Shown: positions 1 through 64,000, counted from the first letter of the stretch. The stretch is 64,000 nt of DNA from Octopus bimaculoides (GCF_001194135.2 NC_069003.1:33383853-33447852); one strand, 5' to 3'. The notes: generated from the letters alone by a model not told the origin. Program-made: numbers and translations.

Positions 1-26
1 ACAAAACTGCAAAGATCTTGTTATCT
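1..26 (-). CDS. TDRD7: TDRD7-like exon 23, partial (DNKIFAVL...), truncated by window edge
   Basis: tttctatttgtccag acceptor; phase 2 joins exon 22 in frame. Confidence 0.65.
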
Positions 27-84
27 CTGGACAAATAGAAAAATTGTCTCATATAGAAAATTTGTCTCATATATATACATATAT

Positions 85-125
<41 letters not shown>

Positions 126-2042
126 CATACACAGAGGTGCAGGCATGGCTGTGTGGTAAGAAGCTTGCTTCCCAACCACGTGGTGCCGGGTTCAGTCTCA
201 CTGCATGGTACCCTGGGCAACACTCTTTCTAGTCTTCTACTATAACCTCAGGCTGACCAGCCCTTGTGAGTGGATTTGGTAGACGGAAACTGAAAGAAGC
301 CTGTTGTATGTATGTATGTATGTATGTCGTCCGCTTTCCATGCTAGCATGGGTTGGACGATTTGACTGGGGACTGGCGAACCGGATGGCTAAATCAGACT
401 GGAGTCTGATGCAGCCTTCCAGCTTACCAGCCCTGGTCAAACAGCCCAACCCATGCCAGCAAGGACAATGGACATTAAATGATGATGGTGATACATACAT
501 ACATACATACATACATACATACACACACATACTCAGACCAAGTCATATTTATATACACATACAAACATGTATAGACATCTATATACATTACAGATGCAAC
601 TCGTTTTTTGACAGCTGAGCATACTGCAGCAATGTGAAAATAAAGTGTCTTGCTCAAGGACACAGCATGCCCCAGGAATTGAACTCATGTTGCTCCAATC
701 CACTCAGCTATATATATAAACCTATATAGACACACACACACACACACAAAGAAAGATTGAATAAGTTTGGTATTTACTTAGTCACAGCTTCTGCCACACA
801 AGTCTTGCCAAGTGCCATTTCCATCAACTTGTCAATGGCACCAATATTACAAGAATATTGCTCTAAACCAGCAAGAACACAAGGAATTGCCTGCAAAAAA
901 AAAAAAATAATAATAATAACAGAATGATACAAATAATATTTCTTCGTGTCCCCTTCCTTTGTGGCACAGAGGAGAAGGGGTGGAATACAAATTAAACTCT
1001 AATGTCTTAAAAAGAAAGAAAAGAAAAACTGAATAATGGTTTCCCCCAGCTGTGAGGTTTTTGTCTCGCAAGTTACTCAGCAACCCTGCTACTTATTCAA
1101 ATCCTCAACGCTACAACATAATGCATAAACTAATTCAAAACAATGAAAATGAATGAGTATTAATTCTGACAAAATATTGTGAATGCTAAAACATTAAATA
1201 CTGCGTAAGGCTGAAGGGTCAATGTAGGGAATGATGGGTGACCAATGATACACAAGTTGGGGGAAAATAGAGGAACGTAAAAGAGAGAAGAAAGATAGTA
1301 TTAGGGGTAGTACAAGCCCCACTCAATCACACACGTTACTAAAAGACTGTAAAGAATATGAAGAACTGAGATTTTTCTCACCTGGTATGGTAAATAATTC
1401 AAGTTAGAATCTAGCAGACGTAACTGATTGAGTACTAGTCTATCAGAATCTCCATGGTCAAGGAATAGGCATTCCACCTAAGAGGAAAAAAAGAAAGCAT
1501 AAACAACATTATATAATCAAAACAATACTGAAGTGAGCCCTAGCAAGCAAGGAGCTTTTGAAACACATCGTTATCTATGCTACTAATTCCAGCCCACTTG
1601 CCCAAGAAAAGAGAGAGGAGACCATTGTGTGGTAAGAAGCTCACTACCCAATCATAGGTTTCCAGGTTCAGCCCTATTGCATGGCACTTTGGGAAAAGGT
1701 CTTCTATTATAACCTCAAGCCGACCAAAGTCTTATGAGTGGGTTTGGTAGACAGAAACTGAAAGCTTATATATATATATATATATATATATATNNNNNNN
1801 NNNNNNNNNNNNNNNNNNNNNNNNNNNNNNNNNNNNNNNNNNNNNNNNNNNNNNNNNNNNNNNNNNNNNNNNNNNNNNNNNNNNNNNNNNNNNNNNNNNN
1901 NNNNNNNNNNNNNNNNNNNNNNNNNNNNNNNNNNNNNNNNNNNNNNNNNNNNNNNNNNNNNNNNNNNNNNNNNNNNNNNNNNNNNNNNNNNNNNNNNNNN
2001 NNNNNNNNNNNNNNNNNNNNNNNNNNNNNNNNNNNNNNNNNN

Positions 2043-2077
<35 letters not shown>

Positions 2078-3217
2078 TTTTATTTGTTTGTTACTACAGT
2101 TGACACCACAACCCTAACCCTAACCACAACTCACATGTACACGCCAGTCTCATTTCTTTTCGTTCTTATTTTTACTTGTTTCAGTCATAAGACTGTGGCC
2201 ATGCTGGGGCGCCCCTTGAAGGATTTTTAATCAAATAAATTGACCCCAGTACCTTTTTAAGCCCAGTACTTATTCTATCAGTCTCCTTTGCCAAACTCCT
2301 AAGTTACATGGACATAAACACACCAACACCGGTTGTCAAGTGGTGCTGGTGGTGGTAAACAGACACGCACACACATATATATACATCCAATGGGCTTCTA
2401 GTTTCTGTCTACCAAATCCATTTAGAAGGCTTTTGATTGACCTGAGGTTGTAGAACACATTACTTGCCCAAGGTGCCACACTGTTGAACTGAACCTGGAA
2501 CCATGTGGCTGGGAAGCAAACTTCTTACCACACAACCACTTCTTATATAAACATTTCATATTTAATAAATCACACTTGAAGCCATTTTCTTTTTTTTTTT
2601 TGTCATAAGCCCCACTAAACACCCATTTCTCATTGGAAAAGGTATGAATACCAGGTTCCCGTCCTTGTCAGTTAAGTTGCTGTAGAAGGGAAGGACACAT
2701 ATGTGACGCACTGTTGCCAATGTCACAATGAAGAAATCCAGTACAACAATAACACTTACAGTTCTTCTGCTCTCCTTCATCTGTAAAACCTTCACCCGGT
2801 GATAAAAGCCCTCCACTTCAGCAGCACAAATGTCCCCTTCTCGGATCTGGTCATTAGATAGTTCAGGAAACCACTTTTCAATTTCTTTCTCAAGTTTTTC
2901 AAGTTTATCCTAGAGTGGGGAAAGAGAGAGAGAGAGAGAGGGAGAGAGGACAGTGCTTTAGAGAATCTCATTCAAACATTACAAAAGGTAAATCTAACAT
3001 TCAGATTAACTGTTCCTGTCACCAGTTGTTCAACAATTCAATCCTATATTGCTGAGATGAGGAATATAAATCATGTATACCGTTTACATTAGTCAAACTG
3101 GTGTCCTTATTTTGATCATTACTTTCATTACATTTCCGGCATACAATATTCTAACCACTAAGCCACATGCCTTCACTATATCACATATACAATACATACA
3201 TATATATATCACATACA

Positions 3218-3252
<35 letters not shown>

Positions 3253-3660
3253 TATATACATATACAATACATATACAATATTACATATACAATACATACA
3301 AATATATATTACATATACAATACANNNNNNNNNNNNNNNNNNNNNNNNNNNNNNNNNNNNNNNNNNNNNNNNNNNNNNNNNNNNNNNNNNNNNNNNNNNN
3401 NNNNNNNNNNNNNNNNNNNNNNNNNNNNNNNNNNNNNNNNNNNNNNNNNNNNNNNNNNNNNNNNNNNNNNNNNNNNNNNNNNNNNNNNNNNNNNNNNNNN
3501 NNNNNNNNNNNNNNNNNNNNNNNNNNNNNNNNNNNNNNNNNNNNNNNNNNNNNNNNNNNNNNNNNNNNNNNNTATATCACATACAATATATATATATATA
3601 TATCACATACAATATATATATATATATATCACATACAATATATATATATATATATCACAT

Positions 3661-3702
<42 letters not shown>

Positions 3703-6441
3703 TATTACATATACAATACACACAAATATATATTACATATACAATACATATATATTACATATATAATACAAAAACACTCTGCAGACTGTGATAGTCAATA
3801 AAGTAGAAATAAAATTTAAGAAGTGTATTCTTGCTGTGTGGCAGTACAAAATAATCCATGGCCTGGTACTGGCCCAGAGCCTTGTCATTAGGGACCCCCT
3901 GCTTAACTGGAAAAGGGAGAGATGTTTTATTGAAAAACAGAGACAGTAACAGCTGGCTTTCCATCTTTTAGTAACTAAAAGATTGAAAGCCGGCTGTTTG
4001 ACCAATGTTATCAAAAGACAGAGAGAGGCAGATAAAAGTTCTATGGATGAAAGACGGAGGGGAAAAGTAATGGCAGAGGTACTCACTGAGTAATTTTCAC
4101 CAACAATGCGTATGATGACGTCCGTTGTAGATGACAAAAAGCACACGTAGACATCCCAGAATCTATCAGCAGGCAACATTAAAGGTGCTGCAAAATAAGG
4201 TCAAATGACAATATCATTGTTGAAAGAAATGAAATAGGGGTAACTTTTGTTAATTAGCAACAACTGGTAAAGTTAAGTGAACAGGTTGAGAATAATTTGT
4301 TTTGATGTTGTTATTATATCTAAGACATAGCAACATTTTATAGAGGAATGACTCAAGAGCTACTGAGGGACACCTCCTGCATGAAAACCTAACAGTTAAG
4401 AGTGCTAGCATACTTAATGAGGTCAGTAAAGCAATGTTATATAGGAACAGATAAGACATTATCTGAATCGGTTCTAAATTCTAGGCAAACATACGAGACG
4501 TGTGTGTGTGTGTGTGTGTGTTTATGTACATTGACCCTTTTTATATCAATACATCTGAGATGAACCCTGATTCCACAATACAAAATTCCTGCTTTAAAGT
4601 GATTTAACCCATTTAATCCAACCACATCTATCCAAAATATTCTGCCTCTTATGTTCAAACTGGCTAGATCTTACATCTTACCTGATAATGTCATTGTAAT
4701 ATTACACAACCACATCATCCAAACTTCAAAGCTAAGAGATAATGCATGATTAATTGAATACAATATGAATAAATAAGCATTACAGTTGACAGAGTGCTAA
4801 AGGGTTAATTTAAGACAAGCCCTTAAAATTCTTAATATATATGTTCCAAATAACAGCTTACTGATGACAAAATTATTTTACTAAATTTTTAATTTGTTTT
4901 TTAAATTAATCAAAACAAGTGCAATGTGTTTCAACAGAAGTATAAAAACAAAAGAGTTAATGACAAAAAAGTAGCAAAAGAGAGGATCCCTAAAGATTAA
5001 CCATTCCCTTCGAAGCCTGAAAGACACTGTGTCCCCTAAAAATTGCAGACACTCCATATAGCACCAATGGAGTATAGCACCCACATTTGGACTGCTGCTG
5101 CCGCACATAGATGTGCCCCCAACTATATCCAGAAAATACCAAGAAGAGAAAAGACATAGTCGAACCTGGGTGAGTTTGAACACAGAACATAAAAAGCCAA
5201 AACAAATACTACATGGCCTTTTGTCCAACATTAAATGGTTCCACCAATGCATCACTTTTATAATTTCTAACAGGCAAATACGATGTTGAGTCAATTATAT
5301 CAATCCCACTATTTACCAGGTACTTCACTAAGACAGGTGAGATGGCAAGATTGACCTAGGCTAGATTTGAACACAAAACGTAGCCTTTCATTACAGCACT
5401 TAGTTCATCTTCTCCTGTGGGGTATAACTTGAAGGAAGACAGGTTTTGCCTCTCCAGTGCCTTTCTTTCCTCCATTTCTAAACTGAATCCCTCGCTGACC
5501 CCCCGGACCTTCTCAAAAACAAAAAAAGGGTTCTGTTTCATATTTTAGTAATCTTCTTGGTTGTTTCTTGAATCTGAGAAAAATGATTCAACAATTTCTT
5601 GTTGAACAGGCTGCACAGATGATTGGTTTATAGTGATCAGGTGGTTTTTCTGTACATTAGCTCACTCCCTCCAGCAAATCGATATTACCTGAACAGGTGC
5701 ACAAAGTGCCACACATCAGGTGACAAAGTGATCGCAGGGCAATGTGAGATGAGTTTGCTCATGAACACAACACACCAGCCAGCCCTGGAATTGAAACCAC
5801 TATCTCACAACTGTGAGTGAAACACCCCAACCTCGAGGCAACATGCCTTCACTATTTTAGTAACAGGAGTCTGATAATTAATTTTAAAATGTGTGGGTGT
5901 GTATGTGCGTGCTTCCATGCATTTCCAAAATGCAGGCATGCATTTAAGAAGCCAACATGCCATGTACCAGCATCTGCATCCAAAAACATATCAAAAACCA
6001 AACATTGCTGCAATAAAACAGGATCCAAGAAGAAATTGTCACCACCACCATTTTAACCATTATTATTATTATTATTATTAACCCTGTCATGCTGACATGC
6101 AAGCAAACCACTCTACTCCATTTGAAGCACCACCATCTATAACACCTAGTCTTATGAGAAGACAATTTCCTTTTTTTTTTTTTTTTCCAATCAGTCATAG
6201 GAATGTTTTTCAAAGACATAACAGTTATTCATAATCAATTTCAATTTTTTTTTTTCTTTCTATTTGTTGTGGGCCCCCCCTGGGTAGCATTTGCTTACAC
6301 AGTGACTACATACTTCTTGTCTGTCAGATTGATTTCATGTGTGTTTATATATATTTAATAATTCGATACTTGCAAATAAATGGGTAATGATTTATAAACA
6401 ACTAATTAGTAAAGTGGAAAAATTATCAAATATATAATACA

Positions 6442-6485
<44 letters not shown>

Positions 6486-6838
6486 TTATATATTTCACTT
6501 AGGCATAGAGATATTAATAACCTATTGCTAGAACTCATCATACATCTGCTTCAGAATTAGGCATTAGGCGAGGACAGAGAGTAATATGAAATTAAAGAAA
6601 TATGATCCAATCAGAACACTAAATCTAATTCACTGTGAGAAAGTCTGCCTTTTTTTAACAATTTACTCCTCATTCTATTTGCCTCTTCATTACTCATCCT
6701 CTTTTTTTTCTTCTTTTCAATATCTTATTCCCTCTTTGTCTTTTCTCTCCCTCTCTCACAAACTTCATTTGTATCCTTTTCCAAGTTATTTCATTTAATA
6801 TTTTTCATCTTTTACACACACACACTTTCACTTGCAAT

Positions 6839-6882
<44 letters not shown>

Positions 6883-9063
6883 ATCTAACTCTACTGCCCC
6901 TATTCAATCGACTTCATGAAAATATAAGTGATTACAAAACTTTCCTTTGAGAAACTTAGAGAATATTTGTGAAAATGTTTGCACTATATCTATGCATCAT
7001 ATCAAAAGCAAACAGAAATTTTTCCATTTCAAATTTCGTTCCATTATACACAAACATGTAAACCATAATCCTTTGAATGATGAAAGCCTTGGCTTATATT
7101 CTGCGCCCACATTGACTATGTGATTATTGTTAAGCAATATATTGATTTCATTAAACATATTGATTATAATACAGTAATATAGTATACATACTGCATTATT
7201 TGTTCACACATTAGAATTTTTGAATTCAACATGGGCCATCCAAAAAAAAAAAAATGTGTGATTAAAACAGAATGTCTGGCAACAACAAAAGGAGAGAAGA
7301 ACAGCTGAATCAAACAAACAAACAAACAAAAATGGGACAAAACAACTGAAACAAATGTCTGAATATGGACATAGGTGTGGAGAATATAATTCTGTTTCTG
7401 CTGCACAAGACAGACTGGCTCAAGAAAAGCTTAATATATTTCAGAGCAATGCACTGAGCCAACTTTGACAGTCTGTGAATATTTAAATGCCAATTGATAA
7501 TCATCATTAAATGAACAGGATATGCAGACAAACATCCCCATGAAAATAGTAGTGGAATACAAAAAGTAACAGCAGAGCAAATAAGTAGAATGCTGAAAGA
7601 CCAAACTGAATATGTACAGCAGGACAACAGATGATAAAACATTCAAAGTAGAAGCCTATTAATCCTTAGACCAGCCATATCTGGACCAAATATTCGATTT
7701 GGTTTAAGTTGAAACTAGCCAGATCCAGTCTCTCACATCTAAGCTACAATGTCATTCTAAAACTAAATATGTCTATCATTAAAATCGTGAAGCCTATGAG
7801 ATAATGCAGGATTAATTCAGAATAGATAAGCATTACATTCGACAGAATAATCCGAATGCTAAGGAGTCAAAGGATTAGCAGAGAATGGCGATTTCAATGA
7901 CTTTCAAGAACAGGATGTCTCGTATGTTAGACACCTACATAACGCAAGGAGTCTCTTTGGCAATGTCTGCTCATATGGTAAAGCTTACACACGGCCTGCT
8001 GAATTGAAATCTCCGTGTTACTTTGAGGCAAAGATAAAACTGAACAAGTTGCATCATCTTCCATCAATTATTCTTTGGTAATTCGATGTTACTCGTACTG
8101 GAATCAGTTCCCTTGAAAATATTCATTCATATAATAACGTGCTGGCTTGGGCTTCTCTCAATGGCAGAGAAATCAAAGCCCCCAGGATTTATTTAGTCCT
8201 GAATCACAACAGTTTTATGCAAGCAAACAAGACATATACTGGCAGGAAACCACCTGGTGGGCAGTGTTTCTGCATGTTTGTGTGTCTCATCATATATACA
8301 CACATATAAATAAGATTTGGGAGACAACATCACTTTGGGTATGCATTCTCACACTGAATGAAATGATGGTAGGGTCTAATGAAAGACATATTTAAACAAT
8401 CACCTGAAGAGGTGAATTTTACACCTTAGATGCATGATACTAATTACACATCTCACCAATGCATTACAGGTGTGAAAATGTGTCGAAACAATTGCAGTGA
8501 TTGTAAATAAAGAATGTTATTCATTCCATTTTCTATCAGTTATCTATTTGTGTGTGTGTGTGTGTCATACCAGCACGGGGGCATTTTATGTGCTGATGCC
8601 ACGTAAAATGCACTCCTGCCAGGCCCACATAAATGCATCCATGCTCATGGTATATAAAAAAATCACCCAGCATACTGTTAAGTGGGTGGCTTTAGGAAGG
8701 ACATCCAGCTGTAGAGGCCATTCCAAAACAGAGAACTGGAGTCAGGACATCTCTCCGGCTTACCAGCTCCTATCAAACCATCTAACCCATGCCAGCATGG
8801 AAAACAGATGTTGAACAATGATGATGATGATGATATATAATATGTGCATGTGTGTAATATCTTTGAATTATCAGCAAAGCAATCATACGAGTTTCAAAAA
8901 AGGGAAAGAGATACGGATACCTGGAAACTGTTGATTATATGACATAGCAGCTAGAAGCTAGCGGTTGAATGAAAGAGAAGGCAATAGTGGGAGAGGAGAT
9001 ATTTTAACAAAAACAAAATACTGAGAAGTAGTAGTGGTAATAGTAGTAGAAGTGATACTAGCT

Positions 9064-9095
<32 letters not shown>

Positions 9096-11362
9096 TATAG
9101 AAAAGCGTCAGTTAGTCATGCAAAAACCAACACCGTTGGAAGAAGAAGCAGTAAAATGAGGATTAAAGAGTTAGTAATCAGTTTGTAAAGAACTACAAAT
9201 CCAACAAATGGAGGGAGATGTATTCCTGCTAAAACCATCGCAATTCTCTTAAAGAAGGGAAAGGGGAGTGGTGGGAGAAGGAGGGGAGGGAGATTTTACA
9301 TGAGAACAAACAGGATGGGTGAGGAAAATAGACAGGATTGTAGAAAGATGAGAAGGTGGGGAGAGCTAACTGTACCAAAGACAAACAAAATATCAATTAT
9401 CATGAAGCCAAGGGGAACCTCTGCTAGAAATAGCAGCCAAATAACCCTCAAATCATGCCCTACCGTCTTAACCCTTTAGCATTTAAACCGGCCATATCCA
9501 GCCTAAATAATCTTCCTGTTTTATGTTCAGACTGACCAGATCCAGCTTCTCACACCTACCCTACAATGTCATTCGAAAAATAACAATCGAGTCATTGAAA
9601 TCCTGAAGCTACAAGATAATGTATCGATTAAATTGAAAAGCAATGCAGGTAAATACGCATTACATTTGATGGAATAACCTGAATGCTAAAAGGTTAAGAA
9701 AAAGAGATTACATAATGCAGCTCAGGGTAGACCCTTACTAAGAAAGATGGAACAGTCAGGGCTTGAAACCATGACATTGTCATCCGTCTTTGAGGAAAAG
9801 TCTGCTGGCTCAGCACTGACACTTGTAAACAGCCACACATTAAATGAATTTTGTGAGTAAACAGTTGACAGTTGCAACATTTCTAGGTCTCGTTCTTCAA
9901 CAGGACCTCACTTATAAATACACATATCCACACAAGGGAGTATTTAACCAACCCTATAGCAGTGCTTCTCAACCATTTCTTTCCTATGGATCCCTTTGAT
10001 TCCTATTTTATTCAGATGGACCCTAGTGATTTGTCGCTTTAAAAAAAATTCCCTTTTACATCTTTATATTTAAATATTATTAGGAATTGTATAAACAAAA
10101 AATTCTAATATTCTATGCATTGTAGGAGAATGATGGACTCTCTCATCGAAAACAGCCAAATGACTTGGTTTATAGGGGTCAAATGACTGATTATAAGTTT
10201 GATTGACCAGAGGTAACACATGGCTAAACAACAATAATATACAATAAACAGGGAAGCCTCTTTTTGAGTTGCACAACCTGATAGAAATAACAGCCAAATG
10301 TCCTTCAAATTTCACCCTACAATCTTAAAATGATGACGGACACATTAGCAGAGCTAACAGAGAAGCCTGTTTTAGGTTGTGCAACCTGATAGAAATAGCA
10401 GCCAAATGTCCCTCAAATCCCATTCTCCCATCGGAAAATGAGAAAGGACATGCTTAATAATGTAGTCCTTGATAGACCATATCTCAAAAAGAGAAGACAA
10501 GATGATTGCAACAAACATGCCTTTAATCATAGATCTGTTTATAGTAGAGACAGAACTTGATGGCAATTAGGGGGTATTCCGGTCATGCTACAGTCTCCTT
10601 TTCTGTCTTTTCTAGAAAGTCTGATCTAAGCAACAAACAAGATGACACTGCTATATTTCAAGACATAACTCCAGGTTCACTGAAAGAAGCCATTACAAAA
10701 TGTGCACAGGAAGAGCAAACCGTTGCATTTCTGCCATGACCACCACTGCAGACCAATATTCAGGACGATTATTATTCTACTCATTAACTTTTTTTTTAAA
10801 TATTAGAACTTTGACACATTGATGAGGAAATGAGAAAAACTAAATAGGTCAAAACCCATTTCTACAAATGAAAACTTAAGTTTCTTGGAATGGGTGCAGA
10901 GAATGGGGGGTACGAATAGTTGGGTGTATGTGGAGGAGGAGGGCAGGGGGCAAAGGTCAACAGAAATGGATGGAACGAGGAGGAAAACAAATTTTAGAAA
11001 GTTTAAAAACCCAGCAATCACTATGGATTATATAGATATGTTATATATATATATACATACATAAATAAATATAAATATATATATATATATACATATAGGT
11101 ATATGTTAAATATTTGATCCATACCACCACCTGCAAATTTCTCATCACGTACGCTATCCACACATAAAGTGGGAGGAGAAGGAGAAGGAGGAGGAGACGT
11201 GGGGGAGCAGACCCCATTTTCTGGAAACAAAAACAGAGGTAGTTTCGTTCATATATATACAATAATGAGTGTGTTCGTTTATGTGTCAGAATGTATGCGT
11301 GTGTGAGTGTATGTGTTTGTAATAGGTTCTTATATGCAAATGTATGCTTGTGTAGAGGCTAT

Positions 11363-11397
<35 letters not shown>

Positions 11398-14300
11398 ATT
11401 GTGTGAGAGAGCATGTGTGTGCGTGTGATGTAATGTATGTACTGAACATTAATAATAAGCTTGTGAAGTTGTACATTACTTCATAAAATTAAGTCATTGA
11501 TGATGTACAAACAATGTACATATATATAAAATTTGCAAACAATACAGAAAAATATGGAACAAGTTTATAACAATCAATTGATCAGAATGACAAAACAAAA
11601 GTTTACACAACATAAAAATAAGAATTTGGCAATGCTCTCCAGATCAGTGGTAAACTACTGCTGTCTAACAGGTTTCATGTGGCTGTCATGGCCTTTAAGT
11701 CAACACTGGTTACAGTATAAGGTTCAAACTCAAGATCCATGTGATATTCAGAAATATTTTTTCATGCTCAGAAATGCTGATGCGTGGAAATAAACTACCG
11801 ACATCAGTTGTTAGGTGTCGTCAAGACCACAACATCCTTCAAAACTTGAAGACTTCATGAAATTCGCCAACAGTGTGCCTGATGCCTCTTCTTCCCTCAT
11901 TTTACTTTTAAGTGACTCATTCACTGTCCACTTCCGGCACATTGTTCTAAGTACTGTTCATGCACTTTTAGCTATTTTTGCTGAGGAGTTATTAGCACTC
12001 TTAGAACACTGCAAACATTAATTTCATTAATTAGTTCTTTAGAAATTACAATAATTAAAGACAAAGTAAAGGATTCTGAGACAAATGTAAACTCTGAAAG
12101 AAGAAAGTTTAGTCTTTGACAGTTTTCTGTTACAATCATAACTTTTAAGGAGTTTCCACAAATTTTTGTGACAGGTCAAAATATGGCATCCTGGTATTAT
12201 CAAATACTTGCTGAAAAAGGGTTTAGCTCCCAAGTTCATTCATGCTGACACGGTTGCTACATTAGGGAATGATGCTCCAGCTTTATCAACACTGCAAAAG
12301 CAAGCAGCTGAATTTAAGAGAGGAAGGGAGAGTCTTGAAGATGACCCCAAGGTCTGGACATCGTGCAGCTGTCACCATTTAGGAAAACATTGACTGCGTT
12401 TACTACATTGCATTCACCACATTAGACGATGATGATCCAGCTTTATCAACACTGCAAAGTGGGAAGCTGAATTTAAGAGAAAAAGGGAGAGTCTTGAAGA
12501 TGGCTCAAGGTCTGGACAGCCTGCAACTGCCACCATTTAGGAAAACATTGTGTTCACCACATGGAGATGGATGACAGACAAATCCTCTTCACAGTCTTTC
12601 CAAGTCCTGCCACATTTCACCTGAAACTTTTGATCCACCAAAACAACATCTTTTGGTTGTAGATTTCAATCTGCAAAATTTAACTCATTTGCCAGAATAT
12701 ACAATATTTTTTTCTATCACAACAATATAATAAACAAACAAACAAAACAAAAAAACAGTAAAATGAGAAGAATTTCTTTTCTTTTTTTAAGTAGAGGAGA
12801 TAAGGAAGAAAAAAGCAGGTAGGGTGGAGAGGGGTCAGAGATCATGGAATATTTACCTGGTTCGTTCTCCTCTGAGTCAGCTTCAGGAGTCTGACTGAGG
12901 TAGGCCAATTTGCTGTTCACTAAAATATCATTGATGGATAGTTTTGACGATGATTCAGGGTTGATTAGAAGTACATGACAAACTTTGTTATCTAAAGAAT
13001 TGGGGAAAGAAAAAAGAAAATAGAAAAACAAAACATGAAAAGTAACAGGCTGACAATGTTTTTGTTCTTCACACTAACACTTCTACTCAACTACAACTCC
13101 AATATAATTTTCAATTTCCCTACATCACTTTTCTTCACTCATCCATATTCCATCCCTAAAGGAACTTCAGACCCAAGATTTTGTGTGTTATTCAAAATTG
13201 CATCTGGACTTTCCTATGAAATTTGATATAGACTAAGAAACGAGAACACTGTTTCAAGACAAACAGACAAACATTGATGTTTTTAGATACAGAATACATT
13301 ATTTTCGTAAAGATGAGTGTCGTTAGCAGTGAAGGGTGGAAATGATATCCAGCCACAAAATTAATATAATTTCACATTAAATAACAAATTTAACTGAATT
13401 AAACACAAAAATGTTAAACAACCACAGAATTTACCAATTAATACTGTTCTAGCTTGAAGTTGATCCTGAGCAAGTGCTCCAAATTCCTGCTTTGAAGCTT
13501 CAAAGTCTCTTTCCTCCTGATGAGAAAGAAAATAATCAATTAATTATAGAATCATAACAGTCATTTAACAAGCATTAGTTTTTTTTTTTTCTTTTGAGAG
13601 GTTTGTAAATCATCAAAAGAGCCAAACTTAGAATGGCTGAAATGGGGTTCCTCTGAAGGGTCTTTTGGTGTAATATCACTCGACAGGTTGTGTAACTCAG
13701 AGATCAGAAAATTGGAGGAAAGAATCGTAAAGCCAACCCAACCATTAGGAGACTTAGGGTTAGACCAAGAATGAGATGGTTGGATAATATCAAGAATCTC
13801 TGTTGGTCACGCTTGGAAATTTGGCTGTAAAGTGTGATGGTGGATGCTTCTGGAAGAACCCTATGAGGAAGTGCTTAGACATACATATAAACACACATAC
13901 ATATAAAACAACAATATGAAACTGAAAGTCCTACCTGTGGTGGTATGAGTTGAAACAATGCACAGAGAATAGCCTGAGCAGGATAGTGGGCAACAGAGGT
14001 GGGCAGTTTGGTGATTCGGTCAATAGAAACCCTCTCTGTGTTACCATAATCCACATAGTATACTTCTACTTCTCCCTGTAAAGCAATCATGAAACCAGAT
14101 GGTTGAGAGACAGGTGACAAACAGACAGGCTGATAGAGAAAGGGGCAGGCTAAATTGACAGGCAGACAAACAGGTAGGGAGATGTGAAAAAGGCAGAGTG
14201 ATAGAGAGACAGGAAAATAAATGGAGTGAGGGAGAGAGAAAGAAAGACATGGAGACAGACTAAATACACTGATAGGTAGGTAGAGAGGGATAAACTAAAT

Positions 14301-15289
14301 AGACAGAGAGACTGGCAGACTAGAAGAAAACAGATGTAGATGGAAGGTAAAAACAAGAACAAAGGGAACAACTATATGTGGGGTGTGGGGGAGATGTTAA
14401 GATGAAAATAAAAACCTTTTCTTCATCAATGTCTAAGATAGATGCTCTGTACCAGGCATCGTTGTCGGAGTACTGTGCAACGCAAAATCCACCAATCTGC
14501 AGAGCTTTTATATCCACATGACGTTTCTGGAAATAAAACAAAGTCAAATATATCTTAAAAACACATTGATTGGTAGATTACCAGAATTGATTAAAACATC
14601 CCCAGTATTGTGGCATAAGTTTGTTGACTGATCAGATAGAATGTCTAGTCCCATAGGTCAAGCTATAGATCCCTAAACCCTAAAATAACACTAACCCTGC
14701 TGGTTAATTCTTCTTCGTTTCCTCTAATATTCGTGGCCTCCAATCCATCCTGTACTTCATTGCCTATAAACATATACACCAAACACCTTGTTCCTCTCAG
14801 AAACATATTCATCTTTCTCTCTCTCTCTTTCTCATTTACAGCCCAGGTCTCCTGTCTAGACAGCACTCCAAACTTGACCTTCACACTGAAAGTTGGAATC
14901 TGTGCACATAAAGATTCCACTTTACCTACCACTCACCTATATACCAGCAACCTTGTTCAAAAAATTCGTCATATAGGAAAATTCACCGAAAAAGCATCCA
15001 ATCCACACTGTGAAGTGGTTGGCATTTGGAAAGGCATCCAGCTGCAAAAATCATGCCAAAACTATCACTTAACCTACGTTGGTGTGTTTACGTCCCCATG
15101 ACTTAGTGGTTCAGCAAAAGAGAGCAACAGAGCAAGTACCATGGTTTAAAACAAAAATAAATAAGTACTAGGATCAATTCATTCAACTAAAAGTTCTACA
15201 AGGCGGTGCCCCAGCATGGCCGCAGTCCAATGACTGAAACAAGTAAAAGATAAAAGACATCACAGATGTACATGTAGCATACCATAAAA

Positions 15290-15323
<34 letters not shown>

Positions 15324-18300
15324 TTACCTGACAGTGAAGGTTCAGTTCAGTGTCAATCTCCTGAATGCAACTGCTCTCAAAATGGACATAGAATTGGGCA
15401 GCTGAGTAGATAAAGCTAACATAGACATTGAGTACAGATCTGGAATATATAAAAATAAAAAAAGAAACCAGGGTGTCATCATTGCTGGAGCATAGTAGTA
15501 CCCTGCTGGGCACTGGTAATGGGGCAATGTCATCTGTTTTATATTATTGACCGCCCCCTCCCCCCACATCCTTAGTACCACCATCATCATTGTCAGGCAG
15601 CCCTGAACCAGTTCAGCTTTGACCAGCAGACAACCATCAACATTATTTCGGGTGGTTACCAAGCCGACGAGCTGGCAGGAACATTAGCCCACCAGGTGAA
15701 ATGCTTAGCGGTATTTCGTCTGTCTTCACGTTCTGAGTTCAAATTCCACTGAGGTTGACTTTGCCTTTCATCCTTTTGGGGGGGGGGGGCGATAAATTAA
15801 GTACCAGTTGCATACTGGAGTTGATCTAATCAACTGTGCACCCCACCAAAAAAAAAAAATTTCAGGCCTTGTGCCTAGAGTAGAAAAGATTATCTCAGGT
15901 GGTTATCAATTTTATACAACAAAGAATTGGAGAGAGATTAGGCTGCCATTTTAGCAGCACACAGGCTCCTCCCCCATTGGTTCATTTGTTGTTTAGCCCA
16001 TATCAGCCCCTTATTGTGTGGATAAATCACTAAAAGGCAGTCCAGCTAAGGTCATGCTGTCATGGTCCCTGTTATACAAATTGACCAATGTGTCTTTTTT
16101 ATGTACATGGTGGGGAGTGGTTTGAAGGAGATCTGGGTGCTGGTGCCACATGAATGCACACCCATGCCAGTGTTGCATAAAAGCACCCAGTACACTCTGT
16201 AAAGTGGTTGGCATCCAGCCATAAAACCCCATGCCAAAGCAGACATGGGGCCTGAGCAGCTCCTGTCAAACTGTCCGACCCATACCAGAATGGAAAAACA
16301 GAAATTAAATAATGATGATGATGATGATGATGACTGGCCATTATAACTAGGAAGTCAAATTAATCAAGTAACGAGGTCTCATGTTGTCAGTAATTGTAGG
16401 TGAAGGTGATAGTGGTGGTGGAGTCATGGTGAAATAGCAGTCGTGTGGTAGTGGTTGTGGTACAATGATGACAATTAAGTGATAGAGGAGGAGGCTGAGG
16501 CAGAGGGAAGAGGAGGAGGAAGAATAAAGAGGCAGAAGAGGAAATGTAAACTTACCCGACTGGTAACAATTCAGCATTTTTTATTTCAACTTCCTTAACA
16601 AATGAAATCAAACAAAGAAAAGAGAGACAAGAAATTAATTGTACTTTTAATTAAGATATAAAAAACAACACAATTTTAATACCTAAGAAAGAGGACAAGA
16701 GGGCTTCCGTCAGCGAAATTGACCACAGTTAATATATGGAAAAGAAGAGAAGCAGAAATTCCATAGTGTACTCAATGTGATGTGAGGGAGGGGGGGTGCA
16801 CAAGAAGTGTCGGGGGGGGGTCACAATATGACCGACAGAATTATGAAAATGATTGCATTATAGAGGTAATGCTTCATTAAGTGAGGAATTAAAAATTAAT
16901 AGAAATTCTGAGTTGTGACATAATAATTAGCAGCAAAGTAAATCTAATAACTGGACTCTGCAATATACATTAATTATTCTTTCTCCCATTCACTGTGAAT
17001 AATGTGTGCATGTGTGTATTATGTGTGTGTGTGCGCACATGTGCAATTGGCGAATTGTCTGCACATAAGACTCTTCAGTGGGTGTGCCACAATACTAAAA
17101 ATAATTCAAAGCAATTTTTCATTAGGAGTGCCATTCAGGAAGTCTCACATACCCGTGTCTGAGCAAACATATCAAGATAGAAGATTTATAAAATAAAAGC
17201 CTGCCTACCTTGCCTGTAAATGACACCAAGGACTGTTTCACTGGATACACGATTTCCATCTGTGTAGCACAAGCTCTGTTAACAAACAATACATAATATC
17301 ATTCACATCACTCCATATAATATTATTGTTTATCTTATATAACAGCTGTATGTTATGCTTTAAACAACCCGTACTATGGACACAATTGAAATATTTAACC
17401 CTTTTACTGCAGAAATCAGATATATCCACTCAAATTTTCATTTCCCTTAACTGCAAAAAGCAGTGTTTATATCCCAATCTATCTTTTATTGAGGAATGTC
17501 ATATTGGAAACTACTTTTCTCGGAGTGGTTGGCGTTAGGAAGGGCATCCAGCTGTAGAAACTATGCCAAATCAGATTGGAGCCTAGTGCAGCCATCTGGT
17601 TCACCAGTCCTCAGTCAAATCGTCCAACCCATGCTAGCATGGAAAGCGGACGTTAAGGGGAAAAAAAAAAAAATCACACGAAAAACGAAGACAAATAAAG
17701 CGTACAAACAGCTCCAAGGAGAAGAAAACAAACAAAAACAACATCTTGAATGAAATCTGTTGTAGCCATGAAAATAACAACAGAAGTTTTGATGTGAATT
17801 CAAGTCAAATGTCTGCTGATATACATATCTATAAATTAGAAGAATGCCTAACAAATGAACAAAGAACAGGAAAGTCAATCACGCTTGCCTCTCCTAAATC
17901 CCAGGTATTTGGCCTAAATTTCTATCAAAGCTGGCATTGTTCTTATAACTACAGCATTCACAAACTGTGGTGTTATTGTGGGGCGCAAGAAAAGCTTTAT
18001 GTGTGTATCATGCTAGCATGGAAAGCGGACGTTAAACAATGATGATGATGATATATATATTTTTGTTGCTGCCTAAGCTAAACAGGATAGTTTCTTATTC
18101 TGATGACATCTCAATAGACAAAACAAACAGACATCATCAGCTTTCACTGAAGACTAGAAACGAAAGACACCACTTATATCACAGTGATACTTGTTTACAA
18201 CATGATGGGGAGGTAAAGAGACAATAACACACATAATGGGCATCAACAGGCTTCTTTCAGTTTCCATCTACCAAATCAACTCACAAGGCTTTGGTCATCC

Positions 18301-21300
18301 TAGGTCTTATAGTAGAAGGTTTACTGAGGCAATGTGACTTGCAGAACATACCACTGCTATTTTTTTGAAAGATATTTAACATCATTAGTGGAATAACCAC
18401 GAAATTTAATTGCAGGGTTAATAGCCAAGTGCAGAAGAAAACATTTACAAGTGAGAGGAAGTAATTACCTCGACTGATTAAAGTTAAAAATTAAGTCAAA
18501 GTTATTCATTAAATGGCTCGTTACTTACTGTTCTATCTTAAACATGTCGACCCAAGATCGCACCAGGTCTTGCAGGTTATCTGGAGCTGTCTCTCCGAAC
18601 TGTTTTTCATATGTCTCTCCCAGATTTTTCAACCACAGCCCATTCTGAACAACGATCTAGATTTGGTAAATTGGAAACAAACAAAGATCAATATTAATAT
18701 TAAAAATAAAACAAGTAGTGGAATGAAGTTTGTTTTGTAACCAAAACAAAACTTACTGTAAAATGTGTCTCAAATTACTTCAGCAATTTTAACCTAACCC
18801 TTTTCAACACCAACCAGCTTCAGATTGCTCCTGATTCAATGATTTAAAATCTATAAATTGCTATTTTGAACCAATGCTGCTTCCATTGTTAATAATGAAT
18901 TTCTGTTCAACCTGTTGCTAACATACGACATCAGTGACCTTTCAGTCATTGTTTAACTACATCAGCTGGCAGATGATGTTTGCTTGGCATGAAGTGGCAT
19001 AGATATTTGCTACTGATGAAGCTAATAAACAGAAATCTAGACCCAGTAATTTTACCACCAATGCTGGGGGGCAACCTTCACCTGCAGCTGATATCTTTCC
19101 GTTTTTAACACTATACATCTATAAGAGATATTTTCTCGAGATGAATACTACAGTTTAGAAGGCTTTCAACATATGTACACTTTAAGTTCGCCAATTTTTT
19201 AAAACTAATACTGCTTCTGTTGCTAATAATGAATTTCTATTCAGCTTTCCAGCTTAATGCTGTATCAACCAATTCCTACTTATGGTGCCAGTTCATACTT
19301 GCTACTGGTGAAGCTCAAAAAAAAGCTAAAATCTGGATTTAGCAATGCCACCACCACTACTTGACAATTTCAGCCTGTTGCTGGTATATTTTCTGAATTT
19401 TATACACTATAAATCTATAAGAGGTGCTTTCTCAAGATGAAGAATATAGTTGACAAGGCTTTCAACATTATACAGACTTTGGGTATGATATATACATCAC
19501 TAGTTTGAACTAATACCGTTTCCATTGCAAATAGCAAAAACCATAATAAAATCAAAGTTGCTTCTGTGTGGTCATCAGGCCTCTCGGTGCTCACCTGACC
19601 TGCTAGAAAAGCAACCAAATTTTCAAAATTACACCCTACTTTAATAAGGGAAGGACACATTTGATAACACAGTCCTAGGTTGGAAGGCACTTGAACACAG
19701 CTATTCAATCATGGCTGAATTGGTGCTAAACAACAACAGAAAAAGGGTTATGTTTTTTGATGATTGAGGGCTCACCTACCTGCTGGACCCTTTTCTTTAG
19801 TTCATGTTCATCAATTCCTACAGGATCATCCATTTTATCTGGAAATAATTTACAGTTACTAAGATACCATTCTAAAAATACATTTTCAGTGAAGAATCAA
19901 ATATACATTTTTTTTTTTAGTGATAATAATAATAATGGTTTCAAATTTTGCCACAAGGGCAGCAATTTTGGGGAGGGGATGAGTTGATTGCATCAACCCC
20001 CAGTGTTCAACTGGTACTTGTTCTATCGACGCCGAAAGGATGAAAGGTAAAGTCAACCTCAGCGGAATTTGATCTCAGAATTCAGCAAAAAGAAATCAAT
20101 AGAGTAAGAACCAGGCTTTAAAAAAAAAAAAAAAAAAAAAGTACTGGGGTCGATTCATTTGACTGGAATAAGTCCTCAATGCAGTGCCCCAGCACGGCCA
20201 CAGTCTATTGACTGAAACAAGTGAAGGGAAGGATAAAAGATGTAGGTGTTAGGTATGTATACATGCTATGGGTTGAGTTACCTCCAAATGTGGAGTGTTG
20301 AAGATTTGCTGAAATTACTTACACGGATCAAGACCAAGGCTGATACAAGCATTCTTTGCTGCAGAGTACTGTGCTTCTTGTTCACTGGGGAAGCGGGCTG
20401 AAAGAAGAGGGGTTCAGGTTTGTAATTAATTATATATATACACACACACACACACACACATATATATAGTTGAAAAAAGTAAATAAAGTTGGAAACGGTA
20501 CAGAAGTATATTTTAGAGAATGTTTAATAAAATATTACTGGTTTCGATTAATCTATCTTATCAAATATTAGAAATATTAGAAAGAATTTTGGGAGGAGTC
20601 AAAGAGAAAATATATTTTCTCAAACACAGCTGGCCAAACCATATATATATATATATATGAGGATAGCTGCGTGAAAAAGTGCCACACCCTAACAGTTGAG
20701 GGAACCCGTGGAAGAGGTAGGCCCAGGAAGACCTGGGCTGAGGTGGTGAGGCAAGACCTTCGTACATTGGGCCTCACCGAGGCGATGACTACTGACCGAG
20801 ACCTTTAGAAATGTGCTGTGCGTGAGAAGACCCGGCAAGCCAAGTAAGATCGTTGCCAGTGCCCCTAGACTGGCTCTTGTGCGGGTGGCACATGAGATGC
20901 ACCATTTTGAGCGTGGCCGTTGCCAGNNNNNNNNNNNNNNNNNNNNNNNNNNNNNNNNNNNNNNNNNNNNNNNNNNNNNNNNNNNNNNNNNNNNNNNNNN
21001 NNNNNNNNNNNNNNNNNNNNNNNNNNNNNNNNNNNNNNNNNNNNNNNNNNNNNNNNNNNNNNNNNNNNNNNNNNNNNNNNNNNNNNNNNNNNNNNNNNNN
21101 NNNNNNNNNNNNNNNNNNNNNNNNNNNNNNNNNNNNNNNNNNNNNNNNNNNNNNNNNNNNNNNNNNNNNNNNNNNNNNNNNNNNNNNNNNNNNNNNNNNN
21201 NNNNNNNNNNNNNNNNNNNNNNNNNNNNNNNNNNNNNTTTCGTGCGGGTGACACGTAAAAGCACCCACTACACTCTCTGAGTGGTTGGCGTTAGGAAGGG

Positions 21301-21670
21301 CATCCAGCTGTAGAAACTCTGCCAAATTAGATTGGAGCCTGGTGTTGCCATCCGGTTTCACCAGTCCTCAGTCAAATCGTCCAACCCATGCTAGCATGGA
21401 AAGCGGACGTTAAACGATGATGATGATGATGATGATGTATTTATATATTGTTGTTATTATGCAAAAGTGTTGTAAGTCCAAAATGTTACTTTTTCAGAAA
21501 ACGAAAAAACAGTTTCCTCATTCCATAGCAAAACCGTTGTACTACACTTTGACCAAGTTTTGATATCTTGACATCTGAAACAGCTGGAAATACAATAGTT
21601 TGACCAAAAGAACTGGTTATTGCAAGCAAATTTGGCCATACGACAGTTTAACATAATAGCAATGTGATAT

Positions 21671-21717
<47 letters not shown>

Positions 21718-24700
21718 AACAAAAAACAAGGGTGTTTTAAGGCAACAATTAACCATGTTGCCCTATCATCCACATCTCTAACTAATCCCCTTGTCCTCAT
21801 TACCTCCTCCATCATCTATAGCCGTGTCTTCCTTAGTCTTCTCTTTCTTCTATAGTATCATTCTTCCCATCTACTCACTTCCATCCTTCCTCAGCACGTG
21901 ACACGACCCCCTAATCCCATTTCTTTTCACAACATCCATCACAGTCTCAACTCCCATCATCCCCTGCAATTCAAGAACGGAGCATGCAAGCTGGTCATCC
22001 ACCTGATCAGCTAAGTATAGCAGCCAGATATGCCGCATATCACACACTAGCATTTTGATAATGGGTTCCTACACTATGTTTGAAAGACAGGATTGTCACA
22101 ACTGGTAAACATCTGATTATAAATGCCTAGCCTGGAACGAAACAGCAACTGCAACAACAACAGCAGCAGCAGCAGCAGCGGTCTGTTGAAGAGGTCTGAT
22201 GTGATGTGGAAAAGAGAAATGATAGTTTTAACAGTGAGCAATGAAAAGTTTTCACACGTAGGTACTGGGGTCATGCAATTGGCATCCATGATTGTGGCAT
22301 GTAAAAGCACCCATTACACTCTCAGAGTGACTGGCATTAGGAAGGGCATCCAGCTGTAGAAACCATGTAAATCAGACTGGAGTTTGGTGCAGCCCTTCAG
22401 CTTACCGGCTCTGGTCAAACTGTCCAACCCATGCTACCATGGCCGACAACATTAAATGAGGATTGATGAGGTTACAATCAATGTCCGAATCTTGTTGAGA
22501 AGGGAAAGAAAAATTAGGTTGACTAACCACTACTTTCATAAACCTCGTTTTTGATTTGTATAGAGGCGGTGAATCCATTTTCAACAGGTAATGACTGTAT
22601 TGCAAAAGATAAGGAATTCTTCGACACAAACTCTACAAGACATTCGGTGTACTGTTTGCCATCCAATACTGACGAGGAAACTGGAAATAAAAACAAAATA
22701 AACGTTAAAATAAACATTATAAATAAACATTATTTATCCTACATTATATCAGTACAACTTGATGCAACGTAAGCCCCTAAAAACAGTCAAAATCATGGTA
22801 CCTGCTACTGGGTCATATTTGACAGCTATAGTTCTTAGCTTTACACACACAATCACACGTGAAGAAGTACGACTTAATGACAGCCACACATGTCTGTGTG
22901 TGCGTATATATATATTGTGTATGTACATAGATTATTATTATGTGTATGCAAGCATGCGTGTACCTGTAATTACCTGTAAACTTACCTTTATTTGATCTTG
23001 GTGTATGCTCATGCCTTCCTTTCATAAAATCTGGTGCTGGCCAACACAAAACAAAATAAAACATTTAGATAAAGACTATAAATCGCATTTTAAATATTGT
23101 ACATTAAAATATCTCAGGAGGGTCGTTAGTGTATGCCCCCCTACCATCCATCTTCTCTGCCCACTATTCTCAGGAGAGTCATGGAGGTAGAATCCTCGGA
23201 CACCTTCTCCATAGGGCTCTGTCAGAAGCAACCATTATTAGACTTTCCTGCTGGATTCCCAAAGATGACCAACTGAGATTATGGATATCATCCAAGCATC
23301 TCGTTTTTGGTCTGTTAAGTTGCTGGCCAGTTGGCAAGAATCCACCTTGTGATTCTTTCCTGCAGCATTCTAATCTTATGTCTGGAGGATCAGAGCTGTG
23401 ACCCCCTCCAATGCAGAGAAGAAAGGGCTCGTCCTGGAGAGACTCCCTGGTCTGCAAGTTATGCACCCTGTCAAGTCATGCTACTCCAGAGATCCTTCAA
23501 CAAGGATTACTGTATATTCTATATTAAAATCATTTCATTAAAACATCCACCACTGCCAGGAACAATGTGGCCCGATGCCACCCCACCACCCAAAAGAAAC
23601 AAAGTAACCACTGTGTTCTTTTTATTTTTAAAATTGGTAAAGCGTTTCAAGGGAAACTTGGCTATTATTTCTAGCAGGTTGAAATGAGAACAAAGATACA
23701 CCCTCATCATAATGTATGTGTACATGTGTATGCATGCATACATGTGTGTGTGCCTGTATGTATGTATGTATATGTATGTACACAGTATGTTCAAATGACT
23801 ACTAACCTGGAGTATTGTTCTTCTGTTTCTGGAATCGAGGGGCCAGAGGAAATGTATTCATTGAGCCATAAGGTACCTGCTGATTAACAAAAGGAAACAA
23901 CACATTAGGATGGATGGAGATCATCATCATCATAATTTAACATCCGTTTTCCCATGCTGGCATGGGTTGTACGGTTTAACTGAGGTCTGGAGAGCCAGGG
24001 GGCTGCACCAGGCTCCAATCTGATCTAGCAATGTTTCTACAGCTGGATGCCCTTCCTAATGCCAACCACTCCAAGAGTGTAGTGGGTGCTTTTTACGAGC
24101 CACCAGCACGGGAGCCAGTCAGGGGGTACTGGCATCAGCCACATTCGAATGGTGCTTTTTACATGCCACCGGCACAGGAGCCAGTCAGGTGGACCTGGCA
24201 TATATATATATATATATATATACATATGTAGTGCCACGCACTGGGACTGAACACAGAACCATGTGGTTGGGAAGCAAGCTTCTTACCACACAGCCTTATA
24301 TGTGTATATGTATATATATATGTGATAATTAAATGATATATTATGCACTTCATTGTGTTTTGTTATGCACATGAAACCAGTCTGTAATGCAAAAAAAGGT
24401 TGGGTAGGAGGTGTGATGGTTTAAAACAGTGGTTCTCAACTGTGTCCATATGATCCTCTCTGGGGGTTCCCCATGAACAAAATAGTAAATTGGGTACCCA
24501 CAGTAATAATTTAAGGGCCCATGAAAAAAAATCTTGCTTTTAGATGTATTTGTTGCAAGAAACAGCTAAACTTTTTTTCTCTGATGTTTTCACATAGGTC
24601 AGCCTACACAAGTAGCACTTTTGAAAGAAGTTTCTATAAAACTAGTTTTTAAGCATCGAATGGCTATGAGGGGGCAGCCAGAATAAAATAGTAATCAAAG

Positions 24701-25742
24701 GGGTCCATAGATAGAAAATGATTAAGAACCAGTGGTTTAAAAAAAAAAAAAGAAGATTAACCCTTTAGCATTCAAACTGGCCATATCTGATCGAAATAGT
24801 TAACCCGTTTCATGTTGAAACTGGCCAGATCTGGCATCTCACCTCAACCCTACAATGTCATTCTAAAAACACACAATCACATCAAAACAACATAAATAAA
24901 CAAACATTACATTTGACGGAATAACTTGAATACTAAACATTTAAAACAAAACAAGAAAAAAACAAAAGTACCTCATTACTGGATATATCTTTGACTGCTT
25001 TCTCAAACACACGATTGCTCTTCGATACGGACATCATCACAGATTTTGTCTCATGCTTATTGCAATTTGCATTAATATCTCCCATCTCAACTGATCTTTT
25101 CACATCACCCCAGCAGTTTACCTGCTGTCCACGACCTGAACTGTCGACTGTCACTCGCACATTTGGGTATCGCTTTCGGTTATCTTCGTATCTATTGTAT
25201 CTGCAAGTGGAGTTCTGAAGATTTTCATTGGCAAAGAGAGGACGCCGCCGATTAGGCTAAAATAGACAGAAAAGGAAAAGAAAGGGAATAATAATAATAA
25301 TAATAATAATGATAACAATAATTTTTAAAATTATTTATGTCTTTATTGTCCCCAGGGGGCTAAACATAGAGGGGACAAACAAGGACAGACAAAGGCATTA
25401 AAATGATTACATCAACCCCAGTGCGTAACTGGTACTTATTTAATTGAACCCGAAAGGATGAAAGGCAAAGTTGACCTCGGCAGAATTTGAACTTAGAACA
25501 TAAATAATAATGATGATTATGATGATGATGGTGGTGATAGTTTCAAATTTTGGCACAAGGCCAGCAATTTCTGGGGAAGGGATAAGTTCATTACATCGAC
25601 CCCAGTACCTAACTGGTACTTATTTTTATTTTTCATTCCCTTTGAAATTACTCTCATTCGTGGTTTGGGCTTTAACTGCCCTTTCCAGCATGTAAGGTGT
25701 CCTGTTAAAGGTCACCTCTTTTGTGTATAAAAACGTACACTA

Positions 25743-25783
<41 letters not shown>

Positions 25784-25929
25784 TATATAGTGTGTGGGCT
25801 GAATGCTATCCAGGGCATTAGTTTTTCACCAATCACAAAACTATCCATTGAGATTCCATGAGGTTTATGTTTTAAATATTTTTCAAGACTAAATTCTCTT
25901 TCTACAACAATTCATTATCACTCTCTCTC

Positions 25930-25990
<61 letters not shown>

Positions 25991-27005
25991 TGTAAACAAT
26001 ATAGTCCATAAGAATACATACAACTGGTTTTGATTTTCGAGCTGATACGGACTTCTGTCTGTTGATGAGCTTCTGTAGGTGATATGTGGAATCGGTACAG
26101 ACTGCACGATAAATCTTTGTACCACGATAACTGGAAAACAGAAGATCACAGATCAGTGATAGGACATACACATATATATACACATGGGGACAGGGTGTAT
26201 AACAAAGAGATAGAAATGCCATAATATAGCAGACCTAGATGACAGATCTGCTGAGGAAATATGCTGGAAAATATGGTATGTATGTAAAAAATTACAAAAA
26301 AGGACAGGTAGGTCATAGCTAGAACATCTTTTATTGTCAGAGTTCTTTGATCAGGGCTGACCAGGGGGATATGGCAAAAAACCAACAACAAACATTGAAA
26401 ACAATGAGTTCATGAAACTTACTTTGCTAAGTAGACAGTATCTGGAATGTTGGCCATAAGTTCGTCGAGGCTCTTATAGCCATACTGTGCATATTGTATG
26501 TTTTCTTTTGTCAAACTTCTGTAGTGGTCTAAATAGTGAAAAAACAAAGGTAAAACATTGACAAAAATGTAATGAAAAATCATGAAGCAAAATGGAGGTT
26601 CAGTTTTGTGTGTGTGTGTGTGTGTGTGTGTGTTAGTGAATGGATGGATTCTTTCTTTTTTTTTGTTTCAGTCATTTGACTGCAGCCATGCTGGAGCACC
26701 GCGTCTGTGAGCTTAGTACTTATTCTATCGGTCTCTGTCTCTTTTGCCGAGCTGCTAAGTTACAGAGATGTAAACACACCAACATCAGCTGTCTAAGCAA
26801 TGGTGGGGGAACAAACACAGGCACACAAACATATACATATATACGACGGGCTTCTTTCAGTTTCTGTCTACCAAATCCACTGACAAGGCTTTGGTCGGCC
26901 CGAAGCTATAGTAGAAGACACCTGCCCAAGGTGCTACGCAGTGGAACTGAACCTAGAACCATGTGGTTGGTAAGCAAACTACTTACCACACAGCCACTCC
27001 TACAC

Positions 27006-27050
<45 letters not shown>

Positions 27051-27947
27051 GCTCTTGTGTTTGTAGCAGGTGAGGGCTTCAGTTGTGTCACCGATAACTG
27101 AAGAGACAGGGGGAGATAACAATTGTTTCCTTAGTATGTATAGTGATTGTATGTCTGTGTGGTTGAAGGAGATTAAGTTGTTATATCATCACTGAAGAAA
27201 GTTTCTGAAATCCGTTTATGAAAGCAGGACAAGGTGTCAGATGTCACACGAGGATTATATGTCTGTTTGTCTAGACGGTTAAGGAAGAGTGACAGTCTGC
27301 AATGTGTTGTTGCTAGCAGTAACAAGTTGATAGTGAAGTGAGACTCCAAACCATAAAATTGATCACCGAAACAATTGATAAGAAAATATACAAATTTATA
27401 AAACAGGGTCAATTACTGAAACAGGGAACATTAACTGGCACTCTGTCGGTTATTCCTTTAAGAGTGCTCCAGTTGATCCAATCAACGGAACAACCTCATC
27501 ATCATCATCATTTAATGTCCGTTTTCCATGCTGGCATGGGTTGGGCAGTTTGACTTAGGTTTGGAAGGCCAGCAGTTGCACCAGGCTCCAATCTGATCTG
27601 GTGCAGCCGCTGACTCTCCAGAGCTCTGACAAACCATCCAACCCATGCCAGCATGGAAAACGGACATCAAACGACGATGATAAAGTAGGTGAGCACTCCA
27701 CAGACACGCATAACCTTAACATAGTTCTCGGGGAGATTCAGCATGGCACACAGGATGGACAATAAAGCGCTAGGAATTTTGGTATGAAGCCCTCACCTTC
27801 TAACCAAAGTCTCAGCCACCACCACAGTCTTACCTCGATGATAATACCTTAAAAAAAAAAAAACAATTTACCTTCAAAATTGGAAGCCTCCACTCCATTC
27901 TTAGCACTCTGTAAGACTGCACGGATATTTATTTTTAGTTTATCCAT
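1..27947 (-). CDS. TDRD7: TDRD7/tapas-like LOTUS-dsRBD-Tudor protein, whole spliced CDS span (23 exons called; 3' end beyond left edge)
   Basis: Chain of GT-AG exons with consistent phases from ATG 27947 to position 1. Translation gives eLOTUS (MDKLKINIRAVLQSAKNGV...YRSLT...IPDTV), dsRBD-like, a second LOTUS (NGLWLKNLGETYEKQFG) and two extended Tudor domains (WYRA/DYGN; PLMLP...VIIRIVGENYS...QAIPCVLAGL, similar to the TDRD7 region I recall). Confidence 0.88.
136..310 (+). mobile_element. tRNA-derived SINE family A (ggctgtgtggtaagaagcttgcttccc...); copies at about 1625-1765, 2395-2535(-), 26845-27000(-), 39140-39270(-), 39310-39475
   Basis: Multi-copy; A-box-like tggtaa and B-box-like ggttca; ends in simple repeats. 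Confidence 0.75.
778..890 (-). CDS. TDRD7: TDRD7-like exon 22 (AIPCVLAGLEQYSCNIGAIDKLMEMALGKTCVAEAVT)
   Basis: (t)n-gcag acceptor, AA|gtaaat donor; QA..C.LAGL motif. Confidence 0.9.
1382..1477 (-). CDS. TDRD7: TDRD7-like exon 21 (VECLFLDHGDSDRLVLNQLRLLDSNLNYLPYQ)
   Basis: cctcttag acceptor, CAG|gtgaga donor; FLDHG...LPYQ Tudor motif. Confidence 0.9.
2760..2909 (-). CDS. TDRD7: TDRD7-like exon 20, Tudor B (DKLEKLEKEIE...GDICAAEVEGFYHRVKVLQMKESRRT)
   Basis: ctctag acceptor, gtaagt donor, 50 codons. Confidence 0.9.
4087..4187 (-). CDS. TDRD7: TDRD7-like exon 19 (PLMLPADRFWDVYVCFLSSTTDVIIRIVGENYS)
   Basis: ttttgcag acceptor, gtgagt donor, phase 1 to 0; resembles the TDRD7 PLMIP...VVIRYVGKDYS segment. 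Confidence 0.9.
4200..5480 (+). pseudogene. Degenerate non-LTR LINE reverse-transcriptase remnant (CR1/L2-like), interrupted by a MITE
   Basis: Broken frames including MEYSTHIWTAAA (about 5067-5105), like the MEY..H.W motif of the LINE RT C-terminal region. Confidence 0.45.
4604..4808. mobile_element. piggyBac-type MITE (TTAA|CCC...AGGG|TTAA)
   Basis: TTAA at both ends; same internal sequence as the 9468-9697 copy. Confidence 0.65.
7340..8300 (+). pseudogene. Helitron Rep/helicase N-terminal remnant interrupted by a piggyBac-type MITE (7659-7870)
   Basis: Frame after the MITE reads GNVCSYGKAY..PAE.KSPC...KIKL..L..LP...and SLENIHSYNNVLAWASL, resembling the Helitron C..C...E...CC..GK.L...NIR.YN..LAFAS pattern; contains stops. 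Confidence 0.55.
8921..8950 (-). CDS. TDRD7: Possible TDRD7-like 30-nt exon 18 (AAMSYNQQFP)
   Basis: ttctag acceptor after pyrimidine tract, CAG|gtatcc donor, phase 1 to 1; too short to verify by homology. Confidence 0.4.
9468..9697. mobile_element. piggyBac-type MITE
   Basis: ttaa|ccctttagcattt ... gaatgctaaaagg|ttaa; further copies about 24757-24936 and 40901-41111. Confidence 0.75.
11125..11220 (-). CDS. TDRD7: TDRD7-like exon 17, Pro/Ser linker (NGVCSPTSPPPSPSPPTLCVDSVRDEKFAGG)
   Basis: tgtttccag acceptor, G|gtatgg donor, symmetric phase 1 to 1. Confidence 0.6.
12170..12570 (+). pseudogene. Mariner transposase N-terminal remnant with internal tandem duplication
   Basis: KYLLKKGLAPKFIHADTVATLGNDAPALSTLQKQAAEFKRGRESLEDDP; segment about 12262-12420 repeated at about 12428-12560. 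Confidence 0.8.
12857..12991 (-). CDS. TDRD7: TDRD7-like exon 16 (NKVCHVLLINPESSSKLSINDILVNSKLAYLSQTPEADSEENEP)
   Basis: ttctttag acceptor, G|gtaaat donor; SIN..LV...LA end of extended Tudor. Confidence 0.88.
13435..13516 (-). CDS. TDRD7: TDRD7-like exon 15 (EERDFEASKQEFGALAQDQLQARTVLI)
   Basis: ctcatcag acceptor, G|gtaaat donor, phase 0 to 1. Confidence 0.85.
13935..14075 (-). CDS. TDRD7: TDRD7-like exon 14, Tudor A (GEVEVYYVDYGNTERV...PAQAILCALFQLIPPQ)
   Basis: ctttacag acceptor, CAG|gtagga donor; VDYGN and PAQA..C.L motifs. Confidence 0.92.
14416..14526 (-). CDS. TDRD7: TDRD7-like exon 13, Tudor A core (GGFCVAQYSDNDAWYRASILDIDEEK)
   Basis: tttccag acceptor, AAG|gt donor; canonical Tudor C.A.Y....WYRA.I. 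Confidence 0.92.
15328..15439 (-). CDS. TDRD7: TDRD7-like exon 12, Tudor A N-extension (SVLNVYVSFIYSAAQFYVHFESSCIQEIDTELNLHCQ)
   Basis: ttccag acceptor, CAG|gtaagt donor; V.V...S...FYV pattern. Confidence 0.88.
16556..16593 (-). CDS. TDRD7: TDRD7-like exon 11 (EVEIKNAELLPV)
   Basis: Long polypyrimidine tract plus ttaag acceptor, GG|gtaagt donor, phase 0 to 2. Confidence 0.78.
17209..17275 (-). CDS. TDRD7: TDRD7-like exon 10 (ACATQMEIVYPVKQSLVSFTGK)
   Basis: ttaacag acceptor, AAG|gtaggc donor, phase 2 to 0. Confidence 0.75.
18529..18656 (-). CDS. TDRD7: TDRD7-like exon 9, second LOTUS (IVVQNGLWLKNLGETYEKQFGETAPDNLQDLVRSWVDMFKIE)
   Basis: tctag acceptor, CA|gtaagt donor, phase 0 to 2; GLW...Y...F LOTUS pattern. 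Confidence 0.88.
19780..19838 (-). CDS. TDRD7: TDRD7-like exon 8 (KMDDPVGIDEHELKKRVQQ)
   Basis: atttccag acceptor, CAG|gtaggt donor, phase 1 to 0. Confidence 0.82.
20323..20397 (-). CDS. TDRD7: TDRD7-like exon 7, dsRBD-like C-helix (RFPSEQEAQYSAAKNACISLGLDP)
   Basis: cttctttcag acceptor, gtaagt donor, phase 1 to 1; A...AA..A..L helix typical of dsRBD. Confidence 0.85.
20658..20850 (+). mobile_element. RTE-clade LINE 3' fragment
   Basis: EDSCVKKCHTLTVEGTRGRGRPRKTWAEVVRQDLRTLGLTEAM. Confidence 0.8.
21242..21436 (+). mobile_element. High-copy SINE-like family C ending in (gat)n; over 15 copies in the window
   Basis: gagtggttggcgttaggaagggcatccagctgtagaaac...ccaacccatgctagcatggaaagcggacgttaaacgatgatgat; about 100 bp nearly identical at 39005-39110. 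Confidence 0.75.
21780..22060 (-). mobile_element. Degenerate RTE LINE 3' fragment
   Basis: MMGVETVMDVVKRNGIRGSCHVLRKD resembles RTE ...RLRW.GHVLR region. Confidence 0.55.
22528..22680 (-). CDS. TDRD7: TDRD7-like exon 6, dsRBD-like N-part (LVEFVSKNSLSFAIQSLPVENGFTASIQIKNEVYESS)
   Basis: atttccag acceptor, G|gttagt donor, phase 1 to 1. Confidence 0.82.
23179..23500 (-). mobile_element. Degenerate RTE LINE 3' fragment
   Basis: RPKTRCLDDIHNL...VASDRALWR matches GRP..RW.D...DR..WR; similar remnant at about 50950-51180 (-). Confidence 0.6.
23807..23879 (-). CDS. TDRD7: TDRD7-like exon 5 (QVPYGSMNTFPLAPRFQKQKNNTP)
   Basis: NAGNAG acceptor (aatcag/cag), G|gttagt donor, phase 0 to 1; PRF motif. 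Confidence 0.78.
24427..24734. mobile_element. hAT (Charlie-like) MITE
   Basis: Ends cagtggttctc / aagaaccagtg with a perfect 8-bp TSD gtttaaaa on both sides. Confidence 0.8.
24972..25256 (-). CDS. TDRD7: TDRD7-like exon 4 (95 aa linker, PNRRRPLF...DISSNE)
   Basis: ctattttag acceptor, GAG|gtactt donor, open 285-nt frame, phase 0 to 0. Confidence 0.8.
26022..26130 (-). CDS. TDRD7: TDRD7-like exon 3 (YRGTKIYRAVCTDSTYHLQKLINRQKSVSARKSKPV), eLOTUS C-terminal helix
   Basis: ttttccag acceptor, gtatgt donor, phase 2 to 0. Confidence 0.88.
26423..26528 (-). CDS. TDRD7: TDRD7-like exon 2 (DHYRSLTKENIQYAQYGYKSLDELMANIPDTVYLA), LOTUS1 core
   Basis: tatttag acceptor, AA|gtaagt donor, phase 1 to 2; LOTUS Y..L...I....G...L..l...IPD pattern. 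Confidence 0.9.
27872..27947 (-). CDS. TDRD7: TDRD7-like coding exon 1 (MDKLKINIRAVLQSAKNGVEASNFE), LOTUS1 start
   Basis: Polypyrimidine/ttttcag acceptor 6 nt before ATG (exon starts 27953); G|gtaaat donor, phase 1. Confidence 0.88.
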
Positions 27948-29576
27948 TTTGGACTGAAAACAAGAACAGAAAAAAACAAAACCAAATTATATCAATCAAA
28001 TTGGGAGGAAGCAGGTATATTAATTAAAATGCATTAATTGTAAAGTTTATGAGAGTTAGTTCCAATCTTTGGTAATGTCAGATATGTGAACTCCAGTTAC
28101 ATAGCTTAAAACTACAAGATCACACCATTTCCTCTGATCCAAAATGAACAGGCCTTGCCTTTATAGCAGAAAAGATTATTAGGCCAGTGTTTGAAGCATA
28201 AACTAACATGAAATTTTGATGGAAGGTTTAAATCAAGTCACTTAGAAACAGGAAGATTGTATCATAGAACAACAGGAAGCTTCAGTTGGGTTGGGACCAA
28301 AAGGGTTTTAAAAAAATAGACAGTGTATAAAAGGGGACAGACACTGTAATAACAAGGGACCCTCAATGAGGTCACTCAAGCTGCCAGAAATAGCACCCTA
28401 GATTTCCCTCAAATCCTCTTCCCCCTCTCCATTACAGGCATGGTTGTGTGGTACGAAGTTTGCTTCCAAACCACATGGTCCCAGGTTCAGTCCCACTTAG
28501 TGGTTTGGCAAAAAAAGATTGACAGAATAAGTACCAGGCTTCAAAAAGTAAAAATAAAAAATAAAAAGTACTGAGGTCGATTCATTTAACTAAAAATTCT
28601 ACAAGGTGGTGCTCCAGCATGACCGCAAAAGATAAGATATTCAATTCTGTAGTCTTGAGTGGGGAAAAATCTCATGGAGGTTCTTGCTAGAATGTTCATG
28701 GCTGACTAAAGCAGGATGATTCTTGCTAAATTATTTAAGGGCCACCATAGGACCAAAACAAACAAAAACAAAAATATTCCAGGCATTTTTACTCAGAAAT
28801 CAGTAATAATAGTATTTGATGGAGTCAGGTGGGAATATCAGCTTACCTGCCTACCTATAGAGTTATTCATGTCAACGAAGAGAGCTTTTTTTTTTTTTTA
28901 TGAATCAAATACAAACTGAAGTACCATAGAGGAAACCAATAGGAAAAAAAAATAACAACCATTGCCACCACCATCACTCACTCCTCCTCCTCCTCCTCCA
29001 CCACCACCTTCCTTGCTGACTTCTCTTCTCTCTCCACATACAATCCTTTAGTTTTCCACCCTCACCTCCCACCACAATCTATTTTCCTTTCTCTTCCTAT
29101 TCCTCATTCATTCTTTCTATATTTCTCTTCATTCCAGCCACCACCAATTCTTCCTCCTCCTCCCTCTCTTTTCTTCCCAATCAACCATTCCTTATCTTTC
29201 CTTGCTCACACTAACTTCCTTTTCTCTTTCTCTCTCTCTGTGTCTGTCTGTCTGTCTGGCTTCACCTCTCTCTTTGCTTTCTAGCTGTGTGTGTTTGTAT
29301 GTGTTAATTCTCACCTACCACACAACACAGGTGAGTTAAATTGAGCATAGTGATTTTCTCCTATATCACTCACTCTCTTTCTCTCTCTCTCGCACACACA
29401 GAGTCGAAGGGCTATTTGGCTATTTTCCTATCATTAACAGAGCCCACTCACCCTCACCCTAACATCACCCACTTCACTAACCTCACAGTGACCTCTCTAA
29501 GGTCAGTACATATTGTTCAGCCAACAGCTACAAATAGTAGACAGTTTAAGAAGGAAGATTTTGGCTATGACACACA

Positions 29577-29897
29577 GTAGGTCAAATGTTGTTGTTGTTG
29601 TTGAGTAACACTCCACTTGAGTGTGGCAGAGTAGGTCAAATATTGTTGTTGAGTAAAGCTACTTGAGTGTGGCAGAGCAGATCAAATCTTGTTGAGTAAC
29701 ACTACTTGAGTATGATAAAAGGTCAAATATTGTTGTTATTGAGTTATATCACACCTGAGTGAGGCAGAGTAGATCAAATGTTACTGTTGAGTAACACTCT
29801 TCTTGAGTGTGGCAGGATAGGCCAAAATTGTTGTTGAGTAACACTGAGTGACAGAGTAGGCCAAATACTGTTGTATAATACTCCACTCCAGTGTAGC
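29577..29897. repeat. Degenerate minisatellite, about 7 units of about 40-50 bp
   Basis: Repeated gtaggtcaaat(gtt)n-gagtaacac...ttgagtgtggcaga. Confidence 0.85.
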
Positions 29898-29899
29898 TG

Positions 29900-30340
29900 C
29901 ATGCACATTTGCAATGTTTTTCCCAGTTCTGCTGGTTGTGGATCTCCCAGAATATTCATCACTATCGACATTTTTTCAATCATCTTGGAAATGTCTGAAC
30001 CACTCGTCCACCTGTGTGCGGCTCATATACTCCTTTCCATACTCTTTCTGCAACTTTGCGTCAGCCTCTGAGCAGGTATATCGCCATGACAACTTTCTCT
30101 ATCATTGCCAATGCGTCGATCACACGCTACACATCTTCCGTCCAAGCACTGCTATAAACAGCGGAATTAAGCTAGAATAATTAAAACATAGCGCGCATGC
30201 ACAGCAGAGTCCAAGGTCAATCTGTGCTAAACAGCTTCACTCAGCATGCTTTAGCTTCGTTACTATGGCAACAATCCGGATACTTATTGATCAGACCTTG
30301 TATACTTATTAATGATACAAACTGACGTGTTGTTGATTCA
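29900..30340 (-). pseudogene. Mariner transposase N-terminal remnant
   Basis: KLQKEYGKEYMSRTQVDEWFRHFQDD*KNVDSDEYSGRSTTSRT matches mariner HTH/linker; has a stop. Confidence 0.75.
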
Positions 30341-30408
30341 ATCGACAATATGTAACCTAACAACCCATTTGTGGTATTGTACCTGGACAGAGGAAACCAT
30401 TAATAGTA

Positions 30409-30458
<50 letters not shown>

Positions 30459-31669
30459 AGGGTGATGTGTTCAGTTAGATGAAACTCGTTAATTACCTAT
30501 CTCTTCTCGTAAAAGGGCTTATTTCACCAAAGTTTTTTATTTTGCCTGAAAGGAGGTGTTTCCAGAGAGGATTACCAGTCAAGTACAGAGTACAGACACT
30601 GGAGGAAACGGTGTTAATAGACAAAGCGAGAGTGGAATGAACAAAAAAAAAACAAATACATGGACGGTACAATCAATACAGAATAATATAAACATGCACA
30701 AACACATATACATATGAGAGAGAGAAATACTGTATAAAATATAGGACACACAGACACACACATTCTTTTTTATTCTTTTCTTTTCTTTGTTTCAGTATTT
30801 AAAGATTGTAATGCCAGCCCCAAATCTGGGATAATTGGCACTCTGTTGGTTAAAACAGACAAGGGTTCCAGTTGATCCAATTAAAGGAACAGCTTGTTTG
30901 TGAAATTAACATGCAAGTGGTTGAGCACTCCACAGACATGTGTACCCTTAATGTAATTCTCAGGGAGATTCAGTGTGACAAGGCTGGTCCTTTGAATTAC
31001 AGGTAGAACTCATTTTTGCCAGCCAAGTGGACTGGAGCAATGTGAAATGAAGTGTCTTGCTGAAGAGACAAAACACACTGCCAGGAATGGAACTCACAGT
31101 TTGGAAGGAGAGAGAAGAGGAGTAGCAAGATATGGATAGTGGAGGTAGGGGCAAGGAACATTTCATATGCACAGGTCAAGTGATTTCCATTCAATTGCAG
31201 GCATTGTACTTTACAGTAAGAGATGATGAGAAGGGAAGAAAAGTAAATAGCAAATGGGGATGTACATTACTCCACCATTTAATGAGAACTTCACTAAACT
31301 TACAGGTAAGGTCTCCTGCAGCACCTGTATTTTCAGTCAACACAGCCCTCTGTCGACTCCTTCATCAGATGTAACATCTCAGTCTCATCATTCACCATCT
31401 TGTCTTACATATTTCTCAGTTTCCCTCTTTTGCAGGTACCATCTATTTTGAGCACCAGGCACTTGCTTATGTAGCAGTCATCCTCCTGCAACATATGTCC
31501 CTACCACCACAGCCTCCGCTCTTACACAACACATTCAACTCCCCAGTTTCTCTTGCAAATGCATTCATCCAGCAAAGAATGCTTGCCTCATTTCTTTCTA
31601 GTTTCCAACAGGTTTAATGCATACAAATCTAGGAGGAGGGGGATGATGATGATGATGATGATGAGCCAC

Positions 31670-32200
31670 TGACAACAACTGGGAGCTTGTAAGGGACATC
31701 CTGTAGTGAGCCACAGACCAAAAATCTGTAGGCAGCATGGCACCAGCTAGACAGATGGTGGAAGGGTATAAGTAGAGCCATAAAAGGCAAAAGACAGGCC
31801 TGGAAAAAAGTGGATGAAAGGGAAGTGAAAGGTTTGCCAATGTTCAGTGATAAGAGAATCAGAAATGTGAGGTTGTCTGGCGATACATGAAGGCATTTCA
31901 GGATGTGGATATGGAATGATAGCAGTGCATTGCCCTGATTTCCAATGATGAGTGATGAGAATGTATATGAGAGAGGTGGGGGGGGGGAGAGTTTAGGCAA
32001 AGTAGACTGACTAAAGAGGGGGAGTTGCCACTGAAGTTGATAGCTGTGCAGGTCAAATACTTTTTTAAGGCTATGAAAGACAAGGGAAGTGGTTGGACTC
32101 TCAGCCAAACGCTAAGCACTTGCACAGTGAATGGGGTTGGGTAAGGAGGTGCTCTATTCCAATGACTGGTGTAGCAGTATCATCATCATCATCACCATCA
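31670..32200 (+). mobile_element. Degenerate RTE LINE internal fragment
   Basis: RAIKGKRQAWKK...RFANV...CEVVW pattern in broken frames. Confidence 0.5.
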
Positions 32201-32379
32201 TTTAGTACAAGTGCAAAGGGGGTGTAGTAGAAGGCAGCAACTGCAGAGATATCAAACGGATGGGCCAAGTTATGTAACAGAGTTTATTGTTCAACTGATT
32301 AGGAAGAGAGTTTAGATAAGATACAGGCTCTTGTGCTAAGATGGAGCACCACTAACGCTCCCTCCCCCCACTGAAACTA

Positions 32380-32912
32380 CAGCCACTATAGATGTACCTG
32401 TAGATTATCCGGCATCGTTGGGACCTGGAGAGTGCTAGATTAGTGATTTTGCCAGATTATTGATTATCAATTGTTTCTTTGACTTAGTAAAGAAACGGAG
32501 TAACTGGTCTTTCTGTTGCTTTTTTTTTTTGTCGTAAACCATTGAAGATCCAATATTGTATAATTCACAAAATCTTTTCACAGACAAACCACTGTCAAGT
32601 TTTTTCAACAGTTCAACTTTTTCTTTTATAGACAATTTATGGAGTTTACACTTTACGCTATGAGAAGCACTTCCTTAATGCACTGGAAGAATGATTGGGG
32701 CTAAAAGTGGAAAAGATATAATAATAAATGAAAAAGAAAAAAAAACACTGGAAAGGCCTGCCTTTGTTTACAAATAATGCAAGCATGTTTATGCAGCAAG
32801 CAGTGTCAACAAATTGTAGCAGCTAGTTCGTACAGCAACCCGGGAAATTTGAAATTTTTCTAGCCAAAATTAGTGCGGGATCACAGGTTGCTGGATTAGT
32901 GGCAGTCTACTG
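32380..32912 (-). mobile_element. pogo/Tigger-derived element with CENP-B-type HTH remnant
   Basis: MSIKEKVELLKKLDSGLSVKRFCELYNIGSSMVYD; right end ggattagtggcagtctactg|ta is Tigger-like. Confidence 0.75.
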
Positions 32913-35900
32913 TATCAAAAAAAAAAAAAAATCCCTAGATTGCTTCTGTTACATCTGCTGGCAATAAAGACATCCTCTCTCCAAAAAGAAGGACCAATTA
33001 TATGAGGTTTATGAGGTTCATGCACAAAGTGCAATGTTACATAGTAGCAAAACATGGCACTGAATGTAGCAGTTGTGTGACAATTGGAAAGAAATGAAGC
33101 AAGACTGCTCGAGAGCAGTGGCTCTCAACCAGGGTCCGTATGCCCCACCCCCCTCACCCATCACTGTCTTTTCTACATTTTGAACTGTGGGTGTCTGAGT
33201 TTGTCCTTCACCACTGATTGACAACCCTGGTATGTTTATATTTCTGTAACTTAGCAGTTCAGCAAGAGGCCAATAAAAAGTAATAAGTACGAGGGGGGGG
33301 AGCATTCATTCAACGAAAGGTTCTCCAAGGCAGTGCCCCAGCATGGCCAATCTAATGAATGAAACAAGGTGTGTGTTTGTGTGTGTGTACACATATTCAC
33401 ATACACACCTACATATATTCACATACACACACTTACACAATCACACATACACCTACACATAATCACACACACATCTAGACAAACATATACACACACACCT
33501 ATACATACACACAGATACCCATCTATACATTCATATACACACACCTTTACATACATTCACATACATCTATACCAACATATACACACACATCTATACCTAC
33601 ATATACACACACATCTATACCTACATATACACACACATCTATACATATACACACTCATCTATACATACATATATACACAAACATCTATACATACATACAC
33701 ACACACATACATTCAGGGGTTTATATTCTGAATGTGTAGAGTGAACACCGCATTCCCACCTGAGATGGTAAATTTCTCCCTATAATTATTATTCCGGATT
33801 AATTGAGGATATAGTTGTATTATGTACACAAATAGGTTAAACTTTCTATTTATGGCAAAGTGTTGTAGCTTAAGGCTGGTGTCACATTTTGCGATGGCAA
33901 CCAGCAGCAGCAGCAGAAACCATAACTTGTAAATATCCCATACTTTTTTAATGTCATTTTCACGTTTAAATGCATAGGCACATTCAGGTCCATTTTCACA
34001 TGTTTAAATGCATAGACACAATGCCATAGCACCAACAACTTGTTGAACTGTTGTGCACTCTTAGCAATTAAATAAAACTGTACTGTCTAGGTTCATCTGT
34101 CAATCTACTATGTGTGTTGGTGTGCGTGTGTCAGCATTTAACGTCCATTTTCCTTGCCAGTATGGGTTGCATGGTGACAGCTGCTAGCAAGGCCAGAAGC
34201 CACACCAGGTTTCCAGCAAGGAAAAGTGGACGTTTACAGATAATGTGTATGTGACACATATACACACACACACACACATATATATATAAGGGTGTGCTGA
34301 AAAGTTCCTGGCTTTAAGGGTATTGTGAAAGTCCCAGTTGGAGGCCTTAGTTCTTTTACAGGGCTTAGAAAAACTGAAGGACTGCTGCTGCAATAAGTGT
34401 GTGAATCTGAAAGAAGGAATATGTTGAATAAAATCATAATTAACTGAACCTCCTTTATTTTCTTTCACCCAAAGACTATCAGATGTCCCTATACACGTTT
34501 CCATTCGTATCTTCATTATATTCGTCCCTTAAATTTGGCCCTGAATTAAAAATTTTTTTTTTTTTTTATTAATTATATCGTCTTCCTTGTCTAGGAAGCC
34601 TTACAAATTGTCCCTTCCAATCTCTAAGATATCACTCAACAACCGCTCGGGTCTATTTGTTGTTTATGAGCCTTGCAACATACCCGACCCAGCTATACTT
34701 TGTGCTATTATAGGTCATTCAATCAATGAACACATCGTTCACTCCACTCTGCTTTCGAATTAACTCGTTGTTCGATCCGATCTCACACTGACGTTCCTAC
34801 CATTGGTCTTTTCATGTTATAACCGGATGTTTTTCTTCCTCGCTTGTGTAAGACAACAAATAGGACGGCGCTATTTAAGAAATTAGTACAAAGGATCGTG
34901 ATGAGCTGGGTTTAATTGAGGCAAACTGTGCATGGCCTTTCTGGGCCAAACGCTCATGTGCTGTTGTTTAACCCGAGGCCATCCTTTGCGAAGAACAATG
35001 ATCAAAAGTACTCAATATCATCATTTTGTGAATATTATCTATTGAATGTACAGCTTTTTTTTTTCTTCTTCCTTCAAGGAAGTAGAGTGACTTGGGGGAG
35101 ATTTGGTTGTTATATCTAGCATTAGCTCAAGTGTTTGTCTTGTGTACAGTGTGGTGTGTAAATACAACCAATTCATGTATGGTTCATGCTGCAGCAGTTT
35201 ACAGCCACAAGGTTCTAATTTAACTATCCAAATGTTCCGACCACTTAAATTACTACATTCAAAGATGTCACACACAGAGACACGAAATTAGTAAAATAAG
35301 TAAAAAACAAAACCAAAAATACACGTTGTGACTAAATTGAGATGTGTATGTATGTATGTACATATATATATATATACCCACACACACCTTATATGTAGTA
35401 TGTAACTAACCAGTGCACGCAAAATACTTGTTTAAAAGGAAACACTATATACAAGACATCGCATGTGTGTGACACGCACAATAATTCGACCAAAACATTA
35501 TAGAAAACATGTTACAAAATGTTATCGATTTTTAAATTACGAACAAGGCCACAAATTTAGGGGAGGTGTACAGTGGAAATCGACCTCCGTACTCTATGAC
35601 TGGTGTAAATGGACAGCGAATAAAAATACAACGCCATCAAGTGTGTGTGTCGCTCTTGAGTCCATCCACAGATTAGAGTCAGAGAACGGAAGACATGGTA
35701 CCACACAGAGACTTGCTTCGAGGAGAAATGCGATAGACGCAAACATTTATCTCGGAGGCGATGAACACATACACACGGTTTCGAACAGGAGACCAAATAT
35801 ATAAAATACTTGTTTAGAAGACCCATTCAGAGACATATTTGTTTTGTAGAGAAACTACAAAGGCATACAGTTGTTATGAAGCAAAATGACACGGACAAAA

Positions 35901-37344
35901 TAATTCTGTAGAAGATAAACGACATATATCAAACATGCACTTGTTTAGAAGACGAAATAGACACGCAGATATATTTCATTAGGAGAGAGCTGGAAAGACG
36001 TACATTTGTTATGAAGCGAAACCACATAGACACACACAAACATTTCTTTAGAAGAGAAATCACAGACATACATACACGTAGATACAAACAAAATATTTTA
36101 AGTCGCAAAGAATTCCAACATCGTATTACGTTTACAAATGACATTAAATATACGTATAGAGACACACGTACATACACGTACGTATATATATATATATATA
36201 TATATCGATACACAGACGTGTACACACATATATAGGTATGTGTATGTTGCGTGTGTGTTATTTACCGTGCAAAGCTGGTTGAATGCTGAGTTCTCTGGCG
36301 GTGGTAAATCGCTATATGCCAACCATTGATCACTTTCTGTTCAGGAAGCTTCAAAGAATTGTAAATAACACTAGAGAGCTCGTGCAAGGGAGATAACTCG
36401 AGATCCATGTCCTCTAAATATACGCATTTTACTTTAATCACGCGATTACATTCGTATCTACTTATGTGTATATATATATATATACACACATACATCCTGA
36501 GACAAACGTAGATATAAATATATATATATGTGTGTATATGTCAACTGTTGTCGCCCATCCCATTTTGAAATGACAATAAGTCTTTCTGTCTCTTTTCCTT
36601 CCTCTTTCAATAATTATCTCTTCCCTCTAGCTGGTTAAACACTGGAATTAAAAAAATATGCTTTGTTTAAAAATATTCAAAATATGTCAGCAGTATACAT
36701 AAACATTTGCGTCAGTATGGCTATTGATGCCTCTCGTTTGCAAATGTTTTCGTATTACGGCGACGAAAAGGAAAAAGACCGTTTTCACGTTAATTGAGCT
36801 TAACTGCGCAATTAATGGAATATATATATAGAGAGAAATTTATGTATGTTTATATATATATAGAGAGAGAGAGACTGTACAGGTTTGAAAATGTGTCGTC
36901 AACTGGTATACGGCTTTTGAGAGTAACAGGTGATAGATATTAACATCCCAATTCAGTCATCCTTTCAGTTTCCCAATGACAAGAGGCAGGATTGAAACTT
37001 GGAATGCACTGAGCCAGAACAAATACCATCTCATTTAACCAGACCAAATATACTCTACAAGGCATCACTGGTTCACCAGTTCAACTAATCTACCACTTTG
37101 GAATGGTAAACTAAAACTAAACTTTATGGCTCAACCTTGAAGAAATGAAAGACAAAGTTCATTCAGTAACAGTTGAACTCAGGGCTCAAACGGCCAGAAT
37201 AGTATAATAAGGCAGCAGTTCCTAGCATTTTTTGCACCACAGATTGGTTTCATGCAAGAGAATTATTCCACAGACTGGGGAAGCTCACACATTGCAAAAC
37301 ACAATGAAGTACAAAATATTTAATTTAATTTTTACATATATAAT

Positions 37345-37500
37345 TGTGGAGGGAATCTGTAGAAGGGGTAGACTGAGGAGGACGTGGGATGAAGTTGTGA
37401 AATATGACCTTCGAGTGTTGAGTCCCATGAAGGCAATGACAAGTCGCCAAGACATCTGGCGACTTGCTGCGCTTGGGAAGACACATCAATCTAAGTGAAA
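37345..37500 (+). mobile_element. RTE LINE 3' fragment
   Basis: VEGICRRGRLRRTWDEVVKYDLRVL. Confidence 0.75.
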
Positions 37501-38910
37501 TCATGGTCATGGCCAGTGTCAGTGACGTGTGAAAGGCAACCATGCCAGGGACACATAAGAGAAACCCAGTGGCTGTTGCTGAGTGGTTGGCATTAGGAAG
37601 GATATCCAGCTGTAGAAGTCAAGCCCAAAAAGACTGGAGTCTGGTGCAGCTCTCCACCTTACCAGCTCCAGTCAAACTAATTCATACCAGCATGGAGAAC
37701 AAGCATTAAAGGATGATGATGATGGTGATGAATCCTTTCTATTATAGGCACAAGGCCTGAAACTTTTGGGGAAGGGGGTTAATCAATAACCCCCCCCCAG
37801 TCCCCAATTGGTGCTTATTTCATTGACCTTAAAAGAATGAAATGCAAAGTCAACCACAGTGGCATTTGAACTCAGAACATAAAGACAGACAAAATGCTGC
37901 AAAGCATTTTACCCAGCATGCTAACATTTCTGCCCATGCCAGTTTAATTTAATTCGTCATTAGTCGAAAGACACCTCTTGTTAATGTCTGTTATTTACAT
38001 TTGTATTTGTGTACCATTTCTCTGTTTCTTTTTCCGTCCTTGTTTTTGTATACATTCGCTGTTTTCTTCCAAGGAATCTAGTGCTCTTAGCTTAGTTTTT
38101 TCCTTGGGGCTGGCCAGATTGGAGAAATCTCGAGTATAACCAGCCGAAATTGCAATGATAATCTGGAACTCAACTGAGGAAAGAAAACTCCAAATGACTC
38201 GTCCTTGTTTTTTCTTGTCCCGTTTTTGTATCATCCGTCTGGATGTTTTGTGCCTTTCACCTGTTACTTCTGCTTCACTGCTGCTCACTTTTCAGCCTGC
38301 AAACACCCATACCACTTTATCTGCTACTACTTTCCCCTAGTGTCCATTCTCCTCTCAAAGAAATCTTATTTTTGTTCCACTCCTTTACTTTTGTCTGCCA
38401 CTTTCCTCATTTAATCTTTGTATTGGTATATACACTCCATCTATATAAGTATATACAGAAATGAAGGGATGTGTGCGTGTGTATGTATATGTGTATATAT
38501 ACATATATGTATGCGTGTATATATAGATACAAATATATAAAGCACACGTGTGTGTATGTATGTGTACGTATGCATGCGCGCCTAACCCTCTTGACCGGTT
38601 GGTGTCTATCCAACCGTAGCTAAGCCTAGATAGTTTAAAACAATAGTTGTCCAATTAGATGAGAGGAATTAGCAGTATAAACAGATTAATCAACAGAATA
38701 CATTGTCTGCAAGTCGATGGATACTGCATATTCTCCTCCATTTTCTCATTGCTATATAAATTTAGGGTAAAATAACCCCCCTTTTACCCGCACCCACATA
38801 TTACACTTGGTATAACACTAGTGTAACAATAATTGGGTACCCTCCCAGCAGTATATTGGATAGATACTATCCCTTAGTGGGTTGAATCCTCAACCCCTAA
38901 CTCTCTTGGA

Positions 38911-38955
<45 letters not shown>

Positions 38956-39499
38956 TATATATATTTCATACATACGTATATATATACATATATACAAATA
39001 ATCAGACTGGAGCCTGGTGTTGCCATCCGGTTTCACCAGTCCTCAGTCAAATCGTCCAACCCATGCTAGCATGGAAAGCGGACGTTAAACGATGATGATG
39101 ATGATGATGATGATCTATGTGTGTGTGTGTGTGTGTATTACACAATGGGCTTCTTCCAGTTTCTGTCTACCAAATCTATTCCCAAGGCTTTGGTCAGCCC
39201 AAGGTTGTTGTAGAATACACTTGCCCCAGCTGTCACACATTGGGATGGAACCCAAGACCACATGGTTAGTGTGTGGTGAGGATTGATAAATAAAAGTGTA
39301 GAATTTTGCAGGTGCAAGTGTGGCTGTGTGGTTAAGGAGCTTGTTTCCTAACCATATTGTCTTGAGTTTAATCCCATTGTGTGACAGCTTGGGCAAGTGT
39401 ACTCTACTACAGCCTTGCACTGACCAAAGCCTCATGAGTGGATTCAGTAGACAGAAACTGAAAGAAGCCCATTGTACAAATATTATGTATGTTCTTTTC

Positions 39500-40240
39500 G
39501 ATTTTTAATCATTTAAATTCTTCCTCTGAAGAAGGAGCTTGTTTCCAACAAAGATACAAAGCTCCATCTTTGGAATGTAAATAATGAAAACAATGTCAGA
39601 TTTTAAACCTGAGAAAAGTCTTGCAGAGTCTTACTGTTCCACTTACAGATTGTATTTGCAACATGCGAATCAGTCAGTTGATTTTTTTTTCTGAAAATCC
39701 AAGCTTATCCAGACTGACAGGCATTTACTTACAAAATGAAGTGCGCCAATTATCATTGGTTTAAATGTAAATTAGTAATCCAGATATAGAAGCTAGAGGT
39801 TTCGAAACAGCTCTCCACAGTTATCGTCTTTCTCTTTGATTTAAAAAGCGATATTCACATCAGCAGGACAGCTGACCTCTGTGATGGTACTTACCTTCTC
39901 TTGTCTGTCCCCAAAAACAATATCTGACCTGTTATGCTTACACTTGACAGATGTTTTGATGGGAATGTTACACAAGCATTCCTTGTGCTGGTATTTATGT
40001 ATGTATTCAATAACAAGGGGGTTCTCTATATTTATTCCAGGGCAGTTTTTTTTTTTACCAAATGGCATTGTATATTGTTTTTGCAACTATGTCATGTCAC
40101 ATAGGGAAGTAGTTAGTACCTTGATGACATTTTTAGGCAGCTGCTAATCACATGTATGATGTCTTCCACAGAGATATGACATAATCTATATTTGTGGCTG
40201 CATCTTGGAATTCCAAGGGCTTCCTTGTCCTTATCTATGT
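39500..40240 (-). mobile_element. RLE-type (R4/Dong-like) non-LTR retrotransposon 3' end, degenerate
   Basis: Zinc knuckle RLCHISVEDIIHVISSC; endonuclease KHNRSDIV..DRQEK..TITEVSCPADVNI; C-terminal PMIIGAL...LQIQSVSGTV..CKTFL across frameshifts and stops; 3' UTR stem-loop 39533-39565. 40640-40880 may belong to it. Confidence 0.75.
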
Positions 40241-41348
40241 GTACGACTGTGTGTGTCTGTGTGTATCCTTGTCTTGACATCATGCGATGGTTGTAGGCAA
40301 GCATAGCCATCATACAAGTGGTGTTGGTTATCCTTCATCTCTCACAACAAACATGTCTGGCCATGAGGAAATATTATTATCTTGTATGGAAACAGATGAG
40401 GGTTAGCAACAGGAAGGGCATCCACCCCATAGAAAATCTATCCTCAACAAATTCTGTCTAACCAATGTGAGCATGGAGATGTTGATGTTAAAGCAATGGT
40501 GATATATGATGAATCTTATATGGATGTACACACTTTGCATGTTCTTCACCTTATATCACAAAATCTCTAATATTTAGATTGATTGATAAGGACTAAGATA
40601 TAAGGAATCTATCTTTTAAAGCTGTATATGGCTATGGTACGTCCAAAGTTTGCATCACCAGTTTGCAACTCCTATCTTGTTCAGCTTATCAATCTTCTGG
40701 AAACTGTTAAGGAATGTGCAACTAGATGAATAGTCTCCAAGTCTAATCTTTAAAATGTCTTTGGGGATGTCTTCATAGTAAATATGACAGAGTCTGCAAC
40801 ATTTACTTTGAATGGAACTGAAGTTAGCAATCTTAAAAAAAGTCCATATGCTAATTTTTAATTCCCTCAAGCACAAACAATGATTTCAACCGTTTGGCAA
40901 TTAAACTGTCCATATCCGGCCCAAATATTCTACCTCCTTTGTGTTCCAACTGGTCAGATCCAGCCACTCACACCTACTTAACAATATCATTCTGAAAATA
41001 AACAATCACAATGTCAAAATCTCAAAGCTGTGAGATAATGCATGACGAACTCAAAAGAATGAATAAATATGCATTACATTCGACAGAATCATCTGAGTGC
41101 TAAAGGGTTAATTACCCAACAGTTCTCTGTTATAATAAAGAACAGCAGAACAGCATGGTTAATTTCTGGAAGTTCAATTCACATCCGAAACCAGTTAATT
41201 TTACCTCACTTTTTTTAACACTGTTGAAAATGGTTGAGATCGCTTACCTCCAATCCCAGACTGGGGAAGTAGGATTGAAACAAAATAATTTTATTTGGCA
41301 CAAAGTTGCCATAATACTATATGAGGTATTAACTGAAGACAGAAAAAC

Positions 41349-41554
41349 TACATTATTTACAACAGATGGATTGGTGTCCTCACCTTGTTTGTTGTTATCA
41401 CAACATTTCGGCTGATGTACTCTCCAGCCTCCATTAGTCAAATAAAGGGTTGGGTTCGGAATTCCACCTGATGAAGGCTGGAGAGTACATCAGCCGAAAC
41501 GTTGAGATAACAAACAGGGTCAGGACACCTATCTGCCCATTGTAAATAATGTAC
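41349..41554. repeat. Penelope-like palindrome with hammerhead-ribozyme-like motif
   Basis: Arms 41349-41437 and 41468-41554 are inverted copies; plus arm reads CTGATGA-a-GGCTG...CAGCC-GAAACGTT. Confidence 0.7.
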
Positions 41555-41861
41555 ATAATACCTCATTTTAAAAATACAGGAAAGAAAAACTATACACGTA
41601 GTAGAAATATAAATACATTGTATATTATACAATTTTTGTTGTTTCTATTAAATGCGTTCGTTCTGGTGAAAAACTTGTTTTTACATTTAGAGATATTTAC
41701 AAAGTTTGTACACACATCAAAATATATACAACTTAATTTGAACAAATCAACATATATACATCAACTTGATTTATATATATATATCAACTTAATTTGTACA
41801 ACTAAGTATACGAAGAATGAACAGATGCAAACGAAAATCACACACATAGAGGAAAACGTCC

Positions 41862-43163
41862 TTAATTGTCGTTATATCTGGTGGACGGCATGACACCATA
41901 GGCAAGATCAGTCCGTACCTGCCATCGAAGAGAATGTCTCGGTTTTTGTGAGGGTATCACATAATTATTGGGCACGAAAGTTTTCCGTGGACGGCTTCCA
42001 ATGACGTCGTGTTTGGCAATTTTCTCTTTAATGCTCCACCGAAGGGCGTTGTGATTATTTTCACCGGGAGGCTTGTGCATGTTCCAGTAGTTCTGAAATT
42101 CGTGGAACCTGCTCACGGGGTCTGTCTTTCTGTTTTTCTTCAGCCTCGGCGGTGTTGGAGTAACTATAATTGAGGACCTGAACCGGCTATCACAAGAACT
42201 TTGGGATCTCTGACAGAATTGGCCGTCTCTGTTTGTTATCTCTCTCAGACGATTCTGGTACTCAGCAGGGTCAACGATACTGCTACAGCAACTGCCACAG
42301 ATACTACTTGTGGTACTGATACTACACACAGACTCACTTTTGTCGATATAACGTTTACCATCGGGGCCTTTGCGGGAGACCTTCCTCTTGGTAACATGAG
42401 TGTTTAGCAGTGGAGGTTTTCCGGTGTCGATTTGTGATGGTTTGGGGACGGATTCTTGTGATGAGAGGGAGGAGGAAGATGACGAAGGTGCAATATGACG
42501 AGTCCAAACGTTTTCTTTGTTCTTGGGTTTATCAAAACTATTTACCTGGTTTGGCTGCGGAACGTTTGTTCTGGCGAAAGTTCGAAGGAGATTCTCCTGT
42601 TTTTCATGTTCCGTTTCCGATCGATTAGTCAGTGGCTGTTGAGTGTGTGTGTATTGATGGCTAAGTGTCATTTCCGAGTGACCATCCACCTTATTGGCAC
42701 TGTTGAACAATTGGGAACTTTCAGCTGTGTTCTGGGGCCGATTGTGAGAAACGGTAACAGACGACGGGTCCATGGAATTAACAGAACGACGATCGCCTGT
42801 ATGAGGCAGACACGACTTATCGTCAACGTTCTTGGCAGTTCGTGATGTAAACGATGGAGAAGTTATAGAAATGGGTTCTGGAGGAGACGATGGAGACATT
42901 TTCAAACAAGTGTCAGTTATGTTGTTGAAAGAAGACGAAATCGAAGTGGATTTATCAACATTACGAAGAGAACTTGAGGTTATTTTTTTCACCAAATTCT
43001 TAAGTTCTTTTTGAAATTGACATAAACTACTTTGGTTGATATCTTTGATGCCATACCGAAAGAGTTCCTTTCTTATTTCTTCTTCTGTAAAATCCAACCG
43101 TGACTTACTGACATCGGAAGCCATATTTGTGTTATGATTAGTGACGCCCTCTACAGGTGCCAT
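41862..43163 (-). CDS. HYLS1: Hydrolethalus syndrome protein 1 (centriole/ciliogenesis) homolog, single coding exon; true start may be M14 (ATG at 43124)
   Basis: 433-aa ORF with FTEEEIRKEL N-motif, TKRKVSRKGPDG box and the HYLS1 C-domain (KTDPVSRF...W...PPGE..H..LRW...VPNNYVIPSQKPRHSLRWQVRTDLAYG). Possible acceptor cacctgtag at 43151-43152 ahead of M14. Confidence 0.93.
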   Translation of the reverse strand: MAPVEGVTNHNTNMASDVSKSRLDFTEEEIRKELFRYGIKDINQSSLCQFQKELKNLVKKITSSSLRNVDKSTSISSSFNNITDTCLKMSPSSPPEPISITSPSFTSRTAKNVDDKSCLPHTGDRRSVNSMDPSSVTVSHNRPQNTAESSQLFNSANKVDGHSEMTLSHQYTHTQQPLTNRSETEHEKQENLLRTFARTNVPQPNQVNSFDKPKNKENVWTRHIAPSSSSSSLSSQESVPKPSQIDTGKPPLLNTHVTKRKVSRKGPDGKRYIDKSESVCSISTTSSICGSCCSSIVDPAEYQNRLREITNRDGQFCQRSQSSCDSRFRSSIIVTPTPPRLKKNRKTDPVSRFHEFQNYWNMHKPPGENNHNALRWSIKEKIAKHDVIGSRPRKTFVPNNYVIPSQKPRHSLRWQVRTDLAYGVMPSTRYNDN

Positions 43164-44329
43164 CGAGAAAATAATTCCTGAGCAACTACAGGGGAGATAA
43201 CTATAACCATATTTATTTTTTTTCTTTGATGAATGAGTTGCAGGATTGTTCAGTTGGGCTGTGAGCTTGCAGAACCGTTAGTGTGTCGAACAAAATGCTT
43301 AGTAGCATGTCTTCCGACTTTACGTTCTGAGTTTTAATTCCGCAAAGGGATCTAGTCGGTTTGGCTGCCAGCATTTCAATAATAAAGGTTTACCGAAAGT
43401 TTTAAAATTTGGCACAATAATCTGGTAATTTTGTTTTATGTAAATAAATGCTTGTGTTAATTTATCCAAAAAATCTTATTTAGCTGTTATTTTTAGCACA
43501 CAACATAACCACCTCAATGCCCAATGACAAAAAGAAATGAACAAACAAACATTCAGGCATTCAATATGTAATTAATGCAAATGCGATAAACAACACGTTA
43601 TATGCGATAAGCACATTACAATTTTTGACAGAATGGTTTGGAAGAATTAGATGAAAGGTCTCCGGTACTAAAGTGCTTGTTTCACTTTTTCCAGAAAAAT
43701 GTTTTTGAAAAGTTATAGAGGTTTAAAAGTTTCATAATTTTCACCCAATCCGGAAACAAGATTTGGAAATTGTCCTTTTGTGCGTGGCAGCACGTCTTGT
43801 CAACAGTAAACAAAGCAAATAAATTGGGGTTGGGGTATTGAAATTAATAAAAAAATTAAAAAATTCCTACATCGTAATCTCCGATATCGAATACAGGATT
43901 CTGAAAAAATAAATAAAAAATTACGGAGATGTACTTGCATAGCAAGTGACCTGATCTGAGATGGTGTGCTGGAACGAAAACAATTGCAGCGTGGAAGGTG
44001 TTTATAAGTCAATTAAAATAACACACAAAAACCGTTAGATTCACTTCAACATTTAAATTTAATTTGTCAAAATATTTTCGTCGCTTTGAGACCGCGACCT
44101 GATCACTGACAAAATTCTGTGCTTGGTTCAAAAGTTATAGGGGGTACTCTTCTTGAATAGTACCGTTATAGGATGGGGTGTGTGGGGATTCCGAAGAAAT
44201 ACCGTTTTCTGTCTACAAAAAAGTGATTTAGAATGAATATATCTTAAATGTTGTGTGAGAAAAGAAATATATTCGGCAATTATAAGAGGGAGATAACTAG
44301 TCCACAACTTGTGGTTACCCGTTACCATC

Positions 44330-44650
44330 AACACCGCCGATTTCCAGTGGGTTTTGGTGGAAGTCAAACGTCACGTACTTCGCGGCACAAATTACACCAA
44401 TCTACGACTGTAGTCCACTCATGCACAGTATCTTATCGCAACATATCGCGTAATCATAAACGACCAAAACGATAGACCCACATTTCCCCATCTATAGCGT
44501 CACCACGTGTAGTGAGGCCACATGGTGAATTACAATTTTCGCAAGTGTACAACCACTGAAGAATATTGTCTCTTGATTCGACTAATTGAGTGGTATTCTA
44601 AGATTCCTCCAAGATTGATTCCCGTTTGAGGACATATTTCAGTGTAAGTA
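44330..44650. promoter_or_regulatory. CpG-rich putative bidirectional promoter (HYLS1 on -, unidentified + transcript)
   Basis: Local CpG enrichment, E-box CACGTG at 44504-44509, plus-strand donor cagt|gtaagt at 44644, minus-strand donor-like sites near 44316-44330. Confidence 0.4.
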
Positions 44651-44703
44651 AAGAATGAGAATCTAGTTGTCTCCCTCTTAATTTTTATTTACTTTTCTTA
44701 TCC

Positions 44704-44910
44704 ATGAATTTTTTTGAGGATGACCAAAAAACTATTGGATTCTGCCAGAATCGTGGTGTTCTGCCAACTACTGTGATATATCCACAATGTCGGGGTGAAT
44801 GCGTGTATAGAAAGGACCAACATTTCTGGCGATCTAGAAGGAGTTATACTGTCGCTAAATCTAAAAAAACTGCAGCAGTGTTGGTTTTTCTGTATCGGAC
44901 TTTCAAGGTT
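44704..44910 (+). pseudogene. Truncated Merlin/IS1595-type transposase N-terminus
   Basis: MNFFEDDQKTIGFCQNRGVLPTTVIYPQCRGEC...HFWRSRR resembles the Merlin N-terminal zinc-ribbon region; similarity stops at a SINE insertion. Confidence 0.55.
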
Positions 44911-45395
44911 CTTGTCTTCATAATACACACATTCATCATCATCATCATCATCATTGTCGTTTGACGTCCGTTTTCCATGCTGGCATGGGTTGGACGGTTT
45001 GACTGAGGACTGGCAAGCCAGAAGGCTGCACCAGGCTCCAATCAGATCTGGCAATGTTTCTACAGCTAGATGCCCTTTCTAACGCCAACCGCTCCGAGAG
45101 TAGTGGGTACTTTTTGCGTGCCACCGGCACAGAAGCCAGTCATGTGGCCCTGGCATCGATCACGTGCTTTTTACGTACTACCGGCACGGGAGCCAGTCAA
45201 GAGGCACTGGCATCGACCACGTTCGGATGGTGCATTTTACATGCCACCGGCACTGGAGCCAGTCGGGGGGGGGGGGCACTGGCCACAGCTACGATTTTGG
45301 TTTTACTTGACTTAACAGGTCTTCTCAAGCATATCATATCGCCCGACGTATCAAAGGCCGGACATGCAACACTAGCATCGACCATGTCTGCGATC

Positions 45396-45730
45396 TCACT
45401 TTAGTTGCCAGGTCTCCTCAATCACAGCATATCTCCAAAGGCCTTGGTCTCCTGCCATTGCCTCAATGAAGCCCAGCGTTCGAAGGTCGTGCTTCACCAC
45501 TTCATCCCATGTTTTCCTGGGTCTACCTCTTCTACAGGTTCCTTCCACAGTTAGGGTGTGGCACTTCTTCACACAGTTCTCATCCACACGGAGCTCATGC
45601 CCATACCAGCGTAGTCGTCTCCCTTGCACACCACATCTGATGCTTCTTATGTCCAACTTTTCTCTCAGGGCACTCACACTCTGTCATGTATCCACACTGA
45701 CATTACACATCCAGCAGAGGTAGGAGCNNN
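45396..45730 (-). mobile_element. RTE LINE 3' fragment
   Basis: RRLRWYGHELRVDENCVKKCHTLTVEGTCRRGRPRKTWDEVVKHDLRTLG. Confidence 0.85.
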
Positions 45731-46669
45731 NNNNNNNCACTCTGTCATGTATCCACACTGACATTACACATCCAGCAGAGGTAGGAGCTCTCTGAACTTT
45801 GCCCAGGCTATTCTTATTCTAGCTGCTACACTTTCAGAGCATCCACCCCCACTACAGACTTGGTCATCTAGATAGCAGAAGCTATCAGCTACTTCAAGTT
45901 TTTTTCCCCTGGCATGTGATGGAATCTATTTTCTGTACACACAAAAATTACCTTCCTGATTAACCTTCCTTTGATATTGCTGCACCTTTTATGTGTCCAT
46001 AGCTTACACCGGGTGCATCATATGGAGTTTCTACCTCCGCCTTTTCTACAGATTGAATAGGGACATCTACCTGAAAGGTTTGGTGATTGGTGAACCTTTT
46101 ATAATTCATACTGAAGTTTTACCTAGAGTGTGTATGCTAAAGAAGTTATTTGCGTATACCTTTCTTAATTCCAAAGGAAGAAAATCTTGCGGTGGACTCC
46201 AGCCATGGTTGCTAAGCCCCAAACAACTCTGCGTATATCTGTTGTATTGAATGCACAAGGGAAACATTTATGAAAATGTATACATAAAGAAGTTATGTTT
46301 GCAATTAGCTATATAATTGATAGCAAAATTTATATAAATATAAAATAAAATTAGATCCAGGTTTAGTCACAGGTTGATCAAGTTTGTAAAGTTTTAAACA
46401 GTTTTGCAACAACATAGTGTCTCGATACATTTTAATGAAAATGTGATAGAAAGAAATAATACCACTCTCTTTGGAAGAGAAATTCATTTTTGGTGGTGGT
46501 GAGGGAAGCATTTGTTTTATTATCACAATTTCCACAGCTTTCACCTGTAATCAATTCTTTTGCTAATCTTTTGACTGTTTGGACTTTTTTCCTAATTTTT
46601 AAACTTTGATTTTGTTTCTTTGACTATTAGAACTTTCTTTCCTAATTTTTTTAGAATTTGATTTTCAAG

Positions 46670-47557
46670 ATGGATTGTCCAAGATATGAAATGGCCCAAA
46701 ATTTATCAGAGAAGAATTTCATACAATATCTGAAAGACAATAGAATCATTTCGAATCAGAAGACATGTAGTTGTGGAAAGGAAATGAGCATAAGGCCTTC
46801 TCAGCGTGCCATAGATGGGGTGGTATGGAGGTGCCACAAGTGCAAGAATGCAGTGTCAATCCGTACCAACACTTTCTTGGAGAAGAGTAAGCTTTCTGTG
46901 TACAAAATTTTCAATCTTATTTTCGATTTTATTTTTGAAATGCCGGTAACCAGTTCCATGTCAGCAACCAATGTCAGTAAAGTCACAGCAATACAGTGGT
47001 ACGAGTATTGCCGTGAAATCTGTTCGCAGAAATTATTAAAAGATAAAAAAAAATTAGGTGGCCCGAATCATGTTGTAGAAATAGACGAAGGTTTAATGTT
47101 TCGGAGAAAAAACGAAGCCGGGCGTGTGGTGCATTCATACTGGGTCGTTGGTTTCTATGACAACACCCAGAAAAAAGGATACCTGCAACATGTTGGAGAT
47201 AGAAAAGCAGAGACACTGGAGGCACTCATTATAGACAACGTAGAACCAGGGTCTATAGTGTTTACAGACCAGTGGGCTAGTTACCGGAAGCTAGAAAGCC
47301 TAGGCTACATCCATGGGACTGTGGACCTCACTCAGAATTTTGGGGACCCAGAGAGTGGTGTAGGTGGAAATCAAGTGGAGGCGTACTGGAACCGAATTAA
47401 GAGAAGGCTGAAATACAAATTCACGTCAAGTGGAGACATGCGATGGTCGCACGTCAATGAGGCCATGTACAGAGAACTTTATAATATGACGTACGACCGT
47501 GCATGGGAGAATTACAAGACCTTCCTAAAACACGTGGCAGAAATTTATCCACAATGA
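46670..47557 (+). CDS. Intact Merlin (IS1595/ISXO2-like) DDE transposase, 295 aa
   Basis: Uninterrupted ORF: CxC...WRCxxC zinc ribbon, LGGPNHVVEIDE (D139), IVFTDQWASY (D200), NQVEAYW (E237); acceptor-like sites directly before ATG 46670. Confidence 0.9.
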   Translation: MDCPRYEMAQNLSEKNFIQYLKDNRIISNQKTCSCGKEMSIRPSQRAIDGVVWRCHKCKNAVSIRTNTFLEKSKLSVYKIFNLIFDFIFEMPVTSSMSATNVSKVTAIQWYEYCREICSQKLLKDKKKLGGPNHVVEIDEGLMFRRKNEAGRVVHSYWVVGFYDNTQKKGYLQHVGDRKAETLEALIIDNVEPGSIVFTDQWASYRKLESLGYIHGTVDLTQNFGDPESGVGGNQVEAYWNRIKRRLKYKFTSSGDMRWSHVNEAMYRELYNMTYDRAWENYKTFLKHVAEIYPQ

Positions 47558-48194
47558 TTTTCGAAAGGTATGTAAATGATAATTCTTATAACATATTTCT
47601 GTGTACTTTTTCGGGCATACCTACACAAGTGTGACTCCTTCAATTTTCTTTCATCACAACTATCTGAAAAATGGAAAATGATGGAATATGCATTGTACAC
47701 CCCAATCACAAAAATTTCATTAAAAGACATCCATTTTTCAGCATCGACTTTGTTTCTTCATAACTTCCAGAAAAATGGATACTTTTTAAAAAAATTTTTT
47801 CCTTTTTTTTTTCCACCCCTCCCTCACCATCCTACTCCAGACCGGTTTTGGCCTTTTTTTTTTTTTTTTTTGCACTTCAAAACCATAGCAGAAGCCTTTT
47901 TGGTAAAAAATATTTTTAAAATTGTTAATATTTTCAGAGGAAAAAGTGAGTGATTTAAGGGAGATTTGGCTGTTGTTTCTAGCACATCCTATGACAACCC
48001 TCCTCGTTTCTTTCTCACTCACGAATATGATGTTTTTCAATATTTTTCTCTCCATAAATACATTTATATGCTATGAAAAAAAATTTGAAAAATTGTAATT
48101 CTTTTGGCAACCTCACTCCTTGCTCCTCGTTGTTTCTGATTATAATTTAAAATATTGGAGAGCCTGAGAAGGTCATTGCTAGCAGAAAAGATGA

Positions 48195-48430
48195 ATGTCG
48201 CTGGCAGAAACATTAGCACGCCGGGCGAAATGCTTAGCGATATTTCATCTGCCGCTACGTTCTGAGTTCGAATTCCGCCGAGGTCGACTTTGCCTTTCAT
48301 CCTTTCGGGGTCGATTAAATAAGTACCAGTTACGCACTGGGGTCGATATAAACGACTTAATCCGTTTGTCTGTCCTTGTTTGTCCCCTCTGTATGTAGCC
48401 CCTTGTGGGCAATAAAGAAATAAAAAAAAG
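48195..48430 (+). mobile_element. tRNA-derived SINE family B (tggcagaaacattagcacgccgggcg...); copies at about 15662-15890, 25330-25500(-), 56985-57190(-)
   Basis: Multi-copy with gagttcgaattcc B-box and A-rich tail. Confidence 0.78.
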
Positions 48431-48872
48431 AAATAAGAAAGGATGAATGTAAATGATAATGCATTTTAATAGCATACTTTTCTGTTAGAAGTATTTTTTC
48501 TTACACACATACACAGCTTCTCTTGATTGAGGTGGGGGTGAAAATAAAGTCAGGTGGGGGGCTACTTGTGAAGGTATGCCATTTTTTCATGATAAATAAG
48601 TCTAATACGTTTTTTCCTTAATTTTGCAGGCTATGTCTTCCGCTCCACTTGAGTGCTTCCAGTGTTTTCTGCCTTTCTATCGACACCAAAATTAATTTCT
48701 CTTCCAAAGAGAGAGTGGCGTTATCCCTTTCTATCACATTTTCATTAGAATGTATCAAGACACTATGTTGTCTGTCACAAAACAGTTAAAACTTTTACTA
48801 TCTTGATTGATCTGTGACTAAACCTGGATTTAATATGATTTCATACAAACTTTGCTATCAGTTATATAGATA

Positions 48873-50590
48873 ACGAGCAGTAATGCCCGTTGTTGATCGG
48901 GTAATTACTTTTACTCTTTCTCAGGAGCCATATTCAAAGTGTTATTATATATGTAGATTTACTCCTCCTGTATGTGTATGTTTTATAAGAAAAAACATGT
49001 AATAATTGAAGTCACACGAACTTCTGTTTGTTTATTATATGATGCTAATAAATGAGTTGTATGTGTTATTTTATATATCAATACATGTAATGGTAATTAT
49101 ATAATACACAAGGCTTTGATCAACATGGAGCTGTAAATAAAAGAGAATTGCCTAACGTGCCGCACAGTAGGACTGAACCCAAGGTGACATGATTGGAAAA
49201 CAAGCTTCTAAACCACACAGCCACACCTATAAAGGAGAGATACATTTTGGATAATATACTCTTTGATACAATATGCTTAACAAAAAGATGAGATGTTTAC
49301 GGCAAGAAGACCTTTGATTTTACTATTAACTCGACCAACGCAACAACTAACAATGTTACACCATGCAGGGTGTTCTAGAATTAACTATCTGTTTCAATGA
49401 AATTGAGAAAATTTTTAAAAACTGACAGAATTCTATGTTTATCACCAAAACAAATAGATTTATAAATCTTACGTCAAACTTTTATTGAAAATTTTCAACA
49501 TGTGTGTATCCCTGCATACTTCAAATCTCTCCTTAGCATTGTGAAACACATTTTGAAGCATTTCAGGAGTTAGCTCCTGCATTGCTAACTGAATGTGTTC
49601 TTTAAACTCAGCCAAATGATTGCTCCATCTTTGGGATGGAGGTAAAAGAAAAAAATGATAGCTGCCAAATTGAAAAAAAGCTGTTGTGGACAAATAAGAG
49701 GGGTCCAACAGGAATGAAAATAAAATTATTAAAAAATTATAAAGATTATAAAATTATTAACAAAATTTAAAATTTATNNNNNNNNNNNNNNNNNNNNNNN
49801 NNNNNNNNNNNNNNNNNNNNNNNNNNNNNNNNNNNNNNNNNNNNNNNNNNNNNNNNNNNNNNNNNNNNNNNNNNNNNNCTTTTAAACATGATAAACATAA
49901 ATACAAGTGAGTTTTAAAAAATGCGTCTGATTTCTCTCAAATCATGATTAATTCTGGGACACCCTGTGTTTATTCGTCTGACTAAACGGGGGGGGGGGGA
50001 ACACAGGGAAGGGGACTAATTGCAGGTGGCGAGCATAGCTTCCAGAAGTGGCACGTGGTCAAACTCAAATGGCTGAGTCACAACAGCAGACATGCTAACG
50101 GGCTATGCTGTGTTGCGCGGGATTGGAAATGTGAAACATCAACAAGGTACTTCTGGAGAATGGATGAATGGGTTTGTTGTGCCTTTACCCAGCTGCACAC
50201 ACATGTACATGGCTTGGTAGTGTGCGGGATGGCAACATGAAACATCAACAGGGTGCTGACAAAAATTTTAATGCTCTTTTCATTCCCTCTGCCACATTGG
50301 ACAAAAAGGTTTTCATGAAATATTATACAGTACTTATAATGCATAAGTAGTGTCAATATTTTATTGTCGGAAAATGGCCTAAAAAGTTATGGGCCAAAAT
50401 GCTTTAAAAATGCATTTTATCTGCCCCTGGGCCTGCATTAGGCAAGAAGTTGAAAATATTTTGACCCATGACACTCCATGGGCCCTATCTAATGCATGTG
50501 TAAAATATGAATGAAATCGGTTGAGTACTTCTCAAGTTTTAGGGATTCACACAGACAGACAGACACACATTTTCAGTTTTATATATATTG
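48873..50590 (+). mobile_element. Non-autonomous Helitron-like element splitting the right inverted repeat
   Basis: 5' acgagcagtaatgCCCGttgttgatCGGG hairpin; 3' aaatcggttgagt...(gaca)n...ttttatatatattga tail typical of Lep1/DINE-like rolling-circle elements; no TSD. Confidence 0.55.
49366..49966 (-). mobile_element. Tc1/mariner non-autonomous element
   Basis: TIRs cagggtgttctagaattaa / ttaattctgggacaccctg; transposase C-terminal remnant (LAEFKEHIQLAMQELTPEMLQNV) on minus; contains an N gap. Confidence 0.75.
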
Positions 50591-51699
50591 ATTGCAAACA
50601 TAACTTTTTTATGTATACACCATCTGAACATGATCGTTGCCAAGACACTGACTGGCCCCCGTGCACTAACACTAGTTGTCAAGCAGTGGTTGGCAACTGA
50701 GACACACACACTTAGATGGACATATATCCGTTGTCCATGCTGGCATGTGTTGAACAGTGTGACCAGAGCTGGCCAGTGGGGAGCTGCACCGGACTCCAGT
50801 CTGATTTGGCATGGTTTCTATGGCTAGATACCCTTCCTAATGCCAACCACTTTGCAGAGTGTGGCTGGGTGCTTTTTTGTGGCACCACATAGGAGCTTTT
50901 ACATGGCACTGTCACAAATATTTTATACCATTAGAGGGACTGGTTTTAACATTTCTGCTGTGGAATATGGGACTTCTTGAGTACAGCAAGGTGCCAGGCA
51001 TCTGGGATGCCTATTTTCCTTTCTGTGGCACCAGCAGTAGTGAAGATCACTATCATCCAGCCATCTTGTTCTTGGTCTTATCCTATGTCTCTTACTGATT
51101 GGCTTGGCTTGTGATTCTTTCCTCCAACTTTCTGATCTCTGAGTTACATACCATTGAGTAAATATCACTCCAGAGACCCTTCAGATGAACTCCATTTCAG
51201 CCATCTGTATTTGCTATTGTATCCTTGTGGTTGTTACTCAACATAAATATTAGTTAATGACATGTGGCATAACAAAATAATAATGAAAAAAAAAATTAAT
51301 TAAGCAGTACATATGTCATTTTTAATGAATTGTAAGATTCTACCACAATGTATATATATATAAAAGAGGGATTAGGTTTTCTGCAGGCGAAACTCAACTT
51401 ACAAGAGCAGTAAATGTGTTGTGTTGTTAGGCAAGGTACACATGTTTTAAAGCTAGATGTTTAACATAGAAAGGCCATCCTAAATACACATGGGTTACAG
51501 CTGGGATTAATAAAATAGGCTTACATATTGAAATATAACACAGAGAATGAATAAAGTTTAATATCATATCTCTTTATCTCTCTGTATATATATATATATA
51601 TAATTTTTATGTAAATGAACGAATAACACAAAGACAAAAAGCTAATAAAACATCGCAAAAGACACTAAATACAGTAATAGATTACAATTTAAATCAATT

Positions 51700-52020
51700 C
51701 AACTGCAATTTCGTCATGACATCCAATGTAGACGCCATGCGACTGACTCATTGCGCATGCGTCGCCGATAGATTATGGTCGCTGGAAAAAAAACTGAAAA
51801 TAGCTTCGGTTCGGTTCAGTAAGAGTATTGAATGTTTTCATACAACTCTACACTATAAAGCTTTCAGCTGAATTTCTCGTATTTGTAAGTAAGATTTTTC
51901 TATTTTTCATAAATGCTTTTACATCGTTACAAATTTATTCTAAAGCCTTCCACGGCGAATTCTTCCGATGAAGTTCTCCTCAAAACATTTTTGTTCACAT
52001 CTAGAAAATGGCGCTGGGAT
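51700..52020 (+). promoter_or_regulatory. Putative promoter / non-coding first exon of the PRDM gene
   Basis: CpG-rich; CCAAT 51723, AP-1 TGACTCA 51744, NRF1-type TGCGCATGCG 51752-51761, donor ttt|gtaagt 51885, YY1-type AAAATGGCG 52005-52013. Confidence 0.6.
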
Positions 52021-52912
52021 GAAGATTTCCGTTCCGTCATTTTTGACTTGGATTTTTTTCCTGGATTCTTTTTCTAAACATTCTAAAACCTTTTTGTATT
52101 AAACAAATCATATACTATCTTAAATAATTCCATTTATATTTTTAAACCAAATACCGAAGTGAGAAAAATCATATGAACGATATACTCTTATCCCGCCATG
52201 TACGCCTTATTTTATAATGTACATTTCTTAAATATATTAAATTATTTTAGACTACGATCGTATTTTGTGTTCGTCATTCCCACCGAAAGTATAATTTTTT
52301 GCCGTAGTAATAACTCGGTTTAAAATATAATAATTTATAATATATTCGGTTGTTTCTTGAATCGCCGTTTATAAATATGCATGTGTGTATATTTCGGGTT
52401 CAATGTCGTAGCCAGTGATACTTTTTATAAAATCTTGTTAATTGTTTTTAGTTTTCCCTTTGCAAACAATCTGCGTGCACCTGTCATATGTCGTTGATCA
52501 GTGTGGGACTTAAGTCCTCCCTGTGAAAACGAATCTACCAGTTCAACAAACATATACACTAACATATATATATTTAATGTTTGTCGGCAGGAGTTGTATA
52601 GGCTTCTCATAATATTTTCACACACACACGTGTGTATGTATATGTAAATATATATATATATATTTATACATATATATAACCTTTATTATTGATATATATA
52701 TATATATATATATATATACGAGTGTGTGTGTACCCCTATTGGCGCTGGCTGTTTTAGTTAATTATATAGTGTGTTGAAAATTATAATATGAGTATTTTAA
52801 TACACTACTTTTTATAAGCTGTAGCTTTCATAGTCATCATCCTAGCTTTATGTGTGTATGTACGATGTGTAAATCCTGCGTCCCCACCCCACCCCGCGCG
52901 TATATATATATG

Positions 52913-52958
<46 letters not shown>

Positions 52959-53589
52959 CAGTCATTTTTGTCTACCGTCATCCTGGAGCACCGCCTTGAA
53001 GGATTTTTGTATAAACAACTTGACCTCAGCTGGTAAACTGTGTTTACGTCCCCGTAACCTAGCGGTTCCGCAAAAGGAACCGATAGAATAAATACTAGGC
53101 TTACAAAGAATAAGGCCAGGGGTCGATTTGCTCGACTAAAGGCAGTGCTCCAGCATGGCCACAGTCAAATGACTGAAACAAGTAAAAGAATATACACACA
53201 CACACACACACACACACAGGATTCCTTTGCATTACACAAGTGATGTGTTCCTGAAAATCTGTCCATAAAATTCATTTTCCCAAACTTTTTCTGGTACATT
53301 GTTTATAAAAAATAAGAAAGAAAAGCAACACAACACAACTGCTTTTATGTATGAAAATAAATTGTTAAACATCCATAATACGATATATATACATAAAACA
53401 TTTGAAGAGAAAGGTGTTAGGGGACAAAATGTCTGTTGTCCATGCTGGCATGGGTTGGACAGTTTGACTGGAACTGGTAAGCTGGAGAGCTGCACCAGGT
53501 TCCAATCTGATTTGGCATGGTTTCTATGGCTGGATGCCCTTCCTAATGCCGACCACTTTACAGAGTGTGTTGGGTGCTTTTATGTGGAA

Positions 53590-53890
53590 TTTCCTCTGTA
53601 ATTCCCTTAAAGATTTAGCTACAAGAACTAGATTATCACCATGTAGGAGTTCCCATGAAAAACCAGTCTTAAACTCATCTCTGATGAAAAAGGGAAGTGA
53701 AAATATGAATGGGTTAAGGAGTGAGGTGGGTGGGAGTACTGTATGATTACAGTTAATAGAACGATTACCAAATTCATGGGCACTTACTCCTTGTACCTCT
53801 GACTCAAACCATAAAAACTCTGCATTCTCCTTGTGTATGCACTCACACACATCATTGTGCTGACATACAACATATGTAGCTACAGACATT
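53590..53890 (-). mobile_element. RTE LINE reverse-transcriptase fragment
   Basis: LLNPFIF...EFKTGFSWELLHGDNLVLVAKSLREL is a degenerate YADD region. Confidence 0.7.
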
Positions 53891-54259
53891 ACTAGTCTGT
53901 TGATACTATCATTGTTGTTGCCAGTTGGTTATTTAGAAGTTGATGTTGTTGGTGATGGTGTAGCATATTTTTGTTGGTGGCAATGATCATGCTGTTCTCT
54001 TTAATTGTATTGTCGTTGCTGTTTAGTTCCTAATCAATCTTCATTCACCTTAGACCAAGATTTCAACTTTTAAAATACACTAGAGTAGCACATTTCCTGT
54101 TGTCTTTTATTTTAGATGAAGTGCCTTATCTTCTTTTTGTTGCTGTTGTAAAACAATGATATTTTTATATATTTCTTTCTGTTTTTATCTTTGACTTTTG
54201 TTATTCATTTTACAGCTGGTTGAGGTGGGGCACCACCTGCCACACACCATCCTATTGAG

Positions 54260-54275
54260 ATGGAAGAGAATGAAT
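54260..54275 (+). CDS. PRDM15: PRDM10/15-like first coding exon (MEENE); exon starts 54216
   Basis: ttttacag acceptor, T|gtaagt donor, phase 1 joins next exon in frame. Confidence 0.7.
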
Positions 54276-57200
54276 GTAAGTAGCAACCATTTTTGTTTCA
54301 TTCACTCAGTTCACAACCTTTTATATTCAGTTCATTAAGTTGGACAAATATCATCACATCCACAGCTATTGGAGAAATGTTATTATTTATATTATTTTAA
54401 TTGAGTTAATGCCCTCACTCACACCATTAAATTGAATATCATGACTATCACCCTTAAATTGATTTAATGCCCTCACTTACCATTAAATTGAATGAATATC
54501 ATCACTCATCCCATTAAATTGAATGTCATGACTTTCACCATTAAATTGAATAGCATGACTATCACCCTTAAATTGTGTCATCACTGTTACCATTAAAATG
54601 GATGTTATCTTCTAGATGAGACCAGTGTCACCATTAAACTGAATTCACATTTCAATTGGGTGGGCATTAGTTAAGTAAATCAGCTCCAGTACTTGACTGG
54701 GGACTTTTTCGACCTTAGAAAAATAAAAGACTAAAACAAGCTTTACTGTTCTTGCCATTCTGCTACTCCAATAATGGTTTCAAATTTTGGCACAAGGCCA
54801 GCAATTTTTGGGGAGGGGCTAAGTCAGTTACATCAACACCAGTTCTCAACTGGTACTTATTTTATCAACCCCGAAAGAATGAAAGGCAAAGCTGACCCTG
54901 GTGATATTTGAATTCAGAGTCTGAAGTTGGAAGAAATATCATAAAGAGCGGTTTTTCTGGCGTGGTAATGATTCTGGTAGTCTGCCACCTTGTTCCACTA
55001 CTTTAATAATAATAATAATAATAACAATAATAACAATAATAATAGTAGTGGTGGTGGTGGTGGTCTGAATGTCTTTACAACAAGCCTTGATATCAAAAGT
55101 GTTTTGTTTATCGTATTCTGTCTCAACAGCTCAAGAAGAGAAACCTACAATAATCTGTGCGTCCCAAGATGAAGTCACAGCCGCAGTGTCGGCCCTCGGC
55201 GGAGCCACAACTGCAACAGCTGTTGTCACAGAAGCTGCCGAAGCAGTTACAGTGGCAACAGTATCCGATGCTGCAACAGCAACCACACTCTTCCTTGACC
55301 TCTATGCTGGATGTGATGTATGTGGCGGTGACCACCTCACTGAAGAATGTCCAGAACTTGGACTCAACACACCAGTTGGAGAGTTCAAAGTGATGTCAAA
55401 GTAAGGAGTATTTCCATCTATCTGTCTATCTCTCCTTCATTCTTTCCCTTTTTCTCTCCCCTTTCTCTTTCCTCACCCCTCTCTTTATTGTTTTTTTCCT
55501 TTGTCCCCCTCTCTCTGTCTCTCTAAAACAACATAAAATAGGGTTGATAATGTGTCATATCTTTGAATATTAACATTAAAATCTAATTGATTAATTAACA
55601 TAATGCGTTATGTGTATTTGTATATATATATATTTATTGGGTTGGTGCATAATTATTGCGGCTTTTTTTCAACAAATTTTATTCAACAAAAACAATGACA
55701 ACATGTAACAAAAGCATCTTTAAATGATTATTCCGGAGCATATTCACCATCTACTTCAATTACTGCTTCCCATTTGCTTGGCAGACGGTCAGACCGTCAT
55801 TTAAAGATGTTTTTGTTATATGTTGTTATTGTTTTTGTTTAACAGAATTTGTTGCAAAAAAGCTGCAATAATTATGCACCAACCCAATATATTTTTGTGA
55901 GTAACCATTTCAAGCTGTTGAAGTTGTTTCCCTTTATAAGATTAACTTTGTAAATTATTCAACACAGGTTCTAATTACTGGTATGGCTGTTCTGTTTATT
56001 TATTATTTTTTTTTTTGTATTCAAAACTTTATTCTGCCGTCTGCTTTGTCTCATAATGCTCAAAAAATGTTTTTATGTTCAGAAATTCTGACAATCAAAA
56101 TTTATTTTTTTCTTTTTCTCATTGGTAAATCAAATCAATACATACAATATGCTTTAGTTACGAATGAGATCAAAATCTTGTTAGTTCATTCATAATGTTA
56201 GTAAAGTTCAGTAAAAAAGGAAACGACTTTGTGGTTTCTTACAATCAAAACTACAAGTAATGAACCCAGTTCACAGGAAACTTTTCCCCTGCTCCCTTTC
56301 CTATCTTTGCGATCCTATAACATGATTTCGTTCTGCTGTGTGAAGCCAGTTTTTACAGGGGAGTAGAGTTGCTTTGTTTCTCCATCTACCTTTCCATGCT
56401 GGCATGGGTTGGACAAGACTACTTGTGGCAGTAATCTTGATGCCAGCCCTGACTAGTTTATTCAAGTAAGGTGCTTTATCTCAATGGGGATAAGCACACG
56501 CGCACACACATGCATGATGTTCTACCATTTTTGCTACTCCAACAACCTTTTAAATTTCTTTTCTTTTTTTAATCTTTCTTCCAAACTTTGTCACTCTGTT
56601 CCTGTGTCGTCACCTGTCAGGGCACGCCTTACACTACCGTCCAACTTGATGTTGCTAGAACATATAGATTCATCTCTGACTGTGGTGGCTCAACATGTGA
56701 TACCAGCCAAGACACAGTTTGGACCATTTGAGGCCAGAAGAACAACTCAGGACCTTGATACTGACAATATCTTCATTCTAAAGGTAATTCCAATTATTGA
56801 TAATTTTACCTTCAGAATTAATTAAGAGATTCCTTTCTTCCTTTTTTATTTTCATGCTTTTTTTTTTTTTTGCTTTTTTTTAATGAGTAGACTTGCGTCT
56901 GTGCATAAATGTGTTTCGTTCTTATCATTTTACATCATCTTTCATTCCATACAAACACAGGTTAGACAAGAGTCATAGTTGTTTATTTCTTTATTGCCCA
57001 CAAGGGGCCAAACATAGAGGGGACAAACAAGGACAGACAAAGGGATTAAGTCGATTACATCAACCCCAGTGCGTAACTGGTACTTATTTAATCGACCCTG
57101 AAAGGATGAAAGGCAGAACGTAACGGCAGCCGAAATACCGCTAAGCATTTCACCCGGTTTGCTAAGGATTCTGCTAGCTCACCACCCTGAGTGTCATAGT

Positions 57201-60200
57201 TATTTGTCGTCTTATATATGTGTGTGTGTGTGTATATNNNNNNNNNNNNNNNNNNTATATATATGACAGGCTTCTTTCAGTTTCCATCTACCAAATCCAC
57301 TCGCAAAGCTTTGGTCGGCTTGAGGTTATAGTAGAAAACATTGGGCATGTGTCTTCTACTATACCCTCAGACTGACCAAAGCTTTGAGAGTGAATTTGGT
57401 AGATGGAAACTGAAAGAAGCCTACTTCCAATTCCCATTATTTCCCCCTTCCTACTGTCTCCACCAGTCACCACCTTTCCATGCCTTCTTGACTCTGTTAC
57501 TCCTCATCATTAACATATTTTTGTCCTTAATTAAATGAAGCTTGTATTTTTTCTAACTCTTGTAATCTTCCTGTAACAGATCTTATCTAAAGACGGTGCT
57601 GTTGTCTCTCTTGACACTTCTAACGAAAACGATTGCAACTGGATGTGTTTGCTGCAATGTGCACTGGACGAGGAGGAACAGAACTGCATTGCTTACCAGT
57701 TAGGAACAAACATCTTCTACAACAGCATCCGAACTATCCAAGAAGGGGAGCAACTGAAGGTCTGGTATGCCTTACATTATGCTAAAAAGTTGGGCAAACC
57801 AGTGAAGCCATGCAAAGATTATAGGGGTAAGAGTAAAGTTTTAGGTTCAAAATTGATGATGTTAAAAGTTAGGTAAATAGGTTATTTTTTATTAAACATA
57901 ACTAGCCTGGGGACATTTTGATACCACCTCAAATATTAAAAGCTAGCAAAATATCATTAATTTGTGTTCCAAACATCAGTATAATAACGACAGTTATTTT
58001 CCTAAATTCTTCATTAGTTTCAAAATTTATTAAAACAAAGGCGCTGTTTGTCAGCAGATATATGGTAACAAAACGGTTAACTTATTATGCACACATATAC
58101 ACAAACATTTATTACTAAGTGAATAATCTCTTTTAATCTCCAATGTTTTCCCACCATATATAATTTCTTTTTTTTTTTTTTTTTTTCAGTGATGCTGTCG
58201 TTGCTAAGTGAGAAAGTTAGCAACGCTGATGAAATTACCTCGGAAGCAACTGTTACAATTTTGCAGCACCAGGCTACAGAAGTGGTGTCAGTGTCTGAGG
58301 AATCCCTGGAGAGGATGCAAACTGACTGCGATAAACTCTACAGGAACCACATCTTATCATTAATCCAAAGTGAGGAGATTAAAGAGTACAAGTGCAGCAA
58401 GTGTGAAAACGTTTTCAACAGCCAGGTGGACCTTGCTAAGCACTTGAGGGCCCACCTTGTCCCCAACAGCAACCCTCGTGGGGGCAAAACTCGGAGTCGG
58501 AAATCTAAGTTCCATTGTTCGGTTTGTAACATTGGTTTTGTGAATCGGAGCAACTACCAACGACACATGAAGAAGCACAAAGGCCAGATCCTGCGATGCG
58601 TGGAGTGCGGTTACCGTAGTTACCGATTGGATGTCATGTGGAACCATCTCTTCTCGAAACACAGTAAGGTGAAATTGCAAGGCTCAAAGGGTAATCTGTT
58701 TGAGTATGAGGACCAGACCAGTGACGATTTAGCTAATTCTTTGGACAAAGGCAGTAGTGATGACCACGAAAATGACGAAGAAGAGGAAGTTGCTGCTGCT
58801 GCTGCTGGATCTAATGATGGCAGCGAGTCGTATAGTGAATTGACAGAAGTGAAAACTCAGAGCTACAACAGTAATAATAATAATGATGATGATGATGACG
58901 ATGATAACAATAATAATGATGACAGTAACATTCATGATAATGATGCTGGAAATGACAAAGATACCATTGTTATTTCATCTGAATCTGTTGTAGAAAGCAA
59001 AGTAACCGAGGATGCTGATTCTTCGAATAAGGTTGGCATCTGTCAGGCAAATTTCTGTAATTTTGGAAATTCTACAGAGACTACTAACTTAATTTTAGAT
59101 AAGAACCTTGCTGAACTTGTCGAGAAAAGTTTGGATGTCGGTAAAGACGAGGATATTGGAACTAAGTGTAAGAAACCAGATATCACCAAAATTGCTCTTC
59201 TAGAAGCAAAGATATCTCTTGAAGACGGTGACCTTGACTACAAAGATAAGGAAACTTATCAACATGTTAGTGAAGTGACTGTATCTGAAGCGTTTGAACG
59301 TCTTGACGGTATGTATGTTAAAACTGTCTCTAATGCTGAGTATATCCCTGAAGGCAGTGGTGAAAATAACAGTAACAACGACAGCAATGAAGAGAATATA
59401 GCTACTGGTTCATCTACAGTTCAAGTGGTGCATGTTGAAAATGCTCATGAAAGCATCTCTGAAATGTATAAGAATATGATAGGAATGTCTCAGTCGCAGG
59501 AGGAAAAAATGGCTGATTCTATTAAGTGTGAGAACTACCTTGTAGAGACTGTGAAAGAGCTAGACATGTCTGCACATAGTGAGGATGATAACAACATTAT
59601 TATACCGACCATTATAGAAGAGACTGTTGTTTGTGATAAAACTGTCATTGACGTAAATACGGAGTCAGTTGTTAGCAAAGACTCTGTTGTTGAGGAATCA
59701 AATGTTGGTGAGAAATTTGAAGAAGTAGATGTTTCTGTAGTAGAAGAGAATTCTGCAGAAAAGTGTCTGCAGGAGTCTGTGGTAAATCCAGAGTTTGTGG
59801 TAAAGGAAACAGTAAGTACCAGTGAAGAGGTTGAAGAACGTCTGCTGGTTGACAAAGCTGTGCAGCATTCACCAGTTGAAGAATCAATGCTTGATGGTAC
59901 CACTGTAGTTACAGATGAGGTGAACACCAAAATAAATGAGAACAGCTTAGTTATGGACAGTCAGTCATTCGAGATTGTTCAGTTAGATGATAATGTTGTC
60001 AGCGTGCTGGCCAAAGAAGAAACAAATAATAGTGACACAAGTTGTGTAACAGCAGCTGAGACAGAGACTCAATGCAAGGAGAACATGTCAGAGGATCCTG
60101 TTACAATAAAACTGGTTGAAGAAGATGTCAGACAAGATTCTGAGACTAAGAGCACCAGTGCCGTTGAAGATGGAGATGATGGGAAGTTAGAAAAAGCTGA

Positions 60201-63200
60201 TAGGTCAAGTGAGACAACTGAGAACAAAGTTAACAAATTGGTAGAGTTTGTTGACTATGTTGTTGCTGATGTTGCTTGGCTGAATAAAGATGATGGTGAA
60301 GGTGAGAGTGAAGGGAGTAAAACCCCACCAGAAGAGGTCACAGCAAAGAGTTCAGAGAGTTGCCAGGCAACAGTTGTCAGTGATGTTACAGATAAGAGTA
60401 ATGGTGCCGCTGAAGCTAGCACCACAAAAGAAGAGCCACTGAAAAAGACACGTGGACCAGGTCGGCCTAGGAAGCGCACACGTCAGGCCCTGCATTTGGG
60501 GCGAAAACCAAAAGCCAGTTCTGACAGTGACAAATCACAATCAGAATTGTCGACACCCAAGAAAGTAAAAACCAGTACTAGTCAATCACCTGTCCAAGCT
60601 GCCTCGCCTCCCCAAAGCCTGGCACGGGTGTTACCCACACGACGTTTGAAGGGTATTAGAACAACTGGTAACAAAGCAATTGATGAAGAAGAGTCAAGTA
60701 AAGTAGCAAAACCTGAAAAGCCATTAGAGAAAAAGATTTTGCAAGAAACTGTGAAAGTGCCTGGTGTAACTCGTCGTCGTGGGCGACCACCGAAAGCATT
60801 GCAAACGCAGGCAACTGCCCCGGCCAACACCAGCGCAGCTGTGTCGTTGGGCAGCAGCAAGAACACAAGCAACACCACATCAGTTGCCGTCAAAGCCAAA
60901 ACTTCTCAAGAACAGTCTCCATCGAAAAGCAAAACCTCACAGAAAGCTGACTTGGCGAACAGCGACAGTGAGAAAACACCTGCAATTGATGATGAAAGCA
61001 GCAAGAATTTGGCCAATGAAGACACTGATGATATTTTAGGTGAAGATTCATGTGAAGAAGGAGAGGTACTAGAGTCTGATTTCAAGGAATCTGATACAGC
61101 CAATGAGGATAACCAAGATAGTTCCATTGATTCACTGGAATGCAAAAAGAAATGTAAAATTCTTGCCAAAGACAATGGCATAGATATTTTGATTGATAAG
61201 ACGGATGATGTCATTCTCTATGCCTGCTGCGTCTGTGGCAAAAGATTCACCAACATAAAGTACCTGAAACTACATGCACCAGCGCACACTGACCGCTTTC
61301 GTTGTGATCTCTGTTGCAAGAGATTTACACGAAAGGAATCTCTGATGAAGCATCGGTGTGACAGCAATGCCAACTCGACTGTGCTGCAGACTGGTGACAA
61401 TGCTGATGATAACATAAGTTTTACACAAGATGATTCTGAGCTCTCCACTTCACAGCTGGAACCTGGAGAAAAGCCTACCACTGTACCAGCTGATCAATGG
61501 AAATGTGACCGATGCAAAAGGAAGTTTTCACAACGCCACCTACTGGCTAGCCATGTGTGTAGTAGCAGCAAAGGGGAGGAAAATGAGAATACTCTACACC
61601 AGTGTGATATCTGTGAACAAAGTTTCCGCACTGTGAAATATCTTTTCCGCCATTTAGCGATGCATACAGATATTTTCAAGTGTGAGCAATGTGGCCGCTG
61701 CTTCTCACGCAAGGATTCTATGCAGAAACACATCCTGCGTTGTGACCCAGCAAGGGCTACTGCAGAAAACATTCATTCCTGCCACAACTGTGGTCGCACT
61801 TTCTCAACAAAACTTGGCCTTGAAAATCACCTGCTTCGCTGTTTCTCGTTGCATTGCTTCAAATGTCGACGGTCATTTGCTGTTGAGGAGGCTTTGAAAG
61901 AACACGAATGCACGCCTTTGGCCGAGGAATCCTCGAAAGAGAACGACAACAAGCTTATGTGTCGAGTGTGTAAAAAGGCATTTTCCAACTTGCAACATCT
62001 GAACAATCACGAGGCCACACACACGACAACCTATGAATGTGACATCTGTCTGAAAGGATTCAATAGGAATGAAGAGTTAAACTGGCACAAGAGGCTGTGT
62101 ATGAGCCAAGCAATCATTAAACGTGAAGGCTTTGTTGCATGTCCCCAGTGTGAAATTAAATTCACTGATGCTAAAGAGTACCGAGATCATTTCCAGAAGC
62201 ATACGCATCCGTTTGATTGTTCACGTTGTGGTAAAAGGTTCGTCAAACGAGGAAGCCTGCAGACCCATTCTTGCCACAAGTTGTTAGATGGAGATGAGGC
62301 TCGTTGTGAGATTTGTCTCAAGACATTTCGCTCAGACAAATACCTCAGTCGGCACCAAATCATCCACGGTGAACCTCAGTTTAAGTGTGAGGTGTGCAAC
62401 AAGATGTTCTATCGCAAAGACTACCTCAATGACCACAGCTGTCGTCTGCCTGACGGTACATTGGTACGTGTTGTTCGACGCCACAACCAGGTCTACATCC
62501 ACGACAATCTTATCTGCCACCTGTGTGGCAAGTCTTTTGTCACCGTCAGCAACCTGAACAAACACCTGAAGTGCCATGGGGAGAAGACGTGTGAGTGCGA
62601 CATCTGTGGAAAACGTTTCCATTACATCACCTACCTGAAAGAGCACAAGGCCTCTGTGCATGAGAACAAGTACCAGCACCAGTGTGCCGAGTGTGGTAAA
62701 ATAGTGAAGACCAAGACCAGCCTGGTGTCACACATGAGGCAGTTTCATTCAGATGCACCACCGAAGTACATATGCAAGACATGTGGCAAGGAATTCCGCC
62801 AGAAGGGCAACATGAAAACACACATGTTCTCACACTCACAGGAGAAACACTTTGTCTGTTCGTATTGCGACAAGAAGTTCAAGTATCCAGATCAATTGAA
62901 TCGACACCGACTTGAGCACACCATGACCAACAAGCTGATGTGTGAGTACTGCGGAAAGAAGTTTGTCAAGAGCTACGAATTGCGAAAGCATACGCAGATT
63001 TTTCACAGTGGCTTGATGTACGTCTGTGATTGCTGCAATGCCAAATGCGGACACCGCCATACGCTGATCCGGCACTACCGGAAGAAACATCCCGAACGAC
63101 TGCACAAACTAAAGGAACTGAACTTTCTGGGTAACCTCCGCAAACAGGTCGATCGCTCACAGAAGAACAGCATGAAAAATGAATCGAACCTCACGGTGAA

Positions 63201-63552
63201 GAGCACCGACATCAGCAATGAAGAGGACAATAATGACAACAGCGACAACGGGAATAAAGAAGAGGAGACCATCATCACCCTCGGAGCTGATACAAGCATT
63301 GCTGTAGCCACCACTGATGGGGTTCTGCCAAGAATAGCTGCCGAAGCTCTTCACAGTTTGTCCAATGCTGTCTTCACTGGACAAGGAGACAGTATCCGGG
63401 TGCCTGAAATACATCCAACTGTTGTCGAAGAAGATGGCCATACAGTTGTCATACTACAGTTTGTGAACCAGACAGAAGAGGGCGAAGAGGAGACAGTGAT
63501 ATGTGGACAGGAAGTTGAAACTGCAGTTGCAGAGGCCAGCAAGATCATTTGA
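54260..63552 (+). CDS. PRDM15: PRDM10/15-like PR/SET-domain zinc-finger protein, about 2019 aa; coding exons 54260-54275, 55130-55400, 56621-56783, 57580-57826, 58190-63552
   Basis: Phase-consistent GT-AG exons totalling 6060 nt. PR knuckle CDVCGGDHLTEECPELG; PR domain ARLTLP...TQFGPFEARR...DTSNENDCNWM...LKVWYA..YAKK; 23 zinc fingers; two AT-hooks. Family is clear; 10 versus 15 orthology is inference. Confidence 0.88.
54400..54650. repeat. Degenerate about 27-bp minisatellite in PRDM intron
   Basis: Repeated ccattaaattgaat...catgactatca units. Confidence 0.75.
55130..55400 (+). CDS. PRDM15: PRDM10/15-like exon: Ala/Thr-rich segment plus PR zinc knuckle
   Basis: ctcaacag acceptor, AA|gtaagg donor. 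Confidence 0.88.
55637..55887 (-). mobile_element. Mariner MITE (Hsmar/MADE-like TIRs)
   Basis: TA|ttgggttggtgcataattattgc ... gcaataattatgcaccaacccaa|TA; carries transposase end RLPSKWEAVIEVDGEY. Confidence 0.88.
56621..56783 (+). CDS. PRDM15: PRDM10/15-like exon: PR/SET N-half
   Basis: ctgtcag acceptor, AAG|gtaatt donor; TQFGPFE motif. Confidence 0.92.
57580..57826 (+). CDS. PRDM15: PRDM10/15-like exon: PR/SET C-half
   Basis: taacag acceptor, G|gtaaga donor; NWM...QN..AYQ...ELKVWY-type motifs. Confidence 0.92.
58190..63552 (+). CDS. PRDM15: PRDM10/15-like giant terminal coding exon (3+20 zinc fingers, acidic linker, AT-hooks)
   Basis: (t)n-cag acceptor; 1787-codon open frame to TGA. Confidence 0.93.
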
Positions 63553-63965
63553 GGGACTGGTTACGTCAGTTGTATATGTGTTTCACTGGATAACCACGAG
63601 TGTATATATGCCAGTAATTGCGTATCATTGCATGAGTGTGCGTGCGTTTTTTTTTTTGTTTGTTTTGTTTTTTCTTCAGTTGTTGTGTAATTCTGTTTGT
63701 GTTTAAGCGTGTGCATAATTGTGCATACATTCATGTGAGAGAGACAAACAGACACTAAAAGAGAGCTGCTGTGTAATTGTGTATGCTAATGAATATGCAA
63801 ATGATGTTTGCAGATGCATATCTGTGTGTGTGTGTGTGTGAGCTAGCACGTAAGAGTGTGTATTGCATGATCTTGTCTTCTAGGTGTTTGTATTTTAGCG
63901 GCAGTGTGCAGCAGATGTGTTACATTACTACATGTTCATGCACTCTGGGCTGTGGCTCAGAGGCA

Positions 63966-64000
<35 letters not shown>

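Follow-up and report, generated by a model that had tools for sequence, protein, structure and literature searches.

The stretch of Octopus bimaculoides DNA analysed here (64,000 nt, hereafter the window) carries an uninterrupted transposase gene of the Merlin type between long inverted arms that have decayed and been invaded by other elements, and the question is whether this gene is the leftover of a transposon or has become a gene of the host. An intact ORF of 295 codons that lies at the same site in at least three species and is under purifying selection is very probably a transposase gene used by the host. Its orthology, its purifying selection in situ and its immobilisation are shown below.

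Structure of the element

The element is delimited by the following features.

46277–46490, plus strand: long inverted arm on the left of the Merlin element, pairing with 48688–48873 at 81% over 192 nt
48688–48873, minus strand: inner part of the right arm, in which the 19-nt motif recurs at 48693–48711
50592–50619, minus strand: outer end of the right arm, including the right copy of TGTATACA at 50612–50619
46277–46284, no strand: TGTATACA, left copy of a candidate 8-bp target-site duplication; palindrome, identical to the octamer at 50612–50619
46466–46484, plus strand: TCTCTTTGGAAGAGAAATT, a left-arm motif of 19 nt containing the small inverted repeat CTCTT-TGG-AAGAG

Merlin elements have target-site duplications of 8–9 bp, terminal inverted repeats of 24–462 bp and ends of the form 5'-GG...CC-3' (PMC8101967). 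The arms, of about 214 bp, lie within that range. They had been estimated by eye at about 210 bp and 80–85% identity, which agrees with the computed 81%, and the report that the last 29 bp of the right arm reappear at 50591–50619 with one mismatch was reproduced, as 28 of the 29 outermost nucleotides of the left arm pair with that segment. The octamer TGTATACA, present at both ends, may be an 8-bp target-site duplication or the tip of the inverted repeat, and the two are indistinguishable because the octamer is palindromic. The terminal 5'-GG of Merlin is absent at both ends, which start with TGTATACATAAAG, or with TAAAG if the octamer is the duplication. Both outer ends of the element are gone in O. 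sinensis.

The motif TCTCTTTGGAAGAGAAATT was unchanged in the five arm sequences available from three species, including both arms in O. bimaculoides and O. sinensis, and an invariant run as long as this was obtained in only 18 of 20000 column shuffles. Upstream of the O. bimaculoides paralog it recurs with one mismatch. The motif is a candidate protein-binding site.

Open reading frame and encoded protein

46670–47557, plus strand: Merlin/IS1595 transposase-derived ORF of 295 codons (888 nt) that opens with ATG and has zero stops
47300–47377, plus strand: codons 211–236, strand beta5 and the following loop, with the decayed TVNH...HTN signature (dN/dS 0.89), the sole unconstrained part

The encoded protein matched Pfam PF12762, DDE_Tnp_IS1595 (E = 1.5e-13, 51.5 bits, cut-off 27), and had 7675 relatives at E ≤ 0.001. 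The catalytic triad D139/D200/E237 falls in invariant or near-invariant columns of alignments of 21 and 90 sequences and is retained in all three octopod orthologs. Translation, the Pfam match and these alignments confirmed the sequence-only reading of an uninterrupted 888-nt ORF with a full triad. From its N-terminus the protein comprises a zinc-ribbon-like region (CxC...CxxC), a helical region and a DDE core of the RNase H-like type. Its structure was predicted with confidence (pLDDT 88.5), and the modelled RNase H-like fold has matches among retroviral integrases and in the ISCth4 transposase. For O. bimaculoides and for O. sinensis the gene is represented by NCBI annotation models, with two accessions for the one O. 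sinensis protein.

Where Merlins usually have TVNHS..FVDP..G.HTN, between the second D and the E, the window protein has TVDLTQNFGDPESGVGGN. Among 87 distant homologues, H was found at position 220 in 80, N at 219 in 71 and T at 233 in 82, whereas the window protein has D219, L220 and G233; the homologue consensus KRKYNRGR corresponds to RRKNEAGR. In O. sinensis codons 219–225 (7 codons, 21 bp) are missing through an in-frame deletion, so that the spacing from the second D to the E is shorter. The homologue alignments bore out the departures from the Merlin motifs that had been listed (TVNH to TVDL, HTN to GGN, KY.RGR to KNEAGR), and the idea that they point to an altered function was strengthened, as this stretch alone is neutral and has lost seven codons in O. 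sinensis.

Locus and orthology

The exact protein and the HYLS1 gene of the window are both located on O. bimaculoides chromosome CM046623.1. The test set beforehand, an ortholog in another octopus flanked by HYLS1 and the PRDM-like gene and with dN/dS below 1, gave a positive result in O. sinensis, where the locus (L009, CM016881.1) is collinear with window positions 41431–51194 over about 10 kb in 11 blocks and contains the ORF. The same left junction is present in a third, more distant octopod (Logan contigs L002–L005, 1.75-kb contigs), and the L002 alignment crosses it and takes in 150 bp of flank. O. bimaculoides and O. sinensis have in common substitutions confined to the left arm and others confined to the right arm. 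The split of O. bimaculoides from the O. vulgaris-sinensis lineage is dated at about 34 My (PMC10700109).

The ORF is open in all three octopod species, and an ORF absent or disrupted in a sister species, which had been named as evidence against a host gene, was not encountered. Between O. bimaculoides and O. sinensis its dS was 0.13–0.18, against 0.12–0.155 for the adjacent HYLS1, and the protein identity was 90.5%, against 78% for the same neighbour. A protein-level search placed the exact protein at one site only, with one member per species in its 90% cluster, and not among many near-identical copies. The copy had been considered old and probably immobile; this view held, with arms only 81% alike, a right arm that is split and outer ends lost from O. 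sinensis. Loss of mobility and the single-copy state are indicated by the divergence of the arms, the interruption of the right one and the protein-level copy count.

Selection on the open reading frame

The divergence sampled was modest, three species with a total of about 0.26 substitutions per site. Over this tree, pairwise dN/dS ranged from 0.15 to 0.30 with the NG86, LWL85, YN00 and ML estimators (Fisher test for the O. bimaculoides/L002 pair, p = 1e-12), and the terminal branches gave 0.28 (p = 0.017), 0.22 and 0.20, in keeping with the purifying selection that had been suggested from the state of the ORF. Constraint was strongest at amino acids 36–120 (dN/dS 0.05) and 237–295 (0.085), the RNase H-like core was constrained at about 0.18, and amino acids 211–236 reached 0.89. 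Outside the ORF block about 55 gap openings were counted in about 5.7 kb of collinear DNA (about 10 per kb), versus one, in-frame and of 21 bp, inside the ORF. The probability of observing no stop codon under neutrality was 1e-5 to 4e-5 for this tree length.

Nested insertions and assembly gap

48199–48435, plus strand: SINE with a 15-bp target-site duplication at 48184–48198 and 48436–48450; O. sinensis lacks it
48874–50591, minus strand: 1.7-kb Helitron-like insert splitting the right arm, with 5' TC, an A^T site, a weak 3' hairpin and the end CTCG
49366–49966, minus strand: nested Tc1/mariner-like element with inverted ends of about 80 nt, holding an assembly gap at 49778–49878

Comparison of the two species places the arrival of the SINE in the O. 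bimaculoides lineage, after its split from O. sinensis. The SINE had been recognised within the element, and its coordinates, given as 48195–48430, were corrected to 48199–48435. Similar copies are numerous both within the window and at loci L006, L007 and L009.

Helitrons are characterised by a 5'-TC, a 3'-CTRR and a 3' hairpin, and they insert between A and T. The insert at 48874–50591, which is read on the minus strand, has a hairpin of only 4 bp, 12 nt from its 3' end, and it ends in CTCG, not CTRR, so that the label Helitron-like is only partly supported: the splitting of the right arm, the TC and the A/T site stand, and the CTRR end does not. No second copy was found among the sequences compared. 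Its first 376 bp are common to O. sinensis, and the insert is therefore older than the species split.

The element nested within it, at 49366–49966, was taken for a mariner element, a label that is likewise only partly supported: its inverted ends and a mariner-like C-terminal peptide agree with it; its 79-aa ORF, in an interior broken by the assembly gap, gave no match in Pfam, and no TA duplication was found at its borders. The gap lies 2.2 kb 3' of the stop codon, and its flanks are the two ends of one element. The O. sinensis alignment stops short of spanning it. Since the gap is inside the nested element and 2.2 kb past the stop codon, the ORF and the arms are unaffected.

Origin and function of the gene

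The comparative sequence evidence makes it probable that this immobilised Merlin transposase is a domesticated host gene whose ORF has been under selection in situ. A Merlin (IS1595-like) transposon would have inserted between the HYLS1 paralog and the PRDM-like zinc-finger gene before the three octopods separated. It is no longer mobile: the arms have diverged, the right arm is split and, in O. sinensis, the outer ends have disappeared. The transposase gene would have been preserved since through selection at the level of the host. A domesticated DDE transposase is apparently undescribed for Merlin in animals, and no case of animal Merlin domestication with comparative support was found in the literature searched.

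With respect to function, we tentatively favour a protein acting mainly as a sequence-specific DNA-binding factor, with the core as a scaffold of weakened or altered cutting activity. DNA recognition would fall to the zinc-ribbon and helical N-terminal region, the most constrained part, with a site like the 19-nt TCTCTTTGGAAGAGAAATT as its target; this motif is preserved in the two arms of the element and presumably in further family relics. The part of the RNase H-like core would be that of a folded or oligomerisation scaffold, in which the D-D-E residues are kept, the adjacent H220 and T233 signature has been lost and the loop may vary freely. The intact triad in the three orthologs is a counterpoint to weakened cutting.

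It is unlikely that the domesticated protein still cuts DNA under host control, as a nuclease or recombinase acting on relic Merlin ends. The three catalytic residues and the constrained core would suit a cutting enzyme, and the motif preserved in both arms of both species would suit one that acts on the ends, whereas the loss of H220 and T233, the neutral loop that joins strand beta5 to the helix of the catalytic E, seven residues shorter in O. sinensis, and the absence of the first catalytic D from the paralog P0002 argue against it. Doubtful, too, is a partnership of the protein with its own relic ends in octopods, in which it would bind the 19-nt motif in the arms and in relics genome-wide, either as an autoregulated Merlin repressor or as a host-controlled D-D-E nuclease or recombinase, and would be the first such animal gene.

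Conservation could in principle reflect a role of the DNA or RNA and not of the protein, as an enhancer or promoter of HYLS1 or the PRDM-like gene or as a non-coding exon. Two stretches bordering the ORF bear on this reading.

46590–46669, plus strand: conserved leader 5' of the ATG, with an acceptor-like (T)7AG at 46653–54, its TAG forming the in-frame stop 18 nt 5' of the ATG
47558–47640, plus strand: conserved stretch 3' of the stop codon, with a donor-like AAG/GTATGT at 47568; conserved beside the distant paralog as well

About 80 nt on either side of the ORF are better conserved than other non-coding DNA (mismatch in the leader, 3.7% versus O. sinensis and 6.7% versus L002; in adjoining non-coding DNA, 6–9% and 15–19%), conserved acceptor-like and donor-like sites bracket the ORF, and the PRDM-like coding sequence, on the same strand, has the ORF 7.6 kb upstream; together these make a regulatory or exonic role conceivable. 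No RNA structure was supported in the stretch at 47558–47640. Such a role is nevertheless very improbable, since third positions are not spared under constraint at the nucleotide level and the differences at codon positions 1, 2 and 3 numbered 23, 13 and 44, with synonymous sites diverging at the neutral rate; the single indel in the ORF is a multiple of three, and zero stop codons have arisen in three lineages.

That the ORF belongs to an ordinary, recently active autonomous Merlin copy, intact through youth or through selection in its mobile phase, is scarcely credible and contradicted by the three-species orthology: the O. bimaculoides genome is rich in Merlin (191 protein matches; PMC8101967), other family members of 295 aa are intact (e.g. 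P0002, 65% identity), the triad is complete and dN/dS between paralogs is as low as mobile-phase selection yields (about 0.1–0.2), but the ORF has the dS of its host neighbour, which speaks against recent activity, the state of the arms and ends speaks against an active copy, the terminal branches postdating the split still show 0.2–0.28 at a fixed locus on which mobile-phase selection cannot act, and an ORF evolving neutrally would have stayed open with a probability of about 1e-5, indels not yet included.

Comparison with known systems

The window gene shares with Merlin and the IS1595-IS1016 group (PF12762) the transposase domain, the DDE triad, a length of about 295 aa, long arms and a possible 8-bp target-site duplication (PMC8101967). 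It differs in lacking the terminal 5'-GG, in its decayed TVNH/HTN signature, in having lost its mobility and become fixed at an orthologous site across several species, and in its four-cysteine N-terminal motif, which Merlins are reported to lack (PMC8101967).

The paralog LOC106875185 (P0002; O. bimaculoides CM046604.1, adjoining COMMD1) agrees with the window gene in family, length (295 aa without indel), C-terminus, the conserved stretch 3' of the stop codon and the left-arm motif. It is distinguished by its identity of 65%, saturated dS, different locus, and replacement of the first catalytic D (EVKK in place of the EIDE of the window protein). Its right arm was not found, nor was an O. 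sinensis ortholog among annotated genes.

In Stentor, Symbiodinium and Perkinsus, Merlin-related ORFs without terminal inverted repeats or target-site duplications have been suggested as possible domestications (PMC8101967). They are likewise Merlin-derived and preserved without sign of mobility. Intact ORFs and lost ends are the basis of those proposals; the octopus gene adds orthology, branch dN/dS, indel statistics and an animal host.

Domesticated DDE transposases of animals include SETMAR (mariner), PGBD5 (piggyBac), THAP9 (P element), HARBI1/NAIF1 (Harbinger), CENP-B/POGZ/TIGD (pogo) and ZBED (hAT), and such proteins have repeatedly become DNA-binding proteins or recombinases of the host, as in RAG1, CENP-B, SETMAR and PGBD5. 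The window gene shares with them a single syntenic ortholog, purifying selection, decayed or lost terminal repeats, a DNA-binding region under the strongest constraint and a catalytic core retained but altered. In contrast to SETMAR, PGBD5, THAP9 and the others, it is Merlin-derived, restricted to octopods as far as tested and not fused to a host domain, and both of its own arms are recognisable. The locus is a cleaner case than usual, in which decayed arms, nested inserts and orthologs in three species are all visible, and it shows a host keeping the zinc-ribbon and helical region, the core fold and the DDE triad while dropping the TVNH/HTN signature. It adds a lineage-restricted candidate regulator to the TE-rich genomes of cephalopods, with a candidate binding motif that is directly testable.

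ORF and predicted protein

The ORF at 46670-47557 (+) belongs to an old, immobile Merlin element; it occupies an orthologous position in at least three octopod species, where purifying selection maintains it. It comprises 888 nt (295 codons and a stop), starts with ATG, with an in-frame TAG 18 nt upstream, and has no internal stop, confirming the uninterrupted frame recognized in the sequence-only reading. The protein matched Pfam PF12762 (DDE_Tnp_IS1595, the Merlin/IS1595 transposase domain; E=1.5e-13), and the D139/D200/E237 triad proposed in the same reading occupies invariant or near-invariant columns when the protein is aligned with 20 or with 89 relatives.

The AlphaFold2 model was confident (mean pLDDT 88.5, pTM 0.85) and showed, in this order, a three-stranded N-terminal unit with C33, C35, C55 and C58, a helical region and an RNase H-like core, in which strand beta1 carries D139, D200 sits where beta4 ends and the next helix bears E237. 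The closest solved folds were retroviral integrase cores and the ISCth4 transposase; a PDB sequence search gave no match, and thus no sequence-related solved structure. Of 87 distant Merlin-like homologues, 74-86 keep the cysteines of the CxC...CxxC motif (window 46766-46843). The Zn_Tnp_IS1595 zinc finger is absent from Merlins according to PMC8101967, and Pfam PF12760 was not detected in the ORF protein. An Rfam scan of the window gave no match and a promoter/terminator scan, whose models are bacterial while the host is a eukaryote, no enrichment.

Arms, termini and nested inserts

The features surrounding the ORF are the following.

46277-46490, left arm, pairing with 48688-48873 (81% over 192 nt)
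48199-48435, SINE with a 15-bp target duplication
48874-50591, 1.7-kb insert; in minus-strand reading a TC start, a site between A and T, a 4-bp hairpin and a CTCG end
49366-49966, element of about 600 bp with inverted ends of about 80 nt flanking a gap, nested within the 1.7-kb insert
49778-49878, assembly gap within the element of about 600 bp, 2.2 kb past the ORF stop codon
50591-50619, outer end of the right arm, pairing with the outer 29 nt of the left arm (28/29)

The inverted repeats of about 210 bp, estimated by eye as roughly 80-85% identical, and the reappearance of their last 29 bp with one mismatch were both borne out by these pairings, which place the insert at 48874-50591 within a split right arm. 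The split of the right arm was confirmed; the label Helitron-like is supported in part, by the TC start and the A/T site but not by the CTCG end, and the hairpin has only 4 bp. The SINE was present, with its limits moved from 48195-48430. The assembly gap, lying inside the nested element and well beyond the stop codon, has no bearing on the ORF or the arms. A search of the window and of all the loci compared found no further copy of either arm, of the Helitron-like insert or of the nested, mariner-like element. Other runs of N are located at 1734-2117, 3073-3801 and 20689-21361, with microsatellite-like sequence on their flanks.

The outermost octamer at each side is TGTATACA, which, being a palindrome, may represent the 8-bp target duplication that a Merlin insertion would leave and not the repeat tip. 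Whether the octamer is taken as duplication or as repeat tip, the element lacks the terminal GG that PMC8101967 gives for Merlin. At 46139-46160, 150 bp upstream of the element, AAAGAAGTTATTTGCGTATAC resembles the left terminus at 46287-46305 (AAAGAAGTTATGTTTGCAAT); it also occurs in the Logan contig L002 and could derive from an older end or reflect target preference.

Genomic setting and orthologous loci

An exact-protein look-up placed the ORF at a single position of O. bimaculoides GCA_001194135.2 (CM046623.1), between a HYLS1_C gene (minus strand; protein of 433 aa) and a PRDM-like zinc-finger gene (plus strand). The HYLS1 loci L006-L008, from O. vulgaris, O. bimaculoides and Argonauta, lack a Merlin ORF. 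These were rejected as the empty orthologous site because they represent another HYLS1 gene, some 65 kb distant, with amine oxidase and TGF-beta flanks. Chromosome CM046623.1 thus carries two HYLS1 genes (window 41865-43163 (-); L007 10001-11373), and the copy outside the window is the one syntenic with O. vulgaris.

The 90% protein cluster had three members: the window protein, O. sinensis LOC118767687 (one sequence under two XP accessions) and a Logan protein carried on four contigs of about 1.75 kb (SRR11869384, 85, 90 and 91; L002-L005). The true orthologous locus was reached via the O. sinensis protein P0031. This locus (L009, CM016881.1) is collinear with window 41431-51194 in eleven blocks, which take in the HYLS1 copy, intergenic DNA, left arm, ORF, right arm and right flank, and establishes a syntenic ortholog. 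The window HYLS1 gene has its ortholog at L009 779-2125 (rc), intact and unannotated.

The Helitron-like insert is represented in the collinear blocks by its first 376 bp and is therefore older than the O. bimaculoides / O. sinensis split; the SINE is missing from L009 and was thus inserted in the O. bimaculoides lineage. At the O. sinensis locus, about 1.2 kb of other sequence, with an unrelated Merlin relic in it, stands in place of the outer left end; no outer right end was found, and an insertion of about 290 bp lies about 100 bp upstream of the ATG. The alignment stops at 49249 and restarts at 50661, i.e. it does not span the assembly gap. Left arms and right arms each show arm-specific substitutions common to both species, indicating that the arms had diverged from each other before the split.

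The alignment of L002 crosses the left end of the element and reaches 150 bp into the flank, so that the third species shares the insertion. The non-coding mismatch to O. bimaculoides is about 0.19 for this species and 0.06-0.09 for O. sinensis, which marks the third species as a more distant octopod. Since the divergence between the arms (19%) resembles this non-coding divergence, insertion may have occurred not long before the O. bimaculoides / L002 split.

Selection on the ORF

The ORF is open in all three species. Pairwise dN/dS was calculated by NG86, LWL85, YN00 and ML, all pairs on a common 864 nt and the O. bimaculoides / L002 pair also on the full ORF. NG86 gave dS well above non-coding divergence, and the other three methods lower dS with dN/dS of 0.2-0.3; the whole range is given. 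Changes on terminal branches were assigned by an odd-one-out rule among the three species.

Table. Divergence of the ORF by species pair and by terminal branch.
O. bimaculoides / O. sinensis: dN 0.03; dS 0.13-0.18; dN/dS 0.18-0.25
O. bimaculoides / L002: dN 0.04-0.06; dS 0.20-0.30; dN/dS 0.16-0.30
O. sinensis / L002: dN 0.05-0.07; dS 0.25-0.38; dN/dS 0.15-0.25
O. bimaculoides branch: 7 synonymous, 8 non-synonymous; pN/pS 0.28, p=0.017
O. sinensis branch: 16 synonymous, 14 non-synonymous; pN/pS 0.22
L002 branch: 30 synonymous, 24 non-synonymous; pN/pS 0.20

The purifying selection proposed from the intact frame was supported by the pairwise values (0.15-0.30), the branch values and the indel and stop statistics. 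The value for the O. bimaculoides branch indicates that the window copy itself is still constrained. The adjacent, fast-evolving HYLS1 copy gave a dS of 0.12-0.155 and a dN/dS of 0.45-0.67 between O. bimaculoides and O. sinensis; the synonymous divergence of the ORF thus equals that of its host neighbour, while its protein is better conserved (90.5% vs 78% identity). Outside the ORF block, the collinear blocks (HYLS1 copy included) amount to about 5.7 kb and show about 55 gap openings; the 885-nt ORF shows a single one, where O. sinensis has lost 21 bp in frame. A stop would result from about 4.4-5.6% of random substitutions in the ORF, and the chance that none arose over a three-species tree length of about 0.26 substitutions/site is about 1e-5 to 4e-5.

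Selection from the mobile phase cannot explain this constraint, which has acted on a fixed locus since the species split. Conservation as a nucleotide-level element rather than as a protein would not have spared third codon positions; the differences at positions 1, 2 and 3 number 23, 13 and 44.

Constraint by region and decayed signature

Table. Regional dN/dS, O. bimaculoides vs L002.
Residues 36-120, cysteine motif and helical region: 0.05
Residues 121-210, core strands 1-4: about 0.18
Residues 211-236, strand beta5 and the loop preceding the E-bearing helix: 0.89
Residues 237-295, C-terminal helices: 0.085

The unconstrained residues 211-236, also of lowest confidence in the AlphaFold2 model, hold the family signature TVNHS..FVDP..G.HTN, in which, among 87 distant homologues, H220 is kept in 80, N219 in 71, T233 in 82 and F224 in 83. 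The stretch reads TVDLTQNFGDPESGVGGN in the window protein and TENLAQKSVDTESGVCKN in L002, and seven of its residues are deleted in O. sinensis. Replacement of H220, N219 and T233 in the window protein agrees with the departure from the TVNH and HTN motifs seen in the sequence-only reading, and the H-to-L change, common to O. bimaculoides and L002, is older than the divergence of these two. All three orthologs retain the D-D-E residues.

The ORF is very probably a domesticated DDE transposase gene. Its predicted product may act chiefly as a sequence-specific DNA-binding protein, with a catalytic pocket that may be relaxed or altered.

The 19-nt arm motif and ORF flanks

A 19-nt motif, TCTCTTTGGAAGAGAAATT, is invariant across five arm sequences, namely the left and right arms in O. 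bimaculoides, the left and right arms in O. sinensis and the L002 left arm. Its sites are listed below.

46466-46484, window, left arm
48693-48711 (rc), window, right arm
9504-9521 and 11523-11540, L009 (O. sinensis)
350-367, L002
9830-9847, L001, locus of the paralog P0002

The arms are otherwise 8-19% diverged, and an equally long invariant run appeared in only 18 of 20000 column shuffles. The motif includes the inverted repeat CTCTT-TGG-AAGAG, and a copy with a single mismatch lies 170 bp before the ATG of the distant paralog. Candidate roles for the motif are a promoter element or a binding site, possibly one recognised by the putative DNA-binding product.

About 80 nt 5' of the ATG and about 83 nt 3' of the stop are conserved above the surrounding non-coding DNA, and contain an acceptor-like (T)7AG (acceptor at 46654) and a donor-like AAG|GTATGT (donor at 47568). 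The post-stop stretch (47558-47640) is about 85% conserved at the paralog too (L001 10888-10975), where synonymous sites are saturated; RNA structure in it was rejected (-7.7 kcal/mol, no covariation). O. sinensis has two transcript accessions with one identical intronless coding sequence, which, judging from annotation practice, would fit spliced untranslated exons.

Merlin family context

Table. Related proteins of O. bimaculoides.
P0002 (LOC106875185): 65% identical, exactly 295 aa, no indel; on another chromosome, adjoining COMMD1; first catalytic D lost
P0003: 72% identical over a fragment
P0009: 42% identical

Between the window copy and P0002, dS has reached saturation; diversification of the family therefore long preceded insertion of the window copy, as expected of a once-mobile lineage. 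A 297-codon family member at L010 245-1138 (Logan SRR27666058; 56% identical), from an organism richer in GC and CpG, has the TVNHS/DDE signature complete. A variant, P0007, shows in-frame loss of the first-D segment and the VNHS..FVDP segment, which parallels the O. sinensis deletion.

Divergent Merlin-family relics (26-39% aa identity) were located in L009 at 8428-8637 (+), 5344-5655 (-) and 3871-4044 (-), and in L001 at 14191-14482 and 17892-18478. Those of L009 have no counterpart in the orthologous O. bimaculoides DNA, indicating that other Merlin families were active after the split in the O. sinensis lineage.

The literature search turned up neither a description of this gene nor one of any Merlin-derived host gene in an animal. 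In PMC8101967, 191 Merlin protein hits are reported for O. bimaculoides, and domestication is proposed solely for some protist Merlin-like ORFs. The Merlin superfamily is an unusual source for an animal host gene.
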